The notes beneath the pieces were generated by a model. It had not been told where the DNA came from. It did not search any database and saw nothing but the letters and a program-made list of their open reading frames with translations. A stretch of DNA of 64,000 nt from Escherichia phage T5. Numbering within the stretch: position 1 is the stretch's first letter; the number at the start of each line of letters is the position of its first letter. Shown here piece by piece: positions 1-64,000 of this stretch. The translations under genes were made by a program, and so were the position numbers. The DNA is taken from the sequence record AY692264.1; one strand, written 5' to 3'.

Positions 1-29
1 GGGATTTCTCCTCATCAATTTATATAAAT

Positions 30-58
30 ATTATAACAAGAAATTAAGCATTAAGCAA
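30..58 (-). promoter_or_regulatory. sigma70-type promoter (leftward)
   Basis: Reverse complement TTGCTT-17-TATAAT. Confidence 0.5.
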
Positions 59-83
59 CTGCGTTTTTGAAATTTCTTGGACT

Positions 84-157
84 TGGTACTCGGTGATAGA
101 ATCGAACTATCACAACCGCCGTGTAAAGGCGGGGTTCTCCCATTATACTAACCGAGC
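84..157 (-). tRNA. tRNA-Val (anticodon TAC)
   Basis: Reverse complement folds as cloverleaf: acceptor GCTCGGT/ACCGAGT (G1-U72), anticodon stem CCGCC/GGCGG with loop TTTACAC, T-arm GATAG-TTCGATT-CTATC, CCA encoded. Confidence 0.6.
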
Positions 158-164
158 AAAAATT

Positions 165-242
165 TGGTGGGTTGCACAGGACTCGAACCTGTAACCTATG
201 GTTTAAAAGACCAGTGCTCTAAACCAGTTGAGCTAGCAACCC
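165..242 (-). tRNA. tRNA-Lys (anticodon TTT)
   Basis: Reverse complement: acceptor GGGTTGC/GCAACCC, D-arm GCTC..GAGC, anticodon loop CTTTTAA, T-arm ACAGG-TTCGAGT-CCTGT, CCA encoded. Confidence 0.6.
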
Positions 243-410
243 TTAGTAACCATTATATACTTCTTTAATAGTATGGACTTTCAAATAAAGGTGATTAGTA
301 CTAAACTCCGCCATTACTTCTTTTTCATTTTTTCCATAATGTGCAAGTAAGGATTTTGATGTATTCTTACCTAAACGTTTGTCACTTACTACTAATCGAA
401 ATACTTTCAT
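243..410 (-). CDS. hypothetical small protein (~55 aa, MKVFRLVVSDKRLGK...)
   Basis: Hand-found ORF below track threshold; AGAGGA Shine-Dalgarno 8 nt upstream of ATG; abuts tRNA-Lys. Confidence 0.3.
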   Translation of the reverse strand: MKVFRLVVSDKRLGKNTSKSLLAHYGKNEKEVMAEFSTNHLYLKVHTIKEVYNGY

Positions 411-430
411 TTCGAAATCCTCTATTAAAA

Positions 431-508
431 TGGAAGCGGGTGCAGGAATCGAACCTACCTCTTTCTAGCTTATGAGACTAGCGATCTCTACCAGAGATCT
501 AACCCGCA
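431..508 (-). tRNA. tRNA-Met or Ile2 (anticodon CAT)
   Basis: Reverse complement: D-arm GATC..GATC, anticodon stem CTAGT/GCTAG with loop CTCATAA, T-arm GTAGG-TTCGATT-CCTGC, CCA encoded; position 1-72 mismatch. Confidence 0.55.
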
Positions 509-514
509 ATTGTT

Positions 515-591
515 TGGTCTCCAATGAAGGACTCGAACCTTCAACCCCACCGCCCCAAACGGTGTACTCTAGCCAATTGAGCTAATCGGAG
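515..591 (-). tRNA. tRNA-Pro (anticodon TGG)
   Basis: Reverse complement: acceptor CTCCGAT/ATTGGAG, anticodon stem CACCG/CGGTG with loop TTTGGGG, T-arm GAAGG-TTCGAGT-CCTTC, CCA encoded. Confidence 0.6.
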
Positions 592-786
592 AAAATTATT
601 TCTTCAGCCACAACATGCTTAATCCTAGCATTGTAAAGCCTGTACTTAATCCTATTACCTTTTCTATCATAGAAAAGTTATCTATGTTAAATCCTACTAT
701 TACTATAGGGATAACCCAAGTACACATGAATACTGATGCAATTTTATACTTCACTTAGCTTTCCTTCTCTTCACTTTATAAGATAT

Positions 787-815
787 ATTATACAGAGAAT
801 TAAGCATAATAGCAA
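787..815 (-). promoter_or_regulatory. sigma70-type promoter, likely driving tRNA-Pro/Met/Lys/Val
   Basis: Reverse complement TTGCTA-17-TATAAT. Confidence 0.55.
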
Positions 816-964
816 CTACATTTTTCATAAATTTACTTATTGTGTAGGCCACCTGGAGGCTACCAACCCCACGGCTGACAAAGAAGTTTGCGAGACTTCT
901 CTTAAAAGCCAGAATAGACCCGCCGATCTATCGGAACCTACATAATAAGTAAACTTTATAGTGT

Positions 965-1085
965 CATCCTAGACAGGATTCGAACCTGCTATCACTTGTG
1001 CGGACTTACGAGAACCATTCTTTCACTCGAATCGAACGAGCTTCTGCCCTCGCCAAGTTGGTTTCCCCATCAACCACGCTAGAAT
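965..1085 (-). ncRNA. atypical tRNA-like element (~120 nt) with two T-arm-like hairpins
   Basis: 3' part has canonical T-arm GCAGG-TTCGAAT-CCTGT plus acceptor strand CTAGGAT; the only complementary 5' strand (ATTCTAG) is 120 nt upstream; a second hairpin GCTCG-TTCGATT-CGAGT lies inside; does not fit a canonical 73-93 nt tRNA. Confidence 0.3.
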
Positions 1086-1207
1086 GTTAGATTGTTTTCA
1101 GTGCAAGAGTCCGAGTCTTGGACACGACCGCTTCGCAAGTACATAGGCAGCTTATCATGAGTCAGCACTTCCGAATTGCTAGCTCCGTGTTCTGCACTGA
1201 AATTTTA

Positions 1208-1555
1208 TTAGTTTAACCGTAAAGTATTATCTACTTCACCATTAATTGTTCGGCACTCCTCTGGGATTGCCGGAGTGGCCTTGTATTCCCACCACTCAGC
1301 ACCATCATATTCCCCACGTTCTAGCCAAGTTCCGTCGGCAAACCATACATTACCATAAAGTAATTGTCCACCGTATCCAGAATCATATTCAAAGTCTAGG
1401 TTATCAAGAAAATCCTCAATATCTTCTTCTGTATAACCTAAAGGTAATACCCAAACTTTTTTATCCCCATAATACCCGAATTCTATTTTAATACACTTAA
1501 CTTCAGAATTAGTATTTTTTAAGGCAAGTAACAGCTCTTCTTTGGCATTACGCAT
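1208..1555 (-). CDS. hypothetical protein (115 aa from internal Met)
   Basis: Track ORF 1208..1642 trimmed to MRNAKEELL start so it does not overlap tRNA-Asp. Confidence 0.45.
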   Translation of the reverse strand: MRNAKEELLLALKNTNSEVKCIKIEFGYYGDKKVWVLPLGYTEEDIEDFLDNLDFEYDSGYGGQLLYGNVWFADGTWLERGEYDGAEWWEYKATPAIPEECRTINGEVDNTLRLN

Positions 1556-1580
1556 AGTATATTCCCATACTGAATTAATT

Positions 1581-1657
1581 TGGCGCGACCGATGGGATTT
1601 GAACCCACATTCTCTCCCGTGACAGGGGAGTACCATTACCAAGCCAGCCCCGGTCGC
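1581..1657 (-). tRNA. tRNA-Asp (anticodon GTC)
   Basis: Reverse complement: acceptor GCGACCG/CGGTCGC, anticodon stem CTCCC/GGGAG with loop CTGTCAC, T-arm GTGGG-TTCAAAT-CCCAT, CCA encoded. Confidence 0.65.
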
Positions 1658-1666
1658 ATAATTTAT

Positions 1667-1846
1667 TTACTCAGCTTTGAGTTGTGATTTCAACCAGTTA
1701 GTAAACCCCAGCTCAGTTACGCAATCTTTATCAATACGTTGCAGGTCTCCTAGAACCGTACTTAGATGCTTAACTGATACAGCGTCACCACTTTTGCGAG
1801 CAGCTTCAATCAACTCTCGCAGTACATAAAGCATATTCATGCCCAT
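1667..1846 (-). CDS. hypothetical small protein (59 aa, MGMNMLYVLRELIEAARKSGD...)
   Basis: Hand-found ORF; start overlaps stop of upstream small ORF (TAATG). Confidence 0.4.
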   Translation of the reverse strand: MGMNMLYVLRELIEAARKSGDAVSVKHLSTVLGDLQRIDKDCVTELGFTNWLKSQLKAE

Positions 1847-2016
1847 TATTTCATCCCCAATGCTTGGTTAAAAGATTGTTCTGTCATAACTGCTGAAACT
1901 TTGGCGAAATCAAACTTTTTAGGGTTCGTAGTGATCTCAGCAACGTTGGAAGTTTTAACAGTTTTCGTAGTACGAATACCGCGAGTGTTAACACCAATGA
2001 CGATCAAGTTTTTCAT
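1846..2016 (-). CDS. hypothetical small protein (56 aa, MKNLIVIGVNTRGIRTTK...)
   Basis: Hand-found ORF; GAGAGGAAG Shine-Dalgarno upstream of ATG; consensus promoter immediately upstream. Confidence 0.45.
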   Translation of the reverse strand: MKNLIVIGVNTRGIRTTKTVKTSNVAEITTNPKKFDFAKVSAVMTEQSFNQALGMK

Positions 2017-2047
2017 ATTTCGCTTCCTCTCATTAATTTATGAAAGT

Positions 2048-2076
2048 ATTATACAGAAGTTTAAGTATTTAAGCAA
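2048..2076 (-). promoter_or_regulatory. sigma70-type promoter
   Basis: Reverse complement TTGCTT-17-TATAAT upstream of the small-ORF pair and tRNA-Asp. Confidence 0.55.
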
Positions 2077-2084
2077 ATAAATTT

Positions 2085-2534
2085 TTAAGTTTTAGTGACA
2101 GCAGGCTTATAAAATGTATGTCCCTTAATCTTAGTTGTTTTCTTAAACTTCTTTGTCCAGTATGGTTTATCTTTACCACTATGGAAGTATAAAGCTCCAT
2201 GTGTAGGATCTTGTGGTAAATCAACGTAGTATATCACTCTAGCTAAATTCTTGGCGGTTTGCCAAGCCTCATCGGTTTTATCGACTTTTGGTCTCTTAGA
2301 TACCCAAGAGAACTGGTTAGACTGATATACTACTTTACAGTAGGAATCTGGAAATTTGCCGGAGTTTACACGGTTTTTAGTAACCTGTGCAACCGCCATC
2401 ATTCCCTTTATGCCCTCACCACGACTCTCGAAATAGATATTTTTAGCAATGCAATCTATTTCTTTTGCATCGTGCGATGCTTGACTACTAAAGCTGAAGG
2501 TAAGGGCAGCTACTAAAAGCAAAGCTGCCTTCAT
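2085..2534 (-). CDS. secreted SleB/CwlJ-like (Hydrolase_2 family) cell wall hydrolase
   Basis: Signal-peptide-like N-terminus MKAALLLVAALTFSFSSQA; motif ESRGEG..GMMAVAQVTKNRV...C.VVYQSNQFS resembles the SleB hydrolase domain; AGGAG RBS before the internal Met chosen as start. Confidence 0.55.
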   Translation of the reverse strand: MKAALLLVAALTFSFSSQASHDAKEIDCIAKNIYFESRGEGIKGMMAVAQVTKNRVNSGKFPDSYCKVVYQSNQFSWVSKRPKVDKTDEAWQTAKNLARVIYYVDLPQDPTHGALYFHSGKDKPYWTKKFKKTTKIKGHTFYKPAVTKT

Positions 2535-2539
2535 TCTTT

Positions 2540-2857
2540 TTACTCCTGCCAATCGTATTCAATACGATTGGGGTTTTCTTTGTATCCCAAGTCAAGCAAA
2601 TCATTACGCATAGTTTGCTTAGCTACGGGATTCGAGGTTACTAGTACCACTTTCTTTGGTCTCTGCCCAAATTCTAAAAGTAAACGAAGAATTTGATAAC
2701 CTTCCATACCATCTACAGCCAAATCGTTATCGAAATAAACAAAATGGCCAGTGGTATCAGTTTTATTCAGAAACTCGATAGCGGCTTCTGGGGTTCGAAT
2801 GATAATGTCCATTCCGTGAAGATTACGCACATCATCAATCAAAATATGAAAAGTCAT
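2540..2857 (-). CDS. hypothetical protein, possible CheY-like receiver fold
   Basis: 105-aa ORF with RBS and upstream promoter; pattern ILIDD...DNDL..GMEGYQILRLL...VVLVTSNP is receiver-like (weak). Confidence 0.5.
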   Translation of the reverse strand: MTFHILIDDVRNLHGMDIIIRTPEAAIEFLNKTDTTGHFVYFDNDLAVDGMEGYQILRLLLEFGQRPKKVVLVTSNPVAKQTMRNDLLDLGYKENPNRIEYDWQE

Positions 2858-2887
2858 AATAGCCTCGTTTCATCAATTTAAAAATAT

Positions 2888-2916
2888 ATTATACAGAAAA
2901 CTTAATAAATTAGCAA
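2888..2916 (-). promoter_or_regulatory. sigma70-type promoter
   Basis: Reverse complement TTGCTA-17-TATAAT upstream of 2540..2857. Confidence 0.55.
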
Positions 2917-3299
2917 ATACATTTTTAAATTGTGAAACTAGTAAACCGATAAACAGCCTAGAGGCGCCACAGGCCATATCTTACGAGCCATGTACCTTTG
3001 ATCTAGGGTTTGAATCATCAACGAATACTTTGCATCTTTTAGCTTTAGAAGTTTAGAAGTTTGAGTTCTTTAAACTTTTCAGCTTTCATACTTAAATGTT
3101 GATCTTTGAAGTTGTGTCGGTAATATCAACGACTTTTTGTTTTTACGTGTCAGATTAAATGTCTGATGTAATAAACATAATCTCCAATAGATTATACTTT
3201 ATAGTATGGTCAGCGGTCTTATTTAACCTCGTATTTCAACCGCTGCTGCGAGGTAAGATGCTTGGGCTTTCGTCTACCGATTTACTAGCTTTTAAATTA

Positions 3300-3938
3300 T
3301 TACTCTACTTCAATGAAGGTAGAGGCATTAGACTCGGACAGAACAAAGTCAACATTTGTTGCAAAGTCCTGGTATTCCTCGTCATGCTGTTTAATCAGCT
3401 TCTCCAGTCCCAGCGGATCAATCAAGAATGGAGTATTCTTGAGTTCCAACAGGTTGAGCTGCATTTTAACTTCATCTTCGGAAGTTTTCTTATCGCGGGT
3501 AGCCATGCTATCCTGCAAACGCTCATATTTAGCATCAAACTGTGCTTTCTGCGTATTAAACTTAACCGTAGCGGCATGGAACTGCTTACGCATATTAGCC
3601 AGCAACTGAGCTTTAAGCTCCATAGAACGCTTAGCTTCAATTGCTTCTGCAACAGTCATTTTACGAGAACCGATCTCAACGATCGTTTCTGCGTTGCTCT
3701 TAATCAGAGCAGCTTTGATACGATCACGCTGGGACATCATATCCAGCAGAGACTGGAAATCAGTCTTAATACGAGTAGACAGGGCATCTACTTCGATTGC
3801 GGCGCCAACTACAACCTGGTTTTTATCCTTACCTTCACCAACAGCGATCAGAAGCTGTTGTTCAGTAGCTTTACGGATTTTAGCTTCCAGAGATTTGATG
3901 GTTGCCAGAGCACGAGTTTTAGAAATACGAGTGGTCAT
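3300..3938 (-). CDS. hypothetical protein (212 aa, coiled-coil-like)
   Basis: ORF with AAGGAAG RBS; preferred over the antisense 3159..3956 ORF. Confidence 0.55.
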   Translation of the reverse strand: MTTRISKTRALATIKSLEAKIRKATEQQLLIAVGEGKDKNQVVVGAAIEVDALSTRIKTDFQSLLDMMSQRDRIKAALIKSNAETIVEIGSRKMTVAEAIEAKRSMELKAQLLANMRKQFHAATVKFNTQKAQFDAKYERLQDSMATRDKKTSEDEVKMQLNLLELKNTPFLIDPLGLEKLIKQHDEEYQDFATNVDFVLSESNASTFIEVE

Positions 3939-3990
3939 TGTTTCTTCCTTATATGAAGTTTAAGATTTGAATTTGTTTAAAGTTGGTCTA

Positions 3991-4173
3991 TTACAGACCA
4001 ATTGCCAGTAGGGTACGCAGAACAGTATCTTTACTGTTATCAATTTTAGGATTAGCACGATTTAGCAGATCAAAGATTTTCTGGACACCTGATTGACGTT
4101 CAGCCATACGACGGATACCCAGATTACGAGTAGCTTTCTTACCATTTTTACGAACATTTTTAGATACTGGCAT
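3991..4173 (-). CDS. small basic protein (60 aa)
   Basis: Lys/Arg-rich ORF; conserved leader AAAAGGAAAACAAAT before ATG; promoter upstream. Confidence 0.5.
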   Translation of the reverse strand: MPVSKNVRKNGKKATRNLGIRRMAERQSGVQKIFDLLNRANPKIDNSKDTVLRTLLAIGL

Positions 4174-4213
4174 ATTTGTTTTCCTTTTGTTGTTTTCTCA
4201 AATTTATGAATAT

Positions 4214-4242
4214 ATTATACAGAATTTTGAAGCTGGAAGCAA
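4214..4242 (-). promoter_or_regulatory. sigma70-type promoter
   Basis: Reverse complement TTGCTT-17-TATAAT upstream of 3991..4173. Confidence 0.55.
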
Positions 4243-4243
4243 A

Positions 4244-4945
4244 TCAAATTTTGATTTTTTCGACCATAGCTGCAACACAATAGCTCTCAACTAAGGCATC
4301 GAATGCTGGGTCATGTTTAACTGGGTAGATTCCATAACGAATGGTGTCCATCTTCTCCATCTTAGCTTTTGCCCAGCTAATCCCCTCTGCTTCTAGGTCT
4401 TTGTAGCTATAACCAGCCTGCATCCAGAGATTGCGGAGAGATCGAACATTGCCCAAGTTCCAGAATTTCCACGGAACTATTTCTTCATTGGTTCCAGCAT
4501 GAAACGTATTTGCAGAATAGATAGTCATATCAAATTCTGGGCCGTTGCCATAATACAAAGCATTCTCACCTAGAGCCAACTCCATAATATTTTGGGCCAT
4601 AGAGTAAGCAGCATAGTTAGAGCCGAGTTTATTAGTACAACGATGTTTACCATTTTGGAATGCAATCAGCTTTGGATTACGATCGTTCATAGCTTCCATA
4701 ATATGGAGAGCTGATGGACTATTTTTAGCTTGATCCATCCAGAATGCTAGAGTAGATGCCGTAACTTTAGCTCCAGAATTAAGCTGATCTTGTACATCCA
4801 AAGTAACAAACACTAGATCGGGGTCTTTATCAATTCCATGCATAGCCACAAAAGCGAAAGAAGGCATTGCGATATGAGTAGTACCGCAATCTCCTGGAGT
4901 TCCTAGAGATTCAATATCTAGCATACCAAATGGTTTTACTTTCAT
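4244..4945 (-). CDS. DEDDh-family 3'-5' exonuclease (DnaQ/RNase T/DexA-like)
   Basis: Motifs LDIESLG (Exo I), FD (Exo II), HDPAFDALVESY (Exo III H-x4-D). Confidence 0.65.
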   Translation of the reverse strand: MKVKPFGMLDIESLGTPGDCGTTHIAMPSFAFVAMHGIDKDPDLVFVTLDVQDQLNSGAKVTASTLAFWMDQAKNSPSALHIMEAMNDRNPKLIAFQNGKHRCTNKLGSNYAAYSMAQNIMELALGENALYYGNGPEFDMTIYSANTFHAGTNEEIVPWKFWNLGNVRSLRNLWMQAGYSYKDLEAEGISWAKAKMEKMDTIRYGIYPVKHDPAFDALVESYCVAAMVEKIKI

Positions 4946-4973
4946 AACTTATCTTTTATTGCGTAGAAAACTA

Positions 4974-5210
4974 TTAAAGAGCTGTCTCTTTAATAGACTC
5001 CCACTTCTTGAGGTCTTTAGAACCAGGAAGCATATCCTCACTGACATCCCAGTTCTCTTCCATAGAGAAGTCAGGCCATTCATTCCAGCTACCTTCCAGC
5101 TCTTCATAACAGGTATTCATTACCTCATGACTAGAAAGTCGTGTATAATCTCTAGCGGATTTATGGGTGCTAGCACGGTTAAAATCATTCTTTGCTACAA
5201 AATTACGCAT
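4974..5210 (-). CDS. hypothetical protein (78 aa)
   Basis: ORF with TGGAGAA RBS; same strand as neighbours; the overlapping plus-strand ORF 4959..5228 is rejected. Confidence 0.45.
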   Translation of the reverse strand: MRNFVAKNDFNRASTHKSARDYTRLSSHEVMNTCYEELEGSWNEWPDFSMEENWDVSEDMLPGSKDLKKWESIKETAL

Positions 5211-5217
5211 AGTTTCT

Positions 5218-5243
5218 CCAAAATATGAGGGGCTTTCGCCCCT
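5218..5243 (-). terminator. rho-independent terminator
   Basis: Hairpin AGGGGC-GAAA-GCCCCT followed by T-rich run on minus strand. Confidence 0.55.
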
Positions 5244-5252
5244 ATTTATCTA

Positions 5253-5768
5253 TTACTTCGCTTTACGCTTGCGAGCTGGTTTAGCAGATTTACGAGCAGA
5301 ATCGCCCGTGAATTTAATCCCTACACCGTAGCACAGAGCACGAACGTTATCTTTGCTATACTCTACACCGAAGATATTTGGCTTAACAGAACCAAACTGT
5401 CCACGAGCATCACGCAGTACATCTGCCGTTGGTTTACGCTTCTGGTTAACTGCTTTCTCATAATCTTTCATGGCCATGCCATTACGAGAGAACAATTCAG
5501 CTCCAGCATTGAAACTCAGTGTTACTGGAACAGATTTGTGACCATAACCCTGTACATAGGTCACAAGGCGGGCTACAGAACGAGTAGCATTCTTAGCCTT
5601 CGGCTTTTGACGAATCGGAGCCGGACGATTCAGTGCCTGTGCAGCTTGAGCATCAGTAGGATGCTTGCGCAGGTGGCGTTCCAGACGAGCTTTGCGGTTA
5701 GCCTCAGTCTGCGGGAAAGTTTTAACTGTAGTAGCTGCTTGAGTTTTTGCGTTTTTCTGCTTAGCCAT
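5253..5768 (-). CDS. hypothetical basic protein (171 aa)
   Basis: Lys/Arg-rich termini; conserved AAAAGGAAAACAAAT leader; terminator hairpin downstream. Confidence 0.55.
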   Translation of the reverse strand: MAKQKNAKTQAATTVKTFPQTEANRKARLERHLRKHPTDAQAAQALNRPAPIRQKPKAKNATRSVARLVTYVQGYGHKSVPVTLSFNAGAELFSRNGMAMKDYEKAVNQKRKPTADVLRDARGQFGSVKPNIFGVEYSKDNVRALCYGVGIKFTGDSARKSAKPARKRKAK

Positions 5769-5806
5769 TATTTGTTTTCCTTTTTGTTTATCAATTTATG
5801 AAGTAT

Positions 5807-5835
5807 ATTATACGAGAATTTGAAGCGTTTAGCAA
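5807..5835 (-). promoter_or_regulatory. sigma70-type promoter
   Basis: Reverse complement TTGCTA-17-TATAAT upstream of 5253..5768. Confidence 0.55.
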
Positions 5836-5851
5836 ATGAATTTTTTAAAAA

Positions 5852-6130
5852 TTATCTGCCGACCATCTTAGCTTGTTCTTCATCAGAAACGTATTGATAT
5901 GCACCCTTGTTATACGCCGGAGCAGTGCACATCTTCTTACGCTCAATTTCTTCTTGAGCTTTACGTTCACGTTCTGCCAATTCCTCATCCAGATAAACTA
6001 AACGTTGTTCTGGAGGAGGTGGAAGACGTGTTTCTGGCTCACCAATATTAGCCTTTCTTATTTGACGAGGTGATTGTGCACGTTTTCTCAACGGTTTAAA
6101 TCCTAATGAATTTGAGTTATAAATTCGCAT
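5852..6130 (-). CDS. hypothetical protein (92 aa)
   Basis: ORF with GAGGAGGG RBS. Confidence 0.5.
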   Translation of the reverse strand: MRIYNSNSLGFKPLRKRAQSPRQIRKANIGEPETRLPPPPEQRLVYLDEELAERERKAQEEIERKKMCTAPAYNKGAYQYVSDEEQAKMVGR

Positions 6131-6157
6131 AAAGCCCTCCTCACTTTCAATACGAAT

Positions 6158-6186
6158 ATTATACTAAATTAGAGGGCTTTAAGCAA
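6158..6186 (-). promoter_or_regulatory. sigma70-type promoter
   Basis: Reverse complement TTGCTT-17-TATAAT; flanked by inverted repeat AAGCCCTC/GAGGGCTT. Confidence 0.5.
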
Positions 6187-6206
6187 GAAGATTTTTAATT
6201 TATTTA

Positions 6207-6683
6207 TCACATCTCGGCCATTTCAGCTTCAGTAATAACTGTGTTACACAATGCATCTACAGCTTCATTACCACTAATACCAGAATGTCCTTTAACCTTA
6301 ATAAAGGTAGGATTAGTATTGTGGAAGTTAATGTATTGCTGGGTTAATTTAAATGCTTCTTGCCAAAGTTCTAGATTAAGAGGAACTTCACCATCTGCTT
6401 TCTTCCAGCCTTTCCTTTGCCAAGAGAACATCCAGCTTTCCATACCATTTTTGCAATAAGCAGAATCAGTATAGATAACAATTGGTCTATTATCTTTTTT
6501 AACTGACCAACGTAGAGCTTCTACAATAGCTGTGAGTTCCATCTCATTATTTGTAGTTTTAGGACTATAACCAGATTTAGAGCCTAAACGATCGTCGTTA
6601 TCATCATAGACAATAAAACCCCAAGCACCCGGGCCAGGGTTGGACTTACAAGCGCCATCTGTATAAACATGGAAAACTGACAT
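6207..6683 (-). CDS. rnhA: ribonuclease H
   Basis: YTDGAC..NPGPGAWGF RNase HI signature; ATG start with GGAG RBS chosen over the track TTG start. Confidence 0.8.
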   Translation of the reverse strand: MSVFHVYTDGACKSNPGPGAWGFIVYDDNDDRLGSKSGYSPKTTNNEMELTAIVEALRWSVKKDNRPIVIYTDSAYCKNGMESWMFSWQRKGWKKADGEVPLNLELWQEAFKLTQQYINFHNTNPTFIKVKGHSGISGNEAVDALCNTVITEAEMAEM

Positions 6684-6734
6684 TATTTGCTCCAATTAAT
6701 AGTTACCCAATAGCCTTCACGCTAATTATGATCA

Positions 6735-6764
6735 AGTAAAATATATTATATTTGAAATTATACC
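6735..6764 (-). promoter_or_regulatory. sigma70-type promoter for rnhA
   Basis: Reverse complement TTGCTT-18-TATAAT. Confidence 0.5.
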
Positions 6765-6782
6765 TAATAAGCAAGTACAATT

Positions 6783-6810
6783 TCAAATATAATAGCCCCC
6801 GAAAGGGCTA
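6783..6810 (-). terminator. rho-independent terminator after thyA
   Basis: Hairpin TAGCCC-tttcgg-GGGCTA followed by TTATATTTG on minus strand. Confidence 0.5.
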
Positions 6811-6816
6811 TTTGAG

Positions 6817-7656
6817 TTAAGAAGACATCTTAGCTTTAAGAGCTGGGTGAGGATCGTACCCCTCTAAATGGAATGACCAAGCTGCCGTATTATTTTCTAG
6901 TAAGTCGTAAAGATCTACAAATTCTGGCATTACTAGAGTCGGTAGAGGGCGTGGCTTGCGTTTTACCTGTTCTTCTACCTGTTCCATGTGGTCATTATAG
7001 ATATGAGTATCACCGCCACTAAAGATAAGATAACGAGGTTTTAATCCTGTCAGTTTTGCTAATATATGCGTTAGCAAAGCATAGCTAGCAATATTGAAAG
7101 GTAAACCGAGGAAACAATCCACAGAGCGTTGTGTCCATTTAAGATCTAGGTATCCATCGTTACTTACATAGCACTGGAAGCCGTAGTGGCAAGGGGGTAA
7201 TGCCATTTTATCAAGTTCAGCTACGTTCCATGCAGAAACTAGATGTCTGCGGCCATGAGGATTATTCTTGAGTCCTTCAATAAGTTCTAGAATCTGATCT
7301 CGCCCACCAAAGTTACGCCACTGTTTACCATATACTGGTCCTAGATTACCCTTATCATACCCCATACTTATAGCTTGGTCTTCATAATTTGGAGTCCAGA
7401 TGGTCCACTGTCCTTCGTCACGACCAAATGTGAATACACGTAGATCATGAAGATTTGTGGAACCAGACAAGAACCATAAAAGTTCTCCTACTACTGATTT
7501 CCAGGCTAGGCGTTTAGTAGTTACAGCCGGGAACCCTTCACGTAGGTCAAACTTAGCATAGGAATCAAAAATTGAAACTGTGCCCGTTCCTGTACGGTCA
7601 TTACGGGGTTCACCTAGTAAAATTACATCTGTCAAAATTTTTAAGTATTGTTGCAT
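6817..7656 (-). CDS. thyA: thymidylate synthase
   Basis: 279 aa; LPPCH catalytic-Cys motif and overall ThyA pattern. Confidence 0.9.
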   Translation of the reverse strand: MQQYLKILTDVILLGEPRNDRTGTGTVSIFDSYAKFDLREGFPAVTTKRLAWKSVVGELLWFLSGSTNLHDLRVFTFGRDEGQWTIWTPNYEDQAISMGYDKGNLGPVYGKQWRNFGGRDQILELIEGLKNNPHGRRHLVSAWNVAELDKMALPPCHYGFQCYVSNDGYLDLKWTQRSVDCFLGLPFNIASYALLTHILAKLTGLKPRYLIFSGGDTHIYNDHMEQVEEQVKRKPRPLPTLVMPEFVDLYDLLENNTAAWSFHLEGYDPHPALKAKMSS

Positions 7657-8189
7657 TAATAAGTAACCAATTCCTGTACAAATCGCAGGCTGTTATCACT
7701 GTTTGCGCCAACTGCATAGACTAATCGAGTGGATTCATAGTTATAATCCAGTATCATACTATCTAGGTGTGTATCTGCTTCTAGTTTCTGCTCGCTAAAG
7801 ATTGTAGATACAAAAGCACTTTCAATATGCCCATGTTGGTACATTTCTAGAAGAAGATTAGCTCCACCTAGAACTACTGTTTGCTGATCTTTTAGAAAAG
7901 TAGGTAATGTATCACCTATCATTGATATGGGAGTGTAAATATCGTGTGTAATATCATCTGGCAGTGGACGATCAGCACGAATAAATAGGTCAGAAGCCCC
8001 AATCATACGTTCCCTAACGGCATATGGAAGAGCTAAATAAGTACCTGCCCCAATAATAATATTATCAGGATTTAGTACATCTAATTGTGAATAAAAAGCA
8101 TCTAGTTCTTCTTTAAAAGAACCCCAGGGAAGCTTACCTCGGAGGCCGAACTCCCCATTCGGCCCAACTGCATACATTGCTGTAATCAT
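7656..8189 (-). CDS. frd: dihydrofolate reductase
   Basis: 177 aa; N-terminal DHFR pattern (GPNGEFG..LPW); start overlaps thyA stop. Confidence 0.8.
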   Translation of the reverse strand: MITAMYAVGPNGEFGLRGKLPWGSFKEELDAFYSQLDVLNPDNIIIGAGTYLALPYAVRERMIGASDLFIRADRPLPDDITHDIYTPISMIGDTLPTFLKDQQTVVLGGANLLLEMYQHGHIESAFVSTIFSEQKLEADTHLDSMILDYNYESTRLVYAVGANSDNSLRFVQELVTY

Positions 8190-9331
8190 AGGAAATCTCC
8201 AAATTCATTGCCCAGATCTTTCAGAGTATCAGTAGAGGTCTCAGTTACCTGACCTACACGGTAGGCTGCACCAATCTGGATTTCTTGTGGAGCAGGCTGT
8301 AGAGAAGTAGTATCCAACCAGTTCATGATCCACGGAATAGGGTTTTTAGTGATTACTGGTAAGTGACTAGGCCATTCTACACCAATGTGCATAAATGCAT
8401 TACGCCCCACAAAGTACAAGTATTCTTCTAGAAGTTCTGCATTCAAACCAATCAGACTACGACCTTTGAAGATGAAATGACCCCATTCAATTTCAGTTTT
8501 CAGAGTTTTCAGGAGCTGTGCTGGTGCTTTAGCCACTGCTTCGTCTACCAGATCTTTGTCAAACTGCTGGAACATAATCTGGATGATTGCTTTAGACATC
8601 TGGGTGTGCAGAGCCTCATCTTTAGCAATTAATTGCAGATTTTTAGCAATACCTTGCAGAATATCGTTCTCTGCTAGAGCAAAAGTACATGCAAAGGATG
8701 CGTAGAACTGCATTGCTTCCAGACCGTAGATTGCAAAATAAGCGTCTAATAACTTAGCCTGAGTTTCACGTTTAACTTCAGGGAACTCAGTTTCTGGATA
8801 TGTATTGTCACCACGATGATCACGTACTGCGATGAAATACTGACCTAATTGGTACAGTTCATCGAACAGTTCAACAGAATCTGCGATACGTGCAAATGCT
8901 TCTTGGTTTTTAGTTACAGAATCAATAAATTCTGCTGGATCAGTCAGCACATTACGAATAATATTACTATAAGCACGACTATGCAGGTCTTCAAAATAGC
9001 TCCACTGCTTGAGCATACCTTCCAATTCTGGACGGCTTACAAGCGGCATAATAGCTGCTTCAGGCGCGCGACTAATGAAAGAATCTGTTTGAGTCTGCCA
9101 TGCTAAGTTCAGGAGTGTGATTTCCTGGATTTCACGTGGGAGATTGGGCCATTGTTTCTTATCTGCTTCCAGACTGATTTCAGTTTCAGTCCAAAATTGA
9201 GAGCGAGCTAATAACGCCAGCCTTTCTAGCTCTGGATGGGCTACTCGTACATAATCTGCAATACCAAGAGAATCACCGAGAAATAGATCTTTATTGGTAT
9301 GATCCCAGTTTAAGTTAAGTAAAGTTGTCAT
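8186..9331 (-). CDS. nrdB: ribonucleotide reductase class Ia beta subunit
   Basis: 381 aa; di-iron ligand motifs (DEALH); overlaps frd start by 4 nt. Confidence 0.9.
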   Translation of the reverse strand: MTTLLNLNWDHTNKDLFLGDSLGIADYVRVAHPELERLALLARSQFWTETEISLEADKKQWPNLPREIQEITLLNLAWQTQTDSFISRAPEAAIMPLVSRPELEGMLKQWSYFEDLHSRAYSNIIRNVLTDPAEFIDSVTKNQEAFARIADSVELFDELYQLGQYFIAVRDHRGDNTYPETEFPEVKRETQAKLLDAYFAIYGLEAMQFYASFACTFALAENDILQGIAKNLQLIAKDEALHTQMSKAIIQIMFQQFDKDLVDEAVAKAPAQLLKTLKTEIEWGHFIFKGRSLIGLNAELLEEYLYFVGRNAFMHIGVEWPSHLPVITKNPIPWIMNWLDTTSLQPAPQEIQIGAAYRVGQVTETSTDTLKDLGNEFGDFL

Positions 9332-9855
9332 TAGTTCTCCTGTTTATCTGTGTTTCTAAGTAGTGTTGGGTCTTTGGTTATAGAGAGAATTAAAGAATCT
9401 CGATACTCTATCGCCTCTTCTAGAGTTGGGAGAGTTTTCACATATTCTTTTCCGTTAATGGATTTTCTAACTTGAAATCCAGACCCTTTCTTCCGAATAT
9501 TCTTAGTACCCAATATATTGTTTTTACTGGTTTTTCTATTTTGACTATTTAACTGCCAGTCCGCTTCTCTTAGATTAGTCCACTTATAGTTTAGTGAATC
9601 TCCATCTATATGGTCAACCATAACTTTAGGTAAGTTTCCTGTCATGTACAGGAAAGCAATATTTTGTGCGGGATACTTCTTACCCTTGATTTGTATTACT
9701 AAGTCTTTTCGGTTAGGATCTACTGAGTGGGGTTTTAAACAGCCAGCAGGTAGTCCTCTTACTTTATTGTGTACTTCCTGGTTATTTAACCAAGTAAATG
9801 TTCCTTCATCTGGATTATACTCCAGAATCCTTTTTAATTCATCTTGTGTTATCAA
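9331..9855 (-). CDS. HNH homing endonuclease (AP2-like DNA-binding domain)
   Basis: VDHIDGDSLNYKWTNLREA HNH motif; sits between nrdA and nrdB; stop overlaps nrdB start (TAATG). Confidence 0.8.
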   Translation of the reverse strand: MITQDELKRILEYNPDEGTFTWLNNQEVHNKVRGLPAGCLKPHSVDPNRKDLVIQIKGKKYPAQNIAFLYMTGNLPKVMVDHIDGDSLNYKWTNLREADWQLNSQNRKTSKNNILGTKNIRKKGSGFQVRKSINGKEYVKTLPTLEEAIEYRDSLILSITKDPTLLRNTDKQEN

Positions 9856-9881
9856 AACTAATCTCCTTAACTAATGGAGAT

Positions 9882-9910
9882 ATTATAGCAAATCAGGTAG
9901 CGATTAGCAA
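9882..9910 (-). promoter_or_regulatory. sigma70-type promoter for HNH-nrdB-frd-thyA
   Basis: Reverse complement TTGCTA-17-TATAAT between nrdA terminator and HNH gene. Confidence 0.55.
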
Positions 9911-9920
9911 GTAAAATTTC

Positions 9921-9949
9921 AAAGAAAAAGGAGACCCGAAGATCTCCTT
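9921..9949 (-). terminator. rho-independent terminator after nrdA
   Basis: Hairpin AGGAGA-N8-TCTCCT flanked by T/A runs on both sides. Confidence 0.55.
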
Positions 9950-9957
9950 GTTTTTTA

Positions 9958-12288
9958 TTATAACTGGCAACCACCAGAAGCACAACCCGCTGCTTCTTCA
10001 CCAGCTCCTCCACCATTCGCAGTGTTGAAGTTTGCGTAGTACCAAGTCTTCCAACCATATTTAACAGCAGTCATGAAATCACGAACTACTACCGGGCCAG
10101 GAATGATTTCATTCTCAAACTTGGTGTAGTCATAGTACATATTAGTACTGATAGACTGGCTGAAGAATTTCTGCATAGTTGCTACCCATTTGATCCATTC
10201 AATACGATCTACATCATAAGCCAGTTTATAGCTCATTAACGTTTCCCAGTCGGTTGCACCTGGAGCAATTGCAATTACTTTATTCACTGCACTACCCTTG
10301 ATAGATACAATCTTACGGGGTGGTTCAATAGAGTTAGTAACCCCTAACAGAACGGAAGAACTTTCTCCCGGCATCTGCGCAGTCAGAACAGAATTACGCA
10401 TACCGTACTTCAGAATGTCTGCACGCAGAGATTCCCAATCCATTTCTAGACCTACGGATACCAACTCATCAACAGTTTTCTTATACGTGTCGATTACCAG
10501 GATTCCTTTGGATGGTTTAGTACGATTAAACCATTCACATGCACCTTGCTCTTTGGCTAGACGTACAGAGGCTTTATGCAGGAAGTAGGACAATTTTTCA
10601 GCTTCACGATGAATCCAGTTACGAGCCTCAATACCTTCATAAGCCAGACCTTCTGCTGCCATTGCACCTGCTGCGTTCATAAGGCCAATACCAACGTTAC
10701 GACGTTTCTTAGCTGTATATTCCATGGTCGGGAACGGATAGTCCTGAATTTCAATAATTGTATCAACGAATTTCAGGAGGATGTAGCAAGTTTTTTCCCA
10801 CTCAGCCAGAGATTCCATGCGTCCAAGTACAACACCACCTAAGTTACACAGAGATACTTCACCAATATCCTCCGGCTTCATTTGATCAAGTTGTTCTTTT
10901 GTTTTATACAGTTCCGTGATATGATGGAACGGGCGTGTAGGTTGAGTAATTTCAACACAAAGGTTTGTCATACGGATCGGATCAAGGAAGTTACCGTGAC
11001 GATTAGATTCCCCGATGTGGTGAGCATACATACGTCCTGTTTCCATTCGGATACGTAGCCAAGTATCTAGGATTTCTTTTGCAGAGACTTTAGGAGCTGT
11101 TGGAACTGTTTTTCCTTCGTGGTCGATCTTTGTAAGAGATGCCACACGTTTCTCCGCTGCCACATAGATTTCTTCAAATTTAGCCTCGTCATCACTATAA
11201 AACGCTTCATGAACTTCTGGAGCATAGAAGTATGACATTAGCGTAATATCTTCATTTTTCAGATAACGTTTTAACAAAAGATTGTTGAAGCTCAGGGAAT
11301 AATCCATCTTATCGATTTTATTCTCATCTGTAGCACGTTGTTGCTTAACCTGCATCAATTGAATGATTTCAGGGTCAAAGTATGGATAAGATACTGTAGC
11401 AGAACCACCACGAGTTTGCTGAGTATTAGCCTTTACTGATCGGTCAATGTGTCGATAATATGGCAGTTTTCCGGAATGCGGGAATGCCCCATTTCGCACC
11501 GGATCAGCAATTGATCGGCTTTCAAGATGATACCCGATTCCCGCTCTGGCTGCGACCATTTTGAAAACGATGTGCTCGGCTGTGTCGATTGAATCCAATG
11601 TGTCAGTGGAATCCACGAGGCAGCAACTAGCAAATCCACGGTCACTAGAGCGCAAGCCAACCAATGGCGGCGTAGGAACGTTGATTTTGTGGAGCGACAT
11701 TGCATTGTAGAGATCGATTGCATCTAGAATTGTCCAGTTGGGTTGAGATAACATCGCCATTGCCATACCCATATAGGCAAATTGCGGAGTTTCGTAAATT
11801 TCGCCAGTTGCGATATTACGACGGGAATACTTATCAAAGAATTGTTTCAATCCTCCGCTAGTGAAAAGACGGTCACGATCATGGTCAATAACCTGATTCA
11901 AAGCCTCAAACTGCTCATCGGTAATCCATGCACTCATGTCTTCCCATGCACCTACACTAACCATATGATCGTGGAAGAAGCGTAGAGAAGGTGGTTCGAA
12001 GGAATCATAAAGACGTTTACGCATCTGCGCAAGACGTAATTCCTTTGCTGGCACGTCGTATGCTGGATTATCTTTAATAAGACTTTCAGCAGCCTTAATT
12101 AAAGCATCCATCAGAGTATCGGAATCTACAACCCCTTTAGGCAGAGTTTTTTGAGCAGCCATAGTAATGGCAGACCAACTTACATCAACTGTTTTACAAC
12201 CATACTCTGCCCAACCATTGAGTTTTTCAGGAGCAAAGTCTTCTACAGTACCGTCACGTTTAATTACTTTTTCAATGCGATGGCTCAT
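9958..12288 (-). CDS. nrdA: ribonucleotide reductase class Ia alpha subunit
   Basis: ATP-cone start VIKRDG, active-site NLCVEI; start moved to MSHRIEK with AAGGAAAAC RBS (track start 12393). Confidence 0.9.
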   Translation of the reverse strand: MSHRIEKVIKRDGTVEDFAPEKLNGWAEYGCKTVDVSWSAITMAAQKTLPKGVVDSDTLMDALIKAAESLIKDNPAYDVPAKELRLAQMRKRLYDSFEPPSLRFFHDHMVSVGAWEDMSAWITDEQFEALNQVIDHDRDRLFTSGGLKQFFDKYSRRNIATGEIYETPQFAYMGMAMAMLSQPNWTILDAIDLYNAMSLHKINVPTPPLVGLRSSDRGFASCCLVDSTDTLDSIDTAEHIVFKMVAARAGIGYHLESRSIADPVRNGAFPHSGKLPYYRHIDRSVKANTQQTRGGSATVSYPYFDPEIIQLMQVKQQRATDENKIDKMDYSLSFNNLLLKRYLKNEDITLMSYFYAPEVHEAFYSDDEAKFEEIYVAAEKRVASLTKIDHEGKTVPTAPKVSAKEILDTWLRIRMETGRMYAHHIGESNRHGNFLDPIRMTNLCVEITQPTRPFHHITELYKTKEQLDQMKPEDIGEVSLCNLGGVVLGRMESLAEWEKTCYILLKFVDTIIEIQDYPFPTMEYTAKKRRNVGIGLMNAAGAMAAEGLAYEGIEARNWIHREAEKLSYFLHKASVRLAKEQGACEWFNRTKPSKGILVIDTYKKTVDELVSVGLEMDWESLRADILKYGMRNSVLTAQMPGESSSVLLGVTNSIEPPRKIVSIKGSAVNKVIAIAPGATDWETLMSYKLAYDVDRIEWIKWVATMQKFFSQSISTNMYYDYTKFENEIIPGPVVVRDFMTAVKYGWKTWYYANFNTANGGGAGEEAAGCASGGCQL

Positions 12289-12432
12289 TTGGTTTTCCTT
12301 TTTATAGTTATCAAGATTTAGGAAATAGTTTACTTTATTCTCAGTCATTTGGCAAATAAAATTTTCTGATAGAAAAGGCCCGAGTATTTTCATACCCAGG
12401 CCTTCTGTGTTGTCAGTCTAGTTTTTGGCCAC

Positions 12433-12630
12433 TTAAGTTCTCAGCAGAATATCTATTGAGGTACTTAGTTCATTATAATTGAAGGGCCGATTTGGATTTG
12501 AGGTTACAATTTTCCACGCTAGGGTAGTCTTAGGACTTTCTTCCCCTTCCTTACGTGTAATCATATTAGCAGCACTCAATGAGGTACGGTGAATTTTAGT
12601 TTTTCGGTGTAGATGTACAACGTTTCCCAT
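12433..12630 (-). CDS. hypothetical protein (66 aa)
   Basis: Track ORF trimmed to MGNVVHLH start with GGGGAAGGTG RBS just after phoH stop. Confidence 0.4.
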   Translation of the reverse strand: MGNVVHLHRKTKIHRTSLSAANMITRKEGEESPKTTLAWKIVTSNPNRPFNYNELSTSIDILLRT

Positions 12631-12631
12631 A

Positions 12632-13393
12632 TTACACCTTCCCCATGTCTTTAAAAATATCGTAGAATGCTTTAGACTCAGCAGAACGAACGTTATCAAT
12701 TAATTCGATCATTGAGAATGGAGCATTTTCATATTTCTCATAAACTTCCATAAGAAGTGCTAGACCTGAGTCACCTTTAATGTCTTTCTGAGCTATATCT
12801 CCGCAGATAATTAAACGGCAGTCTTGTCCTACACGAGTTAGTAGACAAACCATTGCCTCAACGGAAATATTCTGAGCTTCATCGACAATTACATAGGAGT
12901 TGTTGAAAGTTCTGCCACGAGCATGTTCTATAGCCAAAAATTTAATTTTCTGACGTTCGACATATCCCTTATAGGCATGATCACCGATGGCCCATTTCAT
13001 ACCATCAGCTATTGGCTCCAACCAAGGCTCTAGCTTTTCTGCTAGATCACCAGGAAGCATACCAAGAGACTTACCTAGAGGTTCATTAGGACGTACGAGA
13101 ATCACTTGCTCAATATCTGAGTGAATGTCTACGAGTTCCTGAGCTGCAAGAACAGACGGGATAAAGGTTTTACCAGTACCCGGCTCACCAATACCCACAG
13201 TCACTGTATTGTTCTTGATCATATTGATATATGATTTTTGCTCTCGGTTTTTACCTACTAGGGATTTAGCAACTGGATTAGCGTAATCATTAGAAAAATC
13301 AGCCTGAATTACGTTATTCTCATATTTGTTGCCACGCTTTCTTGAACCATTACGGTTCTCTCTTTTTTGACGTGCTTTTCCCATAAATAACAC
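12632..13393 (-). CDS. phoH: PhoH-like ATPase
   Basis: Walker A GEPGTGKTF and PhoH-like pattern; start may be the internal Met 9 nt downstream. Confidence 0.85.
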   Translation of the reverse strand: MLFMGKARQKRENRNGSRKRGNKYENNVIQADFSNDYANPVAKSLVGKNREQKSYINMIKNNTVTVGIGEPGTGKTFIPSVLAAQELVDIHSDIEQVILVRPNEPLGKSLGMLPGDLAEKLEPWLEPIADGMKWAIGDHAYKGYVERQKIKFLAIEHARGRTFNNSYVIVDEAQNISVEAMVCLLTRVGQDCRLIICGDIAQKDIKGDSGLALLMEVYEKYENAPFSMIELIDNVRSAESKAFYDIFKDMGKV

Positions 13394-13457
13394 TCCTATA
13401 GTGTACTTCGCTAACAGAGGATCAACAAAAAGATCTTGTTTATCAACTTACAAATAT

Positions 13458-13486
13458 ATTATACCAATATATACAGTAAAAAGCAA
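13458..13486 (-). promoter_or_regulatory. sigma70-type promoter for phoH
   Basis: Reverse complement TTGCTT-17-TATAAT. Confidence 0.55.
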
Positions 13487-13696
13487 CTACAATTTTAAAT
13501 AAGCCTATGATATTGCATTTAAATAAAAAATTTGCTTGCTTTTAATGGGAAATGTGTGGTATTAGATAATCATTTTATACCGCGTACATAGGCGCAGGAT
13601 TATACTATTTTAAGTACAAAATAGCAAATAAATTTTTTAACAATTTGCTAACCTTTTAGCACAGATCAAAATACAACATCTAAGAGAAAAATTATA

Positions 13697-13725
13697 TTGA
13701 CATCTGCCCTTGAATAAGCTATAAT
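13697..13725 (+). promoter_or_regulatory. consensus sigma70 promoter for nrdD
   Basis: TTGACA-17-TATAAT, perfect consensus hexamers. Confidence 0.65.
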
Positions 13726-13754
13726 AGTAGTCTTAGTTAGAGAAGGAGGGTATA

Positions 13755-15629
13755 ATGAATCGCAATGATGAACTAAAATACAAGGAAATGCAGTCCTTGA
13801 TTAGAAACTGCAAAGAAATTATTGAGGGTTCTGCTGATGAAGAGCTTCTCTTTAATAATGCGAATAAACCCTCTGAGCGTTTCCCTACACAAAGGGATAT
13901 GCTTGCAGGGGAATTGAGTAAATATCTGATTCTAGAAGAAATGCCAGTTCAGATTCGAAATGCTCATATGATTGGAGATATTCATTTCCATGATGCTGAC
14001 TACGCTGCATTAGGCATGACTAACTGTTGCCTAGTAGCTCTAGAAGATATGTTGAAAAATGGTATGAAAGTTGGTAATGCTGAAATTAGTACACCAAATT
14101 CTATTACTACTGCGGCGGCTATTACAGCTCAAATTATCACACAGGTTAGCTCCCATCAGTATGGTGGTACTTCTGTAGACCGATTAGATGAAGTATTGGC
14201 CCCTTATGTTCGTAAGTCTTATGATAAGAATCATGCGTTTGCAAAACGTTGGACTAAGGATGAAGCCAAAGCATCAGTAATGGCTACGGAGATGACTGAA
14301 AAAGAAGTCTATGATGCTTGTCAGGGTCTAGAGTATGAGATCAATACGATGTTCAACTCTAATGGTCAGAGTCCATTTATTACTTTTGGTTTTGGTCTAG
14401 GAACTTCTTGGGAAGCACGTCTAATACAGAAAGCAATACTGAAAGTACGTATGGATGGCTTAGGCATCAATAAACGTACAGCTATCTTTCCGAAACTGGT
14501 GTTTGTTCTGCGTGATGGCGTAAATATGAAGCCTGGAGATGTTAATTATGACATCAAGAAGTTAGCTATGAAATGTACTGCTGAACGTATGTATCCAGAC
14601 TATATCAGCTATGATAAGGTTGTGGAAGTTACTGGTGACTATAAAGTTTCTATGGGCTGCCGTTCATTCTTAGCTGCTACAGAAGATGGTGAAACTGCCG
14701 GTCGTAATAACTTGGGTGTTGTTTCTGTAAACTTGCCTAGAATTGCTATCGAAGCTGAAGGGAATATTGATCTATTCTTTGATTTGCTTGAGCTACGTGT
14801 GGATACAGCGTTAAAAGCATTGGAGTGGAGAGTTGATCGCTTAAAATACATTCAAGCTAAAGCCGCACCCATCCTCTATATGTCAGGGGCCTTTGGATTA
14901 CGCTTAGGGCCTGATGAATATGTATTCGATCATTTCTATAACCGTGCTTCTGTATCTCTGGGGTATATTGGTTGCCATGAAATGCTACAGTTCATGTTTG
15001 GCAAAGATGTAGATACAATGTCTGAGACCTGCATCAAGTTTGTTCAGCGTGTATTGCAGTACATGCGGGATAGGGTCGATCAGAAGAAGGAAGAGACTAA
15101 GTTAGGTTATAGCCTGTATGCTACACCATCAGAGTCCCTATGTGATCGCTTCTGTCGTCTAGACCGTGAATATTTTCCGGAGCATGAAGATATTCTGTCC
15201 AAAGGATACTACACTAACTCTCACCACCTTGATGTGGAACGTAAAGTTGCTCCTAACGTGAAATTTGATTACGAATCTAACTTTACTCCGATTGCTTCTG
15301 GTGGGTGTATCTCTTATGTAGAACTACCAGATATGAAACGATTCCCAGATGCACTGGAATGGGTTATTAATTATGCTGCTAGTAAGGTTCATTACTTCGG
15401 TATTAATACTCCAGTGGATTCCTGTGGTAAATGTGGATTCTTAGGTGAAACAGTAGCATCCGAAGATGGATTTAAGTGCCCTATCTGTGGTAATCATGAC
15501 CCTGAAACTCTTGAAGTAACTCGTCGAGTTTGTGGGTATCTTGGAAATCCAGGTGCTCGTCCGTTTAACCCAGGAAAACAACATGAGGTTATGGGCAGGG
15601 TGAAACATCAGGATATTCGAGCTAAATAA
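13755..15629 (+). CDS. nrdD: anaerobic ribonucleotide reductase (class III)
   Basis: 624 aa; C-terminal Zn site CPICG and glycyl-radical motif RVCGYLG; GGAGGG RBS. Confidence 0.85.
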   Translation: MNRNDELKYKEMQSLIRNCKEIIEGSADEELLFNNANKPSERFPTQRDMLAGELSKYLILEEMPVQIRNAHMIGDIHFHDADYAALGMTNCCLVALEDMLKNGMKVGNAEISTPNSITTAAAITAQIITQVSSHQYGGTSVDRLDEVLAPYVRKSYDKNHAFAKRWTKDEAKASVMATEMTEKEVYDACQGLEYEINTMFNSNGQSPFITFGFGLGTSWEARLIQKAILKVRMDGLGINKRTAIFPKLVFVLRDGVNMKPGDVNYDIKKLAMKCTAERMYPDYISYDKVVEVTGDYKVSMGCRSFLAATEDGETAGRNNLGVVSVNLPRIAIEAEGNIDLFFDLLELRVDTALKALEWRVDRLKYIQAKAAPILYMSGAFGLRLGPDEYVFDHFYNRASVSLGYIGCHEMLQFMFGKDVDTMSETCIKFVQRVLQYMRDRVDQKKEETKLGYSLYATPSESLCDRFCRLDREYFPEHEDILSKGYYTNSHHLDVERKVAPNVKFDYESNFTPIASGGCISYVELPDMKRFPDALEWVINYAASKVHYFGINTPVDSCGKCGFLGETVASEDGFKCPICGNHDPETLEVTRRVCGYLGNPGARPFNPGKQHEVMGRVKHQDIRAK

Positions 15630-15637
15630 GCTAATCA

Positions 15638-15670
15638 GCCAGGTTGCTAGTCGACCTGGCTTTTATTTTA
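15638..15670 (+). terminator. rho-independent terminator after nrdD
   Basis: Hairpin GCCAGGT-N9-ACCTGGC followed by TTTTATTTTATTT. Confidence 0.7.
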
Positions 15671-15671
15671 T

Positions 15672-15700
15672 TTGCTTTCAGCTAAAAATATATGTATAAT
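15672..15700 (+). promoter_or_regulatory. sigma70-type promoter
   Basis: TTGCTT-17-TATAAT followed by conserved leader ATAAATTTGAGGAGG. Confidence 0.6.
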
Positions 15701-15729
15701 AGATTTATAAATTTGAGGAGGTAGGAATT

Positions 15730-16110
15730 ATGACTTTAAAACCGTATATAGTGGAGTCTACGTGTGGTGGTTTCCACCTGGGTGTGGATGATATTGCTGA
15801 GGCTGTCTTTGCTGCCACAGGTGATTACTCTCATATAGAGGGTGCTGGATACCCCACCGTTATTGGTGATTGGGTGGAAACAAATCTAGATGTATCGCCT
15901 TATAACCCGTATTGCTTGTTTGATGAAGATAGAGATGAGGTAAAGTGTAATCTTGAATTTGTGTATAATAGAGTATTAAAAGTATACCAACGTAGTCCCG
16001 ATGGGTACGAAGATATTACTTGTAGTATTAAACAGTATCTTAAAGATGTATACTCTAGTTTTTCTGACGAAGACCTAGAAACAGTTGCAGTGGAGTTTAA
16101 TAATGACTAA
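15730..16110 (+). CDS. hypothetical strongly acidic protein (126 aa)
   Basis: Asp/Glu-rich, four Cys; own consensus promoter and GAGGAGG RBS. Confidence 0.6.
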   Translation: MTLKPYIVESTCGGFHLGVDDIAEAVFAATGDYSHIEGAGYPTVIGDWVETNLDVSPYNPYCLFDEDRDEVKCNLEFVYNRVLKVYQRSPDGYEDITCSIKQYLKDVYSSFSDEDLETVAVEFNND

Positions 16111-16336
16111 GAATGTGAAACACCTTAAATATCGCTTAATCTATAACGGACGTATGGAAACGGAAGAGCTAGCTCAATTAGCTATTAATTCTAATGAGGT
16201 TATGGTGCGTGCGCTAGCAATTGAAAAGTTGCGGGCTTCTTATGAAAGTCGTATTATGGAATTAGAGGAGAAACTTTATGGACTTCTTGAATCAGAAGCT
16301 AAAAGTAGTCCAGAGGGCGAGACTTCTAATCAGTAG
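16103..16336 (+). CDS. hypothetical protein (77 aa)
   Basis: Start at MTKNVKHL with GGAG RBS; overlaps previous stop by 8 nt. Confidence 0.5.
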   Translation: MTKNVKHLKYRLIYNGRMETEELAQLAINSNEVMVRALAIEKLRASYESRIMELEEKLYGLLESEAKSSPEGETSNQ

Positions 16337-16390
16337 TGGAGTAATTTTACTCCAAAATATTATCTAGGGGTTCAAGAGAGGAATCATATA

Positions 16391-17209
16391 ATGCGTAGGC
16401 TAATTATTATTAGTGGTGCAGGTTTGAGTGTTGAAAGTGGTGTACGAGCCTTCCGTACGGATACTGCTAGTGGTAAAGCATTGTGGGATGATTATGATCT
16501 AGAAGAGGTATGTAATATTCATGCCTTTCGTGGTAACTTTTATCATAAAACCCATATGTTTTACAACAAGCGACGTGAAGAGCTAAAAACTGTTGAACCT
16601 AATCTTGCGCATCTTCGTATTGGTGAATGGTATAAGAAATATCCGGGTCAAGTAGTAAATTTGACTACTAACGTTGATGACCTTATTGAGCGTGCTGGTG
16701 TTCCGCATAGTGACATTCTGCATATTCATGGGTATTTAAAAGAGGTTGTTGTAGCTGACAGCTACAATAGTAGCAATAAACGAGTTATTGATGTAGGGTA
16801 CAATTCTATTGACCCAGATGATTATAAATGGGTTAAACCTAATGTAATCTTCTTTGGTGAGCATGCTCCAGCGTACACAGAAATGTATAATATTTTTGAT
16901 GGTATTACCAGTCAAGATATGATCGTTGTAGTTGGTTGCTCTAACCAAGTAATTAACTTCTACTGGGAATTATTCCCTATTCTTAACCGTACTGCTGCGA
17001 AACTTATGGTAGTTAACTACTATGATAGTGCCCTAGCATCGAAACCAGGCTATCAAGGTATGACTCGTAGTGATATGTACCAACTGGAAGATCGTGGTAT
17101 TCCTTACTGGAGTAAAGGTGCGGTAGATGCTTTCAGTGATCCTGGTTTTATTGCTCGTGTAGAAGCTCATCTAGAGGGTAGACCTTATGTGTCAGGAAGT
17201 AAGAAATAA
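16391..17209 (+). CDS. Sir2-family (sirtuin-like) NAD-dependent protein
   Basis: GAGLSVESGVRAFR matches the sirtuin Rossmann motif GAGxSxxSGIPxFR; TTNVDDL matches the NAD-binding TQNIDxL motif. Confidence 0.75.
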   Translation: MRRLIIISGAGLSVESGVRAFRTDTASGKALWDDYDLEEVCNIHAFRGNFYHKTHMFYNKRREELKTVEPNLAHLRIGEWYKKYPGQVVNLTTNVDDLIERAGVPHSDILHIHGYLKEVVVADSYNSSNKRVIDVGYNSIDPDDYKWVKPNVIFFGEHAPAYTEMYNIFDGITSQDMIVVVGCSNQVINFYWELFPILNRTAAKLMVVNYYDSALASKPGYQGMTRSDMYQLEDRGIPYWSKGAVDAFSDPGFIARVEAHLEGRPYVSGSKK

Positions 17210-17372
17210 TGAATGGGATATTTTCATAACTGAGTCTGGCACTTGGTGCTATAGATTTGCCTATAGGTTTCCTAGTGTAAGAAAACGGCTGGGATACACA
17301 TATAAAATTATCTACACTACAGATAATATATGGTTATCCTCTGGAGATGAGGGGAAACAGATATGTCCATAG
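17187..17372 (+). CDS. small Cys-containing protein (61 aa), paralog of next ORF
   Basis: GAGGGT RBS; shares DIF..G.WCYR motif with 17363..17545. Confidence 0.4.
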   Translation: MCQEVRNNEWDIFITESGTWCYRFAYRFPSVRKRLGYTYKIIYTTDNIWLSSGDEGKQICP

Positions 17373-17545
17373 TTAAATCTGTGTATACACATCCCGATGA
17401 TATATTTGTATGGGCGGATGGTAGTTGGTGCTATCGATGTGAGCTATGGGAAATGGACTATAAATCCGATGACTATGGTGTCATATATGTTGATACAGTT
17501 GAGTATGATACGTTCTTAGAAAGGGACAAAAATGGAAATAAGTAA
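17363..17545 (+). CDS. small Cys-containing protein (60 aa), paralog of previous ORF
   Basis: GAGGGGAAA RBS; DIFVWADGSWCYR motif. Confidence 0.45.
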   Translation: MSIVKSVYTHPDDIFVWADGSWCYRCELWEMDYKSDDYGVIYVDTVEYDTFLERDKNGNK

Positions 17546-18038
17546 TACTCCAATTATTTTTCTAGACATTGATGGGGTGCTCAATTCGAGCATCTCCCAC
17601 CATCATGCACCTGATGATGAAAAGATTTTCTTTGGAAGTGACTGGGTTTTTAAACCGCTTCTCAAGGCTTTTCAGGACTTTATTCGTCCTTCTCCAATAA
17701 TGATTGTTGGGGTATCTTCATGGTTCTCTGTCAGGAATGAGATGGAGAACGTTCAGATTATGACCGGGTTAGGTCTTATAGACCGTTTTCTTGGTACAAC
17801 GGATTTTACTGGTGGTGGGCTATCTAGGGGTAATTCTGTTCTTCGCTTCGTTGAAAAGCATAAGCTCAAACATTGGTGTGTGCTGGATGATGCTGGTGCT
17901 ATGATGTATCAGTATCCAACGGTTATAGTCAATGGTAGAACTGGAATAAATCTTCAAGATTTAAGAGCTGTTAGCTATATGTTAGAATTTAGTCCAGATC
18001 TTGAAATGTGTAAAGCCCTACAACAATTTAAGGTGTAA
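17532..18038 (+). CDS. HAD-like phosphatase/phosphoesterase
   Basis: N-terminal HAD motif I FLDIDGVLN; AAGGGA RBS. Confidence 0.5.
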   Translation: MEISNTPIIFLDIDGVLNSSISHHHAPDDEKIFFGSDWVFKPLLKAFQDFIRPSPIMIVGVSSWFSVRNEMENVQIMTGLGLIDRFLGTTDFTGGGLSRGNSVLRFVEKHKLKHWCVLDDAGAMMYQYPTVIVNGRTGINLQDLRAVSYMLEFSPDLEMCKALQQFKV

Positions 18039-18040
18039 AT

Positions 18041-18469
18041 ATGTTTAATAATGTATTCTCTAAAGAAGCTAATCCAATATTGGTTAATTTTTGGCGTACT
18101 CTTCCAGCCAACCTGTACAATGAGGCTATTAATGCTCTAAAAATATGGTGTGAGAATAATGAAATCTCCTTTGCTTTTAAAGGCGAGATTGAAGAAGCTC
18201 CCTGTATTGGTTTAATTGTGCAGGTAGAGGATGGTCTTGAAGAGATTGTCGGCTGGAAAGAGTTAGATGAAATGGGCTTGGTTTTTGCATTAAACTATAA
18301 GCTGTTTATGCCTAATAAACACCGTATTGTTGTTAACTATAAAACCAGTGAATCTCCTGGCTTTCAAGTTAATGAACATTACGGTTGGTCTTACTCACCG
18401 GAAGAAGTAAATGATGGTATCCAAAAACTTCGTCGTTTTGGTTATCAAATTCCGGGTTTAACTGCCTAA
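18041..18469 (+). CDS. hypothetical protein (142 aa), tandem paralog A
   Basis: AAGGTG RBS; shares PCIG..GW.EL...GL..ALN..LF and C-terminal Y.PGL with 18479..18871. Confidence 0.55.
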   Translation: MFNNVFSKEANPILVNFWRTLPANLYNEAINALKIWCENNEISFAFKGEIEEAPCIGLIVQVEDGLEEIVGWKELDEMGLVFALNYKLFMPNKHRIVVNYKTSESPGFQVNEHYGWSYSPEEVNDGIQKLRRFGYQIPGLTA

Positions 18470-18478
18470 GGAGGCACA

Positions 18479-18871
18479 ATGGAACAAATATATTGGCGTC
18501 AGATTGATCCTAGTTTGGTGAAGTGTGCAGAGAAGCTGCTACAACGTTGGTTGGGGGTAAGACAAGCCTCCTTCACTTTTCCGGAGCAGCAAATAGACGA
18601 TCCCTGTATTGGTGTTTTCCTATCAGGCTACGCTGGGGAATGGGAATTGGATTGGAATGAATTGTCTGCTATGGGTTTAATTGTTGCACTAAATTTCTCT
18701 TTGTTCCATCCACGTGGTTTGGCTATATGTCGTGTGCCTGATGATGGTTGTTCGCCCCATCTTTTACGGGTGGAAGATGATATTTGGGAGTACACTCCAG
18801 ATACTCTCAAAGAAGCTAAAGAACAGTTAAACCGTGTTGGGATCTATGTTCCAGGCCTGAATGATGAATGA
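18479..18871 (+). CDS. hypothetical protein (130 aa), tandem paralog B
   Basis: AAGGAGG RBS; paralogous to 18041..18469. Confidence 0.55.
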   Translation: MEQIYWRQIDPSLVKCAEKLLQRWLGVRQASFTFPEQQIDDPCIGVFLSGYAGEWELDWNELSAMGLIVALNFSLFHPRGLAICRVPDDGCSPHLLRVEDDIWEYTPDTLKEAKEQLNRVGIYVPGLNDE

Positions 18872-18962
18872 TTTTTATTAGCTGAACTCTGATTACCGAG
18901 TCATTTTGGCTCGGTTTTCTCTGTACTCAAAGACACTGATAGCACCATCCGGAAAATTTTAC

Positions 18963-18991
18963 TTGCAGGATGCCCAAAATCTTGATATAAT
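18963..18991 (+). promoter_or_regulatory. sigma70-type promoter with ~490-nt leader
   Basis: TTGCAG-17-TATAAT; next start codon is at 19489. Confidence 0.5.
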
Positions 18992-19488
18992 ATTTATATT
19001 GAATTGAGAGACATTAGTAAAAATTGATTTTGCTAATTTTTCTTGTTTACAATCCGCGATACGGAACAGTTAGGCTGCCCCATTAAGGGTTGTTTTAACT
19101 GTTACTAGTGTTTATATTGCATTAGTTAATATTCAATTAAGTGATCTGTGTACCCTGAATTCGGAAAGGTAAATCCAAACCGTGCATATTTAGCTCGTTA
19201 TATAGGCAGAGTTTTATATGGGGGTGCGAACGAAAAGAGCAGCGAATGGCGGCACGTACAGTAGTCACCTACCAATAGGATAGTGAGGACAAATAGAATC
19301 GGCTTAGCGGCCAATGACCTAGGTTCTATTCTGTATATGAGCGAAGAGAGCACAGCACTGAGATATGATAACTTATTCATATTGTTTGATGATAATTGAT
19401 GTTTACGTAAATAGTAGTAATAGTTGTTCTATTCTTTCTGAATAGTCCTAAAGAAAAGATTTCGATTAACCAACACAGGAGTATTGTT

Positions 19489-22275
19489 GTGTTTTCTATC
19501 CTCCAAGGTCACGCCGGATTTTCTCGTGATTTAGCAACAGGTATTTGGCGAGAAATCAAAGCGGAAGATTATACCTTTGCCAAGCGATTCTCGAAAGAGC
19601 ATCCAGAAGGTAAACCAGCTTCTATGCCCTTCAAATTTGATGTAATAGAAGAGCACGACCCACAAAGCCTTGCCGAAATGTTACCCCTCATGAGACGTTT
19701 AACGTCTGACCCTCATATCGTTGCGGTGCGAGGTCGATGTCTCGCACCTAAAAATAATGTGCGACGTAAGAAAGGTAACTTTAATGTATCTAATCCTAGT
19801 AATATTATTGCTATGGACGTGGATGGTATCCTAGATACCGGTGGGTATGACAAATTTAATCTTGTTGGTATGGCCCGCCACATTATTAAGATGTTGAATA
19901 GTATTAGTGAGGATATGTTTCCTCTTGATGCAGGGTTTATTGCTCATGCATCGTCTTCGGCTGGGCTAAAACCAGGTATCCGAATGCACTTAATGCTAGA
20001 ATCTAACGTCAAGGTAACTCAGGGTCAGCTAAAGTTCTTATTTACATCTATCAACGATAGTAGTAAGCAAAAATTTGGTTTTGATATTGCCGACCTAGCT
20101 TATTATTCATCTGTCCAGCTCCACTATTTTGCCGACCCCTTATTTAGCGATGGTATTGTTGATCCGTTTAAAGCGGAGAGTAAGCCACGTCTGGTGTATG
20201 TTAAAGGTTCGAAAGTAAATTTGCCCAATAATCTGGTTGACTATGAAACAACTAGAGGGGAGTTTAAGGAAGGGTTTTATTCTTTACTTGATCAAATTAA
20301 AGGCAAAAAGATTGCTTCTGATAAAGTAGAAGAAACCATCAGCGAGTTAGAAGAGGCTGATGATGGAGTGTATTTGCGTATTATCCCCAAACTATACCAT
20401 AGAGCATTAGAGGATGGTGTTGATTTTGCATGGCTAGAACGTGAGATTAAACCAGCTTTATCTGAATATATTGCAACTAAAGATAACAGTCGTAATATTC
20501 AAGATTACTTTAATAACGGTCGTAAGCAGGCTCTCAAAGCGTTTGTTAATAATTCTAAACGTGAGATTCCATTAAATCTGAAAGGTGTTCCACTTAAGAA
20601 ATTAGAAGTGGATTCTCCACCAGAAGTTCCATACCTGAAGATTAACATTGTGCCCCCAAAAGGCCATATAACATTTGTTAAGGCAAGTCTTGGTACTGGT
20701 AAAACTACGGCAGTAACTAAATGGCTGGACGCAGGTGTTCTTCCAGGCAACTTTTTAGCAGTTACAAATACTAGAGCACTGGTATCTTCAAATGCCAAGA
20801 AATTTAGTGCAGGACAATACGATAAGTCTGTAGATATGCTCAACTTTAAACGTGGAGCTATCGATCGTATGTCCACAACTATTCACTCTTTGCATAAGTT
20901 CAAAAGTTTTATTGGGCAAATAGACACCATTTTTATTGATGAATGTGACGCTGTAATGAATGACCTATTATTCGCCCCTGTTGTTAAACAACGTCGCGAG
21001 TGTATTCAAGTTCTACGTGACATCCTTATGACAGCTAAGACTGTAATCTTATCCGATGGTGATATTAGTGCTGAGACGATTGAAGCATATGGTTCTCTAA
21101 TTGATTTTGATAAACCAGTAGCATTTTATAATCATCACCGTAAAATGCTGTCAAAAGCACACGCTTATGAGTTTCCTGATGAATCCAGTATTTGGGTTGC
21201 ACTTCAGACTTCTCTAGAGATGGGTGAGAAATCTATTCTAGTATCTGATTGTGGCCCGGATGAGCTGAATGAGAAGGGTATGGCACTGCGTCGTAATACG
21301 GGTGCGTTAGTTAAGGAAATCCATTCAAACTCCACCTCAGATGTGGATATTCGACGTATTCTGGATTATACAACTAATGAGCTAATTGATCAACAAATTG
21401 ATTGCTTATTATGTAGTCCATCCGTAACGAGTGGCGTTGACTTTAACTATTTCGATAATGTGTTTGTTATTACTAGAACCAGTAATCAAGCGCCAAACAT
21501 GCGTTTCCAAGCAATCAGGCGCGACCGTGGTGCCCAGAACATCTATTATTTTATTGATAAATCTACGAGTGGATTCTCTGCAGGTTCTGAGCAATATAAT
21601 ATTGATGAAGGTTGGCTGGAGTTAGCACAGCAATTATACGCACGTCGTAGAGAGCTGGAATCTAGAAACTATACTAGTACCTTACGTTATTATTTGCTTG
21701 ATCAGGGTGCAACTATTGATATTTTCAGCGAAAGCTGGGGAACTATTGAAGGTGCTGGTAAAGAATATACAGAAGAGCGAATCAAAGCTATTCTGCATTC
21801 AACTCCAGATTATTGTGCCCCACGTCATGCAGATGCATATGAAGCTAAACTACTTCTTGTTCGCTATTATCATCTTGAGTCTATTAAAGATGTAACAGTT
21901 GAGCATGTCGAACAATATATCAAAGATAAACCGAATGATCGAGCTGCATTCTTCCATAAGATGCACGAGATGTTCTGGGAAGATATTAAGAAGTGTTCAA
22001 ATGTGACCATTAAACCATTCATAGAGGCTCTGAAAGGTAAGAAGAAAGACTTCTTCCTTAAAACAGGTCAGAGTGCCAACCCAAAATATGCTAGAATGTA
22101 TCTTGGTATGATGGGTATTGGTAAGGATATGAACACTGAAAATATTGTAGACTGGTACAGAACCTATTGTAAAATCGAGTGTATGCCAATTCCTTTCAAA
22201 TTCATGACAGAGGAAGAGAGGGCTATGGCAGAAGAAGTAATGTCCGAACTTGGAGCAACTAATGAAGATGCATAA
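19489..22275 (+). CDS. UL9-like SF2 helicase / putative replication origin-binding protein
   Basis: 928 aa; GTG start with AGGAG RBS; Walker A SLGTGKTT, motif II IDECD, further SF2 motifs. Confidence 0.65.
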   Translation: MFSILQGHAGFSRDLATGIWREIKAEDYTFAKRFSKEHPEGKPASMPFKFDVIEEHDPQSLAEMLPLMRRLTSDPHIVAVRGRCLAPKNNVRRKKGNFNVSNPSNIIAMDVDGILDTGGYDKFNLVGMARHIIKMLNSISEDMFPLDAGFIAHASSSAGLKPGIRMHLMLESNVKVTQGQLKFLFTSINDSSKQKFGFDIADLAYYSSVQLHYFADPLFSDGIVDPFKAESKPRLVYVKGSKVNLPNNLVDYETTRGEFKEGFYSLLDQIKGKKIASDKVEETISELEEADDGVYLRIIPKLYHRALEDGVDFAWLEREIKPALSEYIATKDNSRNIQDYFNNGRKQALKAFVNNSKREIPLNLKGVPLKKLEVDSPPEVPYLKINIVPPKGHITFVKASLGTGKTTAVTKWLDAGVLPGNFLAVTNTRALVSSNAKKFSAGQYDKSVDMLNFKRGAIDRMSTTIHSLHKFKSFIGQIDTIFIDECDAVMNDLLFAPVVKQRRECIQVLRDILMTAKTVILSDGDISAETIEAYGSLIDFDKPVAFYNHHRKMLSKAHAYEFPDESSIWVALQTSLEMGEKSILVSDCGPDELNEKGMALRRNTGALVKEIHSNSTSDVDIRRILDYTTNELIDQQIDCLLCSPSVTSGVDFNYFDNVFVITRTSNQAPNMRFQAIRRDRGAQNIYYFIDKSTSGFSAGSEQYNIDEGWLELAQQLYARRRELESRNYTSTLRYYLLDQGATIDIFSESWGTIEGAGKEYTEERIKAILHSTPDYCAPRHADAYEAKLLLVRYYHLESIKDVTVEHVEQYIKDKPNDRAAFFHKMHEMFWEDIKKCSNVTIKPFIEALKGKKKDFFLKTGQSANPKYARMYLGMMGIGKDMNTENIVDWYRTYCKIECMPIPFKFMTEEERAMAEEVMSELGATNEDA

Positions 22276-22780
22276 ACCAATGCCTCCTATGGCATTTATC
22301 CTAGAAAAGCTTAGGTATGACGAAAGTACCGGGGACTTAATTTGGTTATCTGGCCCAAGGAAGGGAAAGGTGGCGGGCTCCAAAATGAAAACTGGAAGAC
22401 AGTTAGAGTTTACGATAAATGGGGAGCGGACAGCTTACTTAGCCCATAGAATAATCTGGTTTATAAAGACAGGCGAAGATCCTGGGGATAAAACTATCGA
22501 CCACAAAGACGGTGATAGTTTAAACAACTTGTGGGATAATTTACGTAAGGCTACCTATTCCGAAAATGGAAAGAATAAGAAGTGTTCTACTAATTCTACC
22601 GGATTCACTGGAGTTGTAAAACGAGGTAATAGATATATGGCCTACGCTTACTGCGAGGGAAAGCAGCATATTTTTGGTAGACGAGATACCCCGGAAGAAG
22701 CCCATCAGCTATACCTTAGGGGAGTTAAAGAACTGTTTGGTGAATTTAATCCCTCGGAGAGATATGACAGTGAAGAATAA
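22262..22780 (+). CDS. HNH homing endonuclease
   Basis: IDHKDGDSLNNLWDNLRKAT HNH motif; ATG with GGAG RBS (track TTG start at 22250). Confidence 0.8.
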   Translation: MKMHKPMPPMAFILEKLRYDESTGDLIWLSGPRKGKVAGSKMKTGRQLEFTINGERTAYLAHRIIWFIKTGEDPGDKTIDHKDGDSLNNLWDNLRKATYSENGKNKKCSTNSTGFTGVVKRGNRYMAYAYCEGKQHIFGRRDTPEEAHQLYLRGVKELFGEFNPSERYDSEE

Positions 22781-22997
22781 AAAATGGGAAACAAGGAAGT
22801 TTCCAGTAAAAGAACGTAAAGTTCCTGTTTATGATACTTCGGAGAAGCTATGTAGGGTGGTACCGCACAGATTAGCTGGCATCCCTAACATATCCGAATG
22901 GTTACTTAAACAACGGAGGACTAGCGTATCCCTTCGCATAGGGTTTGAGTTAGATAAAGTATATGCTGAACTTTCTTCTTTGCTCAAAGAATCATAA
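22764..22997 (+). CDS. hypothetical protein (77 aa)
   Basis: Track ORF 22674..22997 trimmed to MTVKNKKW start with GGAGAG RBS. Confidence 0.4.
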   Translation: MTVKNKKWETRKFPVKERKVPVYDTSEKLCRVVPHRLAGIPNISEWLLKQRRTSVSLRIGFELDKVYAELSSLLKES

Positions 22998-23006
22998 AAA
23001 ATTTAT

Positions 23007-23035
23007 TTGCTTTCAGGAAAATTTTTCTGTATAAT
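23007..23035 (+). promoter_or_regulatory. sigma70-type promoter
   Basis: TTGCTT-17-TATAAT plus conserved leader. Confidence 0.6.
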
Positions 23036-23066
23036 AGATTCATAAATTTGAGAGAGGAGTTTAAAT

Positions 23067-23771
23067 ATGGCTGGTTCTCGCAGAAAGAAACATATCCATG
23101 AAATCCCGGATGAAGTCTTTAAAAAAGTTATAGAGCATCTGGAAAACGGTGGTACTAAGAAAGCAGCATGTGAAATGCTCGGCGTATCATCCAATCCAAC
23201 TATGGAAAGGATGATTGAAGAGTGGCAAGACCGCCAGATTCAAGTTGCCGAAATGAAGAAAAAGAAACGTGGTACACTCATTGAAGGTATTGAGTTGGCC
23301 AACGTTATTGAACAGTATCTATCTGGCGATTCTTTCGAAGAGATTGCCGATCGTAATTACCGCTCTGTAGCAATGGTTAAATCTGTTCTGGAACGCTATG
23401 GTGCTCTGCTTCGTTTGAACGATATTGTAGATCCATTGAATCCACCAATTATTCCTGATGATGCTGTAGCAGAAGAATTTGAGGTAGGTGAGCTTGTTTG
23501 GGTTCCTGGATACCAGTGTATTGGTGAAATCAAAAAAGCAATGGATAACCCTGTTGGTTGTTACCGTGTTTGGCTTCTATCAGAAGGCAAACAACAGAAC
23601 GTTCATTATATGAATTATGAGCTGGCCTCTGTTAAACACCTGGAAAAGTTAGGGGTTGATGTAAAATCTCTGGGGTATAAATGGACTCGGGAAGAAGTCA
23701 TTACGTTGATTAACGAAGCTGTTAAGGCCGCCTTGAAACTTGATAAAGAAAAAGGAAAACGCCGTGAGTAG
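23067..23771 (+). CDS. hypothetical protein with helix-turn-helix-like N-terminus
   Basis: 234 aa; consensus promoter and GAGAGGAG RBS; N-terminal region resembles a DNA-binding HTH. Confidence 0.55.
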   Translation: MAGSRRKKHIHEIPDEVFKKVIEHLENGGTKKAACEMLGVSSNPTMERMIEEWQDRQIQVAEMKKKKRGTLIEGIELANVIEQYLSGDSFEEIADRNYRSVAMVKSVLERYGALLRLNDIVDPLNPPIIPDDAVAEEFEVGELVWVPGYQCIGEIKKAMDNPVGCYRVWLLSEGKQQNVHYMNYELASVKHLEKLGVDVKSLGYKWTREEVITLINEAVKAALKLDKEKGKRRE

Positions 23772-24015
23772 ACTAACTGATTTACTTAAAGATGGGGAAG
23801 TAAAAACACTATATCGTAGAAGCTGGGATAACGATAATAACGGCTTAGTGTTACTAACTTTAGATGCTGACTCGGATGTAGCTACTCAGCATACCTGGGT
23901 AGCCGGTAATTATCCATATAGCGAGGTTGTTTCATTAACAGTATGCGAAGCTATTGCAGACGATTGGGAGGTTGCCAGCATTGAGGGTATGCTCGCTGTT
24001 GGCCTGGTGGAGTAA
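23764..24015 (+). CDS. hypothetical protein (~83 aa)
   Basis: GTG start after AAGGAAAA RBS, overlapping previous stop. Confidence 0.45.
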   Translation: MSRLTDLLKDGEVKTLYRRSWDNDNNGLVLLTLDADSDVATQHTWVAGNYPYSEVVSLTVCEAIADDWEVASIEGMLAVGLVE

Positions 24016-24032
24016 CTACTTAAAAATTTCAG

Positions 24033-24061
24033 TTGCTTAATCCTACAATTCTTGATATAAT
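24033..24061 (+). promoter_or_regulatory. sigma70-type promoter
   Basis: TTGCTT-17-TATAAT. Confidence 0.6.
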
Positions 24062-24118
24062 ATTCTCATAGTTTGAAAGAACTATTCTGTTTAATTCTTA
24101 ATTAAGGAAATATAAAAT

Positions 24119-24529
24119 ATGACTACTCCAACTCAGTGGACTGATGAACTGTTCGAAAAAATGTCTTCCGAATACGTTGCTCGTATGGAGCAATTCCCAG
24201 AGGATGAACGTCCGGGTGTTAGCATGGAAATTGTTAGCGAAATTGCCCAGGAAAATGGTGTAACTCCGAACGGTTTTCGTATGAAGCTGACTAAAGCAGG
24301 TTTGTATATTAAGAAAGCTGCTGGTTCTACTTCTAAATCTAGCGCATCTACTGGAGAAAAAGCTTCCGGTGGTTCTCGTACCTCCAAAGCTCAAGCCCAC
24401 GCCGACCTTCGCGCAGCATTCTCTGATGCTGGCTTAGCACCAGATTTTCTGGATGATGCAATTATCGACAAACTGACCGGTAAAGCGGCTGCTCATCTGG
24501 CAGAAGCAATCCGAGCTATCACTAAGTAA
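24119..24529 (+). CDS. hypothetical protein sharing a module with the 27255 protein
   Basis: 136 aa; segment VSEIAQENGVTPNGFRMKLTKAG resembles the repeated module of 27255..28022. Confidence 0.55.
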   Translation: MTTPTQWTDELFEKMSSEYVARMEQFPEDERPGVSMEIVSEIAQENGVTPNGFRMKLTKAGLYIKKAAGSTSKSSASTGEKASGGSRTSKAQAHADLRAAFSDAGLAPDFLDDAIIDKLTGKAAAHLAEAIRAITK

Positions 24530-24565
24530 TTTTAGATAAATCCACCAACAAAAGGAACTATAGCT

Positions 24566-24862
24566 ATGACTAAAGCTGAAATTATTGCACAGTGCGAAAA
24601 ATTTGGTGAGTTTTATCTTCATTACGAGAAACTTCGTCAGAAAGGAACCACGTACCTTCAGGGTACAATGGAATTTGATCCGGCCCAAGATAAATATCTG
24701 GCTGAGCGTATTAAACGCGAACGTATTCGTAAAGCGAAAGATGATGAAATCCTTGTCTTCTCTCGTACTAATGATAGCTTCCGTTTTATTCCTGTCGAGA
24801 AAGTCCGTCGTGTGACTAGCCTCCAATCAGAGTTAGATCGTGCTTCTCCAGTAGGCCGATAA
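24566..24862 (+). CDS. hypothetical protein (98 aa)
   Basis: AAGGAA RBS; followed by rho-independent terminator. Confidence 0.55.
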   Translation: MTKAEIIAQCEKFGEFYLHYEKLRQKGTTYLQGTMEFDPAQDKYLAERIKRERIRKAKDDEILVFSRTNDSFRFIPVEKVRRVTSLQSELDRASPVGR

Positions 24863-24872
24863 GAAAACAATT

Positions 24873-24895
24873 AGCCCCTATATGGGGCTTTTTGT
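24873..24895 (+). terminator. rho-independent terminator
   Basis: Hairpin AGCCCC-tatat-GGGGCT followed by TTTTTG. Confidence 0.65.
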
Positions 24896-24912
24896 GTATT
24901 TGGGATATGTAA

Positions 24913-25221
24913 ATGAGCGAACAGGTAAATCAAAACTATGAAGGACACGTTGATGACCAGTCCATCATACTTTGGGAGAAGGAGGGGGAACAAGTAAGAT
25001 TAACAGTATCTGAATTTCGTGGGAATCTATACATGGGTATTCGTTACTGGCTTCTTGATATTAATGATGAATGGTTTCCAACGAAATCTGGCTTCTCTTT
25101 TCCTTACACCCTAGAAACAACATCACAGCTTTTCTATGCGTTTACACAGATTCTTAGCGAATCTGAGGTTTTACATGAAGTACAGAAACGAGCTGAAGAA
25201 CTCAAAGCCAAGAATGCCTAG
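24913..25221 (+). CDS. PC4-like ssDNA-binding protein
   Basis: EFRGNLYMGIRYW...PTKSGFSF matches the PC4/YdbC C-terminal domain pattern. Confidence 0.6.
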   Translation: MSEQVNQNYEGHVDDQSIILWEKEGEQVRLTVSEFRGNLYMGIRYWLLDINDEWFPTKSGFSFPYTLETTSQLFYAFTQILSESEVLHEVQKRAEELKAKNA

Positions 25222-25248
25222 TTCTTGGCTTTTTCTTTATAAATGTAT

Positions 25249-25277
25249 TTGCTTTCAACTCAGTTTTGTTATATAAT
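25249..25277 (+). promoter_or_regulatory. sigma70-type promoter for ligase N-fragment
   Basis: TTGCTT-17-TATAAT. Confidence 0.6.
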
Positions 25278-25308
25278 ATTTATATAAATTAATGAGAGAT
25301 ATAAATAA

Positions 25309-26280
25309 ATGACTAATGTAAAAGAATTTATTAAACGCTGTCAAGAAGCATATTATCAAGGCATGTCTTTAATCTCTGATGAAGAATATGATCGCCTGGT
25401 AAAACGCTTCCCGTTAGAGGAAGAGATCGGGCCTAAGGGTGATATTCCACATCTATATCGTATGTATTCTTTACAGAAAGTTTACTATAACCGTGGTGAT
25501 AAACCACCATTCAATCCTTTAGGTCAGGTGGAAACCGATAAGTTAGATGGTTGTGCAATTTCTCTGCTATATATTAACGGCGAATTTGTTCAAGCATTAA
25601 CCCGCGGTAATGGTATTCTGGGGAATGATGTCACAAGCAACGTAAGATTGCTGAACATTCCTAAAAAGATTTCCCAAAAAGTACCTACTCAAATCACTGG
25701 TGAAGTTCTAATTACAAAAGAAGTAGAAAATAAACGTAACTTTGCCTCTGGTGCTATTAACCTCAAAGATAGCGATGATTTCGTACAACGTATCGGGGAA
25801 GGTGGTTTAATCTTCGTTGCATACGGTATCCAGTGTTCTGCTGAATCTGTAGGTATTACAGAAGCATATTTAAAAGATATGCTTTGGCTAGAGAATGAGA
25901 ACTTCTTAACAGTTGTTAATGTGCGTTCCTTCTTTAAATGGATTCCGACGGACGGTAAAGTTGTTCGTATTAATGACAACAACAAATTCTTCCGTGAAGG
26001 CTGGACTAATAAATTCCCTCGTGGAGCATTCGCTATTAAAGAGGATGAAGAAGGCGAGATTACAACTCTTACTAAAGTTGAATGGCAGGTAGGGGCTTCG
26101 GGTAAAGTAACTCCAGTTGGTTATTTTGAACCGGTAATTATTGATGATGCTACAATTGTTAAAGCAACTCTTAATAACGTTGATTATATTAACTCTCTCG
26201 ATCTAGAGATCGGTTGCCAGATTCGAGTGATTCGTGCTGGTGGTGTAATCCCGTGCATAGTAGAGCGAGTATACGATTAA
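25309..26280 (+). CDS. ligA: NAD-dependent DNA ligase, N-terminal adenylation fragment
   Basis: 323 aa; KLDG adenylation motif; stops before the Zn-finger/HhH region, which is encoded by the next ORF. Confidence 0.85.
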   Translation: MTNVKEFIKRCQEAYYQGMSLISDEEYDRLVKRFPLEEEIGPKGDIPHLYRMYSLQKVYYNRGDKPPFNPLGQVETDKLDGCAISLLYINGEFVQALTRGNGILGNDVTSNVRLLNIPKKISQKVPTQITGEVLITKEVENKRNFASGAINLKDSDDFVQRIGEGGLIFVAYGIQCSAESVGITEAYLKDMLWLENENFLTVVNVRSFFKWIPTDGKVVRINDNNKFFREGWTNKFPRGAFAIKEDEEGEITTLTKVEWQVGASGKVTPVGYFEPVIIDDATIVKATLNNVDYINSLDLEIGCQIRVIRAGGVIPCIVERVYD

Positions 26281-26330
26281 TACATAACCCTTTGCTACCC
26301 ATCTACCATATCGGAATTATAAAGTGGTTA

Positions 26331-26359
26331 TTGACATTTTCGCCGCTTAGGTATATACT
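26331..26359 (+). promoter_or_regulatory. sigma70-type promoter inside ligase spacer
   Basis: TTGACA-17-TATACT; followed by an 8-codon mini-ORF with GAGGGA RBS. Confidence 0.5.
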
Positions 26360-26423
26360 ATTATCATTCAGTTGAGGGATAGAAAGTTATGGCGAGGGTA
26401 AGCAAAGTTAGTTAAAATTGTAG

Positions 26424-26452
26424 TTGCTAAATGCTTAAATACTTGCTATAAT
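26424..26452 (+). promoter_or_regulatory. sigma70-type promoter for ligase C-fragment
   Basis: TTGCTA-17-TATAAT. Confidence 0.6.
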
Positions 26453-26479
26453 ATTTATATAAATTGATAAGGAAGAAAT

Positions 26480-27262
26480 TTGATGAAAATCGAAATTCCA
26501 ACACAATGTCCCTCTTGTGGTTCTAAGCTAGATCTTGTCAACGGACAATTATTCTGTCGTAATAAGTCCAACTGTCCAGCGCAATCAAGTAAGTTAATTG
26601 AGAACTTCTGTACAAAAATGAAGTTAAAGGGCTTTGGCCCGAAAACTATTGAGAAGCTGGAGCTGACGAAGATTTCAGAACTATTTTACCTAACCGAAGA
26701 AGATTTGGTTAGAGCCGTGGGTAGCAAGGTTGCCGCTAAGTTAATTAGCGAATTAAATACTAAAGTTCGCGGAGACATTGACTTTGGTTCAGTTCTCGGT
26801 TCTTTAGGAATCCCTCTAATTGGAGAGGTTGCAGCAAAGAAATTATCCCAAAATTGCACTAGCTTTCAAGATGTGAAGGCTGACGGCAAGGCTGGAGAAA
26901 ACTATAAAGCCTGGCTAAATTCCCCACAAGGCAAGGATGTAATCGAATTACCGTGGAAATTCTCAAAGGGTATTAAGGGTGCTAAAGCTGAGGTCATCAT
27001 CACTGATGGTCTAGTAGCCCAGCCAAATGGAATCACGGTGTGTATTACCGGATCTTTGCAAGATTTTGCAAATCGAACGGATGCAACAAACTATTTAGAA
27101 GGTCTAGGATATACGGTTAAGAAATCCGTTACCAAAGACGTCAAATACCTAATCTGTGAGGATGAATCGAAGCGTTCTTCCTCATCTTATAAGAAAGCCG
27201 AAACGAATGGGATAGAAATCCTGTCGATTAAAGAACTATTGGAGAAAAATAATAATGTCTAA
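26480..27262 (+). CDS. ligB: NAD-dependent DNA ligase, C-terminal fragment
   Basis: 260 aa; Cys4 zinc finger CPSCGS...CRNKSNCPAQ, then HhH/BRCT-like region. Confidence 0.8.
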   Translation: MMKIEIPTQCPSCGSKLDLVNGQLFCRNKSNCPAQSSKLIENFCTKMKLKGFGPKTIEKLELTKISELFYLTEEDLVRAVGSKVAAKLISELNTKVRGDIDFGSVLGSLGIPLIGEVAAKKLSQNCTSFQDVKADGKAGENYKAWLNSPQGKDVIELPWKFSKGIKGAKAEVIITDGLVAQPNGITVCITGSLQDFANRTDATNYLEGLGYTVKKSVTKDVKYLICEDESKRSSSSYKKAETNGIEILSIKELLEKNNNV

Positions 27263-28022
27263 ACTGAACTGGAACGTAGAAGGTGTAACCGAGTCTCTGA
27301 AAGCAAAAGCCACTGCTCTGGGTGTTGATGTAATCTCTCAAGAACAAGTAGCTGCTATCGCTGCTGAACTGGCTGCTGAAACTGGCAAAGACGTTACCGC
27401 TCGCTCTGTTGGCTCTAAGCTGCGTAAAGAAGGTTTCGAAGTACAGAAAGCTAACGAAGTACAGAAATCCCCGTGGACTCCTGAGCAGGAAGCTGAACTG
27501 GTTGATTTCCTGAACGCTCATGCTGGTCAGTATACTTATGCTGAAATCGCTGCTGCTGTAGCTGGTGGTCAATTTGGTGCTAAGCAGGTACAGGGTAAGA
27601 TCCTGAGTCTGGAAATGACAGCATCTGTTAAGCCGACCGAAAAAGCTGCCGCTGTTCGTTCCTTCACTCCGGATGAAGAAACTGACTTTGTTAATCAGGT
27701 TGTTGCTGGTGCTACTATTGAAGCTATCGCTGCTCACTTCGGTCGCAATATTAAGCAGATCCGTGGTAAAGCTCTGAGTCTGCTTCGTGAAGGTCGTATC
27801 GCGGCTATGCCGGTACAGGAAACTTCAAGTGCTAAAACTCGTGAAGATCTGCTAGAAGGTCTGGATCTGGTTAACATGACCGTTGCTGAGATCGCTGAGA
27901 AAACTGGTAAGTCTGAGCGTGGTGTTAAATCTATGCTGTCTCGTCGTGGTCTGGTTGCTAAGGACTATGATGGTGCCGCTAAGCGTGCTAAACTGGATGC
28001 AAAAGCTGCGGCTGCTGAATAA
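27255..28022 (+). CDS. putative DNA-binding protein with three internal repeats
   Basis: 255 aa; three copies of a ~60-aa module ending ..RSVGSKLRKEG / ..IRGKALSLLREG / ..GVKSMLSRRG. Confidence 0.6.
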   Translation: MSKLNWNVEGVTESLKAKATALGVDVISQEQVAAIAAELAAETGKDVTARSVGSKLRKEGFEVQKANEVQKSPWTPEQEAELVDFLNAHAGQYTYAEIAAAVAGGQFGAKQVQGKILSLEMTASVKPTEKAAAVRSFTPDEETDFVNQVVAGATIEAIAAHFGRNIKQIRGKALSLLREGRIAAMPVQETSSAKTREDLLEGLDLVNMTVAEIAEKTGKSERGVKSMLSRRGLVAKDYDGAAKRAKLDAKAAAAE

Positions 28023-28039
28023 TCTGGTAAATTAAACCT

Positions 28040-28071
28040 AAGGGGAGGGGGCTATGCTCCTTCCCCTTTTT
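28040..28071 (+). terminator. rho-independent terminator before helicase gene
   Basis: G-rich/C-rich hairpin AAGGGGAGGGGG...CTCCTTCCCC followed by TTTTT. Confidence 0.55.
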
Positions 28072-28104
28072 GCATTTAGAAGGCACGAAAGCGTGCAAAG
28101 GAGA

Positions 28105-29577
28105 ATGACCTTGTTTAACGTGCAAGCTGTAGTGTTGAAGATGCTTCTAGCTTCCGAACAGAAGCAAATAGCATTGGAAACATTCTCAAAACTGCATAAA
28201 GATCATTTTAATGACGCTTTCTCCTCAATTTACCAAGCCGTCCAGAATTATTATAAAAAATATAACACAATGCCGTCCATTGACGCACTGATGCTTGAGG
28301 CTAATAGGAACGCCCGCCTTTCTCAAGCTCTAGTCGTTTTAGCTAACACTCAAATTCCAGAAGTTAGCATGGAACAGGCACTTGAAGTCCTAGAGGCCGA
28401 GTATACACAGGATTTATTCCTGAAGCTTCTAGAAACAGACGTGCTTCAAGATTTAACAATGCTGGATCAGGGAGAAATTCTTAACCGAGTTGCCTCCCTT
28501 CACTTAAAATTAGAAGAGAAAGTAACGAATACTGGAAAAGTATTCAACGCAGATAACATGCGTATTTTCCAGAGAGAAGAAGATACCAAACTGAACTTAA
28601 TCGCTCTTGGTATTTGTAATGAGTTCGACGCTCAAATTGGTTTAGCTCGCACAGAAACGTTACTGCTTGGTGGTTGGCGTGGTACTGGTAAATCCATTAT
28701 CTGTTCAAACATACAGGTTCAGCAATATTTGAATGGAGATATTGCTCCATACTTCTCAATTGAGATGAAAGAACATGAAGTATTTAGACGTAATCTAGCC
28801 ATGTTAGCTGGTGTATCAGCACTAGCAATGCGAAATAATACTCTAGAAGGTGCAGCTCTGTTGAGATTAGCCAGAACTAGAGCTAGAATGTTTAACGGTG
28901 GTGAAGAGCTTTTCGATAACTTCGTTAAACAATACACAATGGCTAAGATGAGTGATTTCTACGATATGGAAAGTAAGCTAATAGAAGGATATGAGCTACA
29001 TACTCCTATGATTATTGTTTATGATCCTGAGCTGTCTATTACAACAGTTGACGTAGAATTAAATAAATTAGTTGCTAGATATGGGGATAAAGTTACAGTA
29101 GCTTTACTTGACTATATTAACCAAACCCGACTTCCAGATTCTAAAACCATTGATATGTATGACTGGAAAGAACAGATGGTTGTTAGCTCGTCTTTCAAAT
29201 CCATCTGCCAGAAACATAACGTGGCTGGTGTAGCTCCTTACCAGATTGATCAAGATGGTAGAACACGTATGTCAAAAGGGATTCTTGATTCCGCAGACAT
29301 GGCTGCTAATCTTAATGCTGCAAAAGCTGATAATGGTCAAGGTGCTATTATGTTTGACTTCGTTAAGACCCGTTCTTCTGATAGCGTGAAGTTTATGCCT
29401 AAAATGAACTGGGAAACCCTGCGGATGGATAACACTACCAACCTAGCAATGGAAGATATATCTCAAATGGAAGCTGAGTTCGTTATCCCTATTGAGAAGG
29501 ATAAGCCGGCTCAATCTAAACGTGCTAAGAAAGACAAAGCTGAAAATTCAACAGGTGAACAGGCCAGCGATATATGA
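28105..29577 (+). CDS. DnaB-like replicative helicase
   Basis: Walker A GWRGTGKS, DnaB-like LLDYINQT; start moved to MTLFNV with AAAGGAGA RBS because the track start lies inside a terminator hairpin. Confidence 0.65.
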   Translation: MTLFNVQAVVLKMLLASEQKQIALETFSKLHKDHFNDAFSSIYQAVQNYYKKYNTMPSIDALMLEANRNARLSQALVVLANTQIPEVSMEQALEVLEAEYTQDLFLKLLETDVLQDLTMLDQGEILNRVASLHLKLEEKVTNTGKVFNADNMRIFQREEDTKLNLIALGICNEFDAQIGLARTETLLLGGWRGTGKSIICSNIQVQQYLNGDIAPYFSIEMKEHEVFRRNLAMLAGVSALAMRNNTLEGAALLRLARTRARMFNGGEELFDNFVKQYTMAKMSDFYDMESKLIEGYELHTPMIIVYDPELSITTVDVELNKLVARYGDKVTVALLDYINQTRLPDSKTIDMYDWKEQMVVSSSFKSICQKHNVAGVAPYQIDQDGRTRMSKGILDSADMAANLNAAKADNGQGAIMFDFVKTRSSDSVKFMPKMNWETLRMDNTTNLAMEDISQMEAEFVIPIEKDKPAQSKRAKKDKAENSTGEQASDI

Positions 29578-30107
29578 TAACACAGGAAAGGCTAAAAGAG
29601 TTATTTGATTACTCCCCAGGAACTGGGGAGTTTACTAGAAAAGTATCTAGAGGTAATCAGAAAGCTGGTAGTATAGTAACCAGAAAAGACTCTAACGGTT
29701 ATATAATTATTGGTATAGATGGCAAGGATTACAAAGCCCATCGGATGGCTTTTCTATTTATGGAAAATACATTACCGGAAAAAGTAGACCATGTAAATAG
29801 AATACCCTTTGATAATAGGTGGTGTAATCTAAGAGATGCCACAGCCCAGGAAAATAGTAGAAATAAAACCGCATGTAGTAAGTCTGGATACTTGGGAGTT
29901 GCTTGGGATATCGAAAAACAAAGATGGAGAGTTCAGGTAAGAGACTCTAATAGCACTCTTAAAAATGGTGGCAGATTTAAGTATGAGGAGCTAGAGCTAG
30001 CTGTAAATTCAGCAAATATACTAAGGACTAAGTTACATGGAGAACGTGCTGTTATAGAAATTTTTGATACATCTAATTATCCTTCACTGGAGGAGTTAAA
30101 TTCATGA
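29574..30107 (+). CDS. HNH homing endonuclease
   Basis: VDHVNRIPFDNRWCNLRDA HNH motif; ATGA overlaps with both neighbours. Confidence 0.8.
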   Translation: MITQERLKELFDYSPGTGEFTRKVSRGNQKAGSIVTRKDSNGYIIIGIDGKDYKAHRMAFLFMENTLPEKVDHVNRIPFDNRWCNLRDATAQENSRNKTACSKSGYLGVAWDIEKQRWRVQVRDSNSTLKNGGRFKYEELELAVNSANILRTKLHGERAVIEIFDTSNYPSLEELNS

Positions 30108-30994
30108 GTCGAATAACAGAATTACTTGATCTTAAGGGAATTGAGTATAAAGATACTGGTGGAGATATTTTAATCTGTTGTCTCAATCCAGATCATGACG
30201 ATAAACACCCAAGTTTGCGTATTGACCCTGAAACAGGTATTATGCACTGCTTGAGTTGTGGCTTCGGTAAAGGTATACCGAGCATTTACCATTATTTTAA
30301 TGAGACTCAGTACCGACAGTCCCCAAGGCTATCGCAAGTACGTAAAAAGATTTCAGAGATTAGGAATGGATCAACGAATCTTGCAATTCCTGAATCTGCT
30401 TACCTTTTCGAAGGTGATTTCCGAGGTATAAGTTCTAAGACCTTGAAGAAATATTTTGCTTTCCAACACCAAGCAGACTGGGAAGGCAGAATTGTATTCC
30501 CAATCACAGATGCTGTTGGACGCAATATCCTATTTTTGGGTCGTTCTATAAACAGTTCTGCCCCTCCTAAATACTTAGTAAAACCAAAACAAGTTTCACC
30601 ACCAATTTTTCCTGTACGATATAATACTCCGGTTCTTATTCTAGTTGAAGGCATCTTTGATATGCTGAACCTAGAGGATAATGGTATAGACTATGCTTCT
30701 TGCTGCTTTGGTACACATCAGTTTACTTCGGATAACATTGCAGATAAGTTCAGTCCTTATATTATTGCCGGTGTAAAAATTGTTGTTATCTTACTAGATA
30801 ATGATGCTTCTGGTAATAAAGCTGCACAAGCATTGGCCAAGCTAATTCGTACAAAAACGCGTTTAACACCTGTAGTTGCTAACTTTCTTCTGCCTGAAGG
30901 TAAAGACCCGGGTGACTTAAATAAAGAAGAGATTGATACGTTAGCAAAACGTATTGAAATTTTAGTTGCTGAATCGCTTAAAGATTTGGTATAA
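30104..30994 (+). CDS. DnaG-like DNA primase
   Basis: Zinc ribbon CLNPDHDDKHPS...HCLSCG; TOPRIM motifs LVEGIFD and LLDNDASG. Confidence 0.8.
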   Translation: MSRITELLDLKGIEYKDTGGDILICCLNPDHDDKHPSLRIDPETGIMHCLSCGFGKGIPSIYHYFNETQYRQSPRLSQVRKKISEIRNGSTNLAIPESAYLFEGDFRGISSKTLKKYFAFQHQADWEGRIVFPITDAVGRNILFLGRSINSSAPPKYLVKPKQVSPPIFPVRYNTPVLILVEGIFDMLNLEDNGIDYASCCFGTHQFTSDNIADKFSPYIIAGVKIVVILLDNDASGNKAAQALAKLIRTKTRLTPVVANFLLPEGKDPGDLNKEEIDTLAKRIEILVAESLKDLV

Positions 30995-30995
30995 T
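30965..30995 (+). promoter_or_regulatory. candidate promoter for DNA polymerase
   Basis: TTGCTG-19-TATAAT; non-optimal spacer. Confidence 0.35.
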
Positions 30996-31056
30996 ATATT
31001 GGTAAGTTAGAGAAGAAACACTGAAGTTATACTTACTTACCAAGAGGAGATTAAAT

Positions 31057-33624
31057 TTGAAAATCGCAGTAGTTGATAAAGCTCTAAACAACACTCGTTA
31101 TGATAAACATTTCCAGCTATACGGCGAGGAAGTTGATGTATTCCATATGTGTAACGAGAAGTTGTCCGGTCGTTTGCTCAAAAAGCATATTACTATCGGA
31201 ACTCCGGAAAACCCATTTGACCCGAATGATTATGATTTTGTTATACTGGTAGGTGCCGAACCTTTCCTGTACTTTGCAGGTAAGAAAGGTATTGGTGATT
31301 ATACCGGTAAACGTGTAGAGTATAATGGATATGCTAACTGGATTGCGAGTATCAGCCCAGCCCAGTTACACTTTAAACCTGAAATGAAACCAGTTTTTGA
31401 TGCAACAGTAGAGAATATCCACGATATTATCAATGGTCGTGAGAAGATTGCAAAAGCTGGTGATTACCGTCCTATTACTGACCCTGATGAGGCTGAAGAA
31501 TATATCAAGATGGTGTATAATATGGTTATCGGACCCGTCGCATTCGACTCCGAAACCTCAGCACTATACTGTCGAGATGGTTATCTGCTTGGTGTTTCTA
31601 TTTCTCACCAAGAGTATCAGGGTGTATATATCGATTCTGATTGTCTCACAGAGGTTGCAGTATATTATCTCCAGAAAATTCTGGATAGTGAAAACCACAC
31701 TATTGTTTTTCACAACTTGAAGTTTGATATGCACTTTTATAAGTACCATCTGGGACTTACTTTTGATAAAGCACATAAAGAACGCAGGCTCCATGATACC
31801 ATGTTGCAGCACTATGTTTTAGATGAACGTCGTGGTACTCATGGCTTGAAATCTCTAGCAATGAAGTATACCGATATGGGTGACTATGACTTCGAACTAG
31901 ATAAGTTCAAAGATGATTACTGTAAAGCACATAAAATCAAGAAAGAAGATTTCACCTATGATTTAATTCCGTTTGATATTATGTGGCCATATGCTGCGAA
32001 AGATACGGATGCCACTATACGTTTGCACAACTTCTTTTTACCAAAAATTGAGAAGAATGAAAAACTTTGCAGTCTGTATTACGATGTTTTGATGCCTGGT
32101 TGCGTATTCTTGCAACGTGTTGAGGATCGTGGAGTACCTATCTCTATTGATCGTTTGAAAGAAGCTCAGTATCAGTTGACTCATAATTTGAATAAAGCCC
32201 GTGAGAAACTGTACACTTATCCAGAAGTTAAACAGCTAGAACAAGATCAGAATGAAGCATTTAACCCGAACTCTGTTAAGCAGCTACGTGTTCTTCTGTT
32301 TGATTACGTTGGCTTAACTCCAACAGGTAAACTGACGGATACTGGAGCAGATTCTACGGATGCAGAAGCTCTAAATGAACTGGCTACGCAGCATCCAATT
32401 GCTAAAACTCTGCTAGAGATTCGTAAGCTGACTAAGCTGATCTCTACTTATGTTGAGAAGATTCTACTGAGTATTGATGCAGATGGTTGCATTCGTACTG
32501 GTTTCCATGAACATATGACTACTTCTGGTCGTCTGAGTTCTTCTGGTAAACTGAACCTGCAACAGTTACCCCGTGATGAATCTATTATCAAGGGTTGTGT
32601 AATAGCTCCTCCTGGGTATCGTGTAATCGCGTGGGACTTAACAACTGCGGAAGTTTATTATGCTGCTGTTCTATCTGGTGATAGAAATATGCAACAGGTA
32701 TTTATCAACATGAGAAATGAACCCGATAAATACCCAGACTTCCACTCCAACATCGCACACATGGTGTTTAAGCTGCAATGCGAACCCCGTGATGTTAAAA
32801 AGCTGTTCCCAGCTCTGCGTCAGGCTGCTAAAGCAATCACCTTCGGTATTCTGTATGGTTCTGGCCCAGCTAAAGTAGCGCATTCTGTTAACGAAGCATT
32901 ACTAGAACAAGCAGCCAAGACGGGCGAACCGTTTGTTGAATGTACTGTTGCAGATGCTAAAGAGTACATTGAGACTTACTTCGGTCAGTTCCCACAGCTT
33001 AAGCGTTGGATTGATAAGTGCCACGATCAGATCAAGAATCATGGATTTATCTATAGTCACTTTGGTCGTAAACGTCGTCTGCATAATATCCATTCCGAAG
33101 ACCGTGGTGTTCAGGGTGAAGAAATTCGTTCTGGATTTAATGCAATCATTCAGTCTGCTTCTTCTGATAGTCTCCTTTTAGGTGCTGTAGATGCAGATAA
33201 TGAGATCATTTCTCTTGGTTTAGAACAAGAGATGAAGATTGTTATGTTGGTTCATGACTCCGTAGTTGCTATTGTTCGTGAGGATTTGATCGACCAATAC
33301 AATGAAATCCTGATTCGTAATATTCAGAAAGACCGTGGTATCAGTATTCCTGGCTGTCCGATTGGTATTGATTCAGATTCTGAAGCTGGAGGTTCTCGTG
33401 ACTATTCTTGTGGTAAGATGAAGAAACAGCACCCATCAATCGCTTGTATTGATGATGATGAATATACTCGTTATGTCAAGGGTGTATTACTTGATGCAGA
33501 ATTCGAGTATAAGAAACTAGCTGCAATGGATAAAGAGCATCCAGATCATAGCAAATACAAGGATGATAAGTTTATTGCTGTATGTAAAGATTTGGATAAC
33601 GTGAAAAGGATTCTCGGTGCTTGA
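31057..33624 (+). CDS. family A DNA polymerase with 3'-5' exonuclease domain
   Basis: 855 aa; Exo I DSETSALY; Pol motif B RQAAKAITFGILYGSG; motif C LVHDS. Confidence 0.9.
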   Translation: MKIAVVDKALNNTRYDKHFQLYGEEVDVFHMCNEKLSGRLLKKHITIGTPENPFDPNDYDFVILVGAEPFLYFAGKKGIGDYTGKRVEYNGYANWIASISPAQLHFKPEMKPVFDATVENIHDIINGREKIAKAGDYRPITDPDEAEEYIKMVYNMVIGPVAFDSETSALYCRDGYLLGVSISHQEYQGVYIDSDCLTEVAVYYLQKILDSENHTIVFHNLKFDMHFYKYHLGLTFDKAHKERRLHDTMLQHYVLDERRGTHGLKSLAMKYTDMGDYDFELDKFKDDYCKAHKIKKEDFTYDLIPFDIMWPYAAKDTDATIRLHNFFLPKIEKNEKLCSLYYDVLMPGCVFLQRVEDRGVPISIDRLKEAQYQLTHNLNKAREKLYTYPEVKQLEQDQNEAFNPNSVKQLRVLLFDYVGLTPTGKLTDTGADSTDAEALNELATQHPIAKTLLEIRKLTKLISTYVEKILLSIDADGCIRTGFHEHMTTSGRLSSSGKLNLQQLPRDESIIKGCVIAPPGYRVIAWDLTTAEVYYAAVLSGDRNMQQVFINMRNEPDKYPDFHSNIAHMVFKLQCEPRDVKKLFPALRQAAKAITFGILYGSGPAKVAHSVNEALLEQAAKTGEPFVECTVADAKEYIETYFGQFPQLKRWIDKCHDQIKNHGFIYSHFGRKRRLHNIHSEDRGVQGEEIRSGFNAIIQSASSDSLLLGAVDADNEIISLGLEQEMKIVMLVHDSVVAIVREDLIDQYNEILIRNIQKDRGISIPGCPIGIDSDSEAGGSRDYSCGKMKKQHPSIACIDDDEYTRYVKGVLLDAEFEYKKLAAMDKEHPDHSKYKDDKFIAVCKDLDNVKRILGA

Positions 33625-34114
33625 TTTCAAATTGCCCGTCTATGCGTTACGGGCGTTTGTATCAATTGAGCAAGAAGGTGATTATTCCGTAATTACAACA
33701 AGATATAATAAATATGTGCTAGATAACAGGAAGTTGCCTGGCACGTTTTCTCAACGTAGGCTTATTCTATTTGAGAAACGGAAAGAATTACCATACAAGC
33801 TCTATCCTATTAGGGGTAGAATATCAATGTTGTCTCAATTAGTTGGGTCAAAGCGTAACCAATTTATAGATTCTGATGGAAATCTTATTAATTGGAAGAA
33901 AACTACGTTCTATGATGTTGTCACCTCTAAAGTTTTGCATTCAGCTAGAATTTATAATGGAAAATACCAATGCTATGTGGCTAAAGTCCCTTATCCATTT
34001 GTATTATCCTATGTTCCAGCTTATATAAGCTATATTCTGGTAAATAATAGCCCTGTTATTTATCAAGTCCATCAAGAGGAGCCTGAAATTCCTAGACTTA
34101 GAATAAAATTATGA
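33617..34114 (+). CDS. hypothetical protein
   Basis: GTG start overlapping polymerase stop; an alternative ATG at about 33827 has a GGGGT RBS. Confidence 0.45.
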   Translation: MLDFKLPVYALRAFVSIEQEGDYSVITTRYNKYVLDNRKLPGTFSQRRLILFEKRKELPYKLYPIRGRISMLSQLVGSKRNQFIDSDGNLINWKKTTFYDVVTSKVLHSARIYNGKYQCYVAKVPYPFVLSYVPAYISYILVNNSPVIYQVHQEEPEIPRLRIKL

Positions 34115-35463
34115 AGGTTGTTATATCTAATAAAGCCTATTTCAAGCCCGATGATGAACTTTGGGATTATTGTAGTAAGCAAACCACTTATCACATAGAG
34201 ACAATGACTAGTAAATACCCTATTATGTATAAGAATAGTGGTGTTGTTGCCAAAGAGATTAAGTGGATTCCTATTACGCGTCTGGACTTATTAGATGCTA
34301 AAGGAATAAAATACGAATTAGTCGATAAACGCACACTAGCACCGGTAGATATACCAAAACCTAAGTTCAAGCTGCGTGAAGAAGATCAGCTTCCAATATA
34401 CGAAGAATGCGATGATACCTGTATTATTAATGGTAAGCCTGGGTTTGGTAAAACTATCCTAGCACTTGCACTTGCGTATAAATTTGGCCAGAAAACTTTA
34501 GTAATCTGTACGAATACATCCATTCGTGAAATGTGGGCGGCAGAAGTTCGTAAATGGTTTGGGTTTGAACCAGGTATCATAGGTTCTGGGAAATACAATA
34601 TTGATCCGCCAATTGTAGTCAGTAATATTCAAACAGTGAATAAACATGCGAATAATCTTTCTAAAGTATTCGGTACTGTTATAGTTGATGAAGTTCACCA
34701 TTGTGTGGCTACAACTTTCACTAACTTCCTAGAAATATCATGTGCTCGCTATAAAATTGGACTATCCGGTACACTAAAACGAAAAGACGGTTTACAAGTT
34801 ATGTTCAAAGATTTCTTTGGATATAAGATATTTAGCCCGCCGGTTAATAATACTGTTGCACCTACAATCCATAGGTACTCCGTGCCTGTTGAGCTATCAG
34901 GAAACCAAAACGTACCGTGGGCATTACGTGCTAACGATGTGTATAATCATCCTGAATATCGAGAGACTATTATAAACCTAGCACATTTATATGTGAATAT
35001 GGGACATAAAGTACTCATTGTAAGTGATAGAACAGAGTTAATCCAAACAATACTAGAAGCTTTTACACAGCGTGGTGTTACAACCTATGAAATTATAGGA
35101 GCAACCCACTTAGATGACCGATTAAAAATTCAGGAAGATATAGCAAAAGGCGGGCCGTGTGTGCTTGCAGCAGCTCAAAGCATCTTCTCTGAAGGTATTT
35201 CACTTAACGAGCTGTCTTGTTTAATAATGGGAAGCCTCATTAATAATGAATCTCTCATTGAACAGCTTGCAGGCCGTGTTCAACGTATTGTCGAGGGTAA
35301 ACTCGACCCAATCGTTGTAGATCTAATTATGAAAGGTGGCACTGGGTTAAGGCAGGCTTCTGGACGTATGGCAGTATATCGTAACAACGGGTGGAAAACT
35401 ATTACTATGACTCCGGAGAAAGCAGTTCAATTAGCTAAAATTGCATTTGGCAACAGCTCATAA
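34111..35463 (+). CDS. SF2 DEAH-box helicase (T5 D10-like)
   Basis: 450 aa; Walker A GKPGFGKT, motif II VDEVHH. Confidence 0.8.
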   Translation: MKVVISNKAYFKPDDELWDYCSKQTTYHIETMTSKYPIMYKNSGVVAKEIKWIPITRLDLLDAKGIKYELVDKRTLAPVDIPKPKFKLREEDQLPIYEECDDTCIINGKPGFGKTILALALAYKFGQKTLVICTNTSIREMWAAEVRKWFGFEPGIIGSGKYNIDPPIVVSNIQTVNKHANNLSKVFGTVIVDEVHHCVATTFTNFLEISCARYKIGLSGTLKRKDGLQVMFKDFFGYKIFSPPVNNTVAPTIHRYSVPVELSGNQNVPWALRANDVYNHPEYRETIINLAHLYVNMGHKVLIVSDRTELIQTILEAFTQRGVTTYEIIGATHLDDRLKIQEDIAKGGPCVLAAAQSIFSEGISLNELSCLIMGSLINNESLIEQLAGRVQRIVEGKLDPIVVDLIMKGGTGLRQASGRMAVYRNNGWKTITMTPEKAVQLAKIAFGNSS

Positions 35464-35546
35464 ATGATGTATAATATATACATAAATTTGAGAGAGAAAG
35501 TTTCGGATTGATAAGAAAGTCCGAAGCAGAAAAATAAAAATTTTAG

Positions 35547-35576
35547 TTGCTAAATTCTCTCGAAATCTAGTATAAT
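35547..35576 (+). promoter_or_regulatory. sigma70-type promoter
   Basis: TTGCTA-18-TATAAT; a second TATAAT box lies ~100 bp upstream at about 35470. Confidence 0.55.
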
Positions 35577-35683
35577 ATATACATAAATTCGAGGAGAAAA
35601 CAAAAATTAAATTCTTCGATTATGAAAAGCTATACTTACTAGCTAGAGGAAATTCCGACCTAATTATTAAGCTATTCAAAAGA

Positions 35684-35968
35684 ATGCTTACAGAGCCTGA
35701 TGCTCACCAATTATTGGTCGGTTCCTCATTCATTTTGAATGAATCAACAATAGTTGATAATCCAAATAAATTGTCTAATAGGCAACTGGCAGAATATCTA
35801 GGAATTTTAAGTCTACGAAATTATGCCGAATACAAGTTTACAAACGATCCTAGTTTGGACATACAATATGTTCCAGTATGGATACCACGTTTAGTAATCG
35901 ACACTAACCCACTAATCGCAATTAACAAATCGAAATTAATCTTTAAAGAGGAAATAAAATATGGCTAA
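35684..35968 (+). CDS. hypothetical protein (94 aa)
   Basis: ORF downstream of a consensus promoter; no clear RBS at the ATG. Confidence 0.4.
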   Translation: MLTEPDAHQLLVGSSFILNESTIVDNPNKLSNRQLAEYLGILSLRNYAEYKFTNDPSLDIQYVPVWIPRLVIDTNPLIAINKSKLIFKEEIKYG

Positions 35969-36734
35969 GTCTTGGGGCGAAACTACTGGCGGTTCTAACG
36001 ATAAAATCGAATTCCTGAAGTTCAACAACGGTATCACTCGTGTTCGTATCGTTTCTGGTGTTCTTCCACGTTATGTCTATTGGCTGACTAATAAAGAGGG
36101 TAGCGTAGCTCCTTTCGAATGTCTCCGTTTTAACCGTGACAAAGAGAGCTTTGTTCGTGGTAAAGCTGATCCGGTTCATGAGTTGGGCTTCTTTGAGAAA
36201 GAGCTGGATAAAGATGGCAATCGTGTACCGCTGAAACCGAAGAAAAACTATATCGCTTTTGTTATCGACCGTTCTGATAACAAACTGAAAGTAATGGAAG
36301 TCAAAGCTACTATTCTGAAAGGCATCCAGTCTATCATGAAGCAGTTGAATCTGGCAACTCCGTTTGATATTGATATTTCTATCGAGAAAAAAGGCAAAGG
36401 TTTCGATACTGAGTATGATGTACAGCAGATTGCTGCTATGCAGTTCCAGATTAAGCTGCAAGATCCTAACAGTGCAGAATCTAAGCAATATGCTGCAGAT
36501 GTAGATCTGATTGGTGAAGCTATGTGTGACGAAGATGGCGACATCATTAAGTTCGAGAAAGTTCCTTCTCTGGAACAAACCTATCCGGTTCCTACCTATG
36601 AAGAGCAGAAAGAAGCAATTCAAGCCTTCATGGAAGGTCGTGAGAATAAAGATGACGATGCCAAGTCTGGTAACAGCAATGCTGGTTCTCAGAAAGGTAT
36701 TGACCAGGAAGCTGCAAGCGATCTGGATGACTAA
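35961..36734 (+). CDS. putative ssDNA-binding protein (acidic C-terminal tail)
   Basis: 257 aa; AAAGAGGAAA RBS; acidic C-terminus ...EAASDLDD typical of SSB-type proteins; function inferred. Confidence 0.5.
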   Translation: MAKSWGETTGGSNDKIEFLKFNNGITRVRIVSGVLPRYVYWLTNKEGSVAPFECLRFNRDKESFVRGKADPVHELGFFEKELDKDGNRVPLKPKKNYIAFVIDRSDNKLKVMEVKATILKGIQSIMKQLNLATPFDIDISIEKKGKGFDTEYDVQQIAAMQFQIKLQDPNSAESKQYAADVDLIGEAMCDEDGDIIKFEKVPSLEQTYPVPTYEEQKEAIQAFMEGRENKDDDAKSGNSNAGSQKGIDQEAASDLDD

Positions 36735-36740
36735 TAAATA

Positions 36741-36766
36741 GAGGGGCTTCGGCCCCTTTCTTTTTA
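36741..36766 (+). terminator. rho-independent terminator
   Basis: Hairpin GAGGGGC-ttcg-GCCCCTT followed by TCTTTTT. Confidence 0.7.
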
Positions 36767-36770
36767 ATAT

Positions 36771-37748
36771 ATGAGAATATTATTTAGTGCTGATCATCAT
36801 ATCAAACTAGGACAAGATAAAGTTCCAAAGGAATGGCAGAAGCGTCGCTTCCTGATGCTAGGAGAACGGTTAAATGATATATTCCATAATCATAACTGTG
36901 ATCTTCATATTGCTGGTGGTGATATACTTGATGTTGCCGACCCGTCGTCAGAAGAAATAGAACTGCTTGAACAGTTCATGTCAAGACTTGACCATCCAGG
37001 CAAAATTTTTACTGGAAATCATGAAATGTTAACTAAAACCATTTCGTGTCTGTATCATTACGCAGGGGTTATTAATAAAGTAACTAGTGGGAAGTGGGAA
37101 GTAATTACCAAACCATATCGTTCCCCTGAATTTGATATTGTTCCGTATGATGAGATCCATAAAGCTAAGTGGAAACCTCCGGTATCAAAACTATGTTTCA
37201 CGCATGTTCGTGGTGAAATCCCTCCACATGTAAAACCAGAAATTGATCTAACTAAGTACAACTGTTATGATACTGTAATTGCTGGCGATTTACATTCTTA
37301 TACTAATAGCCAGACTATCGGATCTACTAGACTCCTCTACCCAGGGTCTCCATTAACTACATCGTTCCATAGAGAACGCACAAAAGGTACAAATGGTTGC
37401 TTTATTATTGATACCGACACATTAAAAGTAGAATGGATTGAACTAGGTGATTTACCACAACTGATTCGTAAAACAATCGGAGCAGGTGAAGAGATGGAAC
37501 CTAGTGATTATGATCGTGTAGTCTACGAAGTTACTGGTGACGTTGTTCAATTAAAGTCTATCAAAGACTCTGATTTATTAGATAAGAAGATTAACCATCG
37601 AGTTACTAAAGACGCTAAGTTAAATCTTGTTGATCTTGATATGTTAGGTGAACTTGAACTTTACTTCCGTGAAGTCGAGAAGCTATCTCAAGGCGACATT
37701 GATAGAATCTTGGCTAGAGCTGCGAAATATGTCAAAGATTACAATTAA
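36771..37748 (+). CDS. SbcD/Mre11-like nuclease
   Basis: Calcineurin-like phosphoesterase motifs DHH, GGDILD, GNHE. Confidence 0.85.
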   Translation: MRILFSADHHIKLGQDKVPKEWQKRRFLMLGERLNDIFHNHNCDLHIAGGDILDVADPSSEEIELLEQFMSRLDHPGKIFTGNHEMLTKTISCLYHYAGVINKVTSGKWEVITKPYRSPEFDIVPYDEIHKAKWKPPVSKLCFTHVRGEIPPHVKPEIDLTKYNCYDTVIAGDLHSYTNSQTIGSTRLLYPGSPLTTSFHRERTKGTNGCFIIDTDTLKVEWIELGDLPQLIRKTIGAGEEMEPSDYDRVVYEVTGDVVQLKSIKDSDLLDKKINHRVTKDAKLNLVDLDMLGELELYFREVEKLSQGDIDRILARAAKYVKDYN

Positions 37749-39567
37749 GACACTAAAATTTAGTAACGTTATGTCTTACGGTAAGGACATCGTAATTCAT
37801 TTCGATAAGAATCCAGTTACTCAACTAATTGGGGGCAATGGGCTAGGGAAATCCACCATCGCTACGGTTATCGAGGAGTTGTTTTATAACAAGAACTCTC
37901 GAGGTATCAAGAAGGATGCATTGTTCTCTTGGAATGCCCCTAAGAAAGAATACGATATGCACGCTTACTTCTCAAAAGATGAAGATGAGTATGAATTGCA
38001 TAAAGTAGTTAAATCAACTGCTAAAGTTACACTCATTAAGAATGGAGAAGATATTAGTGGGCATACGGCAACCCAAACATATAAGATGATTGAAGAGATT
38101 ATGGGTGGTGACTTTCAAACATTCACCAAACTAATTTATCAATCAGTGGGTTCCAACCTAGATTTTCTAAAAGCAACGGATGCAACACGTAAGGCTTTTC
38201 TTGTTAACTTGTTCAATCAAGAGCAATACAAAGAAATGTCGGAAACTATTAAGGCTGACCGTAAAGAAATAGCAAATACCTTAAATAATTTGCAGGGCCA
38301 GATGGCTGTAATTACGAAAATCCTTAATGGGAAAAATAATCTAGGAACTTTGCAGGAACCTGTAGAAGTACCGGAGTTTGATGAAGAGCCATTAGCACAA
38401 GAACTTACTGAATCGAAAATTAAGGCGGCATTAGCCAAGTCTCAAGAGGCTAATATTACTAAGTTGCGTAATTTGGACAAAGCTGTACAAGTTGCCGAAC
38501 AATCTTTCGAACCTTTCAAAAATTTGCCCGCGCCCACCGACCAAAATGAAGAGATCTCGAGTGTTACGCGTGACCTAACGATTGTGACCTCACGTGCGAG
38601 CGAAGTTAAGAAACGTTATCAGAAGTTCAAGCAAGAGGCTTCAAATACTGAATGTCCTACTTGCGGTACTCATCTGGATACAACTGCTGCTCAAAAAGCC
38701 ATGGATATGGCTAGAGTAGAATATGATCCTCTGTTCAAAGAGAAGCAATCTCTTGAAGCTAAGCTAGAACAGTTGAAGAAAGAACAACTTGAGTACGTTG
38801 CGTATACTAGAGCAAAGGATGCTTTGGATAAAGCAGTGGTAGCTAGAGACGAGTTCAAAAATTCAATGAGTGATGCTTCTTTTGAAGAACTCAATGTGCA
38901 AATCCTACAGGTGCAAATCCGACAATTAGAGCAGGAAATCGCTGATGGCCGTTCTAAGGTTGCAATTGCCAAAGAGCATAATGCAACTGTCGAATTAGCC
39001 AATGCAAAATATAAAGCAAAGCTAGAACAGATTGAGAAAGCAGAAGCAGAAATGACTGAGATTACCTCCAAACTGGATGGAGTATCAGAAGCTGTTGCTG
39101 ATCTCGATATTCTAATTGCTGCATTGAAAAATCTGGTGGGGTATAAACTAGAGCATAGTGTGAAAGTATTTGAAGAGCTAATTAATAAATATCTTTCTAT
39201 TATGACTGGCGGTAAATTCGCACTTGGATTTGAACTTGATGAAACAAAATTACAAGTAGTAATCTTCAATGATGGAAATCGTACCAGTATGGAGAACTGC
39301 TCTACTGGTCAGCAAAGTCGAATTAATCTAGCAACCCTGTTAGCTATTCGGATGCTGTTAACATCTATTAGTAAAGTTAATATTAATCTTCTATTCCTTG
39401 ATGAAGTAATTAGCTTTATTGATACGAAAGGACTTGATACTCTCGTTGAACTATTAAATGAGGAAGAAAGTCTAAATTCTATCATTGTTTCTCATGGGCA
39501 TACGCATCCATTAGCTCATAAGATTACTGTCAAAAAAGATGCAGAAGGATTTTCCTACTTAGAATAA
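37729..39567 (+). CDS. SbcC/Rad50-like ATPase
   Basis: Walker A GGNGLGKST, coiled coil with CPTCG zinc hook, C-terminal LFLDEV; start moved to MSKITIK (track start 37648). Confidence 0.85.
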   Translation: MSKITIKTLKFSNVMSYGKDIVIHFDKNPVTQLIGGNGLGKSTIATVIEELFYNKNSRGIKKDALFSWNAPKKEYDMHAYFSKDEDEYELHKVVKSTAKVTLIKNGEDISGHTATQTYKMIEEIMGGDFQTFTKLIYQSVGSNLDFLKATDATRKAFLVNLFNQEQYKEMSETIKADRKEIANTLNNLQGQMAVITKILNGKNNLGTLQEPVEVPEFDEEPLAQELTESKIKAALAKSQEANITKLRNLDKAVQVAEQSFEPFKNLPAPTDQNEEISSVTRDLTIVTSRASEVKKRYQKFKQEASNTECPTCGTHLDTTAAQKAMDMARVEYDPLFKEKQSLEAKLEQLKKEQLEYVAYTRAKDALDKAVVARDEFKNSMSDASFEELNVQILQVQIRQLEQEIADGRSKVAIAKEHNATVELANAKYKAKLEQIEKAEAEMTEITSKLDGVSEAVADLDILIAALKNLVGYKLEHSVKVFEELINKYLSIMTGGKFALGFELDETKLQVVIFNDGNRTSMENCSTGQQSRINLATLLAIRMLLTSISKVNINLLFLDEVISFIDTKGLDTLVELLNEEESLNSIIVSHGHTHPLAHKITVKKDAEGFSYLE

Positions 39568-39570
39568 AAC

Positions 39571-40053
39571 ATGGCTGTAGATAGTAGAGAGAAAGGTAAA
39601 CGTGGAGAATATCAGGTAAGAGATATTCTACGTGAGCGTACAGGTCTTGAGTGGGAACGTGTTCCTGGCTCTGGTGCTTTTGGCCAGAGCCACGGACTGA
39701 AAGGTGACATCTACCTTCCACCACAAAGTGGACACATTAGTAAATACTGCTTCGAAGTTAAGTGGTATAAAGATGATAATATATCAAGTAATTTATTTAA
39801 TGTTGGTGAATCCACTCTAGAGAAGTGGTGGCAGCAGTGCTCACGTGAAGGTGAGCAGATGAACTCCAAACCTGCATTAATATTCAAAAAAGACAGAGGA
39901 CAGTGGTTAATAGCTTTGGATAGCTCAGACCCGATGGTTGACAACTTAATGAGTCGTACCCATATGGTGTTAAATAAGAAAGACATGGAAATCGTAATTG
40001 GTTTATTTGAGCCGTGGCTACATCATGCATCTGTTGAGGACTTAATTAAATAA
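39571..40053 (+). CDS. PD-(D/E)xK nuclease, possible Holliday-junction resolvase
   Basis: 160 aa; candidate D...E.K catalytic pattern (GDIYL...FEVKW). Confidence 0.5.
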   Translation: MAVDSREKGKRGEYQVRDILRERTGLEWERVPGSGAFGQSHGLKGDIYLPPQSGHISKYCFEVKWYKDDNISSNLFNVGESTLEKWWQQCSREGEQMNSKPALIFKKDRGQWLIALDSSDPMVDNLMSRTHMVLNKKDMEIVIGLFEPWLHHASVEDLIK

Positions 40054-40928
40054 TGAGTAAATCCTGGGGAAAATTTATTGAAGAAGAGGAAGCTGAAATG
40101 GCTTCCCGTCGTAATCTAATGATTGTCGATGGAACTAACTTAGGCTTTCGCTTCAAACATAACAATAGTAAAAAACCATTTGCCTCAAGTTATGTTTCAA
40201 CTATTCAATCTCTGGCAAAATCCTACTCTGCCAGAACTACGATTGTTCTAGGTGATAAGGGAAAATCTGTATTTCGTCTAGAACATCTACCAGAGTATAA
40301 AGGTAATCGTGATGAAAAGTACGCACAACGTACGGAAGAGGAGAAAGCGCTAGATGAGCAGTTCTTTGAGTATTTGAAGGATGCTTTCGAGTTGTGTAAA
40401 ACTACATTCCCAACTTTTACCATTCGTGGTGTAGAAGCAGACGATATGGCAGCTTATATTGTTAAGCTCATCGGGCATCTTTATGATCACGTTTGGCTAA
40501 TATCTACAGATGGTGACTGGGATACTTTATTAACGGATAAAGTTTCTCGTTTTTCTTTCACAACACGTCGTGAGTATCATCTTCGTGATATGTATGAACA
40601 TCATAATGTTGATGATGTTGAGCAGTTTATCTCCCTGAAAGCAATTATGGGAGATCTAGGAGATAATATTCGTGGTGTTGAAGGAATAGGAGCAAAACGC
40701 GGATATAATATTATTCGTGAGTTTGGTAACGTACTGGATATTATTGATCAGCTTCCACTGCCTGGAAAGCAGAAATATATACAGAACCTGAATGCATCGG
40801 AAGAACTGCTTTTCCGAAACTTGATTCTGGTTGATTTACCTACCTACTGTGTGGATGCTATTGCTGCTGTAGGTCAAGATGTGTTAGATAAGTTTACAAA
40901 AGATATTTTGGAGATTGCAGAACAATGA
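40053..40928 (+). CDS. flap endonuclease / 5'-3' exonuclease (T5 D15-like)
   Basis: 291 aa; N-terminal LMIVDGTNLGFRF FEN motif. Confidence 0.9.
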   Translation: MSKSWGKFIEEEEAEMASRRNLMIVDGTNLGFRFKHNNSKKPFASSYVSTIQSLAKSYSARTTIVLGDKGKSVFRLEHLPEYKGNRDEKYAQRTEEEKALDEQFFEYLKDAFELCKTTFPTFTIRGVEADDMAAYIVKLIGHLYDHVWLISTDGDWDTLLTDKVSRFSFTTRREYHLRDMYEHHNVDDVEQFISLKAIMGDLGDNIRGVEGIGAKRGYNIIREFGNVLDIIDQLPLPGKQKYIQNLNASEELLFRNLILVDLPTYCVDAIAAVGQDVLDKFTKDILEIAEQ

Positions 40929-41371
40929 TTAAAATTAAGTTAACTCATCCAGATTGTATGCCTAAGATTGGATCTGAAGATGCCGCAGGTATGGATCTGC
41001 GAGCATTCTTTGGTACTAATCCTGCAGCGGATTTACGAGCTATTGCACCAGGCAAATCCCTAATGATTGACACCGGTGTTGCGGTAGAAATTCCGCGAGG
41101 TTGGTTCGGTTTGGTGGTTCCTCGTAGCTCTTTAGGTAAGCGCCATTTGATGATCGCAAACACCGCAGGAGTGATCGACTCAGACTATCGTGGTACTATT
41201 AAGATGAACCTCTATAATTATGGTTCTGAAATGCAAACTCTAGAGAATTTCGAAAGACTTTGTCAGTTGGTAGTGCTACCACATTATTCAACCCATAACT
41301 TTAAAATCGTTGACGAACTAGAGGAGACTATTCGTGGAGAAGGCGGATTTGGAAGTTCAGGAAGCAAATAA
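40925..41371 (+). CDS. dut: dUTPase
   Basis: 148 aa; motifs AAGMDLRA and RSSLGKR. Confidence 0.85.
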   Translation: MIKIKLTHPDCMPKIGSEDAAGMDLRAFFGTNPAADLRAIAPGKSLMIDTGVAVEIPRGWFGLVVPRSSLGKRHLMIANTAGVIDSDYRGTIKMNLYNYGSEMQTLENFERLCQLVVLPHYSTHNFKIVDELEETIRGEGGFGSSGSK

Positions 41372-41597
41372 TTTTACTGATCCTAATATAGTAGGTACTG
41401 ATACTAGTACACCAACTTATCAGACTAAAACTACAGAACCAGAAACGTTTGTACTAAAAACAGACAAAGAAGGTAATGTTACTTTCTGGGATCCTGAAGG
41501 TTTTGTAGAGCTTTGTACTAATACAGATAATGATCAGTTAAAATTACTACTAACTATTTATAATCTTGGTATTATAGAAGGTTGTAGAAGTGAATAA
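41334..41597 (+). CDS. hypothetical protein (87 aa)
   Basis: ORF overlapping dut 3' end; followed by a strong terminator. Confidence 0.35.
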   Translation: MEKADLEVQEANNFTDPNIVGTDTSTPTYQTKTTEPETFVLKTDKEGNVTFWDPEGFVELCTNTDNDQLKLLLTIYNLGIIEGCRSE

Positions 41598-41605
41598 TAG
41601 AAAAA

Positions 41606-41641
41606 CCCCAGTGGACAAAATCCACTGGGGTTTCTTTTTTA
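41606..41641 (+). terminator. rho-independent terminator ending the plus-strand early module
   Basis: Hairpin CCCCAGTGGA-caaaa-TCCACTGGGG followed by TTTCTTTTTT. Confidence 0.75.
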
Positions 41642-41801
41642 TTAAACCTTACTAGCAAGTAAAGAATTAACTACTTGGGTTAAGTCTGCTATTTGCTTTT
41701 TAAAATCTCTATTAGACAATTAGCTGAGTGTTTGTCATATAATATTGCTATTGAATACCTAGCTCGATGATGTTTCCCTGTAAAATGCTATGTGAAAATA
41801 A

Positions 41802-41827
41802 AGGGGCCTAATGACCCCTCTTTTTTA
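41802..41827. terminator. hairpin usable as terminator in both orientations
   Basis: AGGGG-cctaatga-CCCCT with TCTTTTTT on plus strand and TTATTTTC on minus strand; lies just after the ltf stop. Confidence 0.5.
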
Positions 41828-44800
41828 CATACCTAATTTATCCTCAATTGCAGATAACCTCGCTTCAAATCCTTTTGCGATAAAAAGGTTTAACTCTTCA
41901 AGGCGGAATGAGTAATGATCGCCAGCCGGGATTGTTTTGTAGATCGGGTTTTCAGTTCCATCTTCATTTGCAGGGCCGTATTCAGAAACAACCGTATGTT
42001 CATCCCATTTGTCATAGCAGATGAAACCATATTTGAACGGATCAAGCCCAAAACTTTCCATGATCTCAATTGCACGCTGCACGGTCAAACCGCAGTGTTC
42101 GCGAATATCATTCATGTCAGCTTGCTCCTTCCACGTCCAAAACCCAATCTCCTTCGCAATAGCTTTGGCCGCTTCGGTTTCAGGATCGCTCATGGCTCGA
42201 ACATCGTTCTTCAATCTAGCATCGGAGGTGTTAATTGTACCATTTACGGCGTAAACCTGCTTAACCCTACCAGATCCCCAGCCTAAGTTATATCTGTTAT
42301 CTGCCATCGGCATTAACGTTCCGTTATGGTCAACCCCCCACCGTGGGAGACGAGAGATGCTTCCAGACTCACATGTCTCCAACACAACCTGTGTTGGCGT
42401 TGAAGTTGGACCCCACCCCCCAGCGGACTTAATTGCTACACTACCACGCATTGAGTCGAACTTCTCTCCATCATGACCAGACGCACCAATATAGAAAGTC
42501 GAACCGGGTTGTGTAGCGCCAATATATCGCGTCGTATCTGCTAGACTACCCTCACACCACATAGCTCGAATAGCTGGCGCCGAGGCCCCAGAACCACGTG
42601 GCGCAATCAAGTCAATCTCTGGTGCCTGGGGTGCAACAATTTTCAGCCCTCGTCCATCCTGTATACTCGGGGCGTTAAACCTAGGCACAGCAGCATTTAG
42701 TGTTTCAATGCTACGCACCAACCCAAGATCTGAGTGCATAGCTCCATCTGGAACTAGCCAAAGATCTCCATTATCTGACAGTCTGAATGCCGGAACCCTA
42801 TCGCTAATCGTCTTACCTTTAGGAGTGACAAGTAAACGAATCCACCCCCCGTGATTGGTTGCCGATGTATCGCCAGCCCCCAGGAAATGCAATGCTGCAT
42901 TGCTATGTTCAGTATATGTAGAACCTAACCACGGGCGTGAACCATAACCACCTAAAAGCTGGTTGTTCTTCGTTACGCTATTGGACGCTCCGCGAGTGTA
43001 GTTATGGAACACGGCAGAACCTCCAGCCGTATTCTCAATACCAAAAGAACACTCCGTTGCGCTATCGCCGATAAAGTTAACGCCAATCCCGGTTGTCGCG
43101 GTTGTCTCCTTCAGTGGTAAGCTCTGTGACGCGGTAACATCAATCTCTTTGCTATTGACACCACCCTTAACAACCAAATCACCATTTGGTGAAAGAATCA
43201 TCTGACCTTCCGATATCCCATCACCATTTGGTCGAAAATATATCATTTGACCAGCTTTTGCGCTAATGATTGGAGAGCCTGCATTGTTGCAACGAATTGC
43301 CGCACCTTGACCAAATGAGATTTTTGTGTCTCCAGCGCTGGCCGATGTGCAAGAAATTTCAACCTGGTTATCTAGCGACGTTGCCCCCGCTGGACGAAGC
43401 TGCAATAGTCTATCAGTTCCGCCAGAGGAAGATAAAATCAATCTACCTTCACCACCTTCACGAACTATAGAGCCGCGACCAATTACGATCCCCTTATCAG
43501 ACGATGGCATTTTTGATGTAGCGCCGCCACCAACACCGAGGTTTCCGTTCAGAACGCCAGCGCCACCAACCGAAAGCTCATTACCAGACAGGCGACCTGA
43601 TACGCTCATTGACTTAACACTCACATCTTGGTTCATGCCGCTGACAACAGACTCACGCCAGGCTGACCACGTGCCATTGCTACAATAACGTGTAAACTCA
43701 CGATTTAAGTCAGTGCCAAAAAGTCGCTGGCGGTTAGTGAAATCAGTGTCACCCACTTTGCGGATTGACTCGACGTAAAGAATGAAGTTACCACCTATTC
43801 CGCTTGGCTTGTTGGTAATGTTGTTGCCGCCACCAGCACTAACGCACTGGTAAACACGAATCGACCCGGGATCGCTTTTCTTAATCATCAAGGAGTTAAG
43901 ATCAAGTTCCTGGTCACTAATGTTTTTAGCCTCCCAAGGTCCGGCGAATCCATTAGTAAAATCCATTAGCCCAGCAACAGAGAAACCAGCATCCATCATC
44001 TTGCGCGTTACAATCTTGCTGTTTTGTTTATGATCAGGATTCTCACCAAAAGCTAGATCTCCATCAATATCAATACCTAGAAGCTTTGCGTTCATGTTAT
44101 TGAGCTTGAATCCAACCGACACATTAGAATCTGAGTCGCGCACTAACATGATGGGCGTATGTTGCTTACCACTGACTCGCAGGTTTGTAGCAGCTGTGTT
44201 TGTGTCATCGTTGGAAAATTCAGCAGTCCGAGATGAGATCTTATAACTGATCTTTGCATCTTTCGCTTCGATTCGCCCATCGTGACGCACGATAAAATCT
44301 CCAGTACTGGTGCCGTCGGAAGTCTTAGCCCTGATGTGGATTTCGCCAAGTGAGCCATTGTTTGGTGGTGACCAAATAACACCGCGCTCGCCTCCGTCGT
44401 TGTTCATGAACCACAGATGGGCGTTTCCTTGTGTTGATTTTAACCTGATAGACGGCGTTTCTTTCCGTATATCAAGATCACCTGACATAACATCGCCTGC
44501 TTTTTTCACCTGCGCATCGTTAGTTACGTTGCCAAGTCCAACGTCCGATTTCGACGGTTTGTTTGCCGTGCCGTAGAGAGTGTTGGCGTAAACAATGTCA
44601 CTTGCAAGGTTGCGGTCAGTGGTTGCTAGCACCTTAACGATTCCAGTGTTGTACTGCACGTTAATTGCAGCATGGGTATCTCCGCAATGAGAGTAAAAGC
44701 CAGAACCGTGATCGTTAATATCAACGTTTGCACCTGATTCGCGAGCCGCTCGCCAGTATTGACCGCCATTAGCTTTAAGCTTGTTGATCAAGTCTACGTT

Positions 44801-46015
44801 GCTCTGCACGGAGCTATAGGAAAGACCGTTACCGCCAAGACCGAAAGCGCCTACAAGCATAGCATTTTCAAGGCCCAAGTCTGCCTTAGTAGGCTTATTT
44901 ACCTGGTCGTAAATCCTTGCGGCTAGGCTTTCAATAAATCCTGATGGTTGAGTATCTTGACTAACAAATCCTTCTGGAATGTATAATTCAGTCCTGCCAG
45001 TCTGTGCCAGTACTGCAACCCTTGTTTCTTTAATAAAGGCTCGCTGATAGCACCAGACTTCGAAATAGCCATCACCTTCTACAAGGCCGTAACGCAGTTG
45101 GTTATCCCAGGCAAGGTTTGGTGAACCGAGTCGGCGAACACTTAAAAATTTAGTTATATTTTCACTGGTTACCCCTCTTGCATCGTTAAGACCGCGAGCA
45201 GATATCTCTACAAAGTCAATATTACCGTAACTTGAACCGTAGTTACCGCCATTTGTAATCATTAGCGTTAGGTGACAGCTTACTGCACCTGGATCGGTAA
45301 GTTTAGCTATCTTGACGTAAACGCTATTGTTGTTTGTACCGACGGGCCAGTCGTATTGCGTTACTGGGCTTACGAGTTCACTTGCCATATCGAGATATTC
45401 TTTCGCCTTATTCTCTGACGTTTTGGCATTGGTTTCGCTTGTTTTTGCTGCTGTCTCGCTTTTCTTTGCATTGGTTTCTGATGTTTTTGCTGCTGTGGCA
45501 GAGTTTGCAGCCGCTGTTTTTGATGCATCCGCCGCCTGAGCGCTATTACCAGCATTTGTTTCAGATGTTTTTGCGGCCCTCGCGGAATTTTCTGCCGCCG
45601 TTGCAAAGGAAGATGCGCTACTAGCACTTGATGCTGCGTTCGTTTCTGAAGTTTTTGCAGCATTTTTACTATTATTGGCGTTAGTCTCGGAAGTTTTTGC
45701 AGCTTTAGCACTATTAGCAGAAGCAGTAGCAGAGGAGGCAGACTGAGTTGCAGATTGCTGAGAAGATGTTGCGGAAATTTCTGCCTCATTCTCAGAATCT
45801 TTGGCATTTAACTCTGATTGCTTAGCATTAATTTCAGACTGCTTAGCTGCAGCAGCGGATGCTTTAGAAGACTCTATCGCAGAGGTTAGCTCTGCAGCAG
45901 TAATAGAGCTAATGGAATTAGAAAGCACAACTGTATACTTAGGATATTTACTTGCAGTTATACTATTCTGGTCCATAGTGACCATTTGCTGTAGAATTAT
46001 TTTAGTTATAGCCAT
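41825..46015 (-). CDS. ltf: L-shaped tail fiber protein (T5 pb1-like) with C-terminal intramolecular chaperone
   Basis: 1396 aa; N-terminal Ala/Ser/Thr-rich tandem repeats (AAKTSETNA...); C-terminal S74-type autoproteolytic region around SDARLKNDV. Confidence 0.85.
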   Translation of the reverse strand: MAITKIILQQMVTMDQNSITASKYPKYTVVLSNSISSITAAELTSAIESSKASAAAAKQSEINAKQSELNAKDSENEAEISATSSQQSATQSASSATASANSAKAAKTSETNANNSKNAAKTSETNAASSASSASSFATAAENSARAAKTSETNAGNSAQAADASKTAAANSATAAKTSETNAKKSETAAKTSETNAKTSENKAKEYLDMASELVSPVTQYDWPVGTNNNSVYVKIAKLTDPGAVSCHLTLMITNGGNYGSSYGNIDFVEISARGLNDARGVTSENITKFLSVRRLGSPNLAWDNQLRYGLVEGDGYFEVWCYQRAFIKETRVAVLAQTGRTELYIPEGFVSQDTQPSGFIESLAARIYDQVNKPTKADLGLENAMLVGAFGLGGNGLSYSSVQSNVDLINKLKANGGQYWRAARESGANVDINDHGSGFYSHCGDTHAAINVQYNTGIVKVLATTDRNLASDIVYANTLYGTANKPSKSDVGLGNVTNDAQVKKAGDVMSGDLDIRKETPSIRLKSTQGNAHLWFMNNDGGERGVIWSPPNNGSLGEIHIRAKTSDGTSTGDFIVRHDGRIEAKDAKISYKISSRTAEFSNDDTNTAATNLRVSGKQHTPIMLVRDSDSNVSVGFKLNNMNAKLLGIDIDGDLAFGENPDHKQNSKIVTRKMMDAGFSVAGLMDFTNGFAGPWEAKNISDQELDLNSLMIKKSDPGSIRVYQCVSAGGGNNITNKPSGIGGNFILYVESIRKVGDTDFTNRQRLFGTDLNREFTRYCSNGTWSAWRESVVSGMNQDVSVKSMSVSGRLSGNELSVGGAGVLNGNLGVGGGATSKMPSSDKGIVIGRGSIVREGGEGRLILSSSGGTDRLLQLRPAGATSLDNQVEISCTSASAGDTKISFGQGAAIRCNNAGSPIISAKAGQMIYFRPNGDGISEGQMILSPNGDLVVKGGVNSKEIDVTASQSLPLKETTATTGIGVNFIGDSATECSFGIENTAGGSAVFHNYTRGASNSVTKNNQLLGGYGSRPWLGSTYTEHSNAALHFLGAGDTSATNHGGWIRLLVTPKGKTISDRVPAFRLSDNGDLWLVPDGAMHSDLGLVRSIETLNAAVPRFNAPSIQDGRGLKIVAPQAPEIDLIAPRGSGASAPAIRAMWCEGSLADTTRYIGATQPGSTFYIGASGHDGEKFDSMRGSVAIKSAGGWGPTSTPTQVVLETCESGSISRLPRWGVDHNGTLMPMADNRYNLGWGSGRVKQVYAVNGTINTSDARLKNDVRAMSDPETEAAKAIAKEIGFWTWKEQADMNDIREHCGLTVQRAIEIMESFGLDPFKYGFICYDKWDEHTVVSEYGPANEDGTENPIYKTIPAGDHYSFRLEELNLFIAKGFEARLSAIEDKLGM
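45390..45760 (-). repeat. tandem in-frame repeats encoding the Ala/Ser/Thr-rich N-terminal segment of the tail fiber
   Basis: Repeated AAKTSETNA-type peptide units and recurring TTTTTGC(A/T)GC DNA units; spurious alternate-frame ORFs arise here. Confidence 0.5.
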
Positions 46016-46437
46016 TATTGAGTTACTCCATCACTAATATAAACCTTGCCTTCCATAATACGGAAAGAACTAGCAGCACTACCAACAGCTGTTCTAGTAA
46101 TAATTACATCATAGTATCCAGCCAATCTCTGTCTAGGGTTATATCTATCTCTTTCTTTGGATGCTTTGGAAGCAATAGTAGTTACAGCACTAACAGGTAG
46201 GCTTATAGATGCTACACCTTGTGCAGCATCAACAATAGCTGTAGTAAAAGATGCTACAGTTTCAGCCCCATCTTCCAAGCTGCTTTTAATACTCCCTCTA
46301 AGAGAGAAATCAGTAAGATCTACTGGTTTGGATGTAGATGGGTAAACACTATCATCTACGTCCATAAATTGCATAAGTAAACCATAAGGTACGTTCTCGT
46401 CTACCACTAAATCAATAACTCTATTTTCTGTACTCAT
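46015..46437 (-). CDS. tail collar / fiber-attachment protein (T5 p132-like)
   Basis: 140 aa; position between ltf and the tip proteins. Confidence 0.55.
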
Positions 46438-46441
46438 TATT

Positions 46442-48508
46442 TTACCTTATATGGATATACCCGTTTTGCAGGTCTATCTTCATTTTGTAGGATCCCTCTG
46501 GGTTAGAGGATAGTGCTGCTGCACGATCATATATAATATTTACACCAATTTGTGATAAGAAAGCATTGTTAGCAACAATTTTACTAGCAGTTACCGTGCC
46601 ATTAACTATCATATCTCCGTGTAAAACCATTGCAGGGCTAGTCCACGCCGAACCATTCCACTGTCTAGTAAAAGCTGTCCCAGGAGCACCACTCTTATAT
46701 TCAGTTAATACGTCATATTTAACAGGACCACTGCCGAAATTAGATGTAAAAAATGAATTAGCTTGTGAGTCATTCCATGCTGTTAAATTAGCAATAGCAA
46801 GAGAATACATTCCAGGACCACGTTGTCCTGTAGCCCCCGGCCTGCCATCAACACCTTCTGTACCACTCCATTGAACTACGTCAGACCAACTAGTTCCCGA
46901 TACTAATTGATTAGTAACTGGGTCCAGAGTACCTGTAGAACAGTAAATATTCTGAGTATTAGATGTTCTATTTGGTGGAGTTTTAGACCAACCAGAAGGT
47001 GGGTATGCAGGACTTGTTGGTTTAGCAGGTAATGAAGTACCTATAATATAGATAAATACTGTTTGCTTCCCTTGTATACCCGTCTGTATATCAATATCAC
47101 CATTTGGGGTACCAATTACAACCTCACTAGAGATCCTAAGTATATTACCATCATAACGAATATACTGTGTAGCATTACCAATATCTAATTTTGGTTTAGC
47201 AGTAACATTATCCATGCCCATCCAGATACCGGATTTTGTATCGCCCCAAGTTTTACCCTGTGTATAAATTGCTGGGTTATCTTGACCGGTTAAATTAGTC
47301 ATGACAAAGTTAGCAGCATTAATAGTTTTAGTTATTACACTCCCATCAACGTTAACTATCTTTTTAACAGGGTCAAAGGATATTGGTGCTTTTCCTTCTG
47401 CGTCTAGAAGACCTATATTAATAGCACCAGTTGCAGCGTCAATTAAGAAAGTTTGTTTCCAGGTAGATCCATCTTTAATTTTACCCTTAATGTACGCATA
47501 GTTTACTTCGATACCAGTTTCATTAACAAAACTATTGTCTAATGGTGTACTCTCATTTAATATAAATGTCTGTACTGCGGAATCAGTAACATCTTGAGCA
47601 TCTGGTCCCCAGGCAATAGATGACACTTTAAATTTATGCTCTACTTTCCACGGGAATGATATAATTGTTGCCGACTGAGCAGCCCCCACGTTGATTTTTT
47701 GTGCCTTAGTCCATCCAGTTCTTACAAACTCTGCCGAATCTATATAAGATAGAACGAACTCACGAACATTAGCACCCGCACCCCTATTCCAGTCCCACTG
47801 CACACGTAAATCATAACGCTCTTTACCGTCTGCTATGCGCGCAGCTTTAAACACAATATTAATAGGAGCCGCAGGAGGTACAAAGTTATATCTAACTTCA
47901 AAGACATTAGGATATTCATAGTATCCTGATGAATCAATAGTAACACCGTCTGGTAGGCTTATTTGACCAGAAATTCTTACCTTATAGGATCCAATTGGCA
48001 CACCACCAAACATAATAGTAGGCATTAGTGCACCAACGTAATATTTAACCCATGGATTATTGGCATTAGAATTATCTTTTAATTCTATAGTGCAATAATC
48101 GGCCTCCCCTGTAGTATCTATATAAACTATTGGTGCTCCAACACCAACATCTACTGGTTCTGACTCGCATCGAGCACCAGTGATTCTAGGTGCTGATTTC
48201 ATTTTAAAAGTTTGCTTATCAGATAGATTAATTCCTATCTGTGCATTAAGAAGTTCAGAGTCTATTATGGAATCATAAAATGCACCCTGAACTTCATAAG
48301 TTGTTGTAGGTTTTAAGTTATTAATAGTTACAGAGAAAGTATCAATACCCGTGAAATCCCTACGAGTAACGTTGCTGCCTTCTTTAAGCCAAAATGATCT
48401 ACCTATAACGTCGTAATCAGAGTAGATAGAATGCTGGATATACGCCAACGTATATCCAGTTAAGACGCTATTTAGAACCATTTTAGCTGGTGCATTATTT
48501 GAAATCAT
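46442..48508 (-). CDS. tail tip / baseplate protein (T5 pb4-like)
   Basis: 688 aa; synteny within tail module. Confidence 0.6.
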
Positions 48509-51358
48509 TTAAATAGTAGCCCAACCAACAGATTGCTCTCCGTTTTCCCCTTCAGCTCGTATTCTAAACCGTAATTTACGATTGATACCTAGAGCCCCCG
48601 AGTTTAGTAAAGCAAAATCCGCCTTATTATATGTTAATAGATAATCATAGGTATAGACATCTTCTATTCTAACACTACGAAGCATTCTATCTTGAGAATC
48701 ATAAATTTCCAAAGTATAGTAAATTTCAGGAATTATTTCTTCCTCTGGAATCTTATCCCAAGCAAGTTTAACATCCGGTCCAACAAATTCAGTTACGTCT
48801 CCTGAAGCAGTATTAACAACCCTAAAGTTACTAACTACGCTTAAGTTCTTTGCGGAGTTAAGATCTACAGATAGTGTAACTGGAGAACTACGTCTACCAT
48901 TAATATCTACTGCGCGTAGCTCAAAAATAGCTAAACCAGCAGGCTCCCCTATAATCTCCTGAATCATTCTCTCATTAGGATTATTTTCCAGTTGTTGAAC
49001 TATGTAGGGATTAACATGTCCAGAATGTGCAATAGAATAGTATACTACGTTATTTGTAAGACTAGGAAGCCAGGATAGCTCACCATTCTTACCTATAGCA
49101 CCAACTACGCCACCTGGAGTAGGGGTGTACTTAAAGTCTCTAGGCGGTAGAACGTTATTACTAATATCAGGAATATCATTACCACTATTATCTACCTGTT
49201 CGGAATTAATAAATACATCTTCTCCATACTCTTGGAGGACTAGATTAATTTTACCATCACGAGTATTTTCTACTTCGTCAACCAGGAAGAATTTGTCCTT
49301 CCAGCCGTAACGTTCATATGTGAAAGCAATAGGATCGTTAGGCTCTATACCTATAAATTTATAGGGTACGGAAAAACTTAAAGTACGGGAGTATCTAGAT
49401 TTCTTAAGTTCCCTATCTGCGTAACTCCTAGCAGTGTAGTAATTAGTAATATTAGCAAAAGATAACTGAAGTTTCTTGTCAAGACCTTTATCCTGCTCTT
49501 TAAACTTCGAGTTATAGAACGTAATAGAGTTTGTTTTCCAGCTTAGTGCAGGGTCTACTAAGGATGCCTGTACTGAGTTAAACTTATTTCTACCAGTAGT
49601 ATCAGATAAGTCTAAATCTCCATAAGTATCTAGAAAATTTATTCTCAGAGGATTCGTAGAATATTTTTCTACTGTTATTCTATACTCACCTGATAGGTTA
49701 TTTATAGCTCCACCAAAGGATTCTAATATACCTTGAACGTTTTTAAAAACTGATTCAGAAGTATCCAGTATAGTATTTAGTTGAACTATTTGACGATTCT
49801 CAGATAGGGGGTCATTCCACCCAACGTAACGCCAGTAGGGCTGCCAACTAGTCTGGTAGGACTCGTCAATTATATCAAGTATTTTTGCCTCTGATATTAC
49901 TTTTTGTAGCGGGAACTGATCTAAAGTAATATCAGCACCATAACGATCTGAAGTCAGGTAATCCATAAGTTGCCAGATACCATTTAAGCTAGTCTTATCT
50001 GCTTTTATAGTACCATCAGAGTTGTATACTTTAACTTTCTTACCCTGCACTTCTGCGCTAATTTCAGGAATTTCAGTTCTATTCTCATTAATAGTAAATC
50101 TAACTATAGCATAAGCTGTATCCAATAACTTATAACGAGAATCCCAGTATTCCGGTCCGTTGCCGTTCTGATTCTGTAGATAAAATCCTTTTTTCTTAGC
50201 AATGTCTACAAGTACTTGTGCAGCAGTCTGGTCTGGTTTTCCATGAAAGGTCCAGATTCTTATATCCCCATTACCATCGTTATACTTATATTCTTGTCCA
50301 TGAACAGAAGGTTGAGATGTACTTGTACCAGCAGCTAGACGGTGCATTGTATCACCGACTATCTTTTTACGTCCAAAACAAGTTCTAGTATCGGAGTCTG
50401 TTTCATCAAAACATATCATAGGGCTATCTCCGATATAGAAATCTAGAAATCCATCTATCTCACCTTCTGCAAAAGCATATACTACGTATACTATATTAGG
50501 GTTATTTAGTTCCGTATCTGCAAAAATAGGTATACCAGGAATTTTCTGAACACCATATACTACAGGTATAAATTTAGCTGCTAAGTTAAAGTCTAGGTCA
50601 ACTTCTTTAGTTACAGTCTCATAGTATTTTTTAAGGCTGTAGCTTCTAGACAGACCAAATAACTTTTTCTTAGACTGTAATTTATATCGTTCTTCTTTAA
50701 CTTGGTATTTAGCTAGAATAGTTGTACTTTTATTAGAGTGGAAGAATCCATAGTCTTCTTGGTACTCAGGACGTTTAGCCCCATTTGATGGCTGAAGAGT
50801 TCCATTAACAACTTCAAGACCTCTATGAGATGCATCATCTGTATACCTGCCGTTTACTCTATCAAAATCATAAAATTGATTAGAACAGTTCCAAGTAATA
50901 ACTGATGTACCTATTCCGGAAGTATTAACGTTATCTTTTATTCCGCCTCCGGTAATTCTACCGCGGAAGAATAATAAAGGGCCATCTGTATCAGGATCTA
51001 CAGGAAGAATATTTCCTTCTTCATTGATTATTGCCTGATGGATAGTTATACCCCTATCTAGGAAAGATACTCCATTTTGAACTAGCTTTAGTACCTCATC
51101 TTCGGCAGTACCAGTTATTGTGAAGGATAGACTACCAATAGATAATTGACGGTTCTGTTTATGGGAGCTTATACTTTTTACTTTACCTGATCTGTACAAA
51201 ATACCATTATATGTAACATCTCTAAAATAATCTGTTAAGTAGATATAAGTAGCTGCGGAACCAGATGAACTTGGCAATTCAAGAGCTATAAGACATGCTG
51301 TCTTTAATTTATCATGGGTATTCAGGTAATTTTTAGCACTATCGAGTATTTTCTTCAT
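48509..51358 (-). CDS. baseplate hub protein (T5 pb3-like)
   Basis: 949 aa; position between distal tail protein and pb4-like gene. Confidence 0.6.
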   Translation of the reverse strand: MKKILDSAKNYLNTHDKLKTACLIALELPSSSGSAATYIYLTDYFRDVTYNGILYRSGKVKSISSHKQNRQLSIGSLSFTITGTAEDEVLKLVQNGVSFLDRGITIHQAIINEEGNILPVDPDTDGPLLFFRGRITGGGIKDNVNTSGIGTSVITWNCSNQFYDFDRVNGRYTDDASHRGLEVVNGTLQPSNGAKRPEYQEDYGFFHSNKSTTILAKYQVKEERYKLQSKKKLFGLSRSYSLKKYYETVTKEVDLDFNLAAKFIPVVYGVQKIPGIPIFADTELNNPNIVYVVYAFAEGEIDGFLDFYIGDSPMICFDETDSDTRTCFGRKKIVGDTMHRLAAGTSTSQPSVHGQEYKYNDGNGDIRIWTFHGKPDQTAAQVLVDIAKKKGFYLQNQNGNGPEYWDSRYKLLDTAYAIVRFTINENRTEIPEISAEVQGKKVKVYNSDGTIKADKTSLNGIWQLMDYLTSDRYGADITLDQFPLQKVISEAKILDIIDESYQTSWQPYWRYVGWNDPLSENRQIVQLNTILDTSESVFKNVQGILESFGGAINNLSGEYRITVEKYSTNPLRINFLDTYGDLDLSDTTGRNKFNSVQASLVDPALSWKTNSITFYNSKFKEQDKGLDKKLQLSFANITNYYTARSYADRELKKSRYSRTLSFSVPYKFIGIEPNDPIAFTYERYGWKDKFFLVDEVENTRDGKINLVLQEYGEDVFINSEQVDNSGNDIPDISNNVLPPRDFKYTPTPGGVVGAIGKNGELSWLPSLTNNVVYYSIAHSGHVNPYIVQQLENNPNERMIQEIIGEPAGLAIFELRAVDINGRRSSPVTLSVDLNSAKNLSVVSNFRVVNTASGDVTEFVGPDVKLAWDKIPEEEIIPEIYYTLEIYDSQDRMLRSVRIEDVYTYDYLLTYNKADFALLNSGALGINRKLRFRIRAEGENGEQSVGWATI

Positions 51359-51969
51359 AGACTTTCCCTCAAGGAAAGTGAAATACCAGAGTAAGTACCA
51401 TTGTTATTTAGGGTAGAACCGAAGGAATCTCCGTTCATTAGCTTAGTTCTAAATAAGATACCATTAAAAACTGGTTTTTCACTACCCGTAGTAGTAATAA
51501 ATAGATCAGGATACAGGGAAATATTCCATACGTTTCCTGAACTACTAAAATTTGTTATTTTATAAACTTTAGGATGAGTAGATAATTTAAATAAATCCCC
51601 AGCTTTTGGCTGCCCAGTTAGGGTTCCATTAGTATTTAGTATAATTTGAGAACCTTTTTGACCGGCGGGTATGGTAACACTCTTGGTATCACCACGTACT
51701 CTAAATGCTTCATACTGAGGCAGGAGTACATCTAAATAATCTCCAGTTCTTTTATACTCTAAAAGCCTAGAGTCTAGAAATGCATATTCATCCGGGAAAA
51801 GTTCCGGGTATGAGATATTAATTCCCCAGTATTGAGCAGATATTTTAACCTCTTTGACTTTACCATTAGGTAATTCATCACGAATCATAGGGTCGTTATC
51901 TACTAAATTGACGCTTTCAAAACCTAACCCTGGGTACTCTGGGTTCGTGTATGGATCTGGTAGTCTCAT
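51355..51969 (-). CDS. distal tail protein (T5 pb9-like)
   Basis: 204 aa; just downstream of tape measure gene; overlaps next gene by 4 nt. Confidence 0.55.
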   Translation of the reverse strand: MRLPDPYTNPEYPGLGFESVNLVDNDPMIRDELPNGKVKEVKISAQYWGINISYPELFPDEYAFLDSRLLEYKRTGDYLDVLLPQYEAFRVRGDTKSVTIPAGQKGSQIILNTNGTLTGQPKAGDLFKLSTHPKVYKITNFSSSGNVWNISLYPDLFITTTGSEKPVFNGILFRTKLMNGDSFGSTLNNNGTYSGISLSLRESL

Positions 51970-51996
51970 AGTTAATTTCTCCTCTTTAATAACAAT

Positions 51997-52025
51997 ATTA
52001 TAATAGTATTGGAAAATTTTATCAA
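51997..52025 (-). promoter_or_regulatory. sigma70-type promoter in front of pb9/pb3/pb4-like genes
   Basis: Reverse complement TTGATA-17-TATAAT, then AAAGAGGAGA RBS and ATG at 51969. Confidence 0.5.
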
Positions 52026-52043
52026 GAAATTTTTATTTTTCCA

Positions 52044-52072
52044 TAAAGAAAAGGAGGACATAAAGTCCTCCT
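52044..52072 (-). terminator. rho-independent terminator after tape measure gene
   Basis: Hairpin GGAGGAC-tttat-GTCCTCC followed by TTTTCTTTATGG on minus strand. Confidence 0.65.
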
Positions 52073-52078
52073 CCAATA

Positions 52079-55000
52079 TTAAGAATTACCAAGAGATTTC
52101 AGGGTGGTTCCATTCTCATTAAGAGCCAGTTCCACGGCATCTCTGAAAGCAGTACTGTTATTCGATGCAAAATCTCTGAAGCTTGCCGCATCCATAGTGC
52201 TGATATTCAGGATAATAGGTCTTCCAGAGGTAGTCTTTGATCCATCGGAAAGCTGATCATTAGGTGTAGCTTTCATAGGAACCATAGGAGTTACTACTTC
52301 GGTACCATGCTCACCCATTTGATAACTAACTCCAGGGTACATCATACCGCCCTCAGCACGCGGAACAAATGAGTTGGCATTACCAATACCTTTATCACCG
52401 CGTAGGTAGGATAGTTCTCCTGAACTAGCTTGCATAGATACATCAACATTTTTCTGTCGCTCACCTAGAGTTAAGTACTGAGTAGTATCTGCCCCAGAAT
52501 CCGCAATAGAAGACATGCCAGATGCAGAAGATGCTTGAGCAAGAGCTAACGCACCTGCTAAACCTGCCGCCACCATCAAAGGAATAGAGAACGGGTATGG
52601 TACAGCTGTTGCTGCTTGCATTACTGCTACTGCTGTCTGAATGATGATCTGTTTCTTAGCTGCATCTTGCTGAATCTTCAGCTTTTCAGCTTCTAATTTT
52701 TTCAGCTTAGCTTTAGATGCCTCAGATTTGCCATCACGCTTCTGTTCTGCTGCAATAGCCTGATCAATTGCACTAACCTGCTGACTAGTACTGTATTGAA
52801 TCATAGAAGCTACAGTCTGCATACCGGAAGCAATCATAGACGTAGTATCTAAAGATCCCTGAGAGAACTGAATCATAGCATTAGTTAAATTACCCATGCT
52901 TTGAGCCACAGCGGTTGCTTCGGAATTTAATTCAGACAACTTAGAGATCGCCTGGTCATAAGAAGCCATTCTATTTTGCATATCAGCAAAATCTTTATCT
53001 TCTCCGATTAACCCAGTAGTAGGAGTATAAGTAGCCCCAACAGAAGATCCTACCTGTTGCTGCATTTGACTTTCTCGCTGCTTTTTAAGCTGCTCTAAAG
53101 CTGCTGAAGTTTTATAAATCTCATTACGATACTTAAGCTCCTCTTCCGTATTACCCTTAGATAGTTCCAGCTGTTGCTGGAGAATGGATAATCTCTCCGT
53201 AAGAATTTGAGATTGACCAGTAACATTTCTCTGCGTTTGACTGACCTCTAGTGCATCCATGAGGGCTGATACATGTGAGGCTGTTCCCTGTTTCTCCGCT
53301 TCCCATATTTCTCTACTTATTTGTGCTTGAGCACGTCTAGACTGCTCTACTTTAGCTTGACCATCCGCTTGTTTAGAGTATAATTCCGTTTTTTCCTGCT
53401 CTAACTGCAGCTCTAGTCTTAACTGCGCCAAACGATACTGAGTACTCGTCATAGTGCGGTCATTCAGAAGAGCTATTTCTCTATCAACACCAAGAATCTT
53501 ATCAGTATAGTCTTTAGTCTTCTTAGCATTTTCGAATCCCTGGGCTTTAGTATTAAGAATTTCTGTCTCTATCTTAGCTACTTGTTTTAATGCTTCGGGA
53601 TCATTAGGGTTAATAGCTAGCAACGCTTTTGCCGCCGTAAGCTGTTCCTGCTGTTGTCGTAGTAACACCTCTCTAGCTGCTGCTTCTGCCTTGGCCTTAT
53701 CCTTAGTCTGGTTGTAAACCTCATCTTTACGCTTAGCTACTTCCAGTGCATTTTGCTCACTCTTATCCATAGCAGTTACATATTCTGATAGACCTTTCTG
53801 TGCAGCCTTCATTTGGTCTAGGCTTGAGAAACCTAGATTTAGGTTCTTAACTAGAGTATCCGCACTTTGCCCGGTTACTTTAGAAGTATCTTCTACTGCT
53901 TTTACAACACTATTTAGGTCACTAGAGGCTTTTTTAGCGTTAGTAATACTACTTGCCGCCATTCTTATGTTATTTGCAGTATCACTAGAGCTTTTCTTCA
54001 GGAAATCAAAGTTCTTCTGTATCTCTGATACAGCTTTGAGGTTATTAGGATCAACTTCGAATACTCCTTTGTCTCCTGGAACAGCAGTATCAGCATACTT
54101 CATCTTAGCGCCTAACTGCTCAGCTAGTTTGCCATTACGTAACAGAGCTTCTCCAGTATCCTGTACCGCTTGTCTTAGAACCTTCTCAGTTTTAGTGCGT
54201 TCTTCTATCTCTTTGTTTTGACGAGCCAATTCATTAGTGAGTTGTACTACTAACTTATTACTCTCATCACCACCAATACCGCCAGCAGTAAGGGCATTGG
54301 CGATAGGAGCAGTAGCCGCCTGTTTTGCCTTAAGATCATCCAATTGCTGCTTAAGCTCTTGAGCTTTCTTAACACGTTCTTCGCTTTCTTTAAGATATGT
54401 ATCTAGATCTTCTCGCGCCCCTACAGCATTCTCTATTAAAGCTGTAACGTTTTCAGCTGGAGTAGTTTTAGCGGATGCACTACGTGCCATTGCGGAAACT
54501 CTCATCTGGGAAGATTTAGTTTGGTATAAGAAAGTATTAAGGGTATCCATAACAGGATTTAAGTATGTAGCAGCACTTTGTTGTAAACTTCTTAGAGCTG
54601 AGTTAGCATTGGCAGCAAATTGTTCCCAAGAGGTTGCCTTAAGAGCATCATCTAGGTATCCAAATCTACGAGTAGACTCTGCAATAACTTCATTTGCATA
54701 CGCTTGTTGTTTCTGGTATGTAGTTAAACTATCTACAGTATATTTAATACCTGTACTGGTAGCATTTAATTGTTTAACGTAATTTTCATACGCATCGTTA
54801 AGACGAATAGTAACACCAAGTTCATCCAGAAGTTCGATTTCTTGTTTTGATACACCCTTAATTACACGGTTAAGTGCATCAGTCATATCAACACCAAGAA
54901 CAGCAGCCGCACGACGTGCTACTAAACCGAACTGCTCTAGTTGTTCGCTGTCAAATCCATAAGCGGAAGCAGAGGATGCTTGACGCATAGCCTCTTCAAA

Positions 55001-55738
55001 GGATATAGCACCATTAGTAGCGTTTTGTAGTGATAAAGCTAGTGTCTGTACCGGTGTACCTGTCATGGTGCCGACAATAGTACCGAACTGTTCCAGCCTA
55101 TTTAGCTGGTCACCTACTTTTAGGCTCTCAAAAGCAGTCTGTAGGACGAATACGTTAGAAGCAAGAGCTGCGTACATAATAGGTAACCTACCGCCGATCT
55201 TAGCCATTGCTGCAAAGTCACGAGTAGCTCCGCGTGCGGAACCGGAAGTATTACCTAAAGCTCTAGAAGCCCTACCAGCAGCACCAGCAGTGTCATTAAA
55301 ACCCTTAGATGTACCACCTAAAGCTCTATTGGTGTCATACAATCTATCTTGAACTTTCTCTGTTGCAGCTGCAACATCATTACCCATTGCTTTAACAGAT
55401 CTAGAAACCCCATCGAATCCAATTTCTAGTTTATCTGTTACTTCAATAAGTTGGATAGCCAGGTAATCTAGCTTATCACCAATACCATCAATGGATTTAG
55501 TGATACCAGCCATACCCCTACTAGCCTGCATTTTAGTAAGACTTTTTGCTGCTCTATCTGCTGCCCTCTCAATGGAGTATAGAGTTCTGGGCATTTTACC
55601 TAACTGTTCATTTGTCAGTTCGGAAGCAGCAGCAGCATTTTCTAATGCATCAGATACGTTTTCAATAGACTTTGCAGTACGGGTTGCCCCCTTCTGTTTA
55701 ACGTCTATTAGTAATTCTCGTATTAGCTTATCAGTCAT
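52079..55738 (-). CDS. tail tape measure protein (T5 pb2-like)
   Basis: 1219 aa, long Ala/Gln/Glu-rich coiled coil, Gly-rich C-terminal region. Confidence 0.85.
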   Translation of the reverse strand: MTDKLIRELLIDVKQKGATRTAKSIENVSDALENAAAASELTNEQLGKMPRTLYSIERAADRAAKSLTKMQASRGMAGITKSIDGIGDKLDYLAIQLIEVTDKLEIGFDGVSRSVKAMGNDVAAATEKVQDRLYDTNRALGGTSKGFNDTAGAAGRASRALGNTSGSARGATRDFAAMAKIGGRLPIMYAALASNVFVLQTAFESLKVGDQLNRLEQFGTIVGTMTGTPVQTLALSLQNATNGAISFEEAMRQASSASAYGFDSEQLEQFGLVARRAAAVLGVDMTDALNRVIKGVSKQEIELLDELGVTIRLNDAYENYVKQLNATSTGIKYTVDSLTTYQKQQAYANEVIAESTRRFGYLDDALKATSWEQFAANANSALRSLQQSAATYLNPVMDTLNTFLYQTKSSQMRVSAMARSASAKTTPAENVTALIENAVGAREDLDTYLKESEERVKKAQELKQQLDDLKAKQAATAPIANALTAGGIGGDESNKLVVQLTNELARQNKEIEERTKTEKVLRQAVQDTGEALLRNGKLAEQLGAKMKYADTAVPGDKGVFEVDPNNLKAVSEIQKNFDFLKKSSSDTANNIRMAASSITNAKKASSDLNSVVKAVEDTSKVTGQSADTLVKNLNLGFSSLDQMKAAQKGLSEYVTAMDKSEQNALEVAKRKDEVYNQTKDKAKAEAAAREVLLRQQQEQLTAAKALLAINPNDPEALKQVAKIETEILNTKAQGFENAKKTKDYTDKILGVDREIALLNDRTMTSTQYRLAQLRLELQLEQEKTELYSKQADGQAKVEQSRRAQAQISREIWEAEKQGTASHVSALMDALEVSQTQRNVTGQSQILTERLSILQQQLELSKGNTEEELKYRNEIYKTSAALEQLKKQRESQMQQQVGSSVGATYTPTTGLIGEDKDFADMQNRMASYDQAISKLSELNSEATAVAQSMGNLTNAMIQFSQGSLDTTSMIASGMQTVASMIQYSTSQQVSAIDQAIAAEQKRDGKSEASKAKLKKLEAEKLKIQQDAAKKQIIIQTAVAVMQAATAVPYPFSIPLMVAAGLAGALALAQASSASGMSSIADSGADTTQYLTLGERQKNVDVSMQASSGELSYLRGDKGIGNANSFVPRAEGGMMYPGVSYQMGEHGTEVVTPMVPMKATPNDQLSDGSKTTSGRPIILNISTMDAASFRDFASNNSTAFRDAVELALNENGTTLKSLGNS

Positions 55739-56487
55739 CTAATGTTTTCCTGTATAAAACTATTAGTTAAAGATAGTATAGTTTCTAGCTCAGAGTAGTG
55801 ACAAGTTTCGGTGTACCCATCTGGAAGGATACGTTTATCTAATACTCCTGTGTTTACTGAGTCCTTTACTACTTTTTCTAGCCCCCTAGCCATAGAACCA
55901 TAAGAAAAAGTATGAGAAAAAATTACCGAGTGCTCGCATAGTGATTTATTGCTCTGCTGCCTCATTCTCTCTAGTACATCCTTACCAGTGATCCCAAATT
56001 TTAGAAAGTGAGTCCCTTGATACGTTAATTTCTGTATATAAAAAGTAGCTGGTATATTAGGATTAAATCCTCCTGAAGCACAATCAGGACACCCTGTATC
56101 GTGATTAATAAAATGGTGTATAGACACATCCCAGATACAACCATCTTTTAAACACTTAAGTATAATCTTAGAATCTTTATTAATATAGGTGGAAGACCAA
56201 GATAGAAAGTTATATCCTTTCTCGGCACACTTACTTTTTATTTGTTCTTCTCTTTCTTCCTTCGTCCATCTAGCTTTGCCTGCGCATGCAGGGCATTTTT
56301 GGGCAGTAATCCGTAAAAAGTTATCCAACCTAGGAGACCAGGTGTAATAACATTTATTACACTTAAGTGTAAGGGTGCTTTTAATATTAGTGTACTCACC
56401 TATCCAGCCAACAAAGGATAAATTTTTATCATTGCAAATGTTGCTTATCTGAGACTCTCTATCCTGTTTAGTAATCTTCTTTCCCAT
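55735..56487 (-). CDS. zinc-ribbon protein with GIY-YIG/T5orf172-like C-terminal domain
   Basis: Two CxxC...CxxC repeats (KCNKC..CPAC; CLKDGC..CPDC); C-terminal FYIQKLTYQGTHFLKFGITG resembles GIY-YIG; stop overlaps tape-measure start; start after the terminator chosen (track TTG start 56547 lies in the hairpin). Confidence 0.5.
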   Translation of the reverse strand: MGKKITKQDRESQISNICNDKNLSFVGWIGEYTNIKSTLTLKCNKCYYTWSPRLDNFLRITAQKCPACAGKARWTKEEREEQIKSKCAEKGYNFLSWSSTYINKDSKIILKCLKDGCIWDVSIHHFINHDTGCPDCASGGFNPNIPATFYIQKLTYQGTHFLKFGITGKDVLERMRQQSNKSLCEHSVIFSHTFSYGSMARGLEKVVKDSVNTGVLDKRILPDGYTETCHYSELETILSLTNSFIQENIR

Positions 56488-56513
56488 ACTATACCAACCT
56501 ATATGTTTATAAA

Positions 56514-56545
56514 TAAAAAAGGCTCTGGGCATATCACCCAGAGCC
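56514..56545 (-). terminator. rho-independent terminator after chaperone gene
   Basis: Hairpin GGCTCTGGG-tgatatg-CCCAGAGCC followed by TTTTTT on minus strand. Confidence 0.7.
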
Positions 56546-56581
56546 AAGCCTCATCGTGGAACGCCCCATTGGAAGAAACTT

Positions 56582-56950
56582 TTACCGTGCTCGAGATTTG
56601 GCATGTGGCTTAACGTTAGGTATTCTACCGTTTTGCGGCTTATGCTTCTCAGCACGTTTACGTGCAGCGTCTACAGCTTTAGCATCAAATATATTGATAA
56701 TGTGTAGAACAAATTCTTTCTCTATAGGATCTGTAATCCCATAAATATCAAATAAAACACCTAAAGCAGCCTTGTCTTTACCTATAAAGATAGGGAAGTC
56801 ACCAGGTATGAAACAGTCAACTAGACTATTATAAATATTCATACTAATAGCTACAATAGGTGGAAAGTCTTCAAGTTCAACAGGCATGGCCTTAGGATCA
56901 GGCTCTATACCCATTGATTCACAAAGTATTAAATATTGTTGTTTAGTCAT
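56582..56950 (-). CDS. putative tail assembly chaperone
   Basis: 122 aa; between tail tube and tape measure genes. Confidence 0.4.
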   Translation of the reverse strand: MTKQQYLILCESMGIEPDPKAMPVELEDFPPIVAISMNIYNSLVDCFIPGDFPIFIGKDKAALGVLFDIYGITDPIEKEFVLHIINIFDAKAVDAARKRAEKHKPQNGRIPNVKPHAKSRAR

Positions 56951-57011
56951 TTTAGATGCTGAGCTTTTAATACACTTATCTGCAAAATCAGCAACAGCAT
57001 CTAGTAATTCT

Positions 57012-57416
57012 TTACGCTTTTGAGCTACGAAAAGTATCTAGGTGGAACACTGTCTGGTTGATCCAAGAATCAAACGCAGCAGAGTTCTGCATAAGCATTA
57101 CAGCATTATCACGACTAAATGGAACTTCAGTAGCAGGATCAGCATCTGTTTCAATCAGCATCAGTTTTTCAACGTCACCTACAGTCAAACCAGTCCAACC
57201 TTTAATCGCAGCATCAACGAAAGCTTCAATAAACTTATCATCATCCTGTACCTGAATCAAAGTACCATTAACCCACTCGTCACGCTTAGCAGAGGTGATA
57301 ACTCGTTTAGAAGTAGCACGAGACATATAATTAAGCTCTAGCTTAAAGTTTGGCATACCTGGGTATGAAAGAGTGACAGTACGAGTTTCTAAAGTAATAT
57401 CTTTTAAGTTAATCAT
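57012..57416 (-). CDS. putative tail assembly chaperone
   Basis: 134 aa; position only. Confidence 0.4.
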   Translation of the reverse strand: MINLKDITLETRTVTLSYPGMPNFKLELNYMSRATSKRVITSAKRDEWVNGTLIQVQDDDKFIEAFVDAAIKGWTGLTVGDVEKLMLIETDADPATEVPFSRDNAVMLMQNSAAFDSWINQTVFHLDTFRSSKA

Positions 57417-58312
57417 TATTTTCTTTCTCCAAAGAAGTTTATTTCTACAGGGTCTGAATCAGCAGTAGGGATTACGTCATACTCTACCTGATACAAATCT
57501 GAGAAGTTTAGGCGTTTTGAAATACGTGCTAAAGGGAATGTTATAGAAACATATTTATTTTTAATAATTAGTGGAGTTCTTGTTTCAGGATCTAGATTCA
57601 AGAACTTATCTCCTACCAATCTCTTAACATAATAGAAAGCTAGCGTTGCGGAAGCATTCATCTCATTGACATAAGCTCGTTTATTAGTATAAATTTTATT
57701 TATATCAAATATATTTCTATCTTCTCTCCAAGAACATTGTTGCTGGAAAGACATAGATGCTGAAATTAGCGCTGGCAACGGAGAGCTATTAGTGTACACA
57801 GCAGGAGCGCTATATGGAAGAACTTCACCCTGTGTAATTGTATATCCATCTCGGAAAGTAGATACTTCAGAGAATTTTCCAGACTCAATACCAACATTTA
57901 GGATCGGTATACTCTTATCTAGAGAAAAATCAACTGTTGATACATAACAGTTTTCGAAATAAATACAGCTATTATTATGATTAATAATATACATATTGAA
58001 CATAATAGGTTCAATATTGGGAGTATTTCTTGGCAAAAATAAAGAATTTCCCTCACGCGTGAATCCCATCCAATCAAAGAAGTTAGATTCAATAAGCGTA
58101 GTACTGAAATTTATTGCCAATGAAATAGATGAAGGATCTTGAGCATTAATAATAGAGTCTGCATAGTTTGTACGATTATGAATAGTACGTCTAAGAGTTT
58201 TAAACTCTTGAAAAGACGTACTAGCGTCATAGTTAGAGAGGGCATCGAAATGATACCCTCTACCGTCATACTCAATAACTATTTTAGACTCTCGCATGAG
58301 AGAATAAAACAT
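57416..58312 (-). CDS. tail protein (T5 p140-like)
   Basis: 298 aa; immediately downstream of major tail tube gene. Confidence 0.5.
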   Translation of the reverse strand: MFYSLMRESKIVIEYDGRGYHFDALSNYDASTSFQEFKTLRRTIHNRTNYADSIINAQDPSSISLAINFSTTLIESNFFDWMGFTREGNSLFLPRNTPNIEPIMFNMYIINHNNSCIYFENCYVSTVDFSLDKSIPILNVGIESGKFSEVSTFRDGYTITQGEVLPYSAPAVYTNSSPLPALISASMSFQQQCSWREDRNIFDINKIYTNKRAYVNEMNASATLAFYYVKRLVGDKFLNLDPETRTPLIIKNKYVSITFPLARISKRLNFSDLYQVEYDVIPTADSDPVEINFFGERK

Positions 58313-58316
58313 TTAA

Positions 58317-59711
58317 TTAACCACCTGCTGTTACAGTAATAACTTTAGTGCCTTTAACACCAGAGCCGTCTTTAGCCGTGGCTTCAACAGTTACCGCACC
58401 GGTTTTACTAGCATCTGCTCTTAGTAACCCTGTTGCATTGATAGTAGCTGCATCACCGGCAGTGATAGCCCAAGTAACTTCCTTATTCCTTGCGGAAGAA
58501 GGAGTAACTTCAACACTCATCTGAAGAGTAGCTGATCGATTTAATGTAGTAACATTTCCAGCAGACTTAACAGTAATTGCGGTTACAGCATCAGTAGCAC
58601 CGTCACCATTAACAATTAGATTATTAATAGTTGTTCTAGTATACTTACTAGAGAAGCCTAAGTAACCTTCGTCACCAGCATCCAGATCTGACGGAATAGC
58701 CTTAAATTCTACTGAAGTACCAAGTACATCATCAGTCTCAATAGTAGGAATATTAACGTGCGCCTGTTTAGCTACTAGAATAGCTGCAGGACGTTCATCA
58801 TCATACTCGCCACCAAGTACTAGGGCGATTTCAAAGCGGTTAACTACCTTCAGAGTTTTGATAAGATCTTTATACAGTTCCATAGAACCAAGAGATTTAT
58901 CATTCAGGTAAGCAGTTAATGAACCAGTTAATTCAAAAGCACCAGTAAAGGAACCAATTGGAATAGTAACACGGGACATTACATTAGGTGTTAGGTAAGT
59001 AATGTTGTTGTTAATAGTAAAAGTACCACCGGTAATTGGTATATCATAAGACTTATTGGTATCCATGTCCTTGATCTTCAAGATCGTTAGTTTGTTTTTA
59101 ATGTAAGAACCCTGGATAGTCATATAAGTTTCATCATCAATACCTATTTGATCTGGATCAAATGGTTGCTCATCCAGTGGGATTAGCTGGTTACCATTAC
59201 CAGACCAAGTTACACGACCAATATCTTCAATATCAACGTTAACTTCTGCCTGATTAATCTGACAGGAATCGATATAACTCCACGTTTTATCAGTCAGAAT
59301 GTAAATATGTAGCATTGCTAACTCATGATAGGAATTATCTTTAAAGTTAACCATGAAGTTAGTAGCATTATTATGTGCTCCAGTAGTTCCTTCAAGATTA
59401 ATAGCTCTACCACTAGAAAGTGCATGCCATAACATATAGTCAGGAACAATTTGTTTGCTAGTATTTTTATCTTTATACGGCAGGATATAAGTAGAGAAAC
59501 TCCACTCAGCTGCGTTTAAAGAGTCGTTAAAACGTTTAGAACCACGAGTTGGACGCGGACCAGCTTCATTAACAGTAATATCTGTTGAGTTACTGTCCTG
59601 ACCCCAAGAAATATCATCCTGAACTAGAATCTCTTGCGTGTTGGTCTTATTATGACCAGTCTTAACCGTAGACACGAAGATTCGAGTATTACGTAATAGT
59701 TGTAAAGACAT
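58317..59711 (-). CDS. major tail tube protein (T5 pb6-like) with C-terminal Ig-like domain
   Basis: 464 aa; C-terminal BIG2-like region (VTVEATAKDGSGVKGTKVITVTAGG). Confidence 0.8.
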   Translation of the reverse strand: MSLQLLRNTRIFVSTVKTGHNKTNTQEILVQDDISWGQDSNSTDITVNEAGPRPTRGSKRFNDSLNAAEWSFSTYILPYKDKNTSKQIVPDYMLWHALSSGRAINLEGTTGAHNNATNFMVNFKDNSYHELAMLHIYILTDKTWSYIDSCQINQAEVNVDIEDIGRVTWSGNGNQLIPLDEQPFDPDQIGIDDETYMTIQGSYIKNKLTILKIKDMDTNKSYDIPITGGTFTINNNITYLTPNVMSRVTIPIGSFTGAFELTGSLTAYLNDKSLGSMELYKDLIKTLKVVNRFEIALVLGGEYDDERPAAILVAKQAHVNIPTIETDDVLGTSVEFKAIPSDLDAGDEGYLGFSSKYTRTTINNLIVNGDGATDAVTAITVKSAGNVTTLNRSATLQMSVEVTPSSARNKEVTWAITAGDAATINATGLLRADASKTGAVTVEATAKDGSGVKGTKVITVTAGG

Positions 59712-59737
59712 TTAATTATTTTCTCCTAATCTGTAAC

Positions 59738-60223
59738 TTATCTGCGAAGTGACCTACGTGGAGGCTGATACCTCACTGTTACATTTATTTCTGCTAAACC
59801 ATATGGGGCCAGTAGACCCTCATCTGTACTAACTGATGTAATGATCATATCAGTTGCCTCACATGGGAAGGTCGATCCATTAGGTTTACTAACAGTATAT
59901 TCTAAATTTCCACCTGTGTCAATAACGGTTTTTATATCCGCTACGAGTTTTTCAAGTTGCTCTTGAATGTCTGTTTTCTCTTTATCGTACACCAGGATTG
60001 GAAGTTCTAAAAACATCCACTGTTGGCCTGAAGGAAGATACTGCCCAGTTTCAGTTCCGATATGAACTGCTACATAAGGAAACTCTCGTATTTCCTCAAA
60101 TTTATAAGTTTGACGAGAAACGTTTCCATATAGGTTATTAAAATATTCGTCAGGTTGAGAACCATCCATTTGTTTAGAGATTCGGTCAACCATAGCTTGT
60201 GCAATACTTGTTCTATGATCCAT
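59738..60223 (-). CDS. tail terminator protein (T5 p142-like)
   Basis: 161 aa; directly upstream of tail tube gene in transcription order. Confidence 0.55.
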   Translation of the reverse strand: MDHRTSIAQAMVDRISKQMDGSQPDEYFNNLYGNVSRQTYKFEEIREFPYVAVHIGTETGQYLPSGQQWMFLELPILVYDKEKTDIQEQLEKLVADIKTVIDTGGNLEYTVSKPNGSTFPCEATDMIITSVSTDEGLLAPYGLAEINVTVRYQPPRRSLRR

Positions 60224-60226
60224 TTA

Positions 60227-60994
60227 TTAGGTTCCTTGATTAACCTTAATTTTATATCTGGAGTGAATCAGGTCTCTTGCAGCTTTTGCTATAGCCTCAC
60301 CAATAAGTTTTTGTGGGTTTCTAGCGCCAGGATAAGGTCGTAGGGATAATCTTCTATATGTAGATACTGCCGGATTGAACACAGAATATGGACGAGTCAT
60401 ATAGTTATATGTTACGTTTAATTCAGGAGAGCCTTTACTAGTTTCAGAATCACGAAGCATAACATCTTTAATTTTTAAAGAGTTTGCAAAGCGACCAGTT
60501 CTAAACTTTAATGGTGCTCCAGCTTTTTTCATATCCTTTATTAAGTATTCTTTAGCAACTATTTCTAGTATAATCTTCATATTGCTGTTAGACACAAAAC
60601 GTCCAGAAGCACCTGTTACTGCACCAGAATATCCATCTTCAACATCACTAGGATCACCAAAGTTTACCTGTACCCTACCAGTAGAACGTTTTTTACCTAC
60701 TGAGGATTTTTTACCGGCGGTTGCTTGTATTAGATTCTCCAGAGCACCTAAATCTCCAGAAAGATCTAAACTAGAGGATACAGCTTTTAGTATAGAAGCT
60801 GTCCTAATGTTAAGGAGATCTTGTGATACAGGTTTTGAAAACTTAAAGGATACTTGAGCAACAGTACCATCTCTGGTAGGATCTTTTAACCCTGTTTCAA
60901 CAGAGTATACAACAGTATTCTTATTGTTTTCAGATCGGCTTGCAGTATCTAGCTGCTCTTTAATAATTTGTCTAGCTAGATCAGAAAGAGACAT
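60227..60994 (-). CDS. tail completion / head-tail joining protein
   Basis: 255 aa; position between capsid and tail genes. Confidence 0.5.
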   Translation of the reverse strand: MSLSDLARQIIKEQLDTASRSENNKNTVVYSVETGLKDPTRDGTVAQVSFKFSKPVSQDLLNIRTASILKAVSSSLDLSGDLGALENLIQATAGKKSSVGKKRSTGRVQVNFGDPSDVEDGYSGAVTGASGRFVSNSNMKIILEIVAKEYLIKDMKKAGAPLKFRTGRFANSLKIKDVMLRDSETSKGSPELNVTYNYMTRPYSVFNPAVSTYRRLSLRPYPGARNPQKLIGEAIAKAARDLIHSRYKIKVNQGT

Positions 60995-61506
60995 TATACT
61001 CTCCTATACACTTCAATAATAGTACGAATATGCTCTGGAATACCAGATTTAGTGTTATTGAAGGTTACTGTTTCACCACCAATTGTTCTAGCTTGGCGAT
61101 AATCTTGTTTGTGCCAATGATCTACTAGCATACATGCTGCAAGTTTGAGATCCTCAGGCATTGGGTTAAACCCATCCTGTGTATATTCTACGTCCATATA
61201 ACCTTCTGGAGGATTAAATTTAAGAAGTATAACCCCATCAGAATACAACTTATACTGTTCAGGATCTATCTCCTTATCATTAATAGTCATTTTGGTTACT
61301 GAAGTAGCTGAGGGAGAACTTAAAAAGTATTTTTTACGAGTAGGTTTTGTAGTGATTAACTGGTCTACTGCGTCAGCATCATCCATACCTAAAAGGCTAG
61401 TAATCAGCGCATTGGCAGCAGTAATCATCACCTCTACTCCAGATTCTAGTTCCGGTCGTTTTAAACCACCATATAATCTATAGTCTTCAGCTGTGATTAT
61501 TTGCAT
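60994..61506 (-). CDS. head completion protein
   Basis: 170 aa; first gene after the capsid-gene terminator. Confidence 0.5.
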   Translation of the reverse strand: MQIITAEDYRLYGGLKRPELESGVEVMITAANALITSLLGMDDADAVDQLITTKPTRKKYFLSSPSATSVTKMTINDKEIDPEQYKLYSDGVILLKFNPPEGYMDVEYTQDGFNPMPEDLKLAACMLVDHWHKQDYRQARTIGGETVTFNNTKSGIPEHIRTIIEVYRRV

Positions 61507-61520
61507 TTATTTTTCCCAAT

Positions 61521-61546
61521 AAAAAAGGAGAGCCGAAGCTCTCCTT
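61521..61546 (-). terminator. rho-independent terminator after major capsid gene
   Basis: Hairpin AGGAGAGC-ttcg-GCTCTCCT followed by TTTTTTATTGG on minus strand. Confidence 0.7.
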
Positions 61547-61565
61547 ATCGGCTGAAAAGCCTGTA

Positions 61566-62942
61566 TTAAGACGCAGCGTAAGTACCAGATACAACGCCAT
61601 TTGCAAAGTAACGTTGCAGGTTAACACGCTGAGTAACGTAGTACGCATCACGCTGTTTACCAGCTTGGCGCTCACGTTCAACAGTAACAGCGCGCTGACG
61701 TGGCATTACGAAGTTATCTTTATAAACAATAACTGCGAACTCTGCTGAGTTAGCTTTAGCTGGGAAATACTCGGAAACTACAACCGGCAGACCATAAATA
61801 CGACCAACCTGACCTTGCAGTTTAACAGAATCGTTACCAACCTGGGCAACATCCTGCCATTCTTCATCTTCCAGCAGATCGTAGTAAGCATCCATAGATA
61901 CGATCAGTACCAGTTTGCTCAGTTTCAGACCATGACGACCCAGTTTACGACGCAGTTTGGAGATAGTTTTAGCAGTTACTAGAACAGAACCATCAGCTTT
62001 AGCCTCAGTAACAACCTTAGCACTATCTTCACTAGCAAGGGTCAGCAGACCTTTCGGCTTACCAGAACCATCACCAGTCATGAAAGCTTCTTCGATAGAA
62101 ACAGCGTGTGCTTCAATCAGACGCTTACGCAACAGCGGCAGCAGGGAGAAGATTGCATCTTCTTCAGTTTCATCAGTAATAAAGGACTTGGCAGCCAGTT
62201 TGTAAGTACTGAAGTGGATTTCTTTAAGAGCTCCTTTAACTTCCTCACCAGTAGTTGTATCGGTACCATAAGTAGAAGCAGCAACCCAAGTAGCTTTACC
62301 AGCATCCGGTTCAACCAGCATAGTAAGAATCTTACTGGACATCGGCAGTTCTTCGAACAGTGCGCCAACTACCAGCTCTTTCTGCAGGTCGCGGATAATA
62401 CGCTGAGAGAAAATAGTTTCATAGCTTTCACTAGAAACTTCTACGGAAGAAGACTGATTCACTGCTTTCAGGTGTCTCTGACCATGCTCGGTCTCGAATA
62501 CGCCTTTTTCCATTACATAAGATAACAGAACCAGTTTTTCTACTTCGTCTTCAAAGTTTTCCTGAGTACCATACAGTGCTTTAGCTACGCTATCACCGAC
62601 GAAGGAACGACCTTCACGAGCTGTCAGCAGAGATTTGATTTCATCCTGAAGACCAACAATAGTTTCCTGCTGTTTTTCTACTGTCTGCGCAAACAGTTCA
62701 TTACTCTTCTTAGATTTCTCATCCAGCGACTTAACCAGTTCCAGAGCCTCTTCCAGACGCTTACGGTCTTCGCCAACTGCTTTAGAAACCAGGTCATTCA
62801 TACGAGCCAGTTCTTTTTCTTCCTGCTCTTTACGCATACGTTCAGCTTCCTGAGCTTTCTGAGCAGCGGTCAGACCTTCCAGAGATTTAGCCAGATCACC
62901 CAGACCAAGTTCTTCTTTCAGCTTATTAATATCAATAGTCAT
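61566..62942 (-). CDS. major capsid protein precursor (T5 pb8-like) with N-terminal scaffolding domain
   Basis: 458 aa; N-terminal charged coiled coil consistent with a cleaved delta domain. Confidence 0.85.
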   Translation of the reverse strand: MTIDINKLKEELGLGDLAKSLEGLTAAQKAQEAERMRKEQEEKELARMNDLVSKAVGEDRKRLEEALELVKSLDEKSKKSNELFAQTVEKQQETIVGLQDEIKSLLTAREGRSFVGDSVAKALYGTQENFEDEVEKLVLLSYVMEKGVFETEHGQRHLKAVNQSSSVEVSSESYETIFSQRIIRDLQKELVVGALFEELPMSSKILTMLVEPDAGKATWVAASTYGTDTTTGEEVKGALKEIHFSTYKLAAKSFITDETEEDAIFSLLPLLRKRLIEAHAVSIEEAFMTGDGSGKPKGLLTLASEDSAKVVTEAKADGSVLVTAKTISKLRRKLGRHGLKLSKLVLIVSMDAYYDLLEDEEWQDVAQVGNDSVKLQGQVGRIYGLPVVVSEYFPAKANSAEFAVIVYKDNFVMPRQRAVTVERERQAGKQRDAYYVTQRVNLQRYFANGVVSGTYAAS

Positions 62943-62959
62943 TTTTAAATAATTCTCCG

Positions 62960-63592
62960 TTATTCTTTAACGTAGCCTAAAGCTATCGCAAGTTTTTCTA
63001 GTTCAGAAAGATTACGTTCTTGAGCTGGGACAGCTTTAGAACTTATTGCAGTAAAAGATTTACGCCATTCAGTATAATCATGACCATTCATGCTCTTAGC
63101 GAGATTGAATGTTGAGTCCTGATTACAAGGTACAGAAACTACCGAAACTTCGTATAGTTCTAAATCTTTAATAATAAATATATCAGTAGCTTCATCCCAC
63201 TCTGCATCTAGGCAGCGGAATCCGATACTAAAAGTTTTCAGTACACCGTTTTTAATTAGTGAAAAGATAGCCGGGTCAGAACTTTCATAGATCTCACATT
63301 CGATTTCGAGACCCATTTCAGTAGGGTTAAGATCAATACACTTACCGATTGGACGACGATGATCGTGTCCGAAAAGAATAATCGGGTTTTTCATGTAGTT
63401 AGTAAGTGCATTAGACGTTTTCCACGCAGAAGCAGGAATTACATCACCAGCGCGATCTTTACTAATTGTGTTAGCGAATCCACGGATTTTTACAACACCT
63501 TCTTTGGATTCGCTATCAATAGATTTAATATAAGCATCTAAATGAACGGGTGCTGATTTTAACTTGTTATAGTCAATAGCAGCTTGTGTCAT
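62960..63592 (-). CDS. prohead protease (T5 pb11-like)
   Basis: 210 aa; directly upstream of major capsid gene. Confidence 0.75.
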   Translation of the reverse strand: MTQAAIDYNKLKSAPVHLDAYIKSIDSESKEGVVKIRGFANTISKDRAGDVIPASAWKTSNALTNYMKNPIILFGHDHRRPIGKCIDLNPTEMGLEIECEIYESSDPAIFSLIKNGVLKTFSIGFRCLDAEWDEATDIFIIKDLELYEVSVVSVPCNQDSTFNLAKSMNGHDYTEWRKSFTAISSKAVPAQERNLSELEKLAIALGYVKE

Positions 63593-63595
63593 TTA

Positions 63596-64000
63596 TTAGC
63601 CTCCAGGAACAGTAGGATTAACTGTCACAGCACATGTAGTAGAATCCTTACTTACTTGCTTACTATCTGTTACAGTTACTTTATAAGAGCCGGCATCCTC
63701 AGCTGCTGCTGTAGGCTTAGTATAGGTAGCTCCTGAAGCATCCGGAATAGGAGAACCATCTTTAGTCCATGCATAAGTATATGGACCAGTACCACCAGTT
63801 GCAGTAACAGAAAGTGTTAATGCTGCTCCCTCTTCAACTGACATGCTAGCAGTTAAATCTTTAGAAAGAGTTAATGGTGGAGCCGGTGGGGCCGGAGGAA
63901 TTGCTTTACCATAAGCCTCTACAAATTTCTTCCATACTTTACGGTTAGTATGCGCAGATGAAAGCCCTAGTTCTCTACGCAGAAAAGCATAGCTAGGAAC
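63596..64000 (-). CDS. capsid decoration protein with Ig-like domain (T5 pb10-like), partial
   Basis: Reading frame is open to the window edge; C-terminal Ig-like sequence TLSVTATGGTGPYTYAWTKDG...YKVTVTD; N-terminus lies outside the window. Confidence 0.6.
   Translation of the reverse strand, partial: VPSYAFLRRELGLSSAHTNRKVWKKFVEAYGKAIPPAPPAPPLTLSKDLTASMSVEEGAALTLSVTATGGTGPYTYAWTKDGSPIPDASGATYTKPTAAAEDAGSYKVTVTDSKQVSKDSTTCAVTVNPTVPGG

Follow-up and report, generated by a model that had tools for sequence, protein, structure and literature searches.

Ptr1 of bacteriophage T5, an acidic trigger of PARIS encoded by the first gene of an early operon, is predicted to have an orphan fold

Introduction

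Ocr of phage T7 (gp0.3, PF08684) is an inhibitor of type I restriction and of BREX and was the first known trigger of the PARIS immune system. About 29% of its residues are acidic, and its fold is an elongated helical dimer that mimics bent B-DNA. ArdA (PF07275), a DNA mimic with anti-restriction activity that is encoded by plasmids and transposons, is a longer protein and forms an elongated dimer. In PARIS, a hexamer of the ABC ATPase AriA holds the Toprim nuclease AriB (PMC11464382). According to the mechanism described in the same paper, which was worked out with Ocr, ATP-dependent binding of Ocr to the AriA hexamer leads to the release of AriB, which dimerises and cleaves the host tRNA-Lys, so that translation stops (PMC11464382).

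Phage T5 also triggers this system. Burman et al., Nature 2024 (PMC11464382) named its ORF094 Ptr1 (PARIS trigger 1) and its ORF103 Ptr2, using the ORF numbering of Wang et al. 2005, the source of the record AY587007. As reported in that article, the escape of T5 from PARIS was mapped to mutations in ORF094 and ORF103, expression of Ptr1 or Ptr2 from a plasmid results in AriA/AriB toxicity while their mutant alleles cause none, and both proteins are highly acidic. Wild-type T5 survives PARIS by means of its own uncleavable tRNA-Lys, and T5Mos, a T5 variant without part of the tRNA region, is blocked (PMC11464382). Direct binding to AriA is documented there for Ocr, and the evidence for Ptr1 as a trigger is genetic. 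A follow-up paper of 2025 repeats only the trigger role of Ptr1, and our search of the literature found no paper on a native function.

Ptr1 is thus already known, having been published and tested experimentally in 2024. This raises the question of why T5 retains a protein that makes the phage vulnerable to PARIS, and what the target of this protein is. What we add here is its predicted orphan fold, the distribution of its family, a conserved N-terminal motif, the variable slot in which the gene is located, and a comparative argument against restriction enzymes as the target.

Results

Identity of the gene and charge of its product

The DNA analysed, called the window in the following, is a stretch of 64,000 nucleotides; it matches Escherichia phage T5 at 99.7-100% identity. 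The reading frame under study starts with an ATG at 15730 and ends with a TAA at 16108-16110 on the plus strand (126 codons; Table 1). Its product is 100% identical to T5.100 (tblastn to AY543070, 55786-56163), which is listed as T5.100 (YP_006928.1) in NC_005859 and as ORF094 (AAX12031.1) in AY587007, in both records as hypothetical. The record of phage DT57C cross-labels the following gene, T5.101, as ORF095. PHROG 11748 (unknown function) matches the protein over its full length (E 2e-75). Based on the ORF094 label in GenBank and on the published description as highly acidic, with which the computed pI values of 4.09 for Ptr1 and 4.12 for Ptr2 agree, we identify the gene as ptr1.

The protein contains 25 Asp and Glu residues (19.8%) and eight Lys and Arg residues, which results in a net charge of -17. 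None of the other window ORFs with 80 aa or more, 74 in total with this one, encodes a protein as acidic. All 40 relatives examined were acidic as well, with net charges between -10 and -23 and pI values of 4.05-4.49, even at approximately 30% identity. Charge is therefore a conserved trait of the family and not a matter of chance.

Table 1. Positions of ptr1 and related features in the window, and of the corresponding slot in two related phages (separate contigs L007 and L008)
Feature	Position	Strand	Description
tRNA-Lys(UUU), T5t13	165..242	-	Published suppressor making T5 immune to PARIS (PMC11464382)
nrdD intrinsic terminator	15637..15671	+	10-bp stem with 6 G-C pairs at 15637-15661, then a T-rich run into the promoter
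T5 early promoter T5P31	15672..15700	+	-35 TTGCTT 15672-15677, 17-nt spacer, -10 TATAAT 15695-15700
Shine-Dalgarno GAGGAGG	15715..15721	+	8 nt 5' of the ptr1 ATG; read directly
ptr1 (T5.100 / ORF094 / YP_006928.1 / AAX12031.1)	15730..16110	+	Acidic protein, 126 aa; PARIS trigger 1
T5.101 / ORF095	16103..16336	+	77 aa; PHROG 5236 (function unknown)
Remaining early operon	16391..18915	+	Sir2-like, T5.103, T5.104, HAD_SAK_2, two DUF7415, terminator
Sir2-like protein	16391-17209	+	ptr1 operon
HAD_SAK_2 protein	17532-18038	+	ptr1 operon
Two DUF7415 proteins	18041-18469 and 18479-18871	+	ptr1 operon
Operon terminator	18895-18915	+	End of the ptr1 early operon
ptr2 (ORF103)	23764..24015	+	83 aa, annotated GTG start, pI 4.12, net charge -10; second published PARIS trigger
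DT57C slot	L007 2607-2819		Unrelated 70-aa protein, pI 4.7
Bas31 (DaisyDussoix) slot	L008 4226-4507		Unrelated basic 93-aa protein, pI 8.9

Promoter and operon

The preliminary description of this locus had proposed a strongly acidic protein of 126 aa that is expressed from its own consensus promoter with a strong ribosome-binding site. The acidity is borne out by the counts given above, and the ribosome-binding site has the sequence GAGGAGG. The promoter is also present exactly as proposed (TTGCTT-17-TATAAT), but it does not correspond to the E. coli consensus: TTGCTT matches the sigma-70 -35 hexamer TTGACA at three of six positions only, which explains why a generic promoter scan missed T5P31. 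The pattern TTGCTT-N16-18-TATAAT occurs ten times in the window, while 0.15 occurrences are expected from shuffled sequences. Thus, TTGCTT is a recurrent -35 hexamer of T5 early promoters. Both T5 GenBank records contain the promoter, under the name early promoter T5P31 in AY587007, and the nrdD terminator is likewise annotated in both (NC_005859, AY587007). Since this terminator lies directly upstream of T5P31, transcription restarts at ptr1, which heads an early operon beginning just past nrdD. The second gene, T5.101, has its ATG within ptr1, so that the two reading frames share 8 nt (AATAATGACTAA), and this arrangement suggests translational coupling.

Downstream, the ptr1 transcript also covers the genes for a Sir2-like protein, for two DUF7415 paralogues and for a HAD protein of the RNA-repair type known as 'Swiss Army Knife', and this linkage is kept in distant T5-like lineages (contigs L003-L005). 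Two labels in RefSeq appear to be annotation errors: T5.105 (17532-18038, plus strand) is called 'Sir2' but matches HAD_SAK_2 (PF18143, E 4e-20), and T5.097 (52 aa, minus strand, just downstream of phoH) is called 'tail length tape measure protein', while homologous positions carry DUF7430. In nrdD itself, approximately 150 bp of the window (14933-15075) are absent from NC_005859/AY543070. The nrdD product has 624 aa in the window and in AY587007, and the RefSeq CDS comprises 1725 nt; this discrepancy reflects a difference between strains or else a mistake in the older of the records.

A variable slot between nrdD and T5.101

A detectable ptr1 homologue is present in about 130 of at least 437 records of T5-like phages. 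In DT57C and Bas31, genes unrelated to ptr1 (Table 1) fill the slot that lies between the terminator of nrdD and T5.101; the flanking genes are conserved and T5.101 is retained at approximately 90% identity. More generally, T5.101 is kept even in genomes in which ptr1 is replaced. The unrelated genes in the slot and the patchy presence of ptr1 point to a replaceable accessory gene at a swap site. In a genome-wide CRISPRi-ART knockdown screen, T5.100 was scored 'Not Fit', a score given to genes that are not needed on the laboratory host (PMC11879866 supplement).

In other lineages with the homologue located after nrdD, namely My1 (L004) and contig L005, terminator, promoter and ribosome-binding site are arranged in front of it as in T5. 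In a contig resembling Pantoea phages (L003), the homologue is the second gene after a HAD gene behind TTGCTT-17-TATAAT, its stop codon overlaps the start of the Sir2 gene, and nrdD is not adjacent. Sir2 and HAD_SAK_2 neighbour the homologue in three distant lineages. Based on this recurrent proximity, on the overlap with the Sir2 start in L003 and on the 8-nt overlap that couples Ptr1 to T5.101 in T5, Ptr1 could be thought to work together with its operon neighbours, either as a subunit that regulates or inhibits the Sir2-like enzyme or the HAD_SAK_2 phosphatase, or as an accessory of NrdD, its sensing by PARIS then being incidental. We consider this unlikely, because the genes are found apart from each other: Bas31 has an intact Sir2 gene and T5.101 and no Ptr1, Bas34 has Ptr1 with a shortened Sir2 gene and no HAD gene, and L003 keeps the homologue without an adjacent nrdD. 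The last observation led us to reject a role as NrdD accessory. An NrdG-type activase was rejected as well, because Ptr1 does not contain the radical-SAM motif CxxxCxxC; Cys12 alone is conserved in closer relatives, and it is lost in distant ones.

Family, conservation and distribution

Homologues of Ptr1 were searched in an index of 5.8 billion proteins, with HMMER run exhaustively over 1.84 billion cluster representatives, and with a profile. Aside from three large repeat proteins, the searches yielded small proteins of 93-126 aa. All matches with a name or a traceable contig belong to T5-like phages (of Escherichia and Salmonella, Pectobacterium phage My1, Pantoea phage AAS21, and others), and the family, as delimited by these searches, appears to be confined to them. 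No family in Pfam (E<=1) or NCBIfam matched Ptr1, apart from a weak score for the Sec23/24 zinc finger (Pfam E 0.035), which was rejected since a single cysteine (Cys12) is conserved among the 24 closer homologues; a search of the solved structures in the PDB by sequence also gave no match.

The three large cellular matches of the exhaustive scan, P0026 (with cadherin/RTX repeats), P0031 and P0033, were treated as not homologous and set aside, because the scores of repeat proteins sum many weak matches. One of them merits a separate remark. P0033 is a metagenomic repeat protein of 559 aa, the repeats of which at 165-214, 296-345 and 427-476 are 39-43% identical to residues 8-57 of Ptr1; they align to the conserved N-terminal motif described below, with a library-wide E-value of 7e-6. 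The score is probably inflated by the repeats and by composition, which do not fully explain an identity of 40% over 50 residues.

The acidic positions E24, D32, E37, D47, E50, D54, E76 and D95 are conserved in the family. Alignment columns 73 and 110 are conserved as acidic, too, and T5 has Cys and Ser there. No basic position is conserved in the alignment, and an acidic C-terminal tail is found in certain lineages only. In addition, L17, A28, G31 and Y41, none of them acidic, do not vary; they are part of the N-terminal motif GGxxLGV..EAxxAAxGDY....GxGYP...G...E. The conservation of individual acidic positions together with this motif speaks in favour of a specific folded surface and against bulk charge as the sole feature.

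These data bear on the possibility that Ptr1 has no specific target at all and is a fast-evolving accessory protein, sensed by PARIS for its abundance and acidity. Such a view would agree with the dispensability of T5.100 in the CRISPRi-ART screen (PMC11879866), with the absence of ptr1 from most T5-like genomes, and with the fact that three unrelated acidic proteins, Ocr, Ptr1 and Ptr2, all trigger PARIS. It is nevertheless improbable in our opinion. The invariant residues L17, A28, G31 and Y41 and a confidently predicted common fold persist down to approximately 30% identity, which speaks for purifying selection on a specific structure. Further, a gene that merely attracts immunity should be lost, and escape mutants arise easily in the laboratory.

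Predicted structure

AlphaFold modelling with close homologues only gave an unusable model (pLDDT 48), and adding distant homologues raised the pLDDT to 89 (pTM 0.84). In this model, obtained with the diverse alignment, Ptr1 is predicted to be a compact alpha/beta protein of approximately 14 kDa with the element order beta-beta-alpha-alpha-alpha-beta-beta-alpha-alpha. A Foldseek search of the model against the whole PDB matched no solved fold (best E 2.1), and among the viral predicted structures in BFVD it retrieved T5-like orthologues only. As far as PDB and BFVD show, the predicted fold is an orphan.

Comparison with DNA mimics and the question of anti-restriction

According to the preliminary description, small and highly acidic early proteins of this kind are often DNA mimics that inhibit restriction enzymes or other host factors, and a structural comparison with Ocr- and ArdA-type mimics was proposed. 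The first part of this idea holds to the extent that Ptr1 is small, highly acidic and early, and that it activates the system which senses Ocr. A relationship to Ocr or ArdA in sequence or fold did not emerge. The model (pLDDT 89) has neither of the two folds and differs from the elongated helical dimer of Ocr. In sequence, the Ocr family (PF08684) was not matched in Pfam at E<=1, T7 Ocr reached a probability of 0.5% when compared with the profile of the Ptr1 family in hhalign, and ArdA (PF07275) had no Pfam match and is absent among the structural matches listed.

Several observations would be in line with Ptr1 acting as a DNA mimic of the Ocr/ArdA type, which would shield T5 DNA through inhibition of type I restriction enzymes and perhaps of BREX. 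Its acidity is strong and conserved, so that the net negative charge typical for Ocr-type mimics is found in Ptr1 and in its family; a strong early promoter drives the gene; PARIS, which it triggers, was originally described as a sensor of Ocr, an anti-restriction protein; and T5 is insensitive to restriction. We give this explanation a low probability, however. Besides the dissimilarity in sequence and fold, the share of acidic residues in Ptr1 (20%) is well below the approximately 29% of Ocr.

The timing of expression also speaks against it. The gene ptr1 is located approximately 56 kb into the T5 genome, in the DNA of the second-step transfer, and is transcribed after this DNA enters the cell. 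In T5-like phages only the restriction sites in the first-step-transfer region are vulnerable, and the authors of that study, who attribute the protection of the second-step DNA on its entry to products of the first-step region, conclude that the protecting factors are probably made in the first transfer stage (PMC10644984). Therefore, protection would have to be in place before ptr1 is transcribed, and expression before the restriction-sensitive DNA is exposed, as known for Ocr-type proteins, was not found for ptr1. In addition, the Tequintaviruses DT57C and Bas31, which do not have ptr1, were no more sensitive to restriction than T5 and Gostya9, the phages that carry the gene (PMC10644984), and homologues exist in Epseptimavirus, for example in rokbiter, although this genus is generally more restriction-sensitive. 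Finally, the Ocr variant F54V, reported in the literature, escapes PARIS and keeps its anti-restriction activity. Sensing by PARIS and inhibition of restriction are therefore separable, and sensing is no proof of Ocr-like activity. The proposed inhibition of restriction enzymes is unlikely in view of the transfer timing, the insensitive phages without the gene and the Epseptimavirus homologues, and the target of Ptr1 is probably not a classical restriction enzyme.

Further PARIS components and strain differences in the window

Both PARIS triggers and the suppressor tRNA-Lys are located within the one window. The suppressor gene is clustered with those for tRNA-Val, fMet, Pro and Asp (84-1657). 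In comparison to NC_005859, the window has a deletion of approximately 8.2 kb with the junction at approximately 1674-1683: positions 1-1683 correspond to 31998-33680 and positions 1674-1795 to 41879-42000 of NC_005859, with an overlap of 10 bp. The deletion removes the genes for tRNA-Asn(GUU), Cys, Phe, Trp, Glu, Tyr, Ile2, Ser3 and Arg as well as T5.068-T5.080. It is not the T5Mos deletion, which spans 30661-38625. According to a paper of 2025, tRNA-Asn(GUU) also helps to rescue AriB toxicity; the strain, in which this tRNA is missing, might therefore be partly PARIS-sensitive.

Discussion

In our opinion, the observations are best explained if the gene encodes Ptr1 of phage T5, heads an early operon and acts as a PARIS trigger, and we regard this overall account as very probably correct. 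As to the role itself, Ptr1 would bind and block a positively charged, probably nucleic-acid-binding, surface on a target that belongs to host defence or is relevant for the takeover of the host. PARIS would detect Ptr1 as it detects Ocr and would act as a second-line sensor of that attack. That T5 benefits from Ptr1 by the blocking of such a surface, the sensing by PARIS coming afterwards, is something we infer tentatively. More speculative, albeit possible, is the suggestion that Ptr1 founds a new family of counter-defence decoys with an orphan fold, found in T5-like phages only. With its conserved, acidic N-terminal domain, such a decoy would block an immune protein of the host, or one that binds nucleic acids, outside the set of classical restriction enzymes, and PARIS would be the guard that detects this attack.

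The target of Ptr1 is of interest for two reasons. Its identity would tell whether acidic surfaces of any kind are sensed by PARIS or whether particular host proteins are guarded, and a novel mechanism of anti-defence might come to light in one of the classic model phages. Our comparisons narrow the search for this target away from the restriction systems to which T5 is insensitive, and they single out the N-terminal motif with its conserved residues, and not the overall charge, as worth mutating.

Compared to the known systems, Ptr1 resembles Ptr2 in being a small and acidic PARIS trigger encoded in the early region of T5; unlike Ptr1, Ptr2 has 83 aa and is unrelated in sequence (hhalign probability 0.07%), and it has no Pfam family. 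With ArdA, Ptr1 shares the acidity and the expression early after DNA entry, and it differs from ArdA in giving no match to it in Pfam or among structures. Anti-restriction activity is an established feature of Ocr, the gene for which is the first to enter the cell, while ptr1 arrives with the second-step-transfer DNA. In other respects Ocr is a parallel, being, like Ptr1, a small, acidic and early protein that is expressed from a strong promoter and activates AriA/AriB.

Follow-up and report, generated by a model that had tools for sequence, protein, structure and literature searches.

The phage T5 gene T5.102 encodes a zinc-free sirtuin that is related to CobB, a bacterial deacylase, and appears to be active. 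We assign a probability of roughly 0.45 to the reading that the protein is a catalytically competent, zinc-independent class III sirtuin that serves as an NAD-dependent protein deacylase in an accessory, early role. The gene lies in the stretch of T5 DNA analyzed here (64,000 nucleotides of AY692264.1, referred to as the window), where the open reading frame at 16391-17209 on the plus strand carries the signature GAGLSVESGVRAFR (residues 9–22) and the TTNVDDL motif (residues 92–98) exactly as the original prediction had claimed. The window is 100% identical to AY543070, and the gene to the coding sequence at 56447-57265 of that record, labeled 'putative Sir2-like protein' in an annotation that dates from 2004. 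A literature search found no biochemical report on any member of the T5-type phage sirtuin clade. The gene, its zinc-less state, and the deacetylase and Tpt1-like hypotheses were already known from databases and earlier papers (PMC5107563, PMC9503650). New in the present analysis is the lateral swapping of Sir2 alleles between phage families, and to the work of Iyer et al. (2022) we add residue-level conservation, pocket mapping and a tree of zinc loss, as well as linkage that persists after rearrangement, mosaic allele exchange and deletion variants.

Pfam SIR2 (PF02146) matched T5.102 over profile positions 1–178 of 180 with a score of 87.8 bits (cutoff 24; E = 1.1e-24); it was the only Pfam family found, and the same search detected no homology to the KptA/Tpt1 fold. 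The protein also matched PHROG 2162 (E = 4e-121) and Escherichia coli CobB (1s5p), the latter with E = 1.4e-17 when a single sequence was used and 1.2e-31 with the clade profile. The AlphaFold (AF2) model, with a pLDDT of 91.7 and a pTM of 0.90, gives T5.102 a sirtuin fold composed of a Rossmann large domain and a small domain. Foldseek placed CobB first (TM 0.86, E = 9e-18), followed by Sir2Af1 and SIRT5, and the best 50 structural matches in the PDB consist entirely of canonical deacylase sirtuins (CobB, Sir2Af, SIRT5, Sir2Tm and SIRT2). Together with the invariant NAD motifs, the Pfam score and the CobB matches support the claim that this phage gene specifies a sirtuin-fold NAD-binding protein. 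The NCBIfam models for CobB and deacylases set a stricter standard, and T5.102 scored far under every one of their cutoffs (101.6 versus 243 for NF001753 and 91.8 versus 320 for NF040867), which counts against a deacylase.

The lack of a Cys4 zinc module was also correctly predicted. T5.102 has only two cysteines, Cys-41 and Cys-183, and both lie outside the insert between His-113 and Phe-154 that is the site of the zinc cysteines in CobB. In the AF2 model this insert keeps a three-stranded sheet (strands 114–122, 131–134 and 147–152; block mean pLDDT 92–98). Conservation was assessed in 121 close homologues with 49–94% identity to T5.102 and in 143 distant relatives, giving 264 aligned sequences. 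All 121 of the close homologues have 0–2 cysteines in the insert, and 83 of the 143 distant relatives have at least four; a cluster look-up of the distant zinc-containing relatives returned metagenomic sequences almost exclusively. In a neighbor-joining tree the T5-type clade (125 sequences) is zinc-less throughout.

Around 45 positions of T5.102 are invariant across several phage families, down to 49% identity, and every catalytic residue is included. The catalytic histidine that had been predicted is present as His-113, and the alignment suggested as a check for missing catalytic residues found all of them in place and invariant in the 121 close homologues. Gly-114, Phe-155 and Glu-157 (FGE), Gly-182 and Ser-184 (GxS), and Asn-209 are likewise invariant in this set. 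Thr-93 takes the place of the usual glutamine and does not vary within the clade, while glutamine occupies this position in 86 of the 143 distant relatives. Judged from the alignment, the NAD+ pocket of T5.102 is intact. When the pocket residues of CobB given in the titles of PDB entries 6rxm and 6rxs are mapped onto T5.102, Ala-76 becomes Cys-41 (invariant), Ile-131 becomes Val-95, and Val-187, Tyr-92 and Arg-95 are retained as Val-152, Tyr-58 and Arg-61, a pattern indicating that the CobB acyl pocket is conservatively kept; these positions, too, are invariant in the 121 close homologues. The VYP loop, through which CobB contacts the substrate backbone, corresponds to Val-187-Ile-188-Asn-189, and because of this VIN sequence and the missing zinc ligands peptide binding may differ from that of CobB. 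T5.102 had been described as a 'divergent sirtuin', but its catalytic core is not very divergent, since both the class III YxxR motif and the acyl pocket of CobB are kept. The T5-type clade as a whole is acidic, with a median pI of 5.2 and a net charge of −12.

Table 1. Features of the T5.102 gene and its surroundings, in window coordinates unless marked as GenBank.
Feature	Position	Strand	Remarks
Intrinsic terminator 3' of nrdD	15637..15661	+	10-bp stem and T-run
Annotated early promoter	~15652-15726	+	Window position of a GenBank feature
T5.100 and T5.101, at the start of the operon	15730..16336	+	No function assigned; replaced in phage S113
Shine-Dalgarno-like AGAGGA	16377..16382	+	8 nt 5' of the T5.102 ATG; direct sequence reading
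T5.102 sirtuin gene	16391..17209	+	ATG start; 272 aa; single Sir2 domain and ~60-aa C-terminal extension
NAD phosphate-binding and cofactor loop GAGLSVESGVRAFR	16415..16456	+	aa 9-22; G9, A10, G11, S13, S16, G17, F21 and R22 invariant in the clade
Class III Y58-x-x-R61 pair (CobB Y92/R95)	16562..16573	+	Invariant, 121/121; aligned to Y53/R56 of 1s5p
TTNVDDL motif	16664..16684	+	aa 92-98; N94 and D96, both invariant, belong to the nicotinamide-ribose pocket
Predicted catalytic His113, HG motif (CobB H147)	16727..16729	+	Invariant in 263/264 aligned relatives; aligned to H108 of 1s5p
Small-domain insert replacing the Cys4 zinc ribbon	16730..16849	+	aa 114-153; no Cys or His; conserved DVGY...KPNV core
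T5.103 and T5.104, small paralogous ORFs with DGxWCYR motif	17187..17545	+	Both match phrog_5116
T5.105, HAD_SAK_2 phosphatase	17532..18038	+	DIDGV motif I; Pfam PF18143, 73 bits (cutoff 27.5)
T5.106 and T5.107, paralogues, last genes of the operon	18041..18871	+	Two DUF7415 repeats each; PF24187, 114/105 bits; phrog_2502
Intrinsic terminator ending the T5.100-T5.107 unit	18895..18915	+	9-bp stem and T-run; GenBank terminator 58952-58976

The flanking terminators, the overlapping reading frames and the annotated promoter place T5.102 in one predicted early operon, T5.100–T5.107 (Table 1), in which T5.103 overlaps the 3' end of the sirtuin gene by 23 nt. A structure model of T5.105 from its single sequence was unusable (pLDDT 42.6), and phmmer found no match to this protein in the PDB; the HAD_SAK family reportedly goes back to Burroughs and Aravind in 2016. 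We considered the DGxWCYR reading frames as a universal small partner of Sir2 and rejected the idea, as they occur only in Demerecviridae-type loci. A recent foreign origin of the operon was also considered, and the GC content, flat at 0.36–0.42 across it, gave no signal.

Homologues of T5.102 were found in 999 of 50,697 phage records (~2%), and the T5-type sirtuin is common in virulent enterobacterial phages; tblastn matches extend to Vibrio jumbo and schizoT4-like phages at ~41% identity. A DNA search of 5,426 complete E. coli genomes with the T5 gene gave no match, and the sole close match among plasmid records is a 137.5-kb record that resembles a Vequintavirus genome, the remaining matches being at most 37% identical. 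Domain fusions in 10 unusually long relatives involve RHS and WG repeats only and nothing related to RNA or NAD. In the T5-like phages DT57C and SelmaRatti both Sir2 and the HAD gene are reduced to fragments. Between T5 and S113 Sir2 is only 52% identical within flanks that are 92–97% identical, a mosaic from which we infer that Sir2 alleles are exchanged laterally between phage families. Since the gene is lost in some T5-like phages and its alleles are exchanged, the function of T5.102 is probably accessory and dispensable. PhageMaP results for Bas63 g84 and g85 were considered as data on this cluster and set aside, as these are unrelated membrane proteins that counter QatABCD.

On the deacylase reading T5.102, expressed from the early operon, would bind NAD+, release nicotinamide and pass ADP-ribose to an oxygen nucleophile positioned in the acyl-lysine tunnel. 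In CobB and SIRT5 the YxxR pair grips a negatively charged acyl group, and the most likely substrate of T5.102 would be an acylated lysine, probably of the succinyl or malonyl type as well as acetyl, so that host or phage proteins might be deacylated early in infection. The family and fold scores, the invariant active site and the conserved CobB acyl pocket all argue for this reading, as does the acidity of the clade, which is shared by many soluble protein-modifying enzymes and is unlike typical RNA-binding enzymes. Besides the missed NCBIfam cutoffs, the points against it are the loss of the zinc ligands, the VIN loop, the invariant glutamine-to-threonine change at position 93, for which we have no explanation, and a conserved genomic context suggestive of RNA ends, not of an acyl-protein pathway; we also know of no plausible protein target. 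The RNA-end-healing neighbors conserved in these loci (HAD_SAK_2 in T5; Rnl1, cREC, kinase, 2H or Nudix elsewhere) suggest that the process served is one that repairs RNA, tRNA or translation components or shields them from nucleases of the host.

These neighbors are arranged in three ways. In T5-like phages the partner conserved beside Sir2 is HAD_SAK_2, and in two divergent contigs (L009 and L011) it is still adjacent but lies upstream. Vequintavirus- and Mydovirus-like phages have the order Rnl1-cREC-(AAA_33 kinase)-Sir2, accompanied by phosphoesterases and tRNA genes, and the jumbo phage BF has 2H-x-Sir2-Nudix/cREC. RNA-repair sirtuin neighborhoods, the HAD_SAK linkage included, were described by Iyer et al. 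(2022) together with a prediction of Tpt1-like 2'-phosphate removal (PMC9503650). T5.102 is a member of their phage 'RNA-repair' sirtuin clade, type 3 (phage SP15), and the Sir2-HAD region of SP15, itself T5-like, is ~94% identical to that of T5 over 96% of the query.

The alternative that survives best is the one proposed by Iyer, Burroughs, Anantharaman and Aravind (2022; PMC9503650), in which T5.102 is a Tpt1/KptA analogue that moves ADP-ribose from NAD+ onto an RNA 2'-phosphate. This phosphate, the remnant of an opened 2',3'-cyclic phosphate end, would be released as ADP-ribose 1'',2''-cyclic phosphate, the last step in mending tRNAs that anticodon nucleases of the host have cleaved, while the HAD, cREC, 2H and Nudix neighbors would process the ends or the by-product. 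We regard this as possible, with the odds against it. It is favored by the recurrence of the three independent neighborhood types, by the retention of HAD_SAK_2 beside Sir2 despite the inverted gene order, by the absence of an adjacent Macro domain, and by the invariant Tyr-58/Arg-61 pair, an anion-binding motif that could hold a phosphate. Sirtuin and Tpt1 chemistry run in parallel: an oxyanion attacks C1'' of NAD+ and the ribose 2''-OH attacks next. However, the case made for it is guilt by association throughout, and to our knowledge no sirtuin acts on nucleic acid. The conserved narrow lysine tunnel of CobB type is better suited to a thin side chain than to a ribose 2'-phosphate, and the acidity of the clade also weighs against an RNA substrate. 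The genomes give further grounds for doubt: no RNA ligase or polynucleotide kinase that could finish the repair was found in the T5 annotation, its E. coli host has a KptA of its own, two members (L007 and ukendt) have no recognizable RNA-repair neighbor around Sir2, and the HAD gene does not travel with Sir2 when alleles are exchanged. Phage KptA occurs as separate genes in 98 phage records, mostly from jumbo phages, and three of its neighborhoods revealed no recognizable RNA-repair domains or equivalence to the Sir2 loci, so that as a test of non-orthologous displacement they speak neither for nor against the Tpt1 analogy. The wider proposition, that T5-type sirtuins are the first with nucleic acid as their physiological substrate and a non-homologous replacement for Tpt1/KptA in a phage kit with HAD, cREC, 2H and Nudix proteins that undoes anticodon-nuclease immunity, is tentative, and we incline to doubt it.

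It is unlikely that T5.102 is a mono-ADP-ribosyltransferase of proteins or other macromolecules which, like SirTM, SIRT4 or SIRT6 in some contexts, redirects host metabolism or translation. The intact NAD pocket would allow it, ADP-ribosylation is commonly used by phages (PMC9503650), and the GenBank note on T5.102 names 'ADP-ribosylase' among possible roles. Yet the nearest relatives in sequence and structure are efficient deacylases, the catalytic histidine and the YxxR pair are kept, and SirTM is absent both from the 60 sequence matches listed and from the best 50 PDB structural matches. The linked Macro domain that defines SirTM systems was not detected by Pfam in any of the seven other proteins of the operon.

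Slightly less probable still is a role as an NAD+ glycohydrolase or counter-defense factor that drains or alters the NAD+ pool, or breaks down NAD-derived immune signals, in the face of Thoeris-, SIR2- or TIR-type immunity. Several myovirus and jumbo phage loci do have the sirtuin within a few kilobases of known or likely counter-defense genes: a NAPRTase and Prs pair resembling an NAD-reconstitution pathway, NADAR, and, directly upstream of the sirtuin in BF, an Acb1-like 2H protein. The mosaic, laterally exchanged alleles are typical of host-interaction genes as well. T5 itself, however, has no NAD-salvage or anti-signal neighbors, and depletion of NAD+ would harm the phage because its own split NAD-dependent DNA ligase needs the cofactor. 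Canonical sirtuins, moreover, have little NADase activity unless an acyl substrate is present. The link to NAD-depleting defense SIR2 proteins and NAD-based immunity that had been suggested finds no footing here, as T5.102 matched none of 5,027 PADLOC defense models, its best 50 PDB matches are deacylase sirtuins, and its conserved genomic partners are RNA-end-processing rather than NAD-signal enzymes. That T5.102 is a decaying or non-catalytic relic, as the lost zinc site and the deletions in some T5-like phages might imply, is highly improbable given the conservation of its ~45 invariant positions, the confidently predicted fold and the homologues in 999 phage records.

A T5-type sirtuin is carried by ~2% of the phage genomes sequenced, among them that of T5, a classic model. 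If it is a CobB-like deacylase, it would follow that virulent phages actively remodel the acyl-proteome, whether of the host or their own, at an early stage of infection; should the Tpt1-like prediction be true, sirtuin chemistry would extend to RNA, and phage RNA repair would gain a new branch directed against tRNA-cleaving immunity. Both ideas are directly testable, because T5 is genetically tractable and DT57C and SelmaRatti are natural deletion variants.

Among known systems, E. coli CobB (PDB 1s5p, 6rxj) is the closest match of T5.102 in sequence and structure and has the NAD motifs in common with it. The two are only ~24% identical, however, and T5.102 lacks the Cys4 zinc ligands, has threonine for the glutamine of TQNID and VIN for VYP, carries an extra C-terminal segment of ~60 residues, and is encoded by a phage within an operon of RNA-repair type. 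Human and zebrafish SIRT5 resemble T5.102 in their class III fold and in the YxxR motif for anion recognition, and they match it strongly over residues 2–120; they differ in being zinc-dependent and mitochondrial, and the match weakens over the C-terminal half. The defense SIR2 NADases (ThsA, DSR1/2, SIR2-HerA and SPARSA) have the Rossmann core of the SIR2 superfamily and likewise no zinc site, but none is among the best 50 structural matches, and T5.102 keeps the deacylase-type histidine and acyl pocket, is single-domain without a sensor or partner (SLOG, HerA, pAgo or the long DSR C-terminal domain), and has no neighbors of such types. With Tpt1/KptA the resemblance is a possible functional analogy in the chemistry, where ADP-ribose passes from NAD+ to an oxyanion and the 2''-OH then attacks, and in the association with RNA-repair genes; the ART-like fold of Tpt1/KptA, as opposed to the Rossmann sirtuin fold of T5.102, makes this analogy at most and not homology. 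The Sir2/CobB proteins of the Vibrio phages KVP40, phiSt2 and phiGrn1, analyzed by Skliros et al. (2016) in silico and by transcript profiling only, are also phage sirtuins with a conserved catalytic histidine and no zinc ligands, although there the sirtuin is paired with NAMPT/NMNAT NAD synthesis (PMC5107563). These authors proposed that the Vibrio phage enzyme activates host Acs by deacetylation, and named T5 as a carrier of the same gene (PMC5107563). From the clade of Iyer et al. (2022; PMC9503650), finally, T5.102 differs in nothing of kind.

The open reading frame T5.102 has the start, strand and length that the original prediction described, and 2.4 kb of sequence spanning it match Escherichia phage T5 AY543070/NC_005859 with 100% identity (record coordinates minus 40056 give the window coordinates used here). 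Its GenBank product is "putative Sir2-like protein" and its note reads [quoted passage not shown]. Databases have therefore listed the gene since deposition of the T5 genome; homologues are present in 999 of 50,697 phage records, and hundreds of these use the label Sir2, CobB or NAD-dependent deacetylase. The assignment to the sirtuin family is right: Pfam SIR2 matches over the full domain at 87.8 bits (cutoff 24), PHROG 2162 ("Sir2") matches with E=4e-121, and among solved structures E. coli CobB is the closest in sequence, with E=1.4e-17 for the single sequence and E=1.2e-31 using a 66-sequence clade profile. The two motifs on which the prediction drew lie at residues 9-22 and 92-98. C41 and C183 are the only cysteines of T5.102, and both fall outside the stretch from the catalytic His to the FGE loop that holds the zinc cysteines in CobB. 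These matches and the cysteine positions bear out both halves of the prediction, a sirtuin fold and the absence of a Cys4 module.

Our alignment of 264 sequences draws on 120 close homologues of 49-94% identity and on 150 sequences chosen to represent more distant relatives. G9-A-G11-x-S13, S16, G17, F21, R22, N94, D96, H113-G114, F155, E157, G182, S184 and N209 are invariant in the 121 close sequences; judged from this alignment, every position predicted from characterized sirtuins to bind NAD+ or take part in catalysis is conserved, and no catalytic residue is missing. Y58 and R61 are likewise invariant and align with Y92/R95 of CobB, the class-III pair that recognizes succinyl- or malonyl-lysine in CobB and SIRT5. 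Titles of PDB entries for engineered CobB name A76, Y92, I131, V162 and V187 as the residues through which acyl specificity was changed; a profile alignment pairs A76 with the invariant cysteine C41, I131 with V95 and V187 with V152. As the pocket residues map to C41, V95, V152 and Y58, the CobB-type lysine-acyl tunnel is essentially preserved. Fixed in the T5.102 clade are Thr93, in place of the usual Gln of TQNxD, and V187-I188-N189, in place of the VYP substrate loop of CobB; the clade is acidic, with a median pI of 5.2.

The insert between H113 and F154 is of normal length (median 39 aa) and holds 0-2 Cys in 121 of 121 close homologues; at least four are found in 83 of 143 distant representatives, and in many of these they form a CxxC...CxxC pattern around the IGY...KPNV core common to both groups. 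A neighbour-joining tree of 257 sequences, built quickly and without branch support, shows the T5-type clade (n=125) to be uniformly zinc-less and nested in a larger, mostly zinc-less assemblage, the sister group of which (n=85) includes 78 Cys4 sequences, and a minimum of six changes of zinc state is required over the whole tree. The AlphaFold2 model of T5.102 (pLDDT 91.7, pTM 0.90) retains the small domain's three-stranded sheet, in blocks whose mean pLDDT is 92-98. An insert lacking Cys4 and a modelled sheet together suggest that the zinc ligands have gone while the module persists. An earlier paper describes zinc-ligand loss in the sirtuins of phages KVP40 and phiSt2 and lists T5 as a carrier of the gene (PMC5107563).

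When the model is compared with the PDB by Foldseek, the best match is CobB (E=9e-18, TM 0.86 on target), followed by Sir2Af1, SIRT5, Sir2Tm and SIRT2; the top 50 matches include no defence SIR2, and the 5027 defence models of PADLOC give zero matches. The NCBIfam CobB and deacylase models do match T5.102, all far under their trusted cutoffs. From these results, T5.102 belongs to a separate clade of phage sirtuins that are class-III-like. A DNA-level search of 5,426 complete E. coli genomes gave no match to T5.102, and cellular Sir2 proteins carried on plasmids reach no more than 37% identity to it. CP057073.1, an "E. coli plasmid" of 137,565 bp encoding a 58% identical Sir2, resembles a Vequintavirus genome, and the "Campylobacter phage" records MG065692.1 (C13; 87.5% identity with the T5 operon at 98% query coverage) and MG065689.1 (A110a) hold T5-like or rV5-like sequence. 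Hosts or replicon types are probably mis-assigned in all three.

T5.100-T5.107 form one unit, which starts downstream of nrdD, past a strong intrinsic terminator and an annotated promoter, and has several overlapping stop/start codons and a flat GC content.

Features of the T5.102 operon and of related loci
Feature	Record	Position	Strand	Description
T5.102	T5 window	16391..17209	+	ATG start, 272 aa, AGAGGA upstream
T5.103 + T5.104	T5 window	17187-17545		tandem paralogues of ~60 aa, DGxWCYR motif, phrog_5116
T5.105	T5 window	17532-18038		HAD_SAK_2, "HAD domain in Swiss Army Knife RNA repair proteins"; Pfam 73 bits vs 27.5
T5.106 + T5.107	T5 window	18041-18871		tandem paralogues, two DUF7415 repeats each, phrog_2502
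Terminator	T5 window	18895-18915		closes the T5.100-T5.107 unit
Mosaic segment	T5 window; S113	15730-17545; 3131-4514		T5 vs Salmonella phage S113
Sir2-HAD remnant, DT57C	NC_027356.1	46514-46762		side by side, annotated as one "Sir2" gene
Sir2-HAD remnant, SelmaRatti	MZ501103.1	49629-49784		side by side, annotated as one "Sir2" gene

A DxDGV nucleophile motif is visible in the phosphatase-family protein T5.105; T5.103/T5.104-type ORFs are found in Demerecviridae-type loci only, and domain and PHROG matches assign no function to T5.100 or T5.101. T5.105 is labelled "Sir2 (NAD-dependent deacetylase)" in RefSeq NC_005859 and many T5-like records. The 92-aa family phrog_18062, named Sir2, gives a strong match to HAD residues 77-168 (E=3.5e-58) and only a weak one to residues 168-216 of true Sir2; the mislabel appears to stem from this family, whose source sequences seem to have been remnants of Sir2-HAD deletions. 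The annotated start of nrdD (T5.099, window 13755-15629) at record position 53961, window 13905, is an in-frame Ala codon, and the ORF from the ATG at 13755 has 624 aa, equal in length to the annotated S113 NrdD (1875 nt), so the T5 start is probably misplaced by 50 codons.

The T5 annotation includes 24 tRNA genes and a split NAD-dependent DNA ligase, by which the phage itself consumes NAD+, and contains no RNA ligase, polynucleotide kinase, NAMPT or Macro domain. The ligase is encoded by ligA and ligB (T5.116/T5.117, window 25308-27261), each with its own annotated promoter(s).

In other phages, Sir2 follows phosphoesterases, Rnl1 and cREC, with a tRNA cluster adjoining (Vequintavirus nomo); phosphoesterase, RNA ligase, cREC and two small ORFs, with DNA ligase next and MazG further on (Mydovirus KpS11); or Rnl1, cREC and an AAA_33 kinase (metagenomic contig L010). 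In the jumbo Serratia phage BF it lies, separated by a small ORF, just 3' of a 148-aa "RNA ligase" (6281-6727) that is a 2H protein passing the Pfam model of Acb1, an anti-CBASS 2H phosphodiesterase, at 56 bits; 3' of Sir2 a "nudix hydrolase" (7763-8671) is a Nudt16-like Nudix-cREC fusion, and upstream a "cytidyltransferase" is an NMNAT-Nudix fusion beside NAMPT. Exceptions are L007, with DNA ligase, MazG, NADAR and NAPRTase+Prs and no RNA ligase, and Phapecoctavirus ukendt, whose Sir2 has no assignable neighbours. In two divergent T5-like contigs, L009 and L011, the DUF7415 genes are missing and HAD_SAK_2 is upstream of Sir2 yet adjacent, indicating that the Sir2-HAD pairing outlasts rearrangement.

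Vequintavirinae-like loci carry a NAPRTase-family and ribose-phosphate-pyrophosphokinase pair on the strand opposite to Sir2 and 2.5-5 kb upstream of it, and L007 and L010 a NADAR-domain gene ~6 kb downstream (L005 1-1133; L007 1738-4498 and 13647-14198; L010 1-1581 and 12107-12637).

Between S113 and T5, PhoH, NrdD, HAD and the origin-binding protein are 92-97% identical and Sir2 is 52% identical, with T5.100, T5.101 and T5.103 replaced; between L009 and T5 the flanks share 33-61% identity and Sir2 69%. The T5 Sir2 is also nearer to the myovirus alleles of KpS11 (62%) and nomo (58%) than to that of S113. Sir2 identities so out of step with the backbone imply, as far as sequence comparison goes, an allele phylogeny uncoupled from that of the phages and lateral exchange among virulent enterobacterial phages, across families. 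In DT57C and SelmaRatti only Sir2 residues 169-233 and the C-terminal 40-50 residues of HAD are left; these phages are natural loss-of-function variants of the Sir2-HAD module, which is thus dispensable for their propagation.

The nearest characterized relatives of T5.102 are all lysine deacylases, and in sirtuins the buried C1'' of NAD+ is reached via a narrow tunnel that suits a lysine side chain. Together with the conserved His, YxxR and tunnel residues, this suggests an enzymology that favours a deacylase-type reaction, and the genomic context points to a part in RNA-end repair. That context would also suit the main rival, in which T5.102 is itself a Tpt1-like RNA 2'-phosphotransferase, a reaction chemically parallel to that of sirtuins and one for which Y58 and R61 could hold the phosphate. 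We consider this less likely than a deacylase, as the clade proteins are acidic, T5 has no annotated RNA ligase or kinase, the host encodes its own KptA, RNA-repair neighbours are absent in some lineages, Sir2 alleles are swapped independently of HAD, and we know of no precedent for such activity by a sirtuin. KptA itself occurs in 98 phage records, and in three of its neighbourhoods the adjoining genes carry no recognizable RNA-repair domains, which speaks neither for nor against the analogy. The suggested role in NAD-based immunity, despite counter-defence genes close by in some myoviruses and jumbo phages, finds little support, since the structure and PADLOC searches set T5.102 apart from immune NADases and T5 requires NAD+ for its own ligase. 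Taking the predicted enzymology, the RNA-end-repair context and the points against both alternatives together, we favour, at a probability of about 0.45, T5.102 being an active, zinc-independent, class-III-type NAD-dependent deacylase, which would serve an accessory early function probably linked to RNA or translation repair. The question of its substrate can be addressed in T5 itself.

T5.102 is already known as an annotated gene, from a described clade and through published hypotheses; new here are the allele-backbone decoupling, the deletion remnants, the acidic clade and the Acb1 match beside the BF Sir2. Iyer et al. (2022) placed most viral sirtuins in a distinct clade with predicted KptA/Tpt1-like action on RNA 2'-phosphates (PMC9503650), and our literature search found no experimental follow-up of that prediction. 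Judged from the top 50 Foldseek matches and the PADLOC models, T5.102 is not a relative of the NAD-depleting immune SIR2s; with CobB it shares a class-III-like core, but it scores below the CobB-model cutoffs and is not a CobB orthologue. The NAPRTase and pyrophosphokinase pair of Vequintavirinae-like phages resembles the phage NAD-reconstitution gene pair discussed in PMC11482910 and PMC13464706, and the Sir2 neighbourhoods found here are exactly the three configurations of Iyer et al. (PMC9503650).

Follow-up and report, generated by a model that had tools for sequence, protein, structure and literature searches.

An ancient pair of tandem DUF7415 paralogues at the end of an early operon of bacteriophage T5

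Introduction

The Pfam family DUF7415 (PF24187) and the protein cluster PHROG 2502 consist of uncharacterised phage and prophage proteins. Most DUF7415 members are stand-alone, single-domain proteins of about 75 aa. A similarity of one T5 gene product, T5.106, to an 'ORF91' was already noted in the original T5 annotation. Phage P2 orf91 is a 150-aa ORF situated directly downstream of replication gene A, and its C-terminal part is a DUF7415 core (HMM E=4e-28). The stretch just after gene A probably borders the variable tin/old region of P2. In phage 186, no DUF7415 member was found, and a literature search on P2 orf91 yielded no functional information. The P2 and T5 arrangements are alike in that the P2 gene ends an early operon beside the replication initiator, as T5.106 and its neighbour T5.107 do beside the gene for the origin-binding protein. 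They differ in that P2 has a single core at the end of a 150-aa ORF, whereas both T5 proteins are two-part.

In the T5 records AY543070 and NC_005859, T5.106 and T5.107 are annotated as conserved hypothetical proteins and nothing more. A literature search on DUF7415, T5.105, T5.106 and T5.107 returned nothing at the level of main texts; the only mention was in the supplement of the CRISPRi-ART study (PMC11879866), a transcriptome-wide knock-down screen that included T5. There, T5.107 was among only 17 T5 genes scored as 'Fit' (score -2.90, p=0.0215) and was described in the supplementary discussion as being of entirely unknown function, while T5.106 (p=0.167) and T5.105 were 'Not Fit' (PMC11879866). 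The 'Fit' call for T5.107 is marginal, and its guide window (58522-58552) overlaps the final codons of T5.106. Sensitivity of the screen in T5 was low, since the obviously important T5.108 was also 'Not Fit' (PMC11879866). The main text of the Qimron toxicity paper gives T5.008, T5.011 and T5.015 as the only toxic T5 genes and does not include T5.106 or T5.107; the HIDEN-SEQ preprint covers no T5-like phage.

Here, the T5.106-T5.107 pair is described with respect to its operon, family, age, selection, predicted structure and the genomic context of its relatives.

Materials and methods

The window was a stretch of 64,000 nucleotides of Escherichia phage T5 (AY692264.1). Window coordinates equal those of AY543070 (NC_005859) minus 40056, as established by megablast with 100% identity for window positions 17500-19500.

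Gene order was examined in T5 and 28 further T5-like loci, the latter comprising 27 IMG/VR loci and phage BF23. Ratios of dN/dS were estimated according to Nei and Gojobori from 29 T5-like loci with 28-29 distinct alleles per gene, and are given as gene-wide medians. Conservation of the core was scored over 21 near-invariant columns derived from 36 single-domain members (W, N, S, GL, IN, EI, HP, GLA, R, G-x-S, DG, W, Y), to which the T5 proteins were aligned using hmmalign. For detection of fusion partners, 50 longer single-domain DUF7415 homologues were scanned with Pfam.

Results

The gene pair and its operon

Two adjacent ORFs of 142 and 130 aa, each with a strong ribosome-binding site, had been described in a reading of the sequence alone. 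The ORFs were confirmed exactly, and both have a good Shine-Dalgarno sequence (Table 1). They correspond to T5.106 and T5.107, the final two genes of a co-directional early block consisting of T5.100, T5.101, T5.102, T5.103, T5.104, T5.105, T5.106 and T5.107, in that order. This unit begins past the nrdD terminator and is ended by a strong rho-independent terminator downstream of T5.107. The T5.107 Shine-Dalgarno sequence and the T5.106 stop codon overlap. Further upstream, the T5.105 stop codon abuts the T5.106 Shine-Dalgarno sequence, which suggests translational coupling of T5.105 and T5.106. T5.106 and T5.107 are real genes, expressed within the early operon.

The non-coding gap between T5.107 and T5.108 is long by T5 standards. 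It holds the operon terminator, an annotated promoter and a further promoter-like site.

Table 1. Coordinates of the T5.106-T5.107 pair, its domains, signals and neighbours (window positions unless stated otherwise).
Feature	Position	Strand	Description	Basis
nrdD terminator	15637-15661			
T5.102, Sir2-like protein	16391-17209	+		Pfam E=1e-24
T5.103	17187-17372		61 aa	
T5.104	17363-17545		60 aa	
T5.105, HAD-type phosphatase	17532-18038	+	directly upstream of T5.106, same operon	Pfam HAD_SAK_2 E=4e-20
T5.106 Shine-Dalgarno	18030-18035	+	AAGGTG, 5 nt before ATG	read from sequence
T5.105 stop codon	18036-18038			
T5.106 CDS	18041-18469	+	142 aa, pI 4.8, net charge -7	ORF
T5.106 degenerate DUF7415 core	18242-18400	+	aa 68-120, EIVGWKEL...WSYSP	hmmalign to 36 single-domain cores
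T5.107 Shine-Dalgarno	18467-18474	+	TAAGGAGG, 4 nt before ATG	read from sequence
T5.107 CDS	18479-18871	+	130 aa, pI 4.5, net charge -10	ORF
T5.107 N-terminal subdomain	18479-18643	+	aa 1-55: short strand, helix 11-25, hairpin 29-33/45-49	AF2, alignment
T5.107 canonical DUF7415 core	18644-18799	+	aa 56-107, ELDWNELS...HPRGLA..R...G.SP...WEYTP	hmmalign
T5.107 C-terminal helix and G-x-x-[IV]-PGL tail	18800-18868	+	helix aa 107-120 (AF2), first residue overlaps core	AF2, alignments
T5.107-T5.108 gap	18872-19488		non-coding, ~617 bp	
Rho-independent terminator	18895-18925 (also given as 18895-18915)	+	9-bp stem then T-run	scan; annotated in AY543070
Annotated promoter	~18943-19017			
Promoter-like site	19024-19053			
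T5.108, replication-origin-binding protein gene	19489-22275		downstream of T5.107 past non-coding gap	
P2 orf91	P2 record 3715-4167 (L059 716-1168)	-	canonical DUF7415 core at C-terminal end	HMM

Similarity of the two proteins

The sequence-only reading had proposed a tandem duplication followed by divergence around a conserved core, to be checked by pairwise alignment. The alignment bears this out: BLASTP gave 32% identity across 124 aa (E=2e-20), and the Smith-Waterman score was 161, compared with 27.8 ± 4.8 (highest 53) for 2000 shuffles (z=27.6). Two of the shared motifs stood as proposed, PCIG(L/V) and W.EL...GL(V/I).ALN..LF being common to both proteins. A G before this W was not shared, as the residue is G in one paralogue and D in the other, and the proposed Y-x-x-PGL ending is absent from one of the two; the motif common to both C termini is G-x-x-[IV]-P-G-L (GYQIPGL vs GIYVPGL).

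Family and domain architecture

Both proteins are members of DUF7415, with 114.2 bits (E=3e-33) for T5.106 and 104.8 bits (E=3e-30) for T5.107 against a gathering score of 27. They match PHROG 2502 end to end (E=2.8e-62 over profile positions 2-134 of 134 and E=2.6e-60 over 4-134 of 134, respectively). NCBIfam and PADLOC searches gave no meaningful match for either.

When 1.84 billion cluster representatives were searched with a profile, 154 matched at E<=1e-3. About 25 of these clusters (at 50% identity) were full-length two-part proteins like the T5 pair, belonging to Demerecviridae wherever the source phage could be traced. Most of the remaining matches cover profile positions 56-110 only; they represent a stand-alone or fused core of ~52 aa, whose signature reads DWNExSxxGLIxRINxEILHPLGLAxxRxPxTGxSxxxLVxDDGxWEY. 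Spurious repeat matches seem to account for a few long proteins in which many stretches matched the C-terminal helix region. When the core profile was used in a word-indexed search, 511 clusters were found at E<=1e-5; the best 120 of these were all 62-95 aa long with DUF7415 as sole domain, and none of these 120 bore a functional name.

Compared with such stand-alone members, the T5 pair adds an N-terminal subdomain and a C-terminal helix with PGL tail. Alignments showed the helix and tail to be common to both paralogues and the full-length family only. The paralogues differ in their cores: T5.107 carries the signature residues (17/21 kept), whereas the core of T5.106 is degenerate (8/21). Orthologues follow the same division, with 16-19/21 (median 17) in the T5.107 type and 8-9/21 in the T5.106 type. 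The paralogues thus diverged asymmetrically, T5.107 being the canonical copy and T5.106 the degenerate one.

Pfam reports two DUF7415 stretches per T5 protein, and each half alone matches the model at E 1e-14 to 1e-18 (E=4e-14 for the C-terminal half of T5.106). A repeat relationship between the halves was not recovered by other means: BLAST between the N and C halves gave no match, hhalign of N-half against C-half profiles gave a probability of 0.6%, and our own HMMs (134 cores; 21 N halves) gave no half-to-half signal beyond shuffled controls. When the N half was modelled by itself with AF2 (pLDDT 85.7), the model matched only its own orthologue in BFVD and none of the single-domain DUF7415 structures. 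The order of predicted secondary structure (strand, helix, hairpin) is alike in both halves. As the internal repeat was not independently confirmed, the architecture is described here as N-terminal subdomain, canonical core and C-terminal helix with PGL tail.

Age of the duplication

Using tblastn, T5.107-like genes were found in 874 phage records; among the matches listed, each record of a T5-like phage had two such places. T4 itself had no detectable homologue, and the Escherichia records were accounted for by T5-like phages. Both genes were adjacent and in the same order in T5 and in 28/28 further T5-like loci examined.

Outside the close relatives of T5, the Klebsiella Sugarlandvirus phiKp_27 has two adjacent paralogues between its Sir2-like and origin-binding protein genes, one of the 106 type (35% identity) and one of the 107 type (38%). 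In Serratia phage Slocum, the equivalent locus contains just one two-part gene, whose product keeps 15/21 of the core signature residues. The start codon of this gene overlaps the Sir2 stop codon. The HAD gene is missing from the equivalent loci of both phages. A neighbour-joining tree and reciprocal bit scores gave a 106-type clade, a 107-type clade and the single-copy type equidistant from both. Given the pair in Sugarlandvirus, the single Slocum copy and the two paralogue clades, the duplication is old, with both copies kept since, and it predates the split between Markadamsvirinae and Sugarlandvirus.

Each of the three Demerecviridae lineages examined has a Sir2-like gene as the direct upstream neighbour of its DUF7415 gene or genes (Slocum, L036 3129-4408; phiKp_27, L005 3620-5381). 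In T5, this syntenic anchor is T5.102. DUF7415 relatives outside Demerecviridae are without such a neighbour. The phage Sir2-like protein and DUF7415 may be functionally linked.

Selection

Median dN/dS was 0.077 for T5.106 and 0.119 for T5.107, in the same range as for the neighbouring genes T5.102 (0.102) and T5.105 (0.067). In sliding windows of 15 codons, pN/pS was <=0.51 throughout. Constraint was weakest over aa ~26-58 of T5.107, its N-terminal hairpin and loop, where relatives of different genera carry indels, and the core helix was nearly invariant (pN/pS 0.02-0.05). These sequence-based ratios indicate purifying selection on both genes.

The duplicates had been supposed to form a family under diversifying selection, such as host-interaction or anti-defence factors. 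This was not supported: the ratios and the top window are low, and the ancient pair is kept in all T5-like loci examined. The fitness effect of T5.107 in a laboratory host (PMC11879866 supplement) likewise speaks against an arms-race family. Of the two outcomes that the same reading had named as contrary to itself, a non-significant alignment was not observed, while the other, that both are invariant housekeeping genes, comes close to what was found, both genes being conserved and under purifying selection. A host-interaction role, if any, would be a conserved one and not of the arms-race type.

Among close relatives of T5, the pairwise distances for T5.106 did not correlate with those for T5.107 (rho 0.08) and gave no sign of co-adaptation, a value that says little on that point because recombination reassorts nearly identical alleles.

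Predicted structure and charge

The T5.107 AF2 model, based on a 19-sequence alignment, had a mean pLDDT of 91.3 and a pTM of 0.85. In a Foldseek search against BFVD, the model matched only DUF7415 proteins, and a profile search of all PDB sequences gave nothing below E=0.78. DUF7415 has no recognisable enzymatic fold. The anti-CRISPR AcrIC4 (PDB 8dfo chain M) scored below any reliable threshold and is without sequence relationship, and it is mentioned as a lead only; the T5 hosts in the fitness screen are without a type I-C CRISPR target. A search for sequence or clear fold homology to characterised anti-defence inhibitors (Acr and related) likewise identified none.

Acidity is a property of the whole family, with a pI of 4.2-4.9 in 19 distant full-length relatives and a median net charge of -4 in 113 single-domain cores, which makes direct nucleic-acid binding unlikely.

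Genomic context of relatives

Among the 50 homologues scanned, the DUF7415 core was fused to dATP/dGTP pyrophosphohydrolase (2), DUF3850/ASCH (2), Phage_Cox, thymidylate kinase, PGDYG, DUF551 and a ClpX zinc finger. A 77-aa member is encoded between nrdD and nrdG in T4-like phages of Klebsiella. The Aeromonas phage Aeh1 has one after rnlA, with a homologue of the T5.105 HAD gene four genes upstream of it.

All 21 bacterial loci retrieved were prophage-like. In nine (Pseudomonas type, phiCTX-like), the gene follows the head-completion gene gpL and precedes the lysis genes, that is, it lies in the late region. In at least nine others, it lies within two genes of the replication initiator gpA. 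Of the members near gpA, one is fused to an Rv2179c-like 3'-5' exonuclease (L042:3419-4306) and one to DUF5405. In P2-like prophages of Aeromonas (L062-L065), the order is gpA, an optional DNA methylase, an ORF of unknown function, DUF7415, another such ORF and DUF3850. A near-identical metagenomic relative of P2 orf91 (P0082) has an N-terminal DUF3850/ASCH domain. Fusion of DUF7415 and DUF3850 in the P2-type ORF versus separate neighbouring genes in Aeromonas constitutes a link of the Rosetta-stone type.

What recurs among these relatives is a location at the end of early operons, beside replication initiators and nucleotide-metabolism genes, the phiCTX-type late region being the exception. 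T5 fits this theme, as the pair sits directly before the gene for the origin-binding protein, a placement also found in other Demerecviridae.

Annotation of the locus and of related records

T5.103 and T5.104 form a second tandem pair of small ORFs upstream, sharing DIF...G.WCYR (BLASTP E=2e-5 over 13 aa). T5.104 is listed under PHROG 5116 and the preceding row, probably T5.103, under the same PHROG; both are 'Not Fit' (PMC11879866 supplement).

T5.105, which bears the motif FLDIDGV, is a HAD-family phosphatase, although RefSeq NC_005859 names it 'Sir2 (NAD-dependent deacetylase)'. This misnaming seems to derive from phrog_18062, the real Sir2-like gene being T5.102.

In GenBank records of T5-like phages, such as T5_ev219, GEC_vB_N5, ESCO40, JLBYU43 and BUCT632, the T5.106 and T5.107 orthologues go by differing names: 'exonuclease', 'Phage exonuclease (ACLAME 70)', 'tail tube protein' or 'tail protein'. 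None of the domain or fold searches supported these labels. An exonuclease identity was rejected, as no nuclease family was matched in Pfam, NCBIfam or fold searches; the label probably spread from fusions such as that of the Rv2179c-like exonuclease with DUF7415. Identity as a tail or tail-tube protein was rejected as well: no such family was matched, and the operon of the two genes, flanked by nrdD and the origin-binding protein gene, is an early one.

Proteins identical or nearly identical to T5.106 are filed under Enterococcus faecalis (P0037, P0047) and Salmonella enterica (P0040), and T5-like genomes are filed under unrelated hosts (MG065642 and MG065692 as 'Campylobacter phage', and others under Listeria). 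The T5-like sequences under Enterococcus, Campylobacter and Listeria most likely represent contamination or mislabelled hosts.

Discussion

The reading that we favour, while giving it slightly less than an even chance as a whole, is that T5.106 and T5.107, the ancient tandem paralogues ending an early operon, have in their DUF7415 core a binding module serving early replication or nucleotide supply. Each protein is small, acidic, soluble and of alpha/beta type, with an N-terminal helix-hairpin subdomain, the ~52-aa core and the C-terminal helix with PGL tail. One ancestral two-part gene, in the state seen in Slocum, was duplicated before Markadamsvirinae and Sugarlandvirus separated. T5.107, having kept the signature that is widespread among single-domain members, would be the canonical and functionally important copy. 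T5.106 has lost more than half of the signature while staying strongly constrained, and is most likely a specialised partner or variant. The two may work jointly as a paralogous heteromer. We infer that the core would be a compact module binding most likely a protein, possibly a nucleotide-like ligand, and that it would be neither an enzyme nor a nucleic-acid binder. The pair would act in the early phase of infection, supporting phage DNA replication or nucleotide supply.

Gene neighbourhood is weak evidence for a replication role, since early genes of phages cluster anyway, and such a role fits poorly with the late-region position, from gpL to the lysis genes, in the phiCTX-like prophages of Pseudomonas. 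A more specific form of the favoured reading, which we consider unlikely at this level of detail, is that DUF7415 is a compact (~52 aa), previously unrecognised module docking on a conserved replication or nucleotide-metabolism factor of host or phage, with active T5.107 and degenerate T5.106 forming an essential-like heteromeric pair. Such a module might, for instance, act as an inhibitor of a nuclease or replication protein of the host, or as a nucleotide sensor.

Conserved inhibitors acting in counter-defence or host takeover are an unlikely alternative that deserves weighing. Here, small acidic proteins would neutralise a conserved host factor, such as a RecBCD-type nuclease or another enzyme directed at DNA ends or replication, and with such a target the T5 proteins would be needed even in laboratory hosts. 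Small size, acidity and early expression agree with this. So do the positions of the domain beside replication initiators of phages with linear or rolling-circle DNA and directly after gene A in P2-like prophages, and purifying selection is possible for inhibitors of invariant host targets. However, neither a PADLOC match nor known anti-defence homology was found, and the low dN/dS is not accompanied by a hypervariable surface.

Alternatively, the core could be a small ligand-sensing or regulatory domain that responds to a nucleotide or signalling molecule and modulates nearby or fused enzymes of nucleotide metabolism, which we regard as quite improbable. For a domain of 55 aa, the density of invariant polar residues (N, S, N, H, R, G-x-S, D) is unusual, and the fusions to dATP/dGTP pyrophosphohydrolase and thymidylate kinase, the nrdD-nrdG position of a relative and the HAD phosphatase and Sir2-like gene of the T5 operon would all suit a sensor. 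Similarity to known nucleotide-binding folds was not found, however, and the further fusions, to Cox, the ClpX zinc finger, DUF551 and DUF5405, accord less well. Moreover, most of the polar signature is gone in T5.106, yet T5.106 is conserved.

A rapidly diversifying host-interaction or anti-defence family, with duplicates exploring different specificities, is largely refuted and has very little probability left: tandem duplicates and the variable, indel-bearing N-terminal hairpin and loop of T5.107 would fit it, but gene-wide dN/dS of 0.08-0.12 with a top window of 0.51, the long retention of both copies and the effect of T5.107 in a laboratory strain (PMC11879866) do not. That the proteins regulate early transcription or replication by binding DNA or RNA is disfavoured and highly improbable, for although the genes adjoin that of the origin-binding protein and relatives are fused to Cox and ASCH, net charges of -7 and -10, the low pI of the family and a search that detected no helix-turn-helix, ribbon-helix-helix or other nucleic-acid-binding fold all speak against it.

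As a sequence finding, the pair is ordinary, and it is already known, since public resources contain both genes, the Pfam and PHROG families to which they belong and the fitness phenotype. New here are the duplication age, the context analysis and the finding that divergence was asymmetric. Most early genes of T5, a classic model phage, are without known function, and T5.107 is among the very few such genes with a measurable fitness effect. The DUF7415 core recurs in hundreds of phage and prophage proteins whose genes lie beside those for replication and nucleotide metabolism. Together, the ancient pair, the purifying selection and the asymmetric divergence narrow the hypotheses and direct experiments to T5.107 and its partner. 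If the more specific reading of DUF7415 as a docking module is true, identification of its target would explain many 'hypothetical' early genes at once, given the hundreds of clusters in T5-, T4- and P2-like as well as lambdoid phages.

Follow-up and report, generated by a model that had tools for sequence, protein, structure and literature searches.

A predicted structured RNA, conserved among T5-like phages, in the gap upstream of the D2 helicase gene

Several large and ornate RNAs have been described in bacteria and phages, including GOLLD, ROOL, OLE and raiA, whose function is not established and of which GOLLD and ROOL are phage-associated. ColE1 RNA II is a structured pre-primer transcript of ~500 nt, made from a sigma-70 promoter, cut by RNase H and controlled by the antisense RNA I, while the T4 origins oriF and oriG combine a promoter with a DNA-unwinding element and are primed by an R-loop; we know of no reported need for a conserved RNA fold at the T4 origins. 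RNA structure also acts in the translational operators of T4, the gene 32 pseudoknot and the gene 43 hairpin, which span ~30-100 nt and overlap or abut the ribosome-binding site.

Here we describe a region of the phage T5 genome whose transcribed strand very probably folds, on the evidence of covariation, into a conserved structured RNA of roughly 480 nt. Like GOLLD, ROOL, OLE and raiA, this RNA is several hundred nucleotides long, with many covarying helices, long-range ones included, and few invariant nucleotides; unlike them, it occurs in lytic Enterobacteria phages and appears as the 5' portion of a helicase mRNA instead of a free-standing gene near tRNAs. With ColE1 RNA II it shares a length of ~500 nt, a sigma-70 promoter, a fold under selection and a replication-linked place, but neither a hybrid-forming G/C segment nor an RNase H site nor an antisense RNA I promoter was found in T5, and the RNA enters a coding gene. 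The arrangement of a promoter followed by AT-rich DNA near replication genes recalls T4 oriF and oriG, although the AT-rich parts in T5 are themselves covarying RNA helices. Short repeats beside a putative initiator gene, together with one 9-mer resembling a UL9 box, are reminiscent of iteron origins (lambda ori, P1 oriR, plasmids) and herpesvirus oriS; however, the T5 repeats are too short, irregular and unconserved, and covary as RNA stems, and the single box is confined to the T5 type. Finally, as with the operators of T4 genes 32 and 43, the structure precedes a replication gene within its 5' leader, where autoregulation would be conceivable, but the T5 fold covers ~430 nt and ends, with P8, 32 nt short of a Shine-Dalgarno sequence that appears to be free.

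Searches with the 4227 models of Rfam 15, which cover riboswitches, RNase P, tmRNA, 6S, group I/II introns, GOLLD, ROOL, OLE and HEARO among others, returned no family match, the best T5 hits at a cut-off of E <= 10 being snoRNA and miRNA noise with E values of at least 2.3, and no gathering-score match was obtained in 10-11 loci including those of relatives. We found no published description of an RNA at this gap in the literature. The structured RNA upstream of the T5 helicase is a previously undescribed one, belonging to no described family.

The window analysed here, a stretch of 64 kb, comes from phage T5 (AY543070; T5 coordinates equal window coordinates plus 40056), and its positions 18872-19488, which match T5 58928-59544 with 100% identity, form the 617-bp intergenic gap between T5.107 and T5.108 (Table 1). 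tRNAs are found in this window only at 84-1657. The preliminary description had noted about 490 nt without a convincing CDS ahead of the GTG at 19489, and this holds, there being no annotated CDS within the gap and no conserved ORF in the ~490-nt leader, where the open stretches of the relatives are short. Similarity between those open stretches spans all frames and both strands, indicating nucleotide rather than protein conservation; several records place small ORFs, or a promoter, within the fold. T5.108 corresponds to the D2 bipolar helicase of Wong et al. 2013, with identical coordinates there (PMC3632103). Its Pfam match to PF02399 (aa 389-533), which includes the Walker A motif SLGTGKTT at aa 399-406, covers profile positions 46-197 of 820, i.e. 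the helicase part only, and the C-terminal DNA-binding domain of UL9 is not in this match.

Table 1. Window coordinates of the features in and next to the T5.107-T5.108 gap.
Feature	Position	Strand	Details and basis
Intrinsic terminator of the upstream operon T5.100-T5.107	18895..18915	+	9-bp stem, then a T-run; annotated in AY543070 and AY587007
Early sigma-70 promoter T5P32	18963..18991	+	-35 TTGCAG (18963-18968), 17-nt spacer, extended -10 TGaTATAAT (18983-18991)
Putative start of transcription (18998), with the initial transcribed motif TTGAGAGA (19004-19011)	18998..19011	+	Analogy with P-N25
P1, predicted 5' hairpin GAGAGA-CAUUAGUAAAA / UUUUGCUAAU-UUUUCUU	19006..19044	+	Helix 2: 16 pairs, 6 changed on both sides; in single-sequence fold
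P2, predicted irregular hairpin with near-invariant UAC.GAAC.GU..GGC.G block	19055..19087	+	Core CAGU/GCUG at 19067-19077
5' strands of predicted long-range P3 (19096-19105) and P4 (19112-19115 and 19119-19127)	19096..19127	+	Covariation, helices 6-8; single-sequence fold
5' strand of predicted long-range P5	19140..19151	+	Helix 9: 8 of 10 pairs changed on both sides
Variable central domain	19152..19290	+	Several short predicted helices (helices 10-16); holds the AATAGG copy at 19274
P6, predicted hairpin	19293..19329	+	Outer stem AUAGAAUC/GGUUCUAU (the AATAGAA/TTCTATT pair), inner stem of 3 bp, hexaloop UUAGCG
3' strand of P5	19350..19359	+	Covariation
P7, predicted hairpin GAUAUGA/UCAUAUU	19362..19383	+	Helix 19; single-sequence fold; loop GUUGCCA-like in other types
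3' strands of P4 (19394-19402 and 19407-19410) and P3 (19417-19426)	19394..19426	+	Carry AATAGTAGTAATAGT copies at 19410 and 19419
P8, predicted hairpin CUAUUC/GAAUAG, with the last two AATAG copies	19429..19445	+	Helix 20 (CUAUC/GAUAG in Klebsiella type); single-sequence fold
Shine-Dalgarno AGGAG (19477-19481) and GTG start (19489) of the helicase gene	19477..19491	+	Sequence
T5.108 helicase gene	19489..22275	+	928 aa; record annotation 'replication origin binding protein'

The gap opens with a terminator hairpin, an equivalent of which was found in all relatives. The consensus promoter put forward in the preliminary description at 18963-18991 was borne out: both its -35 and -10 elements are present, the site is annotated in two T5 records (named T5P32 in one), and its ACTTGCA and TATAATAT segments are invariant across 14 relatives. 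A generic promoter scanner missed T5P32 because its -35 agrees with the consensus at just three of six bases. T5P32 carries a TTGAGAG motif at +7 that is also present in the strong annotated promoter P-N25, and the initial transcribed motif lies equally far from the -10 at 19004, at 23048 (annotated P-N25) and at 35488. Judged by these elements, T5P32 is an early promoter of the P-N25 class and heads what appears to be the only transcription unit of the gap, and by analogy transcription would start at 18998. Between 19100 and 19488 of T5 we detected no terminator-like or promoter-like site on the + strand, and no antisense-strand promoter was found in the region; with neither a terminator nor a promoter between the fold and the Shine-Dalgarno sequence, the structured RNA would be made in T5 as the 5' leader of the D2 helicase mRNA.

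We assessed covariation in an alignment (A4) of 27 distinct RNAs representing only six sequence types, with pairing partners slid by 1-3 columns and shuffles as controls. Predicted pairs were formed in 89.5% of cells, as opposed to 35-47% in the slid controls, and 63 of the 115 pairs had changes on both sides, compared with 23-33 in slid and 38.5 +/- 3.2 in shuffled alignments, a count that no shuffle out of 500 reached. The covariation score was 0.348, against 0.08-0.10. Folded alone, the T5 sequence gave -124.2 kcal/mol (z = -2.2) and recovered P1 and P3-P8; the opposite strand gave -95.1 kcal/mol (z = -1.5). Additionally, G·U cells far outnumbered A·C cells in A4 (469 versus 67), and pairing reached 89.5% in the sense but 76.3% in the antisense direction, the excess of G·U over A·C indicating that the folding strand is the transcribed strand. 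Compensatory changes, a strand specificity that matches the promoter and the lack of a conserved reading frame, all marks of a conserved structured RNA, were thus found together, and the structured RNA that the preliminary description had listed as one option is strongly supported by covariation.

In the predicted fold of T5, the hairpins P1 and P2 are followed by a rod of ~30 bp (P3-P4-P5), which joins positions ~19096 and ~19426 over a long range and carries an apical multi-helix domain, and by P7 and P8. P2 (helix 5) is paired in 98.5% of cells, and both sides have changed in five of its pairs, as where A-U becomes G-C in the sequence type L207 and G-C becomes A-U in the Klebsiella type. 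The partners in P3 are replaced in concert in relatives, reading AACUGUUAC/GUAACAGUU, GGCUUA/UAAGCU, GAUUAUUAUACAG/CUGUAUAAUAAUU and GGUUAUUAUAUAAC/GUUAUAUAAUAACC. Within the apical domain the one invariant feature is the P6 hexaloop (C-UUAGCG-G, 19303-19310), which sits on an inner stem (helix 18) and an outer stem (helix 17) in which all eight pairs are changed on both sides while 97.7% pairing is retained; the UUAGCG loop is likewise enclosed in a stem in phages of Providencia, Proteus and Aeromonas. We noted that AUAGAAUCGGCUUAGCGGCCA resembles the 3' strand of P4 in RNase P RNA, and rejected this likeness, as its flanks are not conserved, covariation places UUAGCG in a hairpin loop and RNase P models gave no score.

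The central domain is, by comparison, exchangeable. In L014-type phages it is swapped for unrelated sequence: the 5' part of the RNA is 100% identical to that of T5 and the helicase DNA 86%, compared with 67% for the central domain (19106-19416). This exchange between close relatives leaves the helices intact. RNA length stays at 481-506 nt in every sequence type, even where the gap measures 700-1250 bp, since such gaps are extended upstream of the promoter.

In all Demerecviridae genera examined, a strong promoter is followed by 600-1500 nt devoid of annotated or conserved genes and then by the helicase gene. In Proteus phages a perfect TTGACA-N18-TATAAT promoter lies downstream of the non-coding region and 66 nt ahead of the helicase start; weaker sites resembling promoters occur between the non-coding region and the helicase start in DU_PP_V and My1, and in Aeromonas TS3 a strong terminator precedes this start by 89 nt. 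In those phages the RNA could be a separate gene. No 3' terminator was found in T5, the L014 type, the Klebsiella type or Providencia, TS3 being the only phage with one. A covariance model of P6-P7 recovered the sites anticipated in Providencia, Proteus and Aeromonas at E = 0.25-4.2, which is suggestive of homology between the regions of these distant genera and the T5 RNA; the Vibrio phages offered too little diversity for a structure test. Protein-guided scans of IMG/VR and metagenomes returned little other than known isolates, plus one new type, L207. In a scan of IMG/VR with the motif GAACAGTNNGGCTGCNNCAT, all the hits beyond the T5-like phages that we inspected fell by chance inside long ORFs, mostly those of one abundant unrelated phage family.

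The preliminary description had been drawn to the region by iteron-like repeats, at least seven copies of AATAG(A/T) in direct and inverted orientation. Seven AATAG copies in both orientations are indeed present (19274, 19292, 19326(-), 19410, 19419, 19429(-) and 19441), but A or T follows in only six of them, the remaining copy being AATAGG (19274); the pair AATAGAA (19292-19298) and TTCTATT (19324-19330), with 25 nt between them, is exactly as reported. With a runner-up of five copies, this is the densest 200-bp AATAG cluster in the 64-kb window, and none of 200 first-order Markov simulations reached seven. Six of the seven copies form strands of P3/P4, P6 and P8, and the other falls for the most part in a loop within the variable domain. 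Conservation across T5-like genomes, proposed earlier as a check, spoke against the repeats as such: L014-type phages are without five of the seven, and in the Klebsiella and Pectobacterium phage types all copies are altered, with their pairing partners changing in compensation. Sequence comparison therefore lends strong support to the view that the AATAG copies are strands of base-paired RNA helices and not protein-binding iterons.

An iteron-type origin or operator, with AATAG(A/T) as double-stranded sites for the helicase or another initiator, is accordingly very improbable, even though the seven-copy cluster exceeds chance. Iteron origins have at least three sites of ~10-22 bp with regular spacing and orientation, and their repeats are kept in related replicons, whereas we found a unit of 5-6 nt in mixed orientation, start-to-start spacings of 18, 34, 84, 9, 10 and 12 nt, and a loss of copies in the L014 type despite a helicase 92-93% identical to that of T5. 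The same reading gains from the 9-mer CGTTCGCAC, which we take to be the core of the herpesvirus UL9 box and which occurs as a single exact copy on the minus strand at 19224-19232, in the central domain, and nowhere else in the 64 kb. A UL9-box origin was nevertheless rejected, with one copy in place of at least two inverted boxes on either side of an AT-rich spacer and none in sequences other than those of the T5 type, to which a 10-nt direct repeat, GTTCTATTCT, is likewise restricted; moreover, within the herpes origin-binding-protein profile T5.108 matches the helicase part alone. DnaA boxes were not found in the region. Covariation alone cannot separate RNA from + strand DNA, and the unwound + strand might itself fold, for instance as a primosome or single-strand initiation signal. 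We regard this as most improbable, given that pairing across 330 nt is unlikely in transiently unwound DNA, that G·T would make up 15% of cells, and that a conserved strong promoter lies just upstream in the same direction.

An origin, if there is one here, would act via RNA or transcription and not via AATAG iterons. T5 origins were reportedly mapped by electron microscopy in the 1970s. They have been placed near the centre of the molecule (bioRxiv 10.1101/866236), a passage of PMC3632103 cites multiple internal bidirectional origins, and the T5.108 helicase has been proposed as initiator (PMC3632103). The gap element adjoins the gene of this helicase and lies 48.4-48.9% along the 121,750-bp T5 genome, so that the transcript or its transcription might start T5 replication, as a structured pre-primer or R-loop RNA like ColE1 RNA II or the transcripts of T4 oriF/oriG, or as a recruiter of the helicase, a reading that we consider unlikely. 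It is consistent with the strong early promoter, with an arrangement kept family-wide, with a size near that of ColE1 RNA II and with the AT-rich stretches of the earlier account, which are confirmed by a GC content of 0.30 at 18998-19139 and 0.27 at 19360-19488; however, these stretches are themselves covarying RNA helices, and no conserved DNA repeat, binding box or antisense promoter was found. The GC skew, suggested beforehand as a test for an origin, has its turning points at ~13.5 and ~41.5 kb of the window, both at switches of gene orientation and away from the gap. It is similarly doubtful that the RNA represents the cis element still missing for the primary origin of T5, an early transcript present family-wide that would prime synthesis or load the helicase near the genome centre. 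The closed architecture, with its ends joined by the ~30-bp rod, and the invariant loop are typical of stand-alone RNAs, and point to another possible, if tentative, reading, in which the fold is cut from the leader, or ends at a terminator in some genera, and exerts its effect elsewhere as an independent ncRNA via its invariant loops. Such an RNA might act on a host or phage protein or serve as an anti-defence decoy, an idea that we hold just as tentatively, with the proximity to the helicase gene reflecting the collinearity of T5-like genomes. The exchangeable central domain, the helicase gene's own promoter in Proteus phages and the terminator in Aeromonas TS3 would suit a trans-acting RNA, but neither a 3' terminator nor a second promoter was found in T5, the Klebsiella type and Providencia, and the homology of the distant genera, as graded above, is only suggestive. 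No target was found either: the P6 loop has a single 10-nt complement, GCCGCUAAGC within the D5 gene at 27975-27984, which is kept through G·U in IME260 and lost in Proteus phage Stubb, and which Ala-Lys codons explain.

As a working model, our preference among the possible functions goes to a cis-regulatory role of the leader, and the best explanation, which we hold with moderate confidence, is a structured 5' leader RNA that would act in cis on D2 helicase expression. Such a leader would set, at the RNA level, the amount of helicase made, either by controlling the stability or processing of the message or through a phage or host factor bound at the invariant P6 loop and the P2 block; the long P3-P5 rod would be a plausible target for a double-strand RNase. 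Sequestration of the Shine-Dalgarno sequence by UUCUUG, predicted with 8 sequences, was replaced by P1 with 27, and a switch pairing AACAGUUA/UAACUGUU competing with P3 occurs in the T5 and L014 types only, being absent from the Pectobacterium and Klebsiella types. No riboswitch or attenuator platform was found, with no terminator after 19100, no reproducible or conserved helix hiding the Shine-Dalgarno sequence, and no conserved switch or alternative pairing, so that the usual marks of a cis-regulatory platform are missing. The scarcity of invariant nucleotides and the fact that half of the RNA can be swapped would fit a ligand sensor less well than a scaffold or an RNA that binds protein.

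T5 has long served as a model phage, and T5-like phages are frequent members of collections for phage therapy and food safety. Most records leave this gap empty or fill it with spurious 'hypothetical proteins', an annotation that a structured RNA corrects. With ~480 nt and more than 60 covarying pairs, the RNA would rank among the larger structured RNAs known in a lytic coliphage. Public total RNA-seq of T5 exists (PMC12483538). Heading the replication gene cluster, near the mapped origins, the RNA is a candidate, accessible to mutation, for influencing both the start of replication and the level of helicase synthesis, and the origin reading, if true, would represent a mechanism resembling that of ColE1 RNA II in a large lytic phage.

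The 617 bases of the gap between T5.107 and T5.108 (18872-19488) are identical to positions 58928-59544 of phage T5 record AY543070, which places the window at T5 40057-104056. On one side the gap is flanked by T5.107, encoding a DUF7415 protein, and on the other by T5.108, whose 928-aa product is annotated as "replication origin binding protein". Wong et al. (PMC3632103) described a "D2" bipolar helicase whose published Pfam match and Walker A motif agree with those of T5.108 (PF02399 at residues 389-533; Walker A at residues 399-406). As features of the gap, the T5 and BF23 records examined list a terminator and a promoter and nothing else; in several other records, small hypothetical ORFs have been called there. 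Just upstream, T5.106 (18041-18469) and T5.107 (18479-18871) are tandem paralogues with ~32% identity (tblastn); the HNH endonuclease gene hegI (Pfam HNH_3, 22250-22780) overlaps the 3' end of the helicase gene.

Collecting the loci of relatives by means of the helicase gene, we observed the same layout in every T5-like phage, namely a terminator, a strong promoter, a long geneless stretch and the helicase start. Counted from a conserved block of motifs as far as the helicase start codon, RNA length comes to 481-506 nt in each of the 24 distinct sequences of the first collection. This holds also for gaps of 700-1250 bp, in which the surplus DNA sits ahead of the promoter; in the longest of them (L012, L029) it encodes an HNH-like ORF. 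This ORF of ~150-168 aa resembles an HNH homing endonuclease and is inserted after the DUF7415 gene, ahead of the promoter (L012 1876-2500, L029 1753-2500, also L020 and L031), with RNA length unaffected. Between T5 and the L014 sequence type, the promoter with the first 108 nt is 100% identical and the last 72 nt are 93% identical, whereas helicase DNA is only 86% and the central 311 nt only 67% identical. Islands fixed in all types are UAC.GAAC.GU..GGC.G and CUUAGCGG. Among the relatives compared, no conserved reading frame was found, similarities of translated stretches falling in all frames and on both strands, in agreement with the preliminary description, which had seen no convincing CDS between promoter and GTG.

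A consensus fold was derived from 27 distinct sequences in six types (T5-type, L014-type, Klebsiella Sugarlandvirus, Pectobacterium DU_PP_V, My1 and L207, one metagenomic contig). In this fold, 89.5% of cells are paired, compared with 35-47% when partners are slid by 1-3 columns and 78.5% in 500 shuffles; 63 of 115 pairs are changed on both sides (slid, 23-33; shuffles, 38.5 +/- 3.2, with 0/500 reaching 63), and the covariation score is 0.348 (slid, 0.08-0.10; shuffles, 0.169), values to be read with the structure having been derived from the same sequences and with only six independent types, although the margin over the slid controls is still large. The best helices are P6 (8/8 outer pairs compensatory, 97.7% paired), P5 (8/10), P4 and P3, and the T5 sequence folded alone recovers P1 and P3-P8. 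Comparative evidence thus indicates that the gap encodes a folded RNA. The strand that folds is the transcribed strand: G·U cells number 469 against 67 for A·C, pairing is 89.5% in sense versus 76.3% in antisense, and the sense strand folds at -124 kcal/mol (z = -2.2) versus -95 (z = -1.5) for the antisense.

Features of the element and its predicted fold (window coordinates)
Feature	Position	Pairing partner	Description
Terminator	18895-18915		of upstream operon
Promoter	18963-18991		TTGCAG, 17-nt spacer, TGaTATAAT
P1	19006-19044		consensus fold
P2	19055-19087		consensus fold
P3	19096-19105	19417-19426	long-range
P4	19112-19127	19394-19410	long-range
P5	19140-19151	19350-19359	long-range
Apical domain			part of consensus fold
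P6	19293-19329		consensus fold
P7	19362-19383		consensus fold
P8	19429-19445		consensus fold
AATAG copy	19274		variable domain
AATAG copies	19292, 19326		two strands of P6 outer stem
AATAG copies	19410, 19419		3' strand of continuous P3/P4 helix, facing AACUGUUACUAGUGUUUA
AATAG copies	19429, 19441		two strands of P8

The fold also accounts for six of the seven AATAG repeats, for which the preliminary description had proposed an origin, an operator or a structured RNA. Seven copies do occur at 19274-19445, of which only six fit the AATAG(A/T) form claimed for at least seven, and the inverted pair AATAGAA (19292) and TTCTATT (19324) lies 25 nt apart as described. This is the densest 200 bp of the 64 kb window (next best, 5 copies), and 0/200 Markov simulations reached seven. 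A 10-nt direct repeat, GTTCTATTCT, forms the P6 3' strand and the P8 5' strand; its first copy is missing from the L014 type. Alignment across T5-like genomes showed that the repeats themselves are not conserved: the P6 stem reads CAAAUC/GAUUUG, CCACA/UGUGG, GUGCGGG/CCUGCAC or GUGGU/ACCAC in relatives, P3 reads AACUGUUAC/GUAACAGUU, GGCUUA/UAAGCU, GAUUAUUAUACAG/CUGUAUAAUAAUU or GGUUAUUAUAUAAC/GUUAUAUAAUAACC, and P8 reads CUAUC/GAUAG. Because relatives keep the pairing while the sequences differ, the repeats are, as judged from these alignments, not binding sites but an incidental outcome of AU-rich stems that one lineage happens to have; of the three proposals, covariation strongly supports the structured RNA.

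The consensus promoter of the preliminary description corresponds to the annotated early promoter T5P32, with a core that does not vary among 14 relatives; a simple promoter scanner missed it because its -35 agrees at only 3/6 bases. The distance between TTGAGAG and the '-10' is equal at 19004, at 23048 (annotated strong promoter P-N25) and at 35488 (a third promoter). TATAAT followed 12-13 nt on by TTGAGAG is common to these three + strand promoters, and one class of T5 early promoters seems to be recognisable by this motif. At 19004 it doubles as the 5' strand of P1. Since the TTGAGAG spacing is the same as at P-N25, we infer by analogy that transcription begins near 18998.

Helix P6 consists of an outer stem, a covarying 3-bp inner stem, in which G-C becomes A-U in My1 and C-G in Proteus phages, and the invariant hexaloop UUAGCG. 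Providencia, Proteus and Aeromonas phages, in which helicase identity to T5 is only 25-60%, also have C-UUAGCG-G within a stem, in the non-coding region preceding the helicase gene. With a P6-P7 covariance model, these sites rank first or near first in their own loci, but at no better than E = 0.25-4.2; deep homology is suggestive only. In Aeromonas phage TS3, the non-coding region ahead of the helicase gene spans 1590 bp (L159 219-1808) and carries two CTTAGCGG motifs and one more TTAGCGG. Vibrio phages have a comparable gap of 640-730 nt, but without the UUAGCG loop, and little diversity was retrieved; Wyman, Pylo and KIT04 match the Brizo non-coding region (L156 1205-1916) over the first ~160 nt only, the same pattern of conserved 5' part and swapped remainder as between T5-type and L014-type. 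Matches to GAACAGTCTGGCTGCATCAT in L036, L096 and ~80 other IMG/VR loci were dismissed as chance; they fall within a long ORF of the other strand, and the contigs bearing them form an abundant family of ~45-83 kb from one metagenome (3300045988). As a partner for the P6 loop, we considered GCCGCTAAGC in the D5 gene (T5.118, 27975-27984), a 10-nt exact complement of the invariant loop region, and rejected it; the pairing is retained through G·U in Klebsiella phage IME260 and lost in Proteus phage Stubb, and the complementarity probably reflects Ala-Lys-Arg codons.

Since no terminator-like hairpin or promoter-like site was found between fold and helicase start in T5 (nor in the L014 type, the Klebsiella type or Providencia), the helicase mRNA of T5 should carry the fold as its 5' leader. 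An A-rich stretch surrounds the Shine-Dalgarno AGGAG (19477), 32 nt past P8, and the consensus fold has no conserved helix covering it. Proteus phages RP7, PM135 and Stubb have a perfect TTGACA-N18-TATAAT promoter (L161-L163 1436-1464) placed 66 nt, or by another count about 40 nt, ahead of the helicase start, DU_PP_V and My1 have weaker promoter-like sites between fold and helicase start, and in Aeromonas TS3 a strong terminator (-21 kcal/mol) precedes the start codon by 89 nt; RNA and helicase expression need not be linked in every phage. Upstream of the Proteus promoter is an 820-bp 'empty' region, noted by annotators for its low gene density or filled by them with doubtful small ORFs.

Computation does not fix the function, and among the readings we prefer a role in cis, in which the RNA would act on the helicase message by affecting how stable it is or how it is processed, or by binding factors at P2 and P6, because the T5 RNA is fused to that message, the arrangement is retained family-wide, and the promoter-side and start-codon-side segments are more conserved than coding DNA. 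Against this, the ribosome-binding site is free of conserved helices, one predicted early on having been lost in the larger alignment, and no conserved alternative pairing was found. A processed trans-acting RNA is about as likely as the origin reading that follows.

In modified form, as a structured transcript at a T5 replication origin, the origin idea is still tenable: the element lies at 48.4-48.9% of the T5 genome, T5 origins have been placed near the genome centre (10.1101/866236), and a structured ~500-nt transcript from a strong promoter recalls ColE1 RNA II. However, no conserved DNA motif was found at the element, and GC skew, which has no feature there, lends no support to an origin. 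The skew changes sign near 13500 and 41500, where gene orientation switches. T5.108 shares with the UL9 profile only the helicase part. The 9-mer CGTTCGCAC, which we take to be the herpesvirus UL9 box core, has its sole exact copy in the 64-kb window inside the fold (19224-19232, minus strand); we rejected it as a lead and regard it as probably a coincidence, because it is confined to T5-type sequences.

No Rfam family matched T5 or ten related loci, and a full-text literature search turned up no account of an RNA here. Its nearest known counterparts are GOLLD, ROOL and OLE, large "ornate" RNAs of unknown function, in size and style, and ColE1 RNA II, in size and possible context, but the element is a member of none of them. 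We regard it as a new RNA family, although of a general kind already known, and as one of real interest to workers on phages and on RNA.
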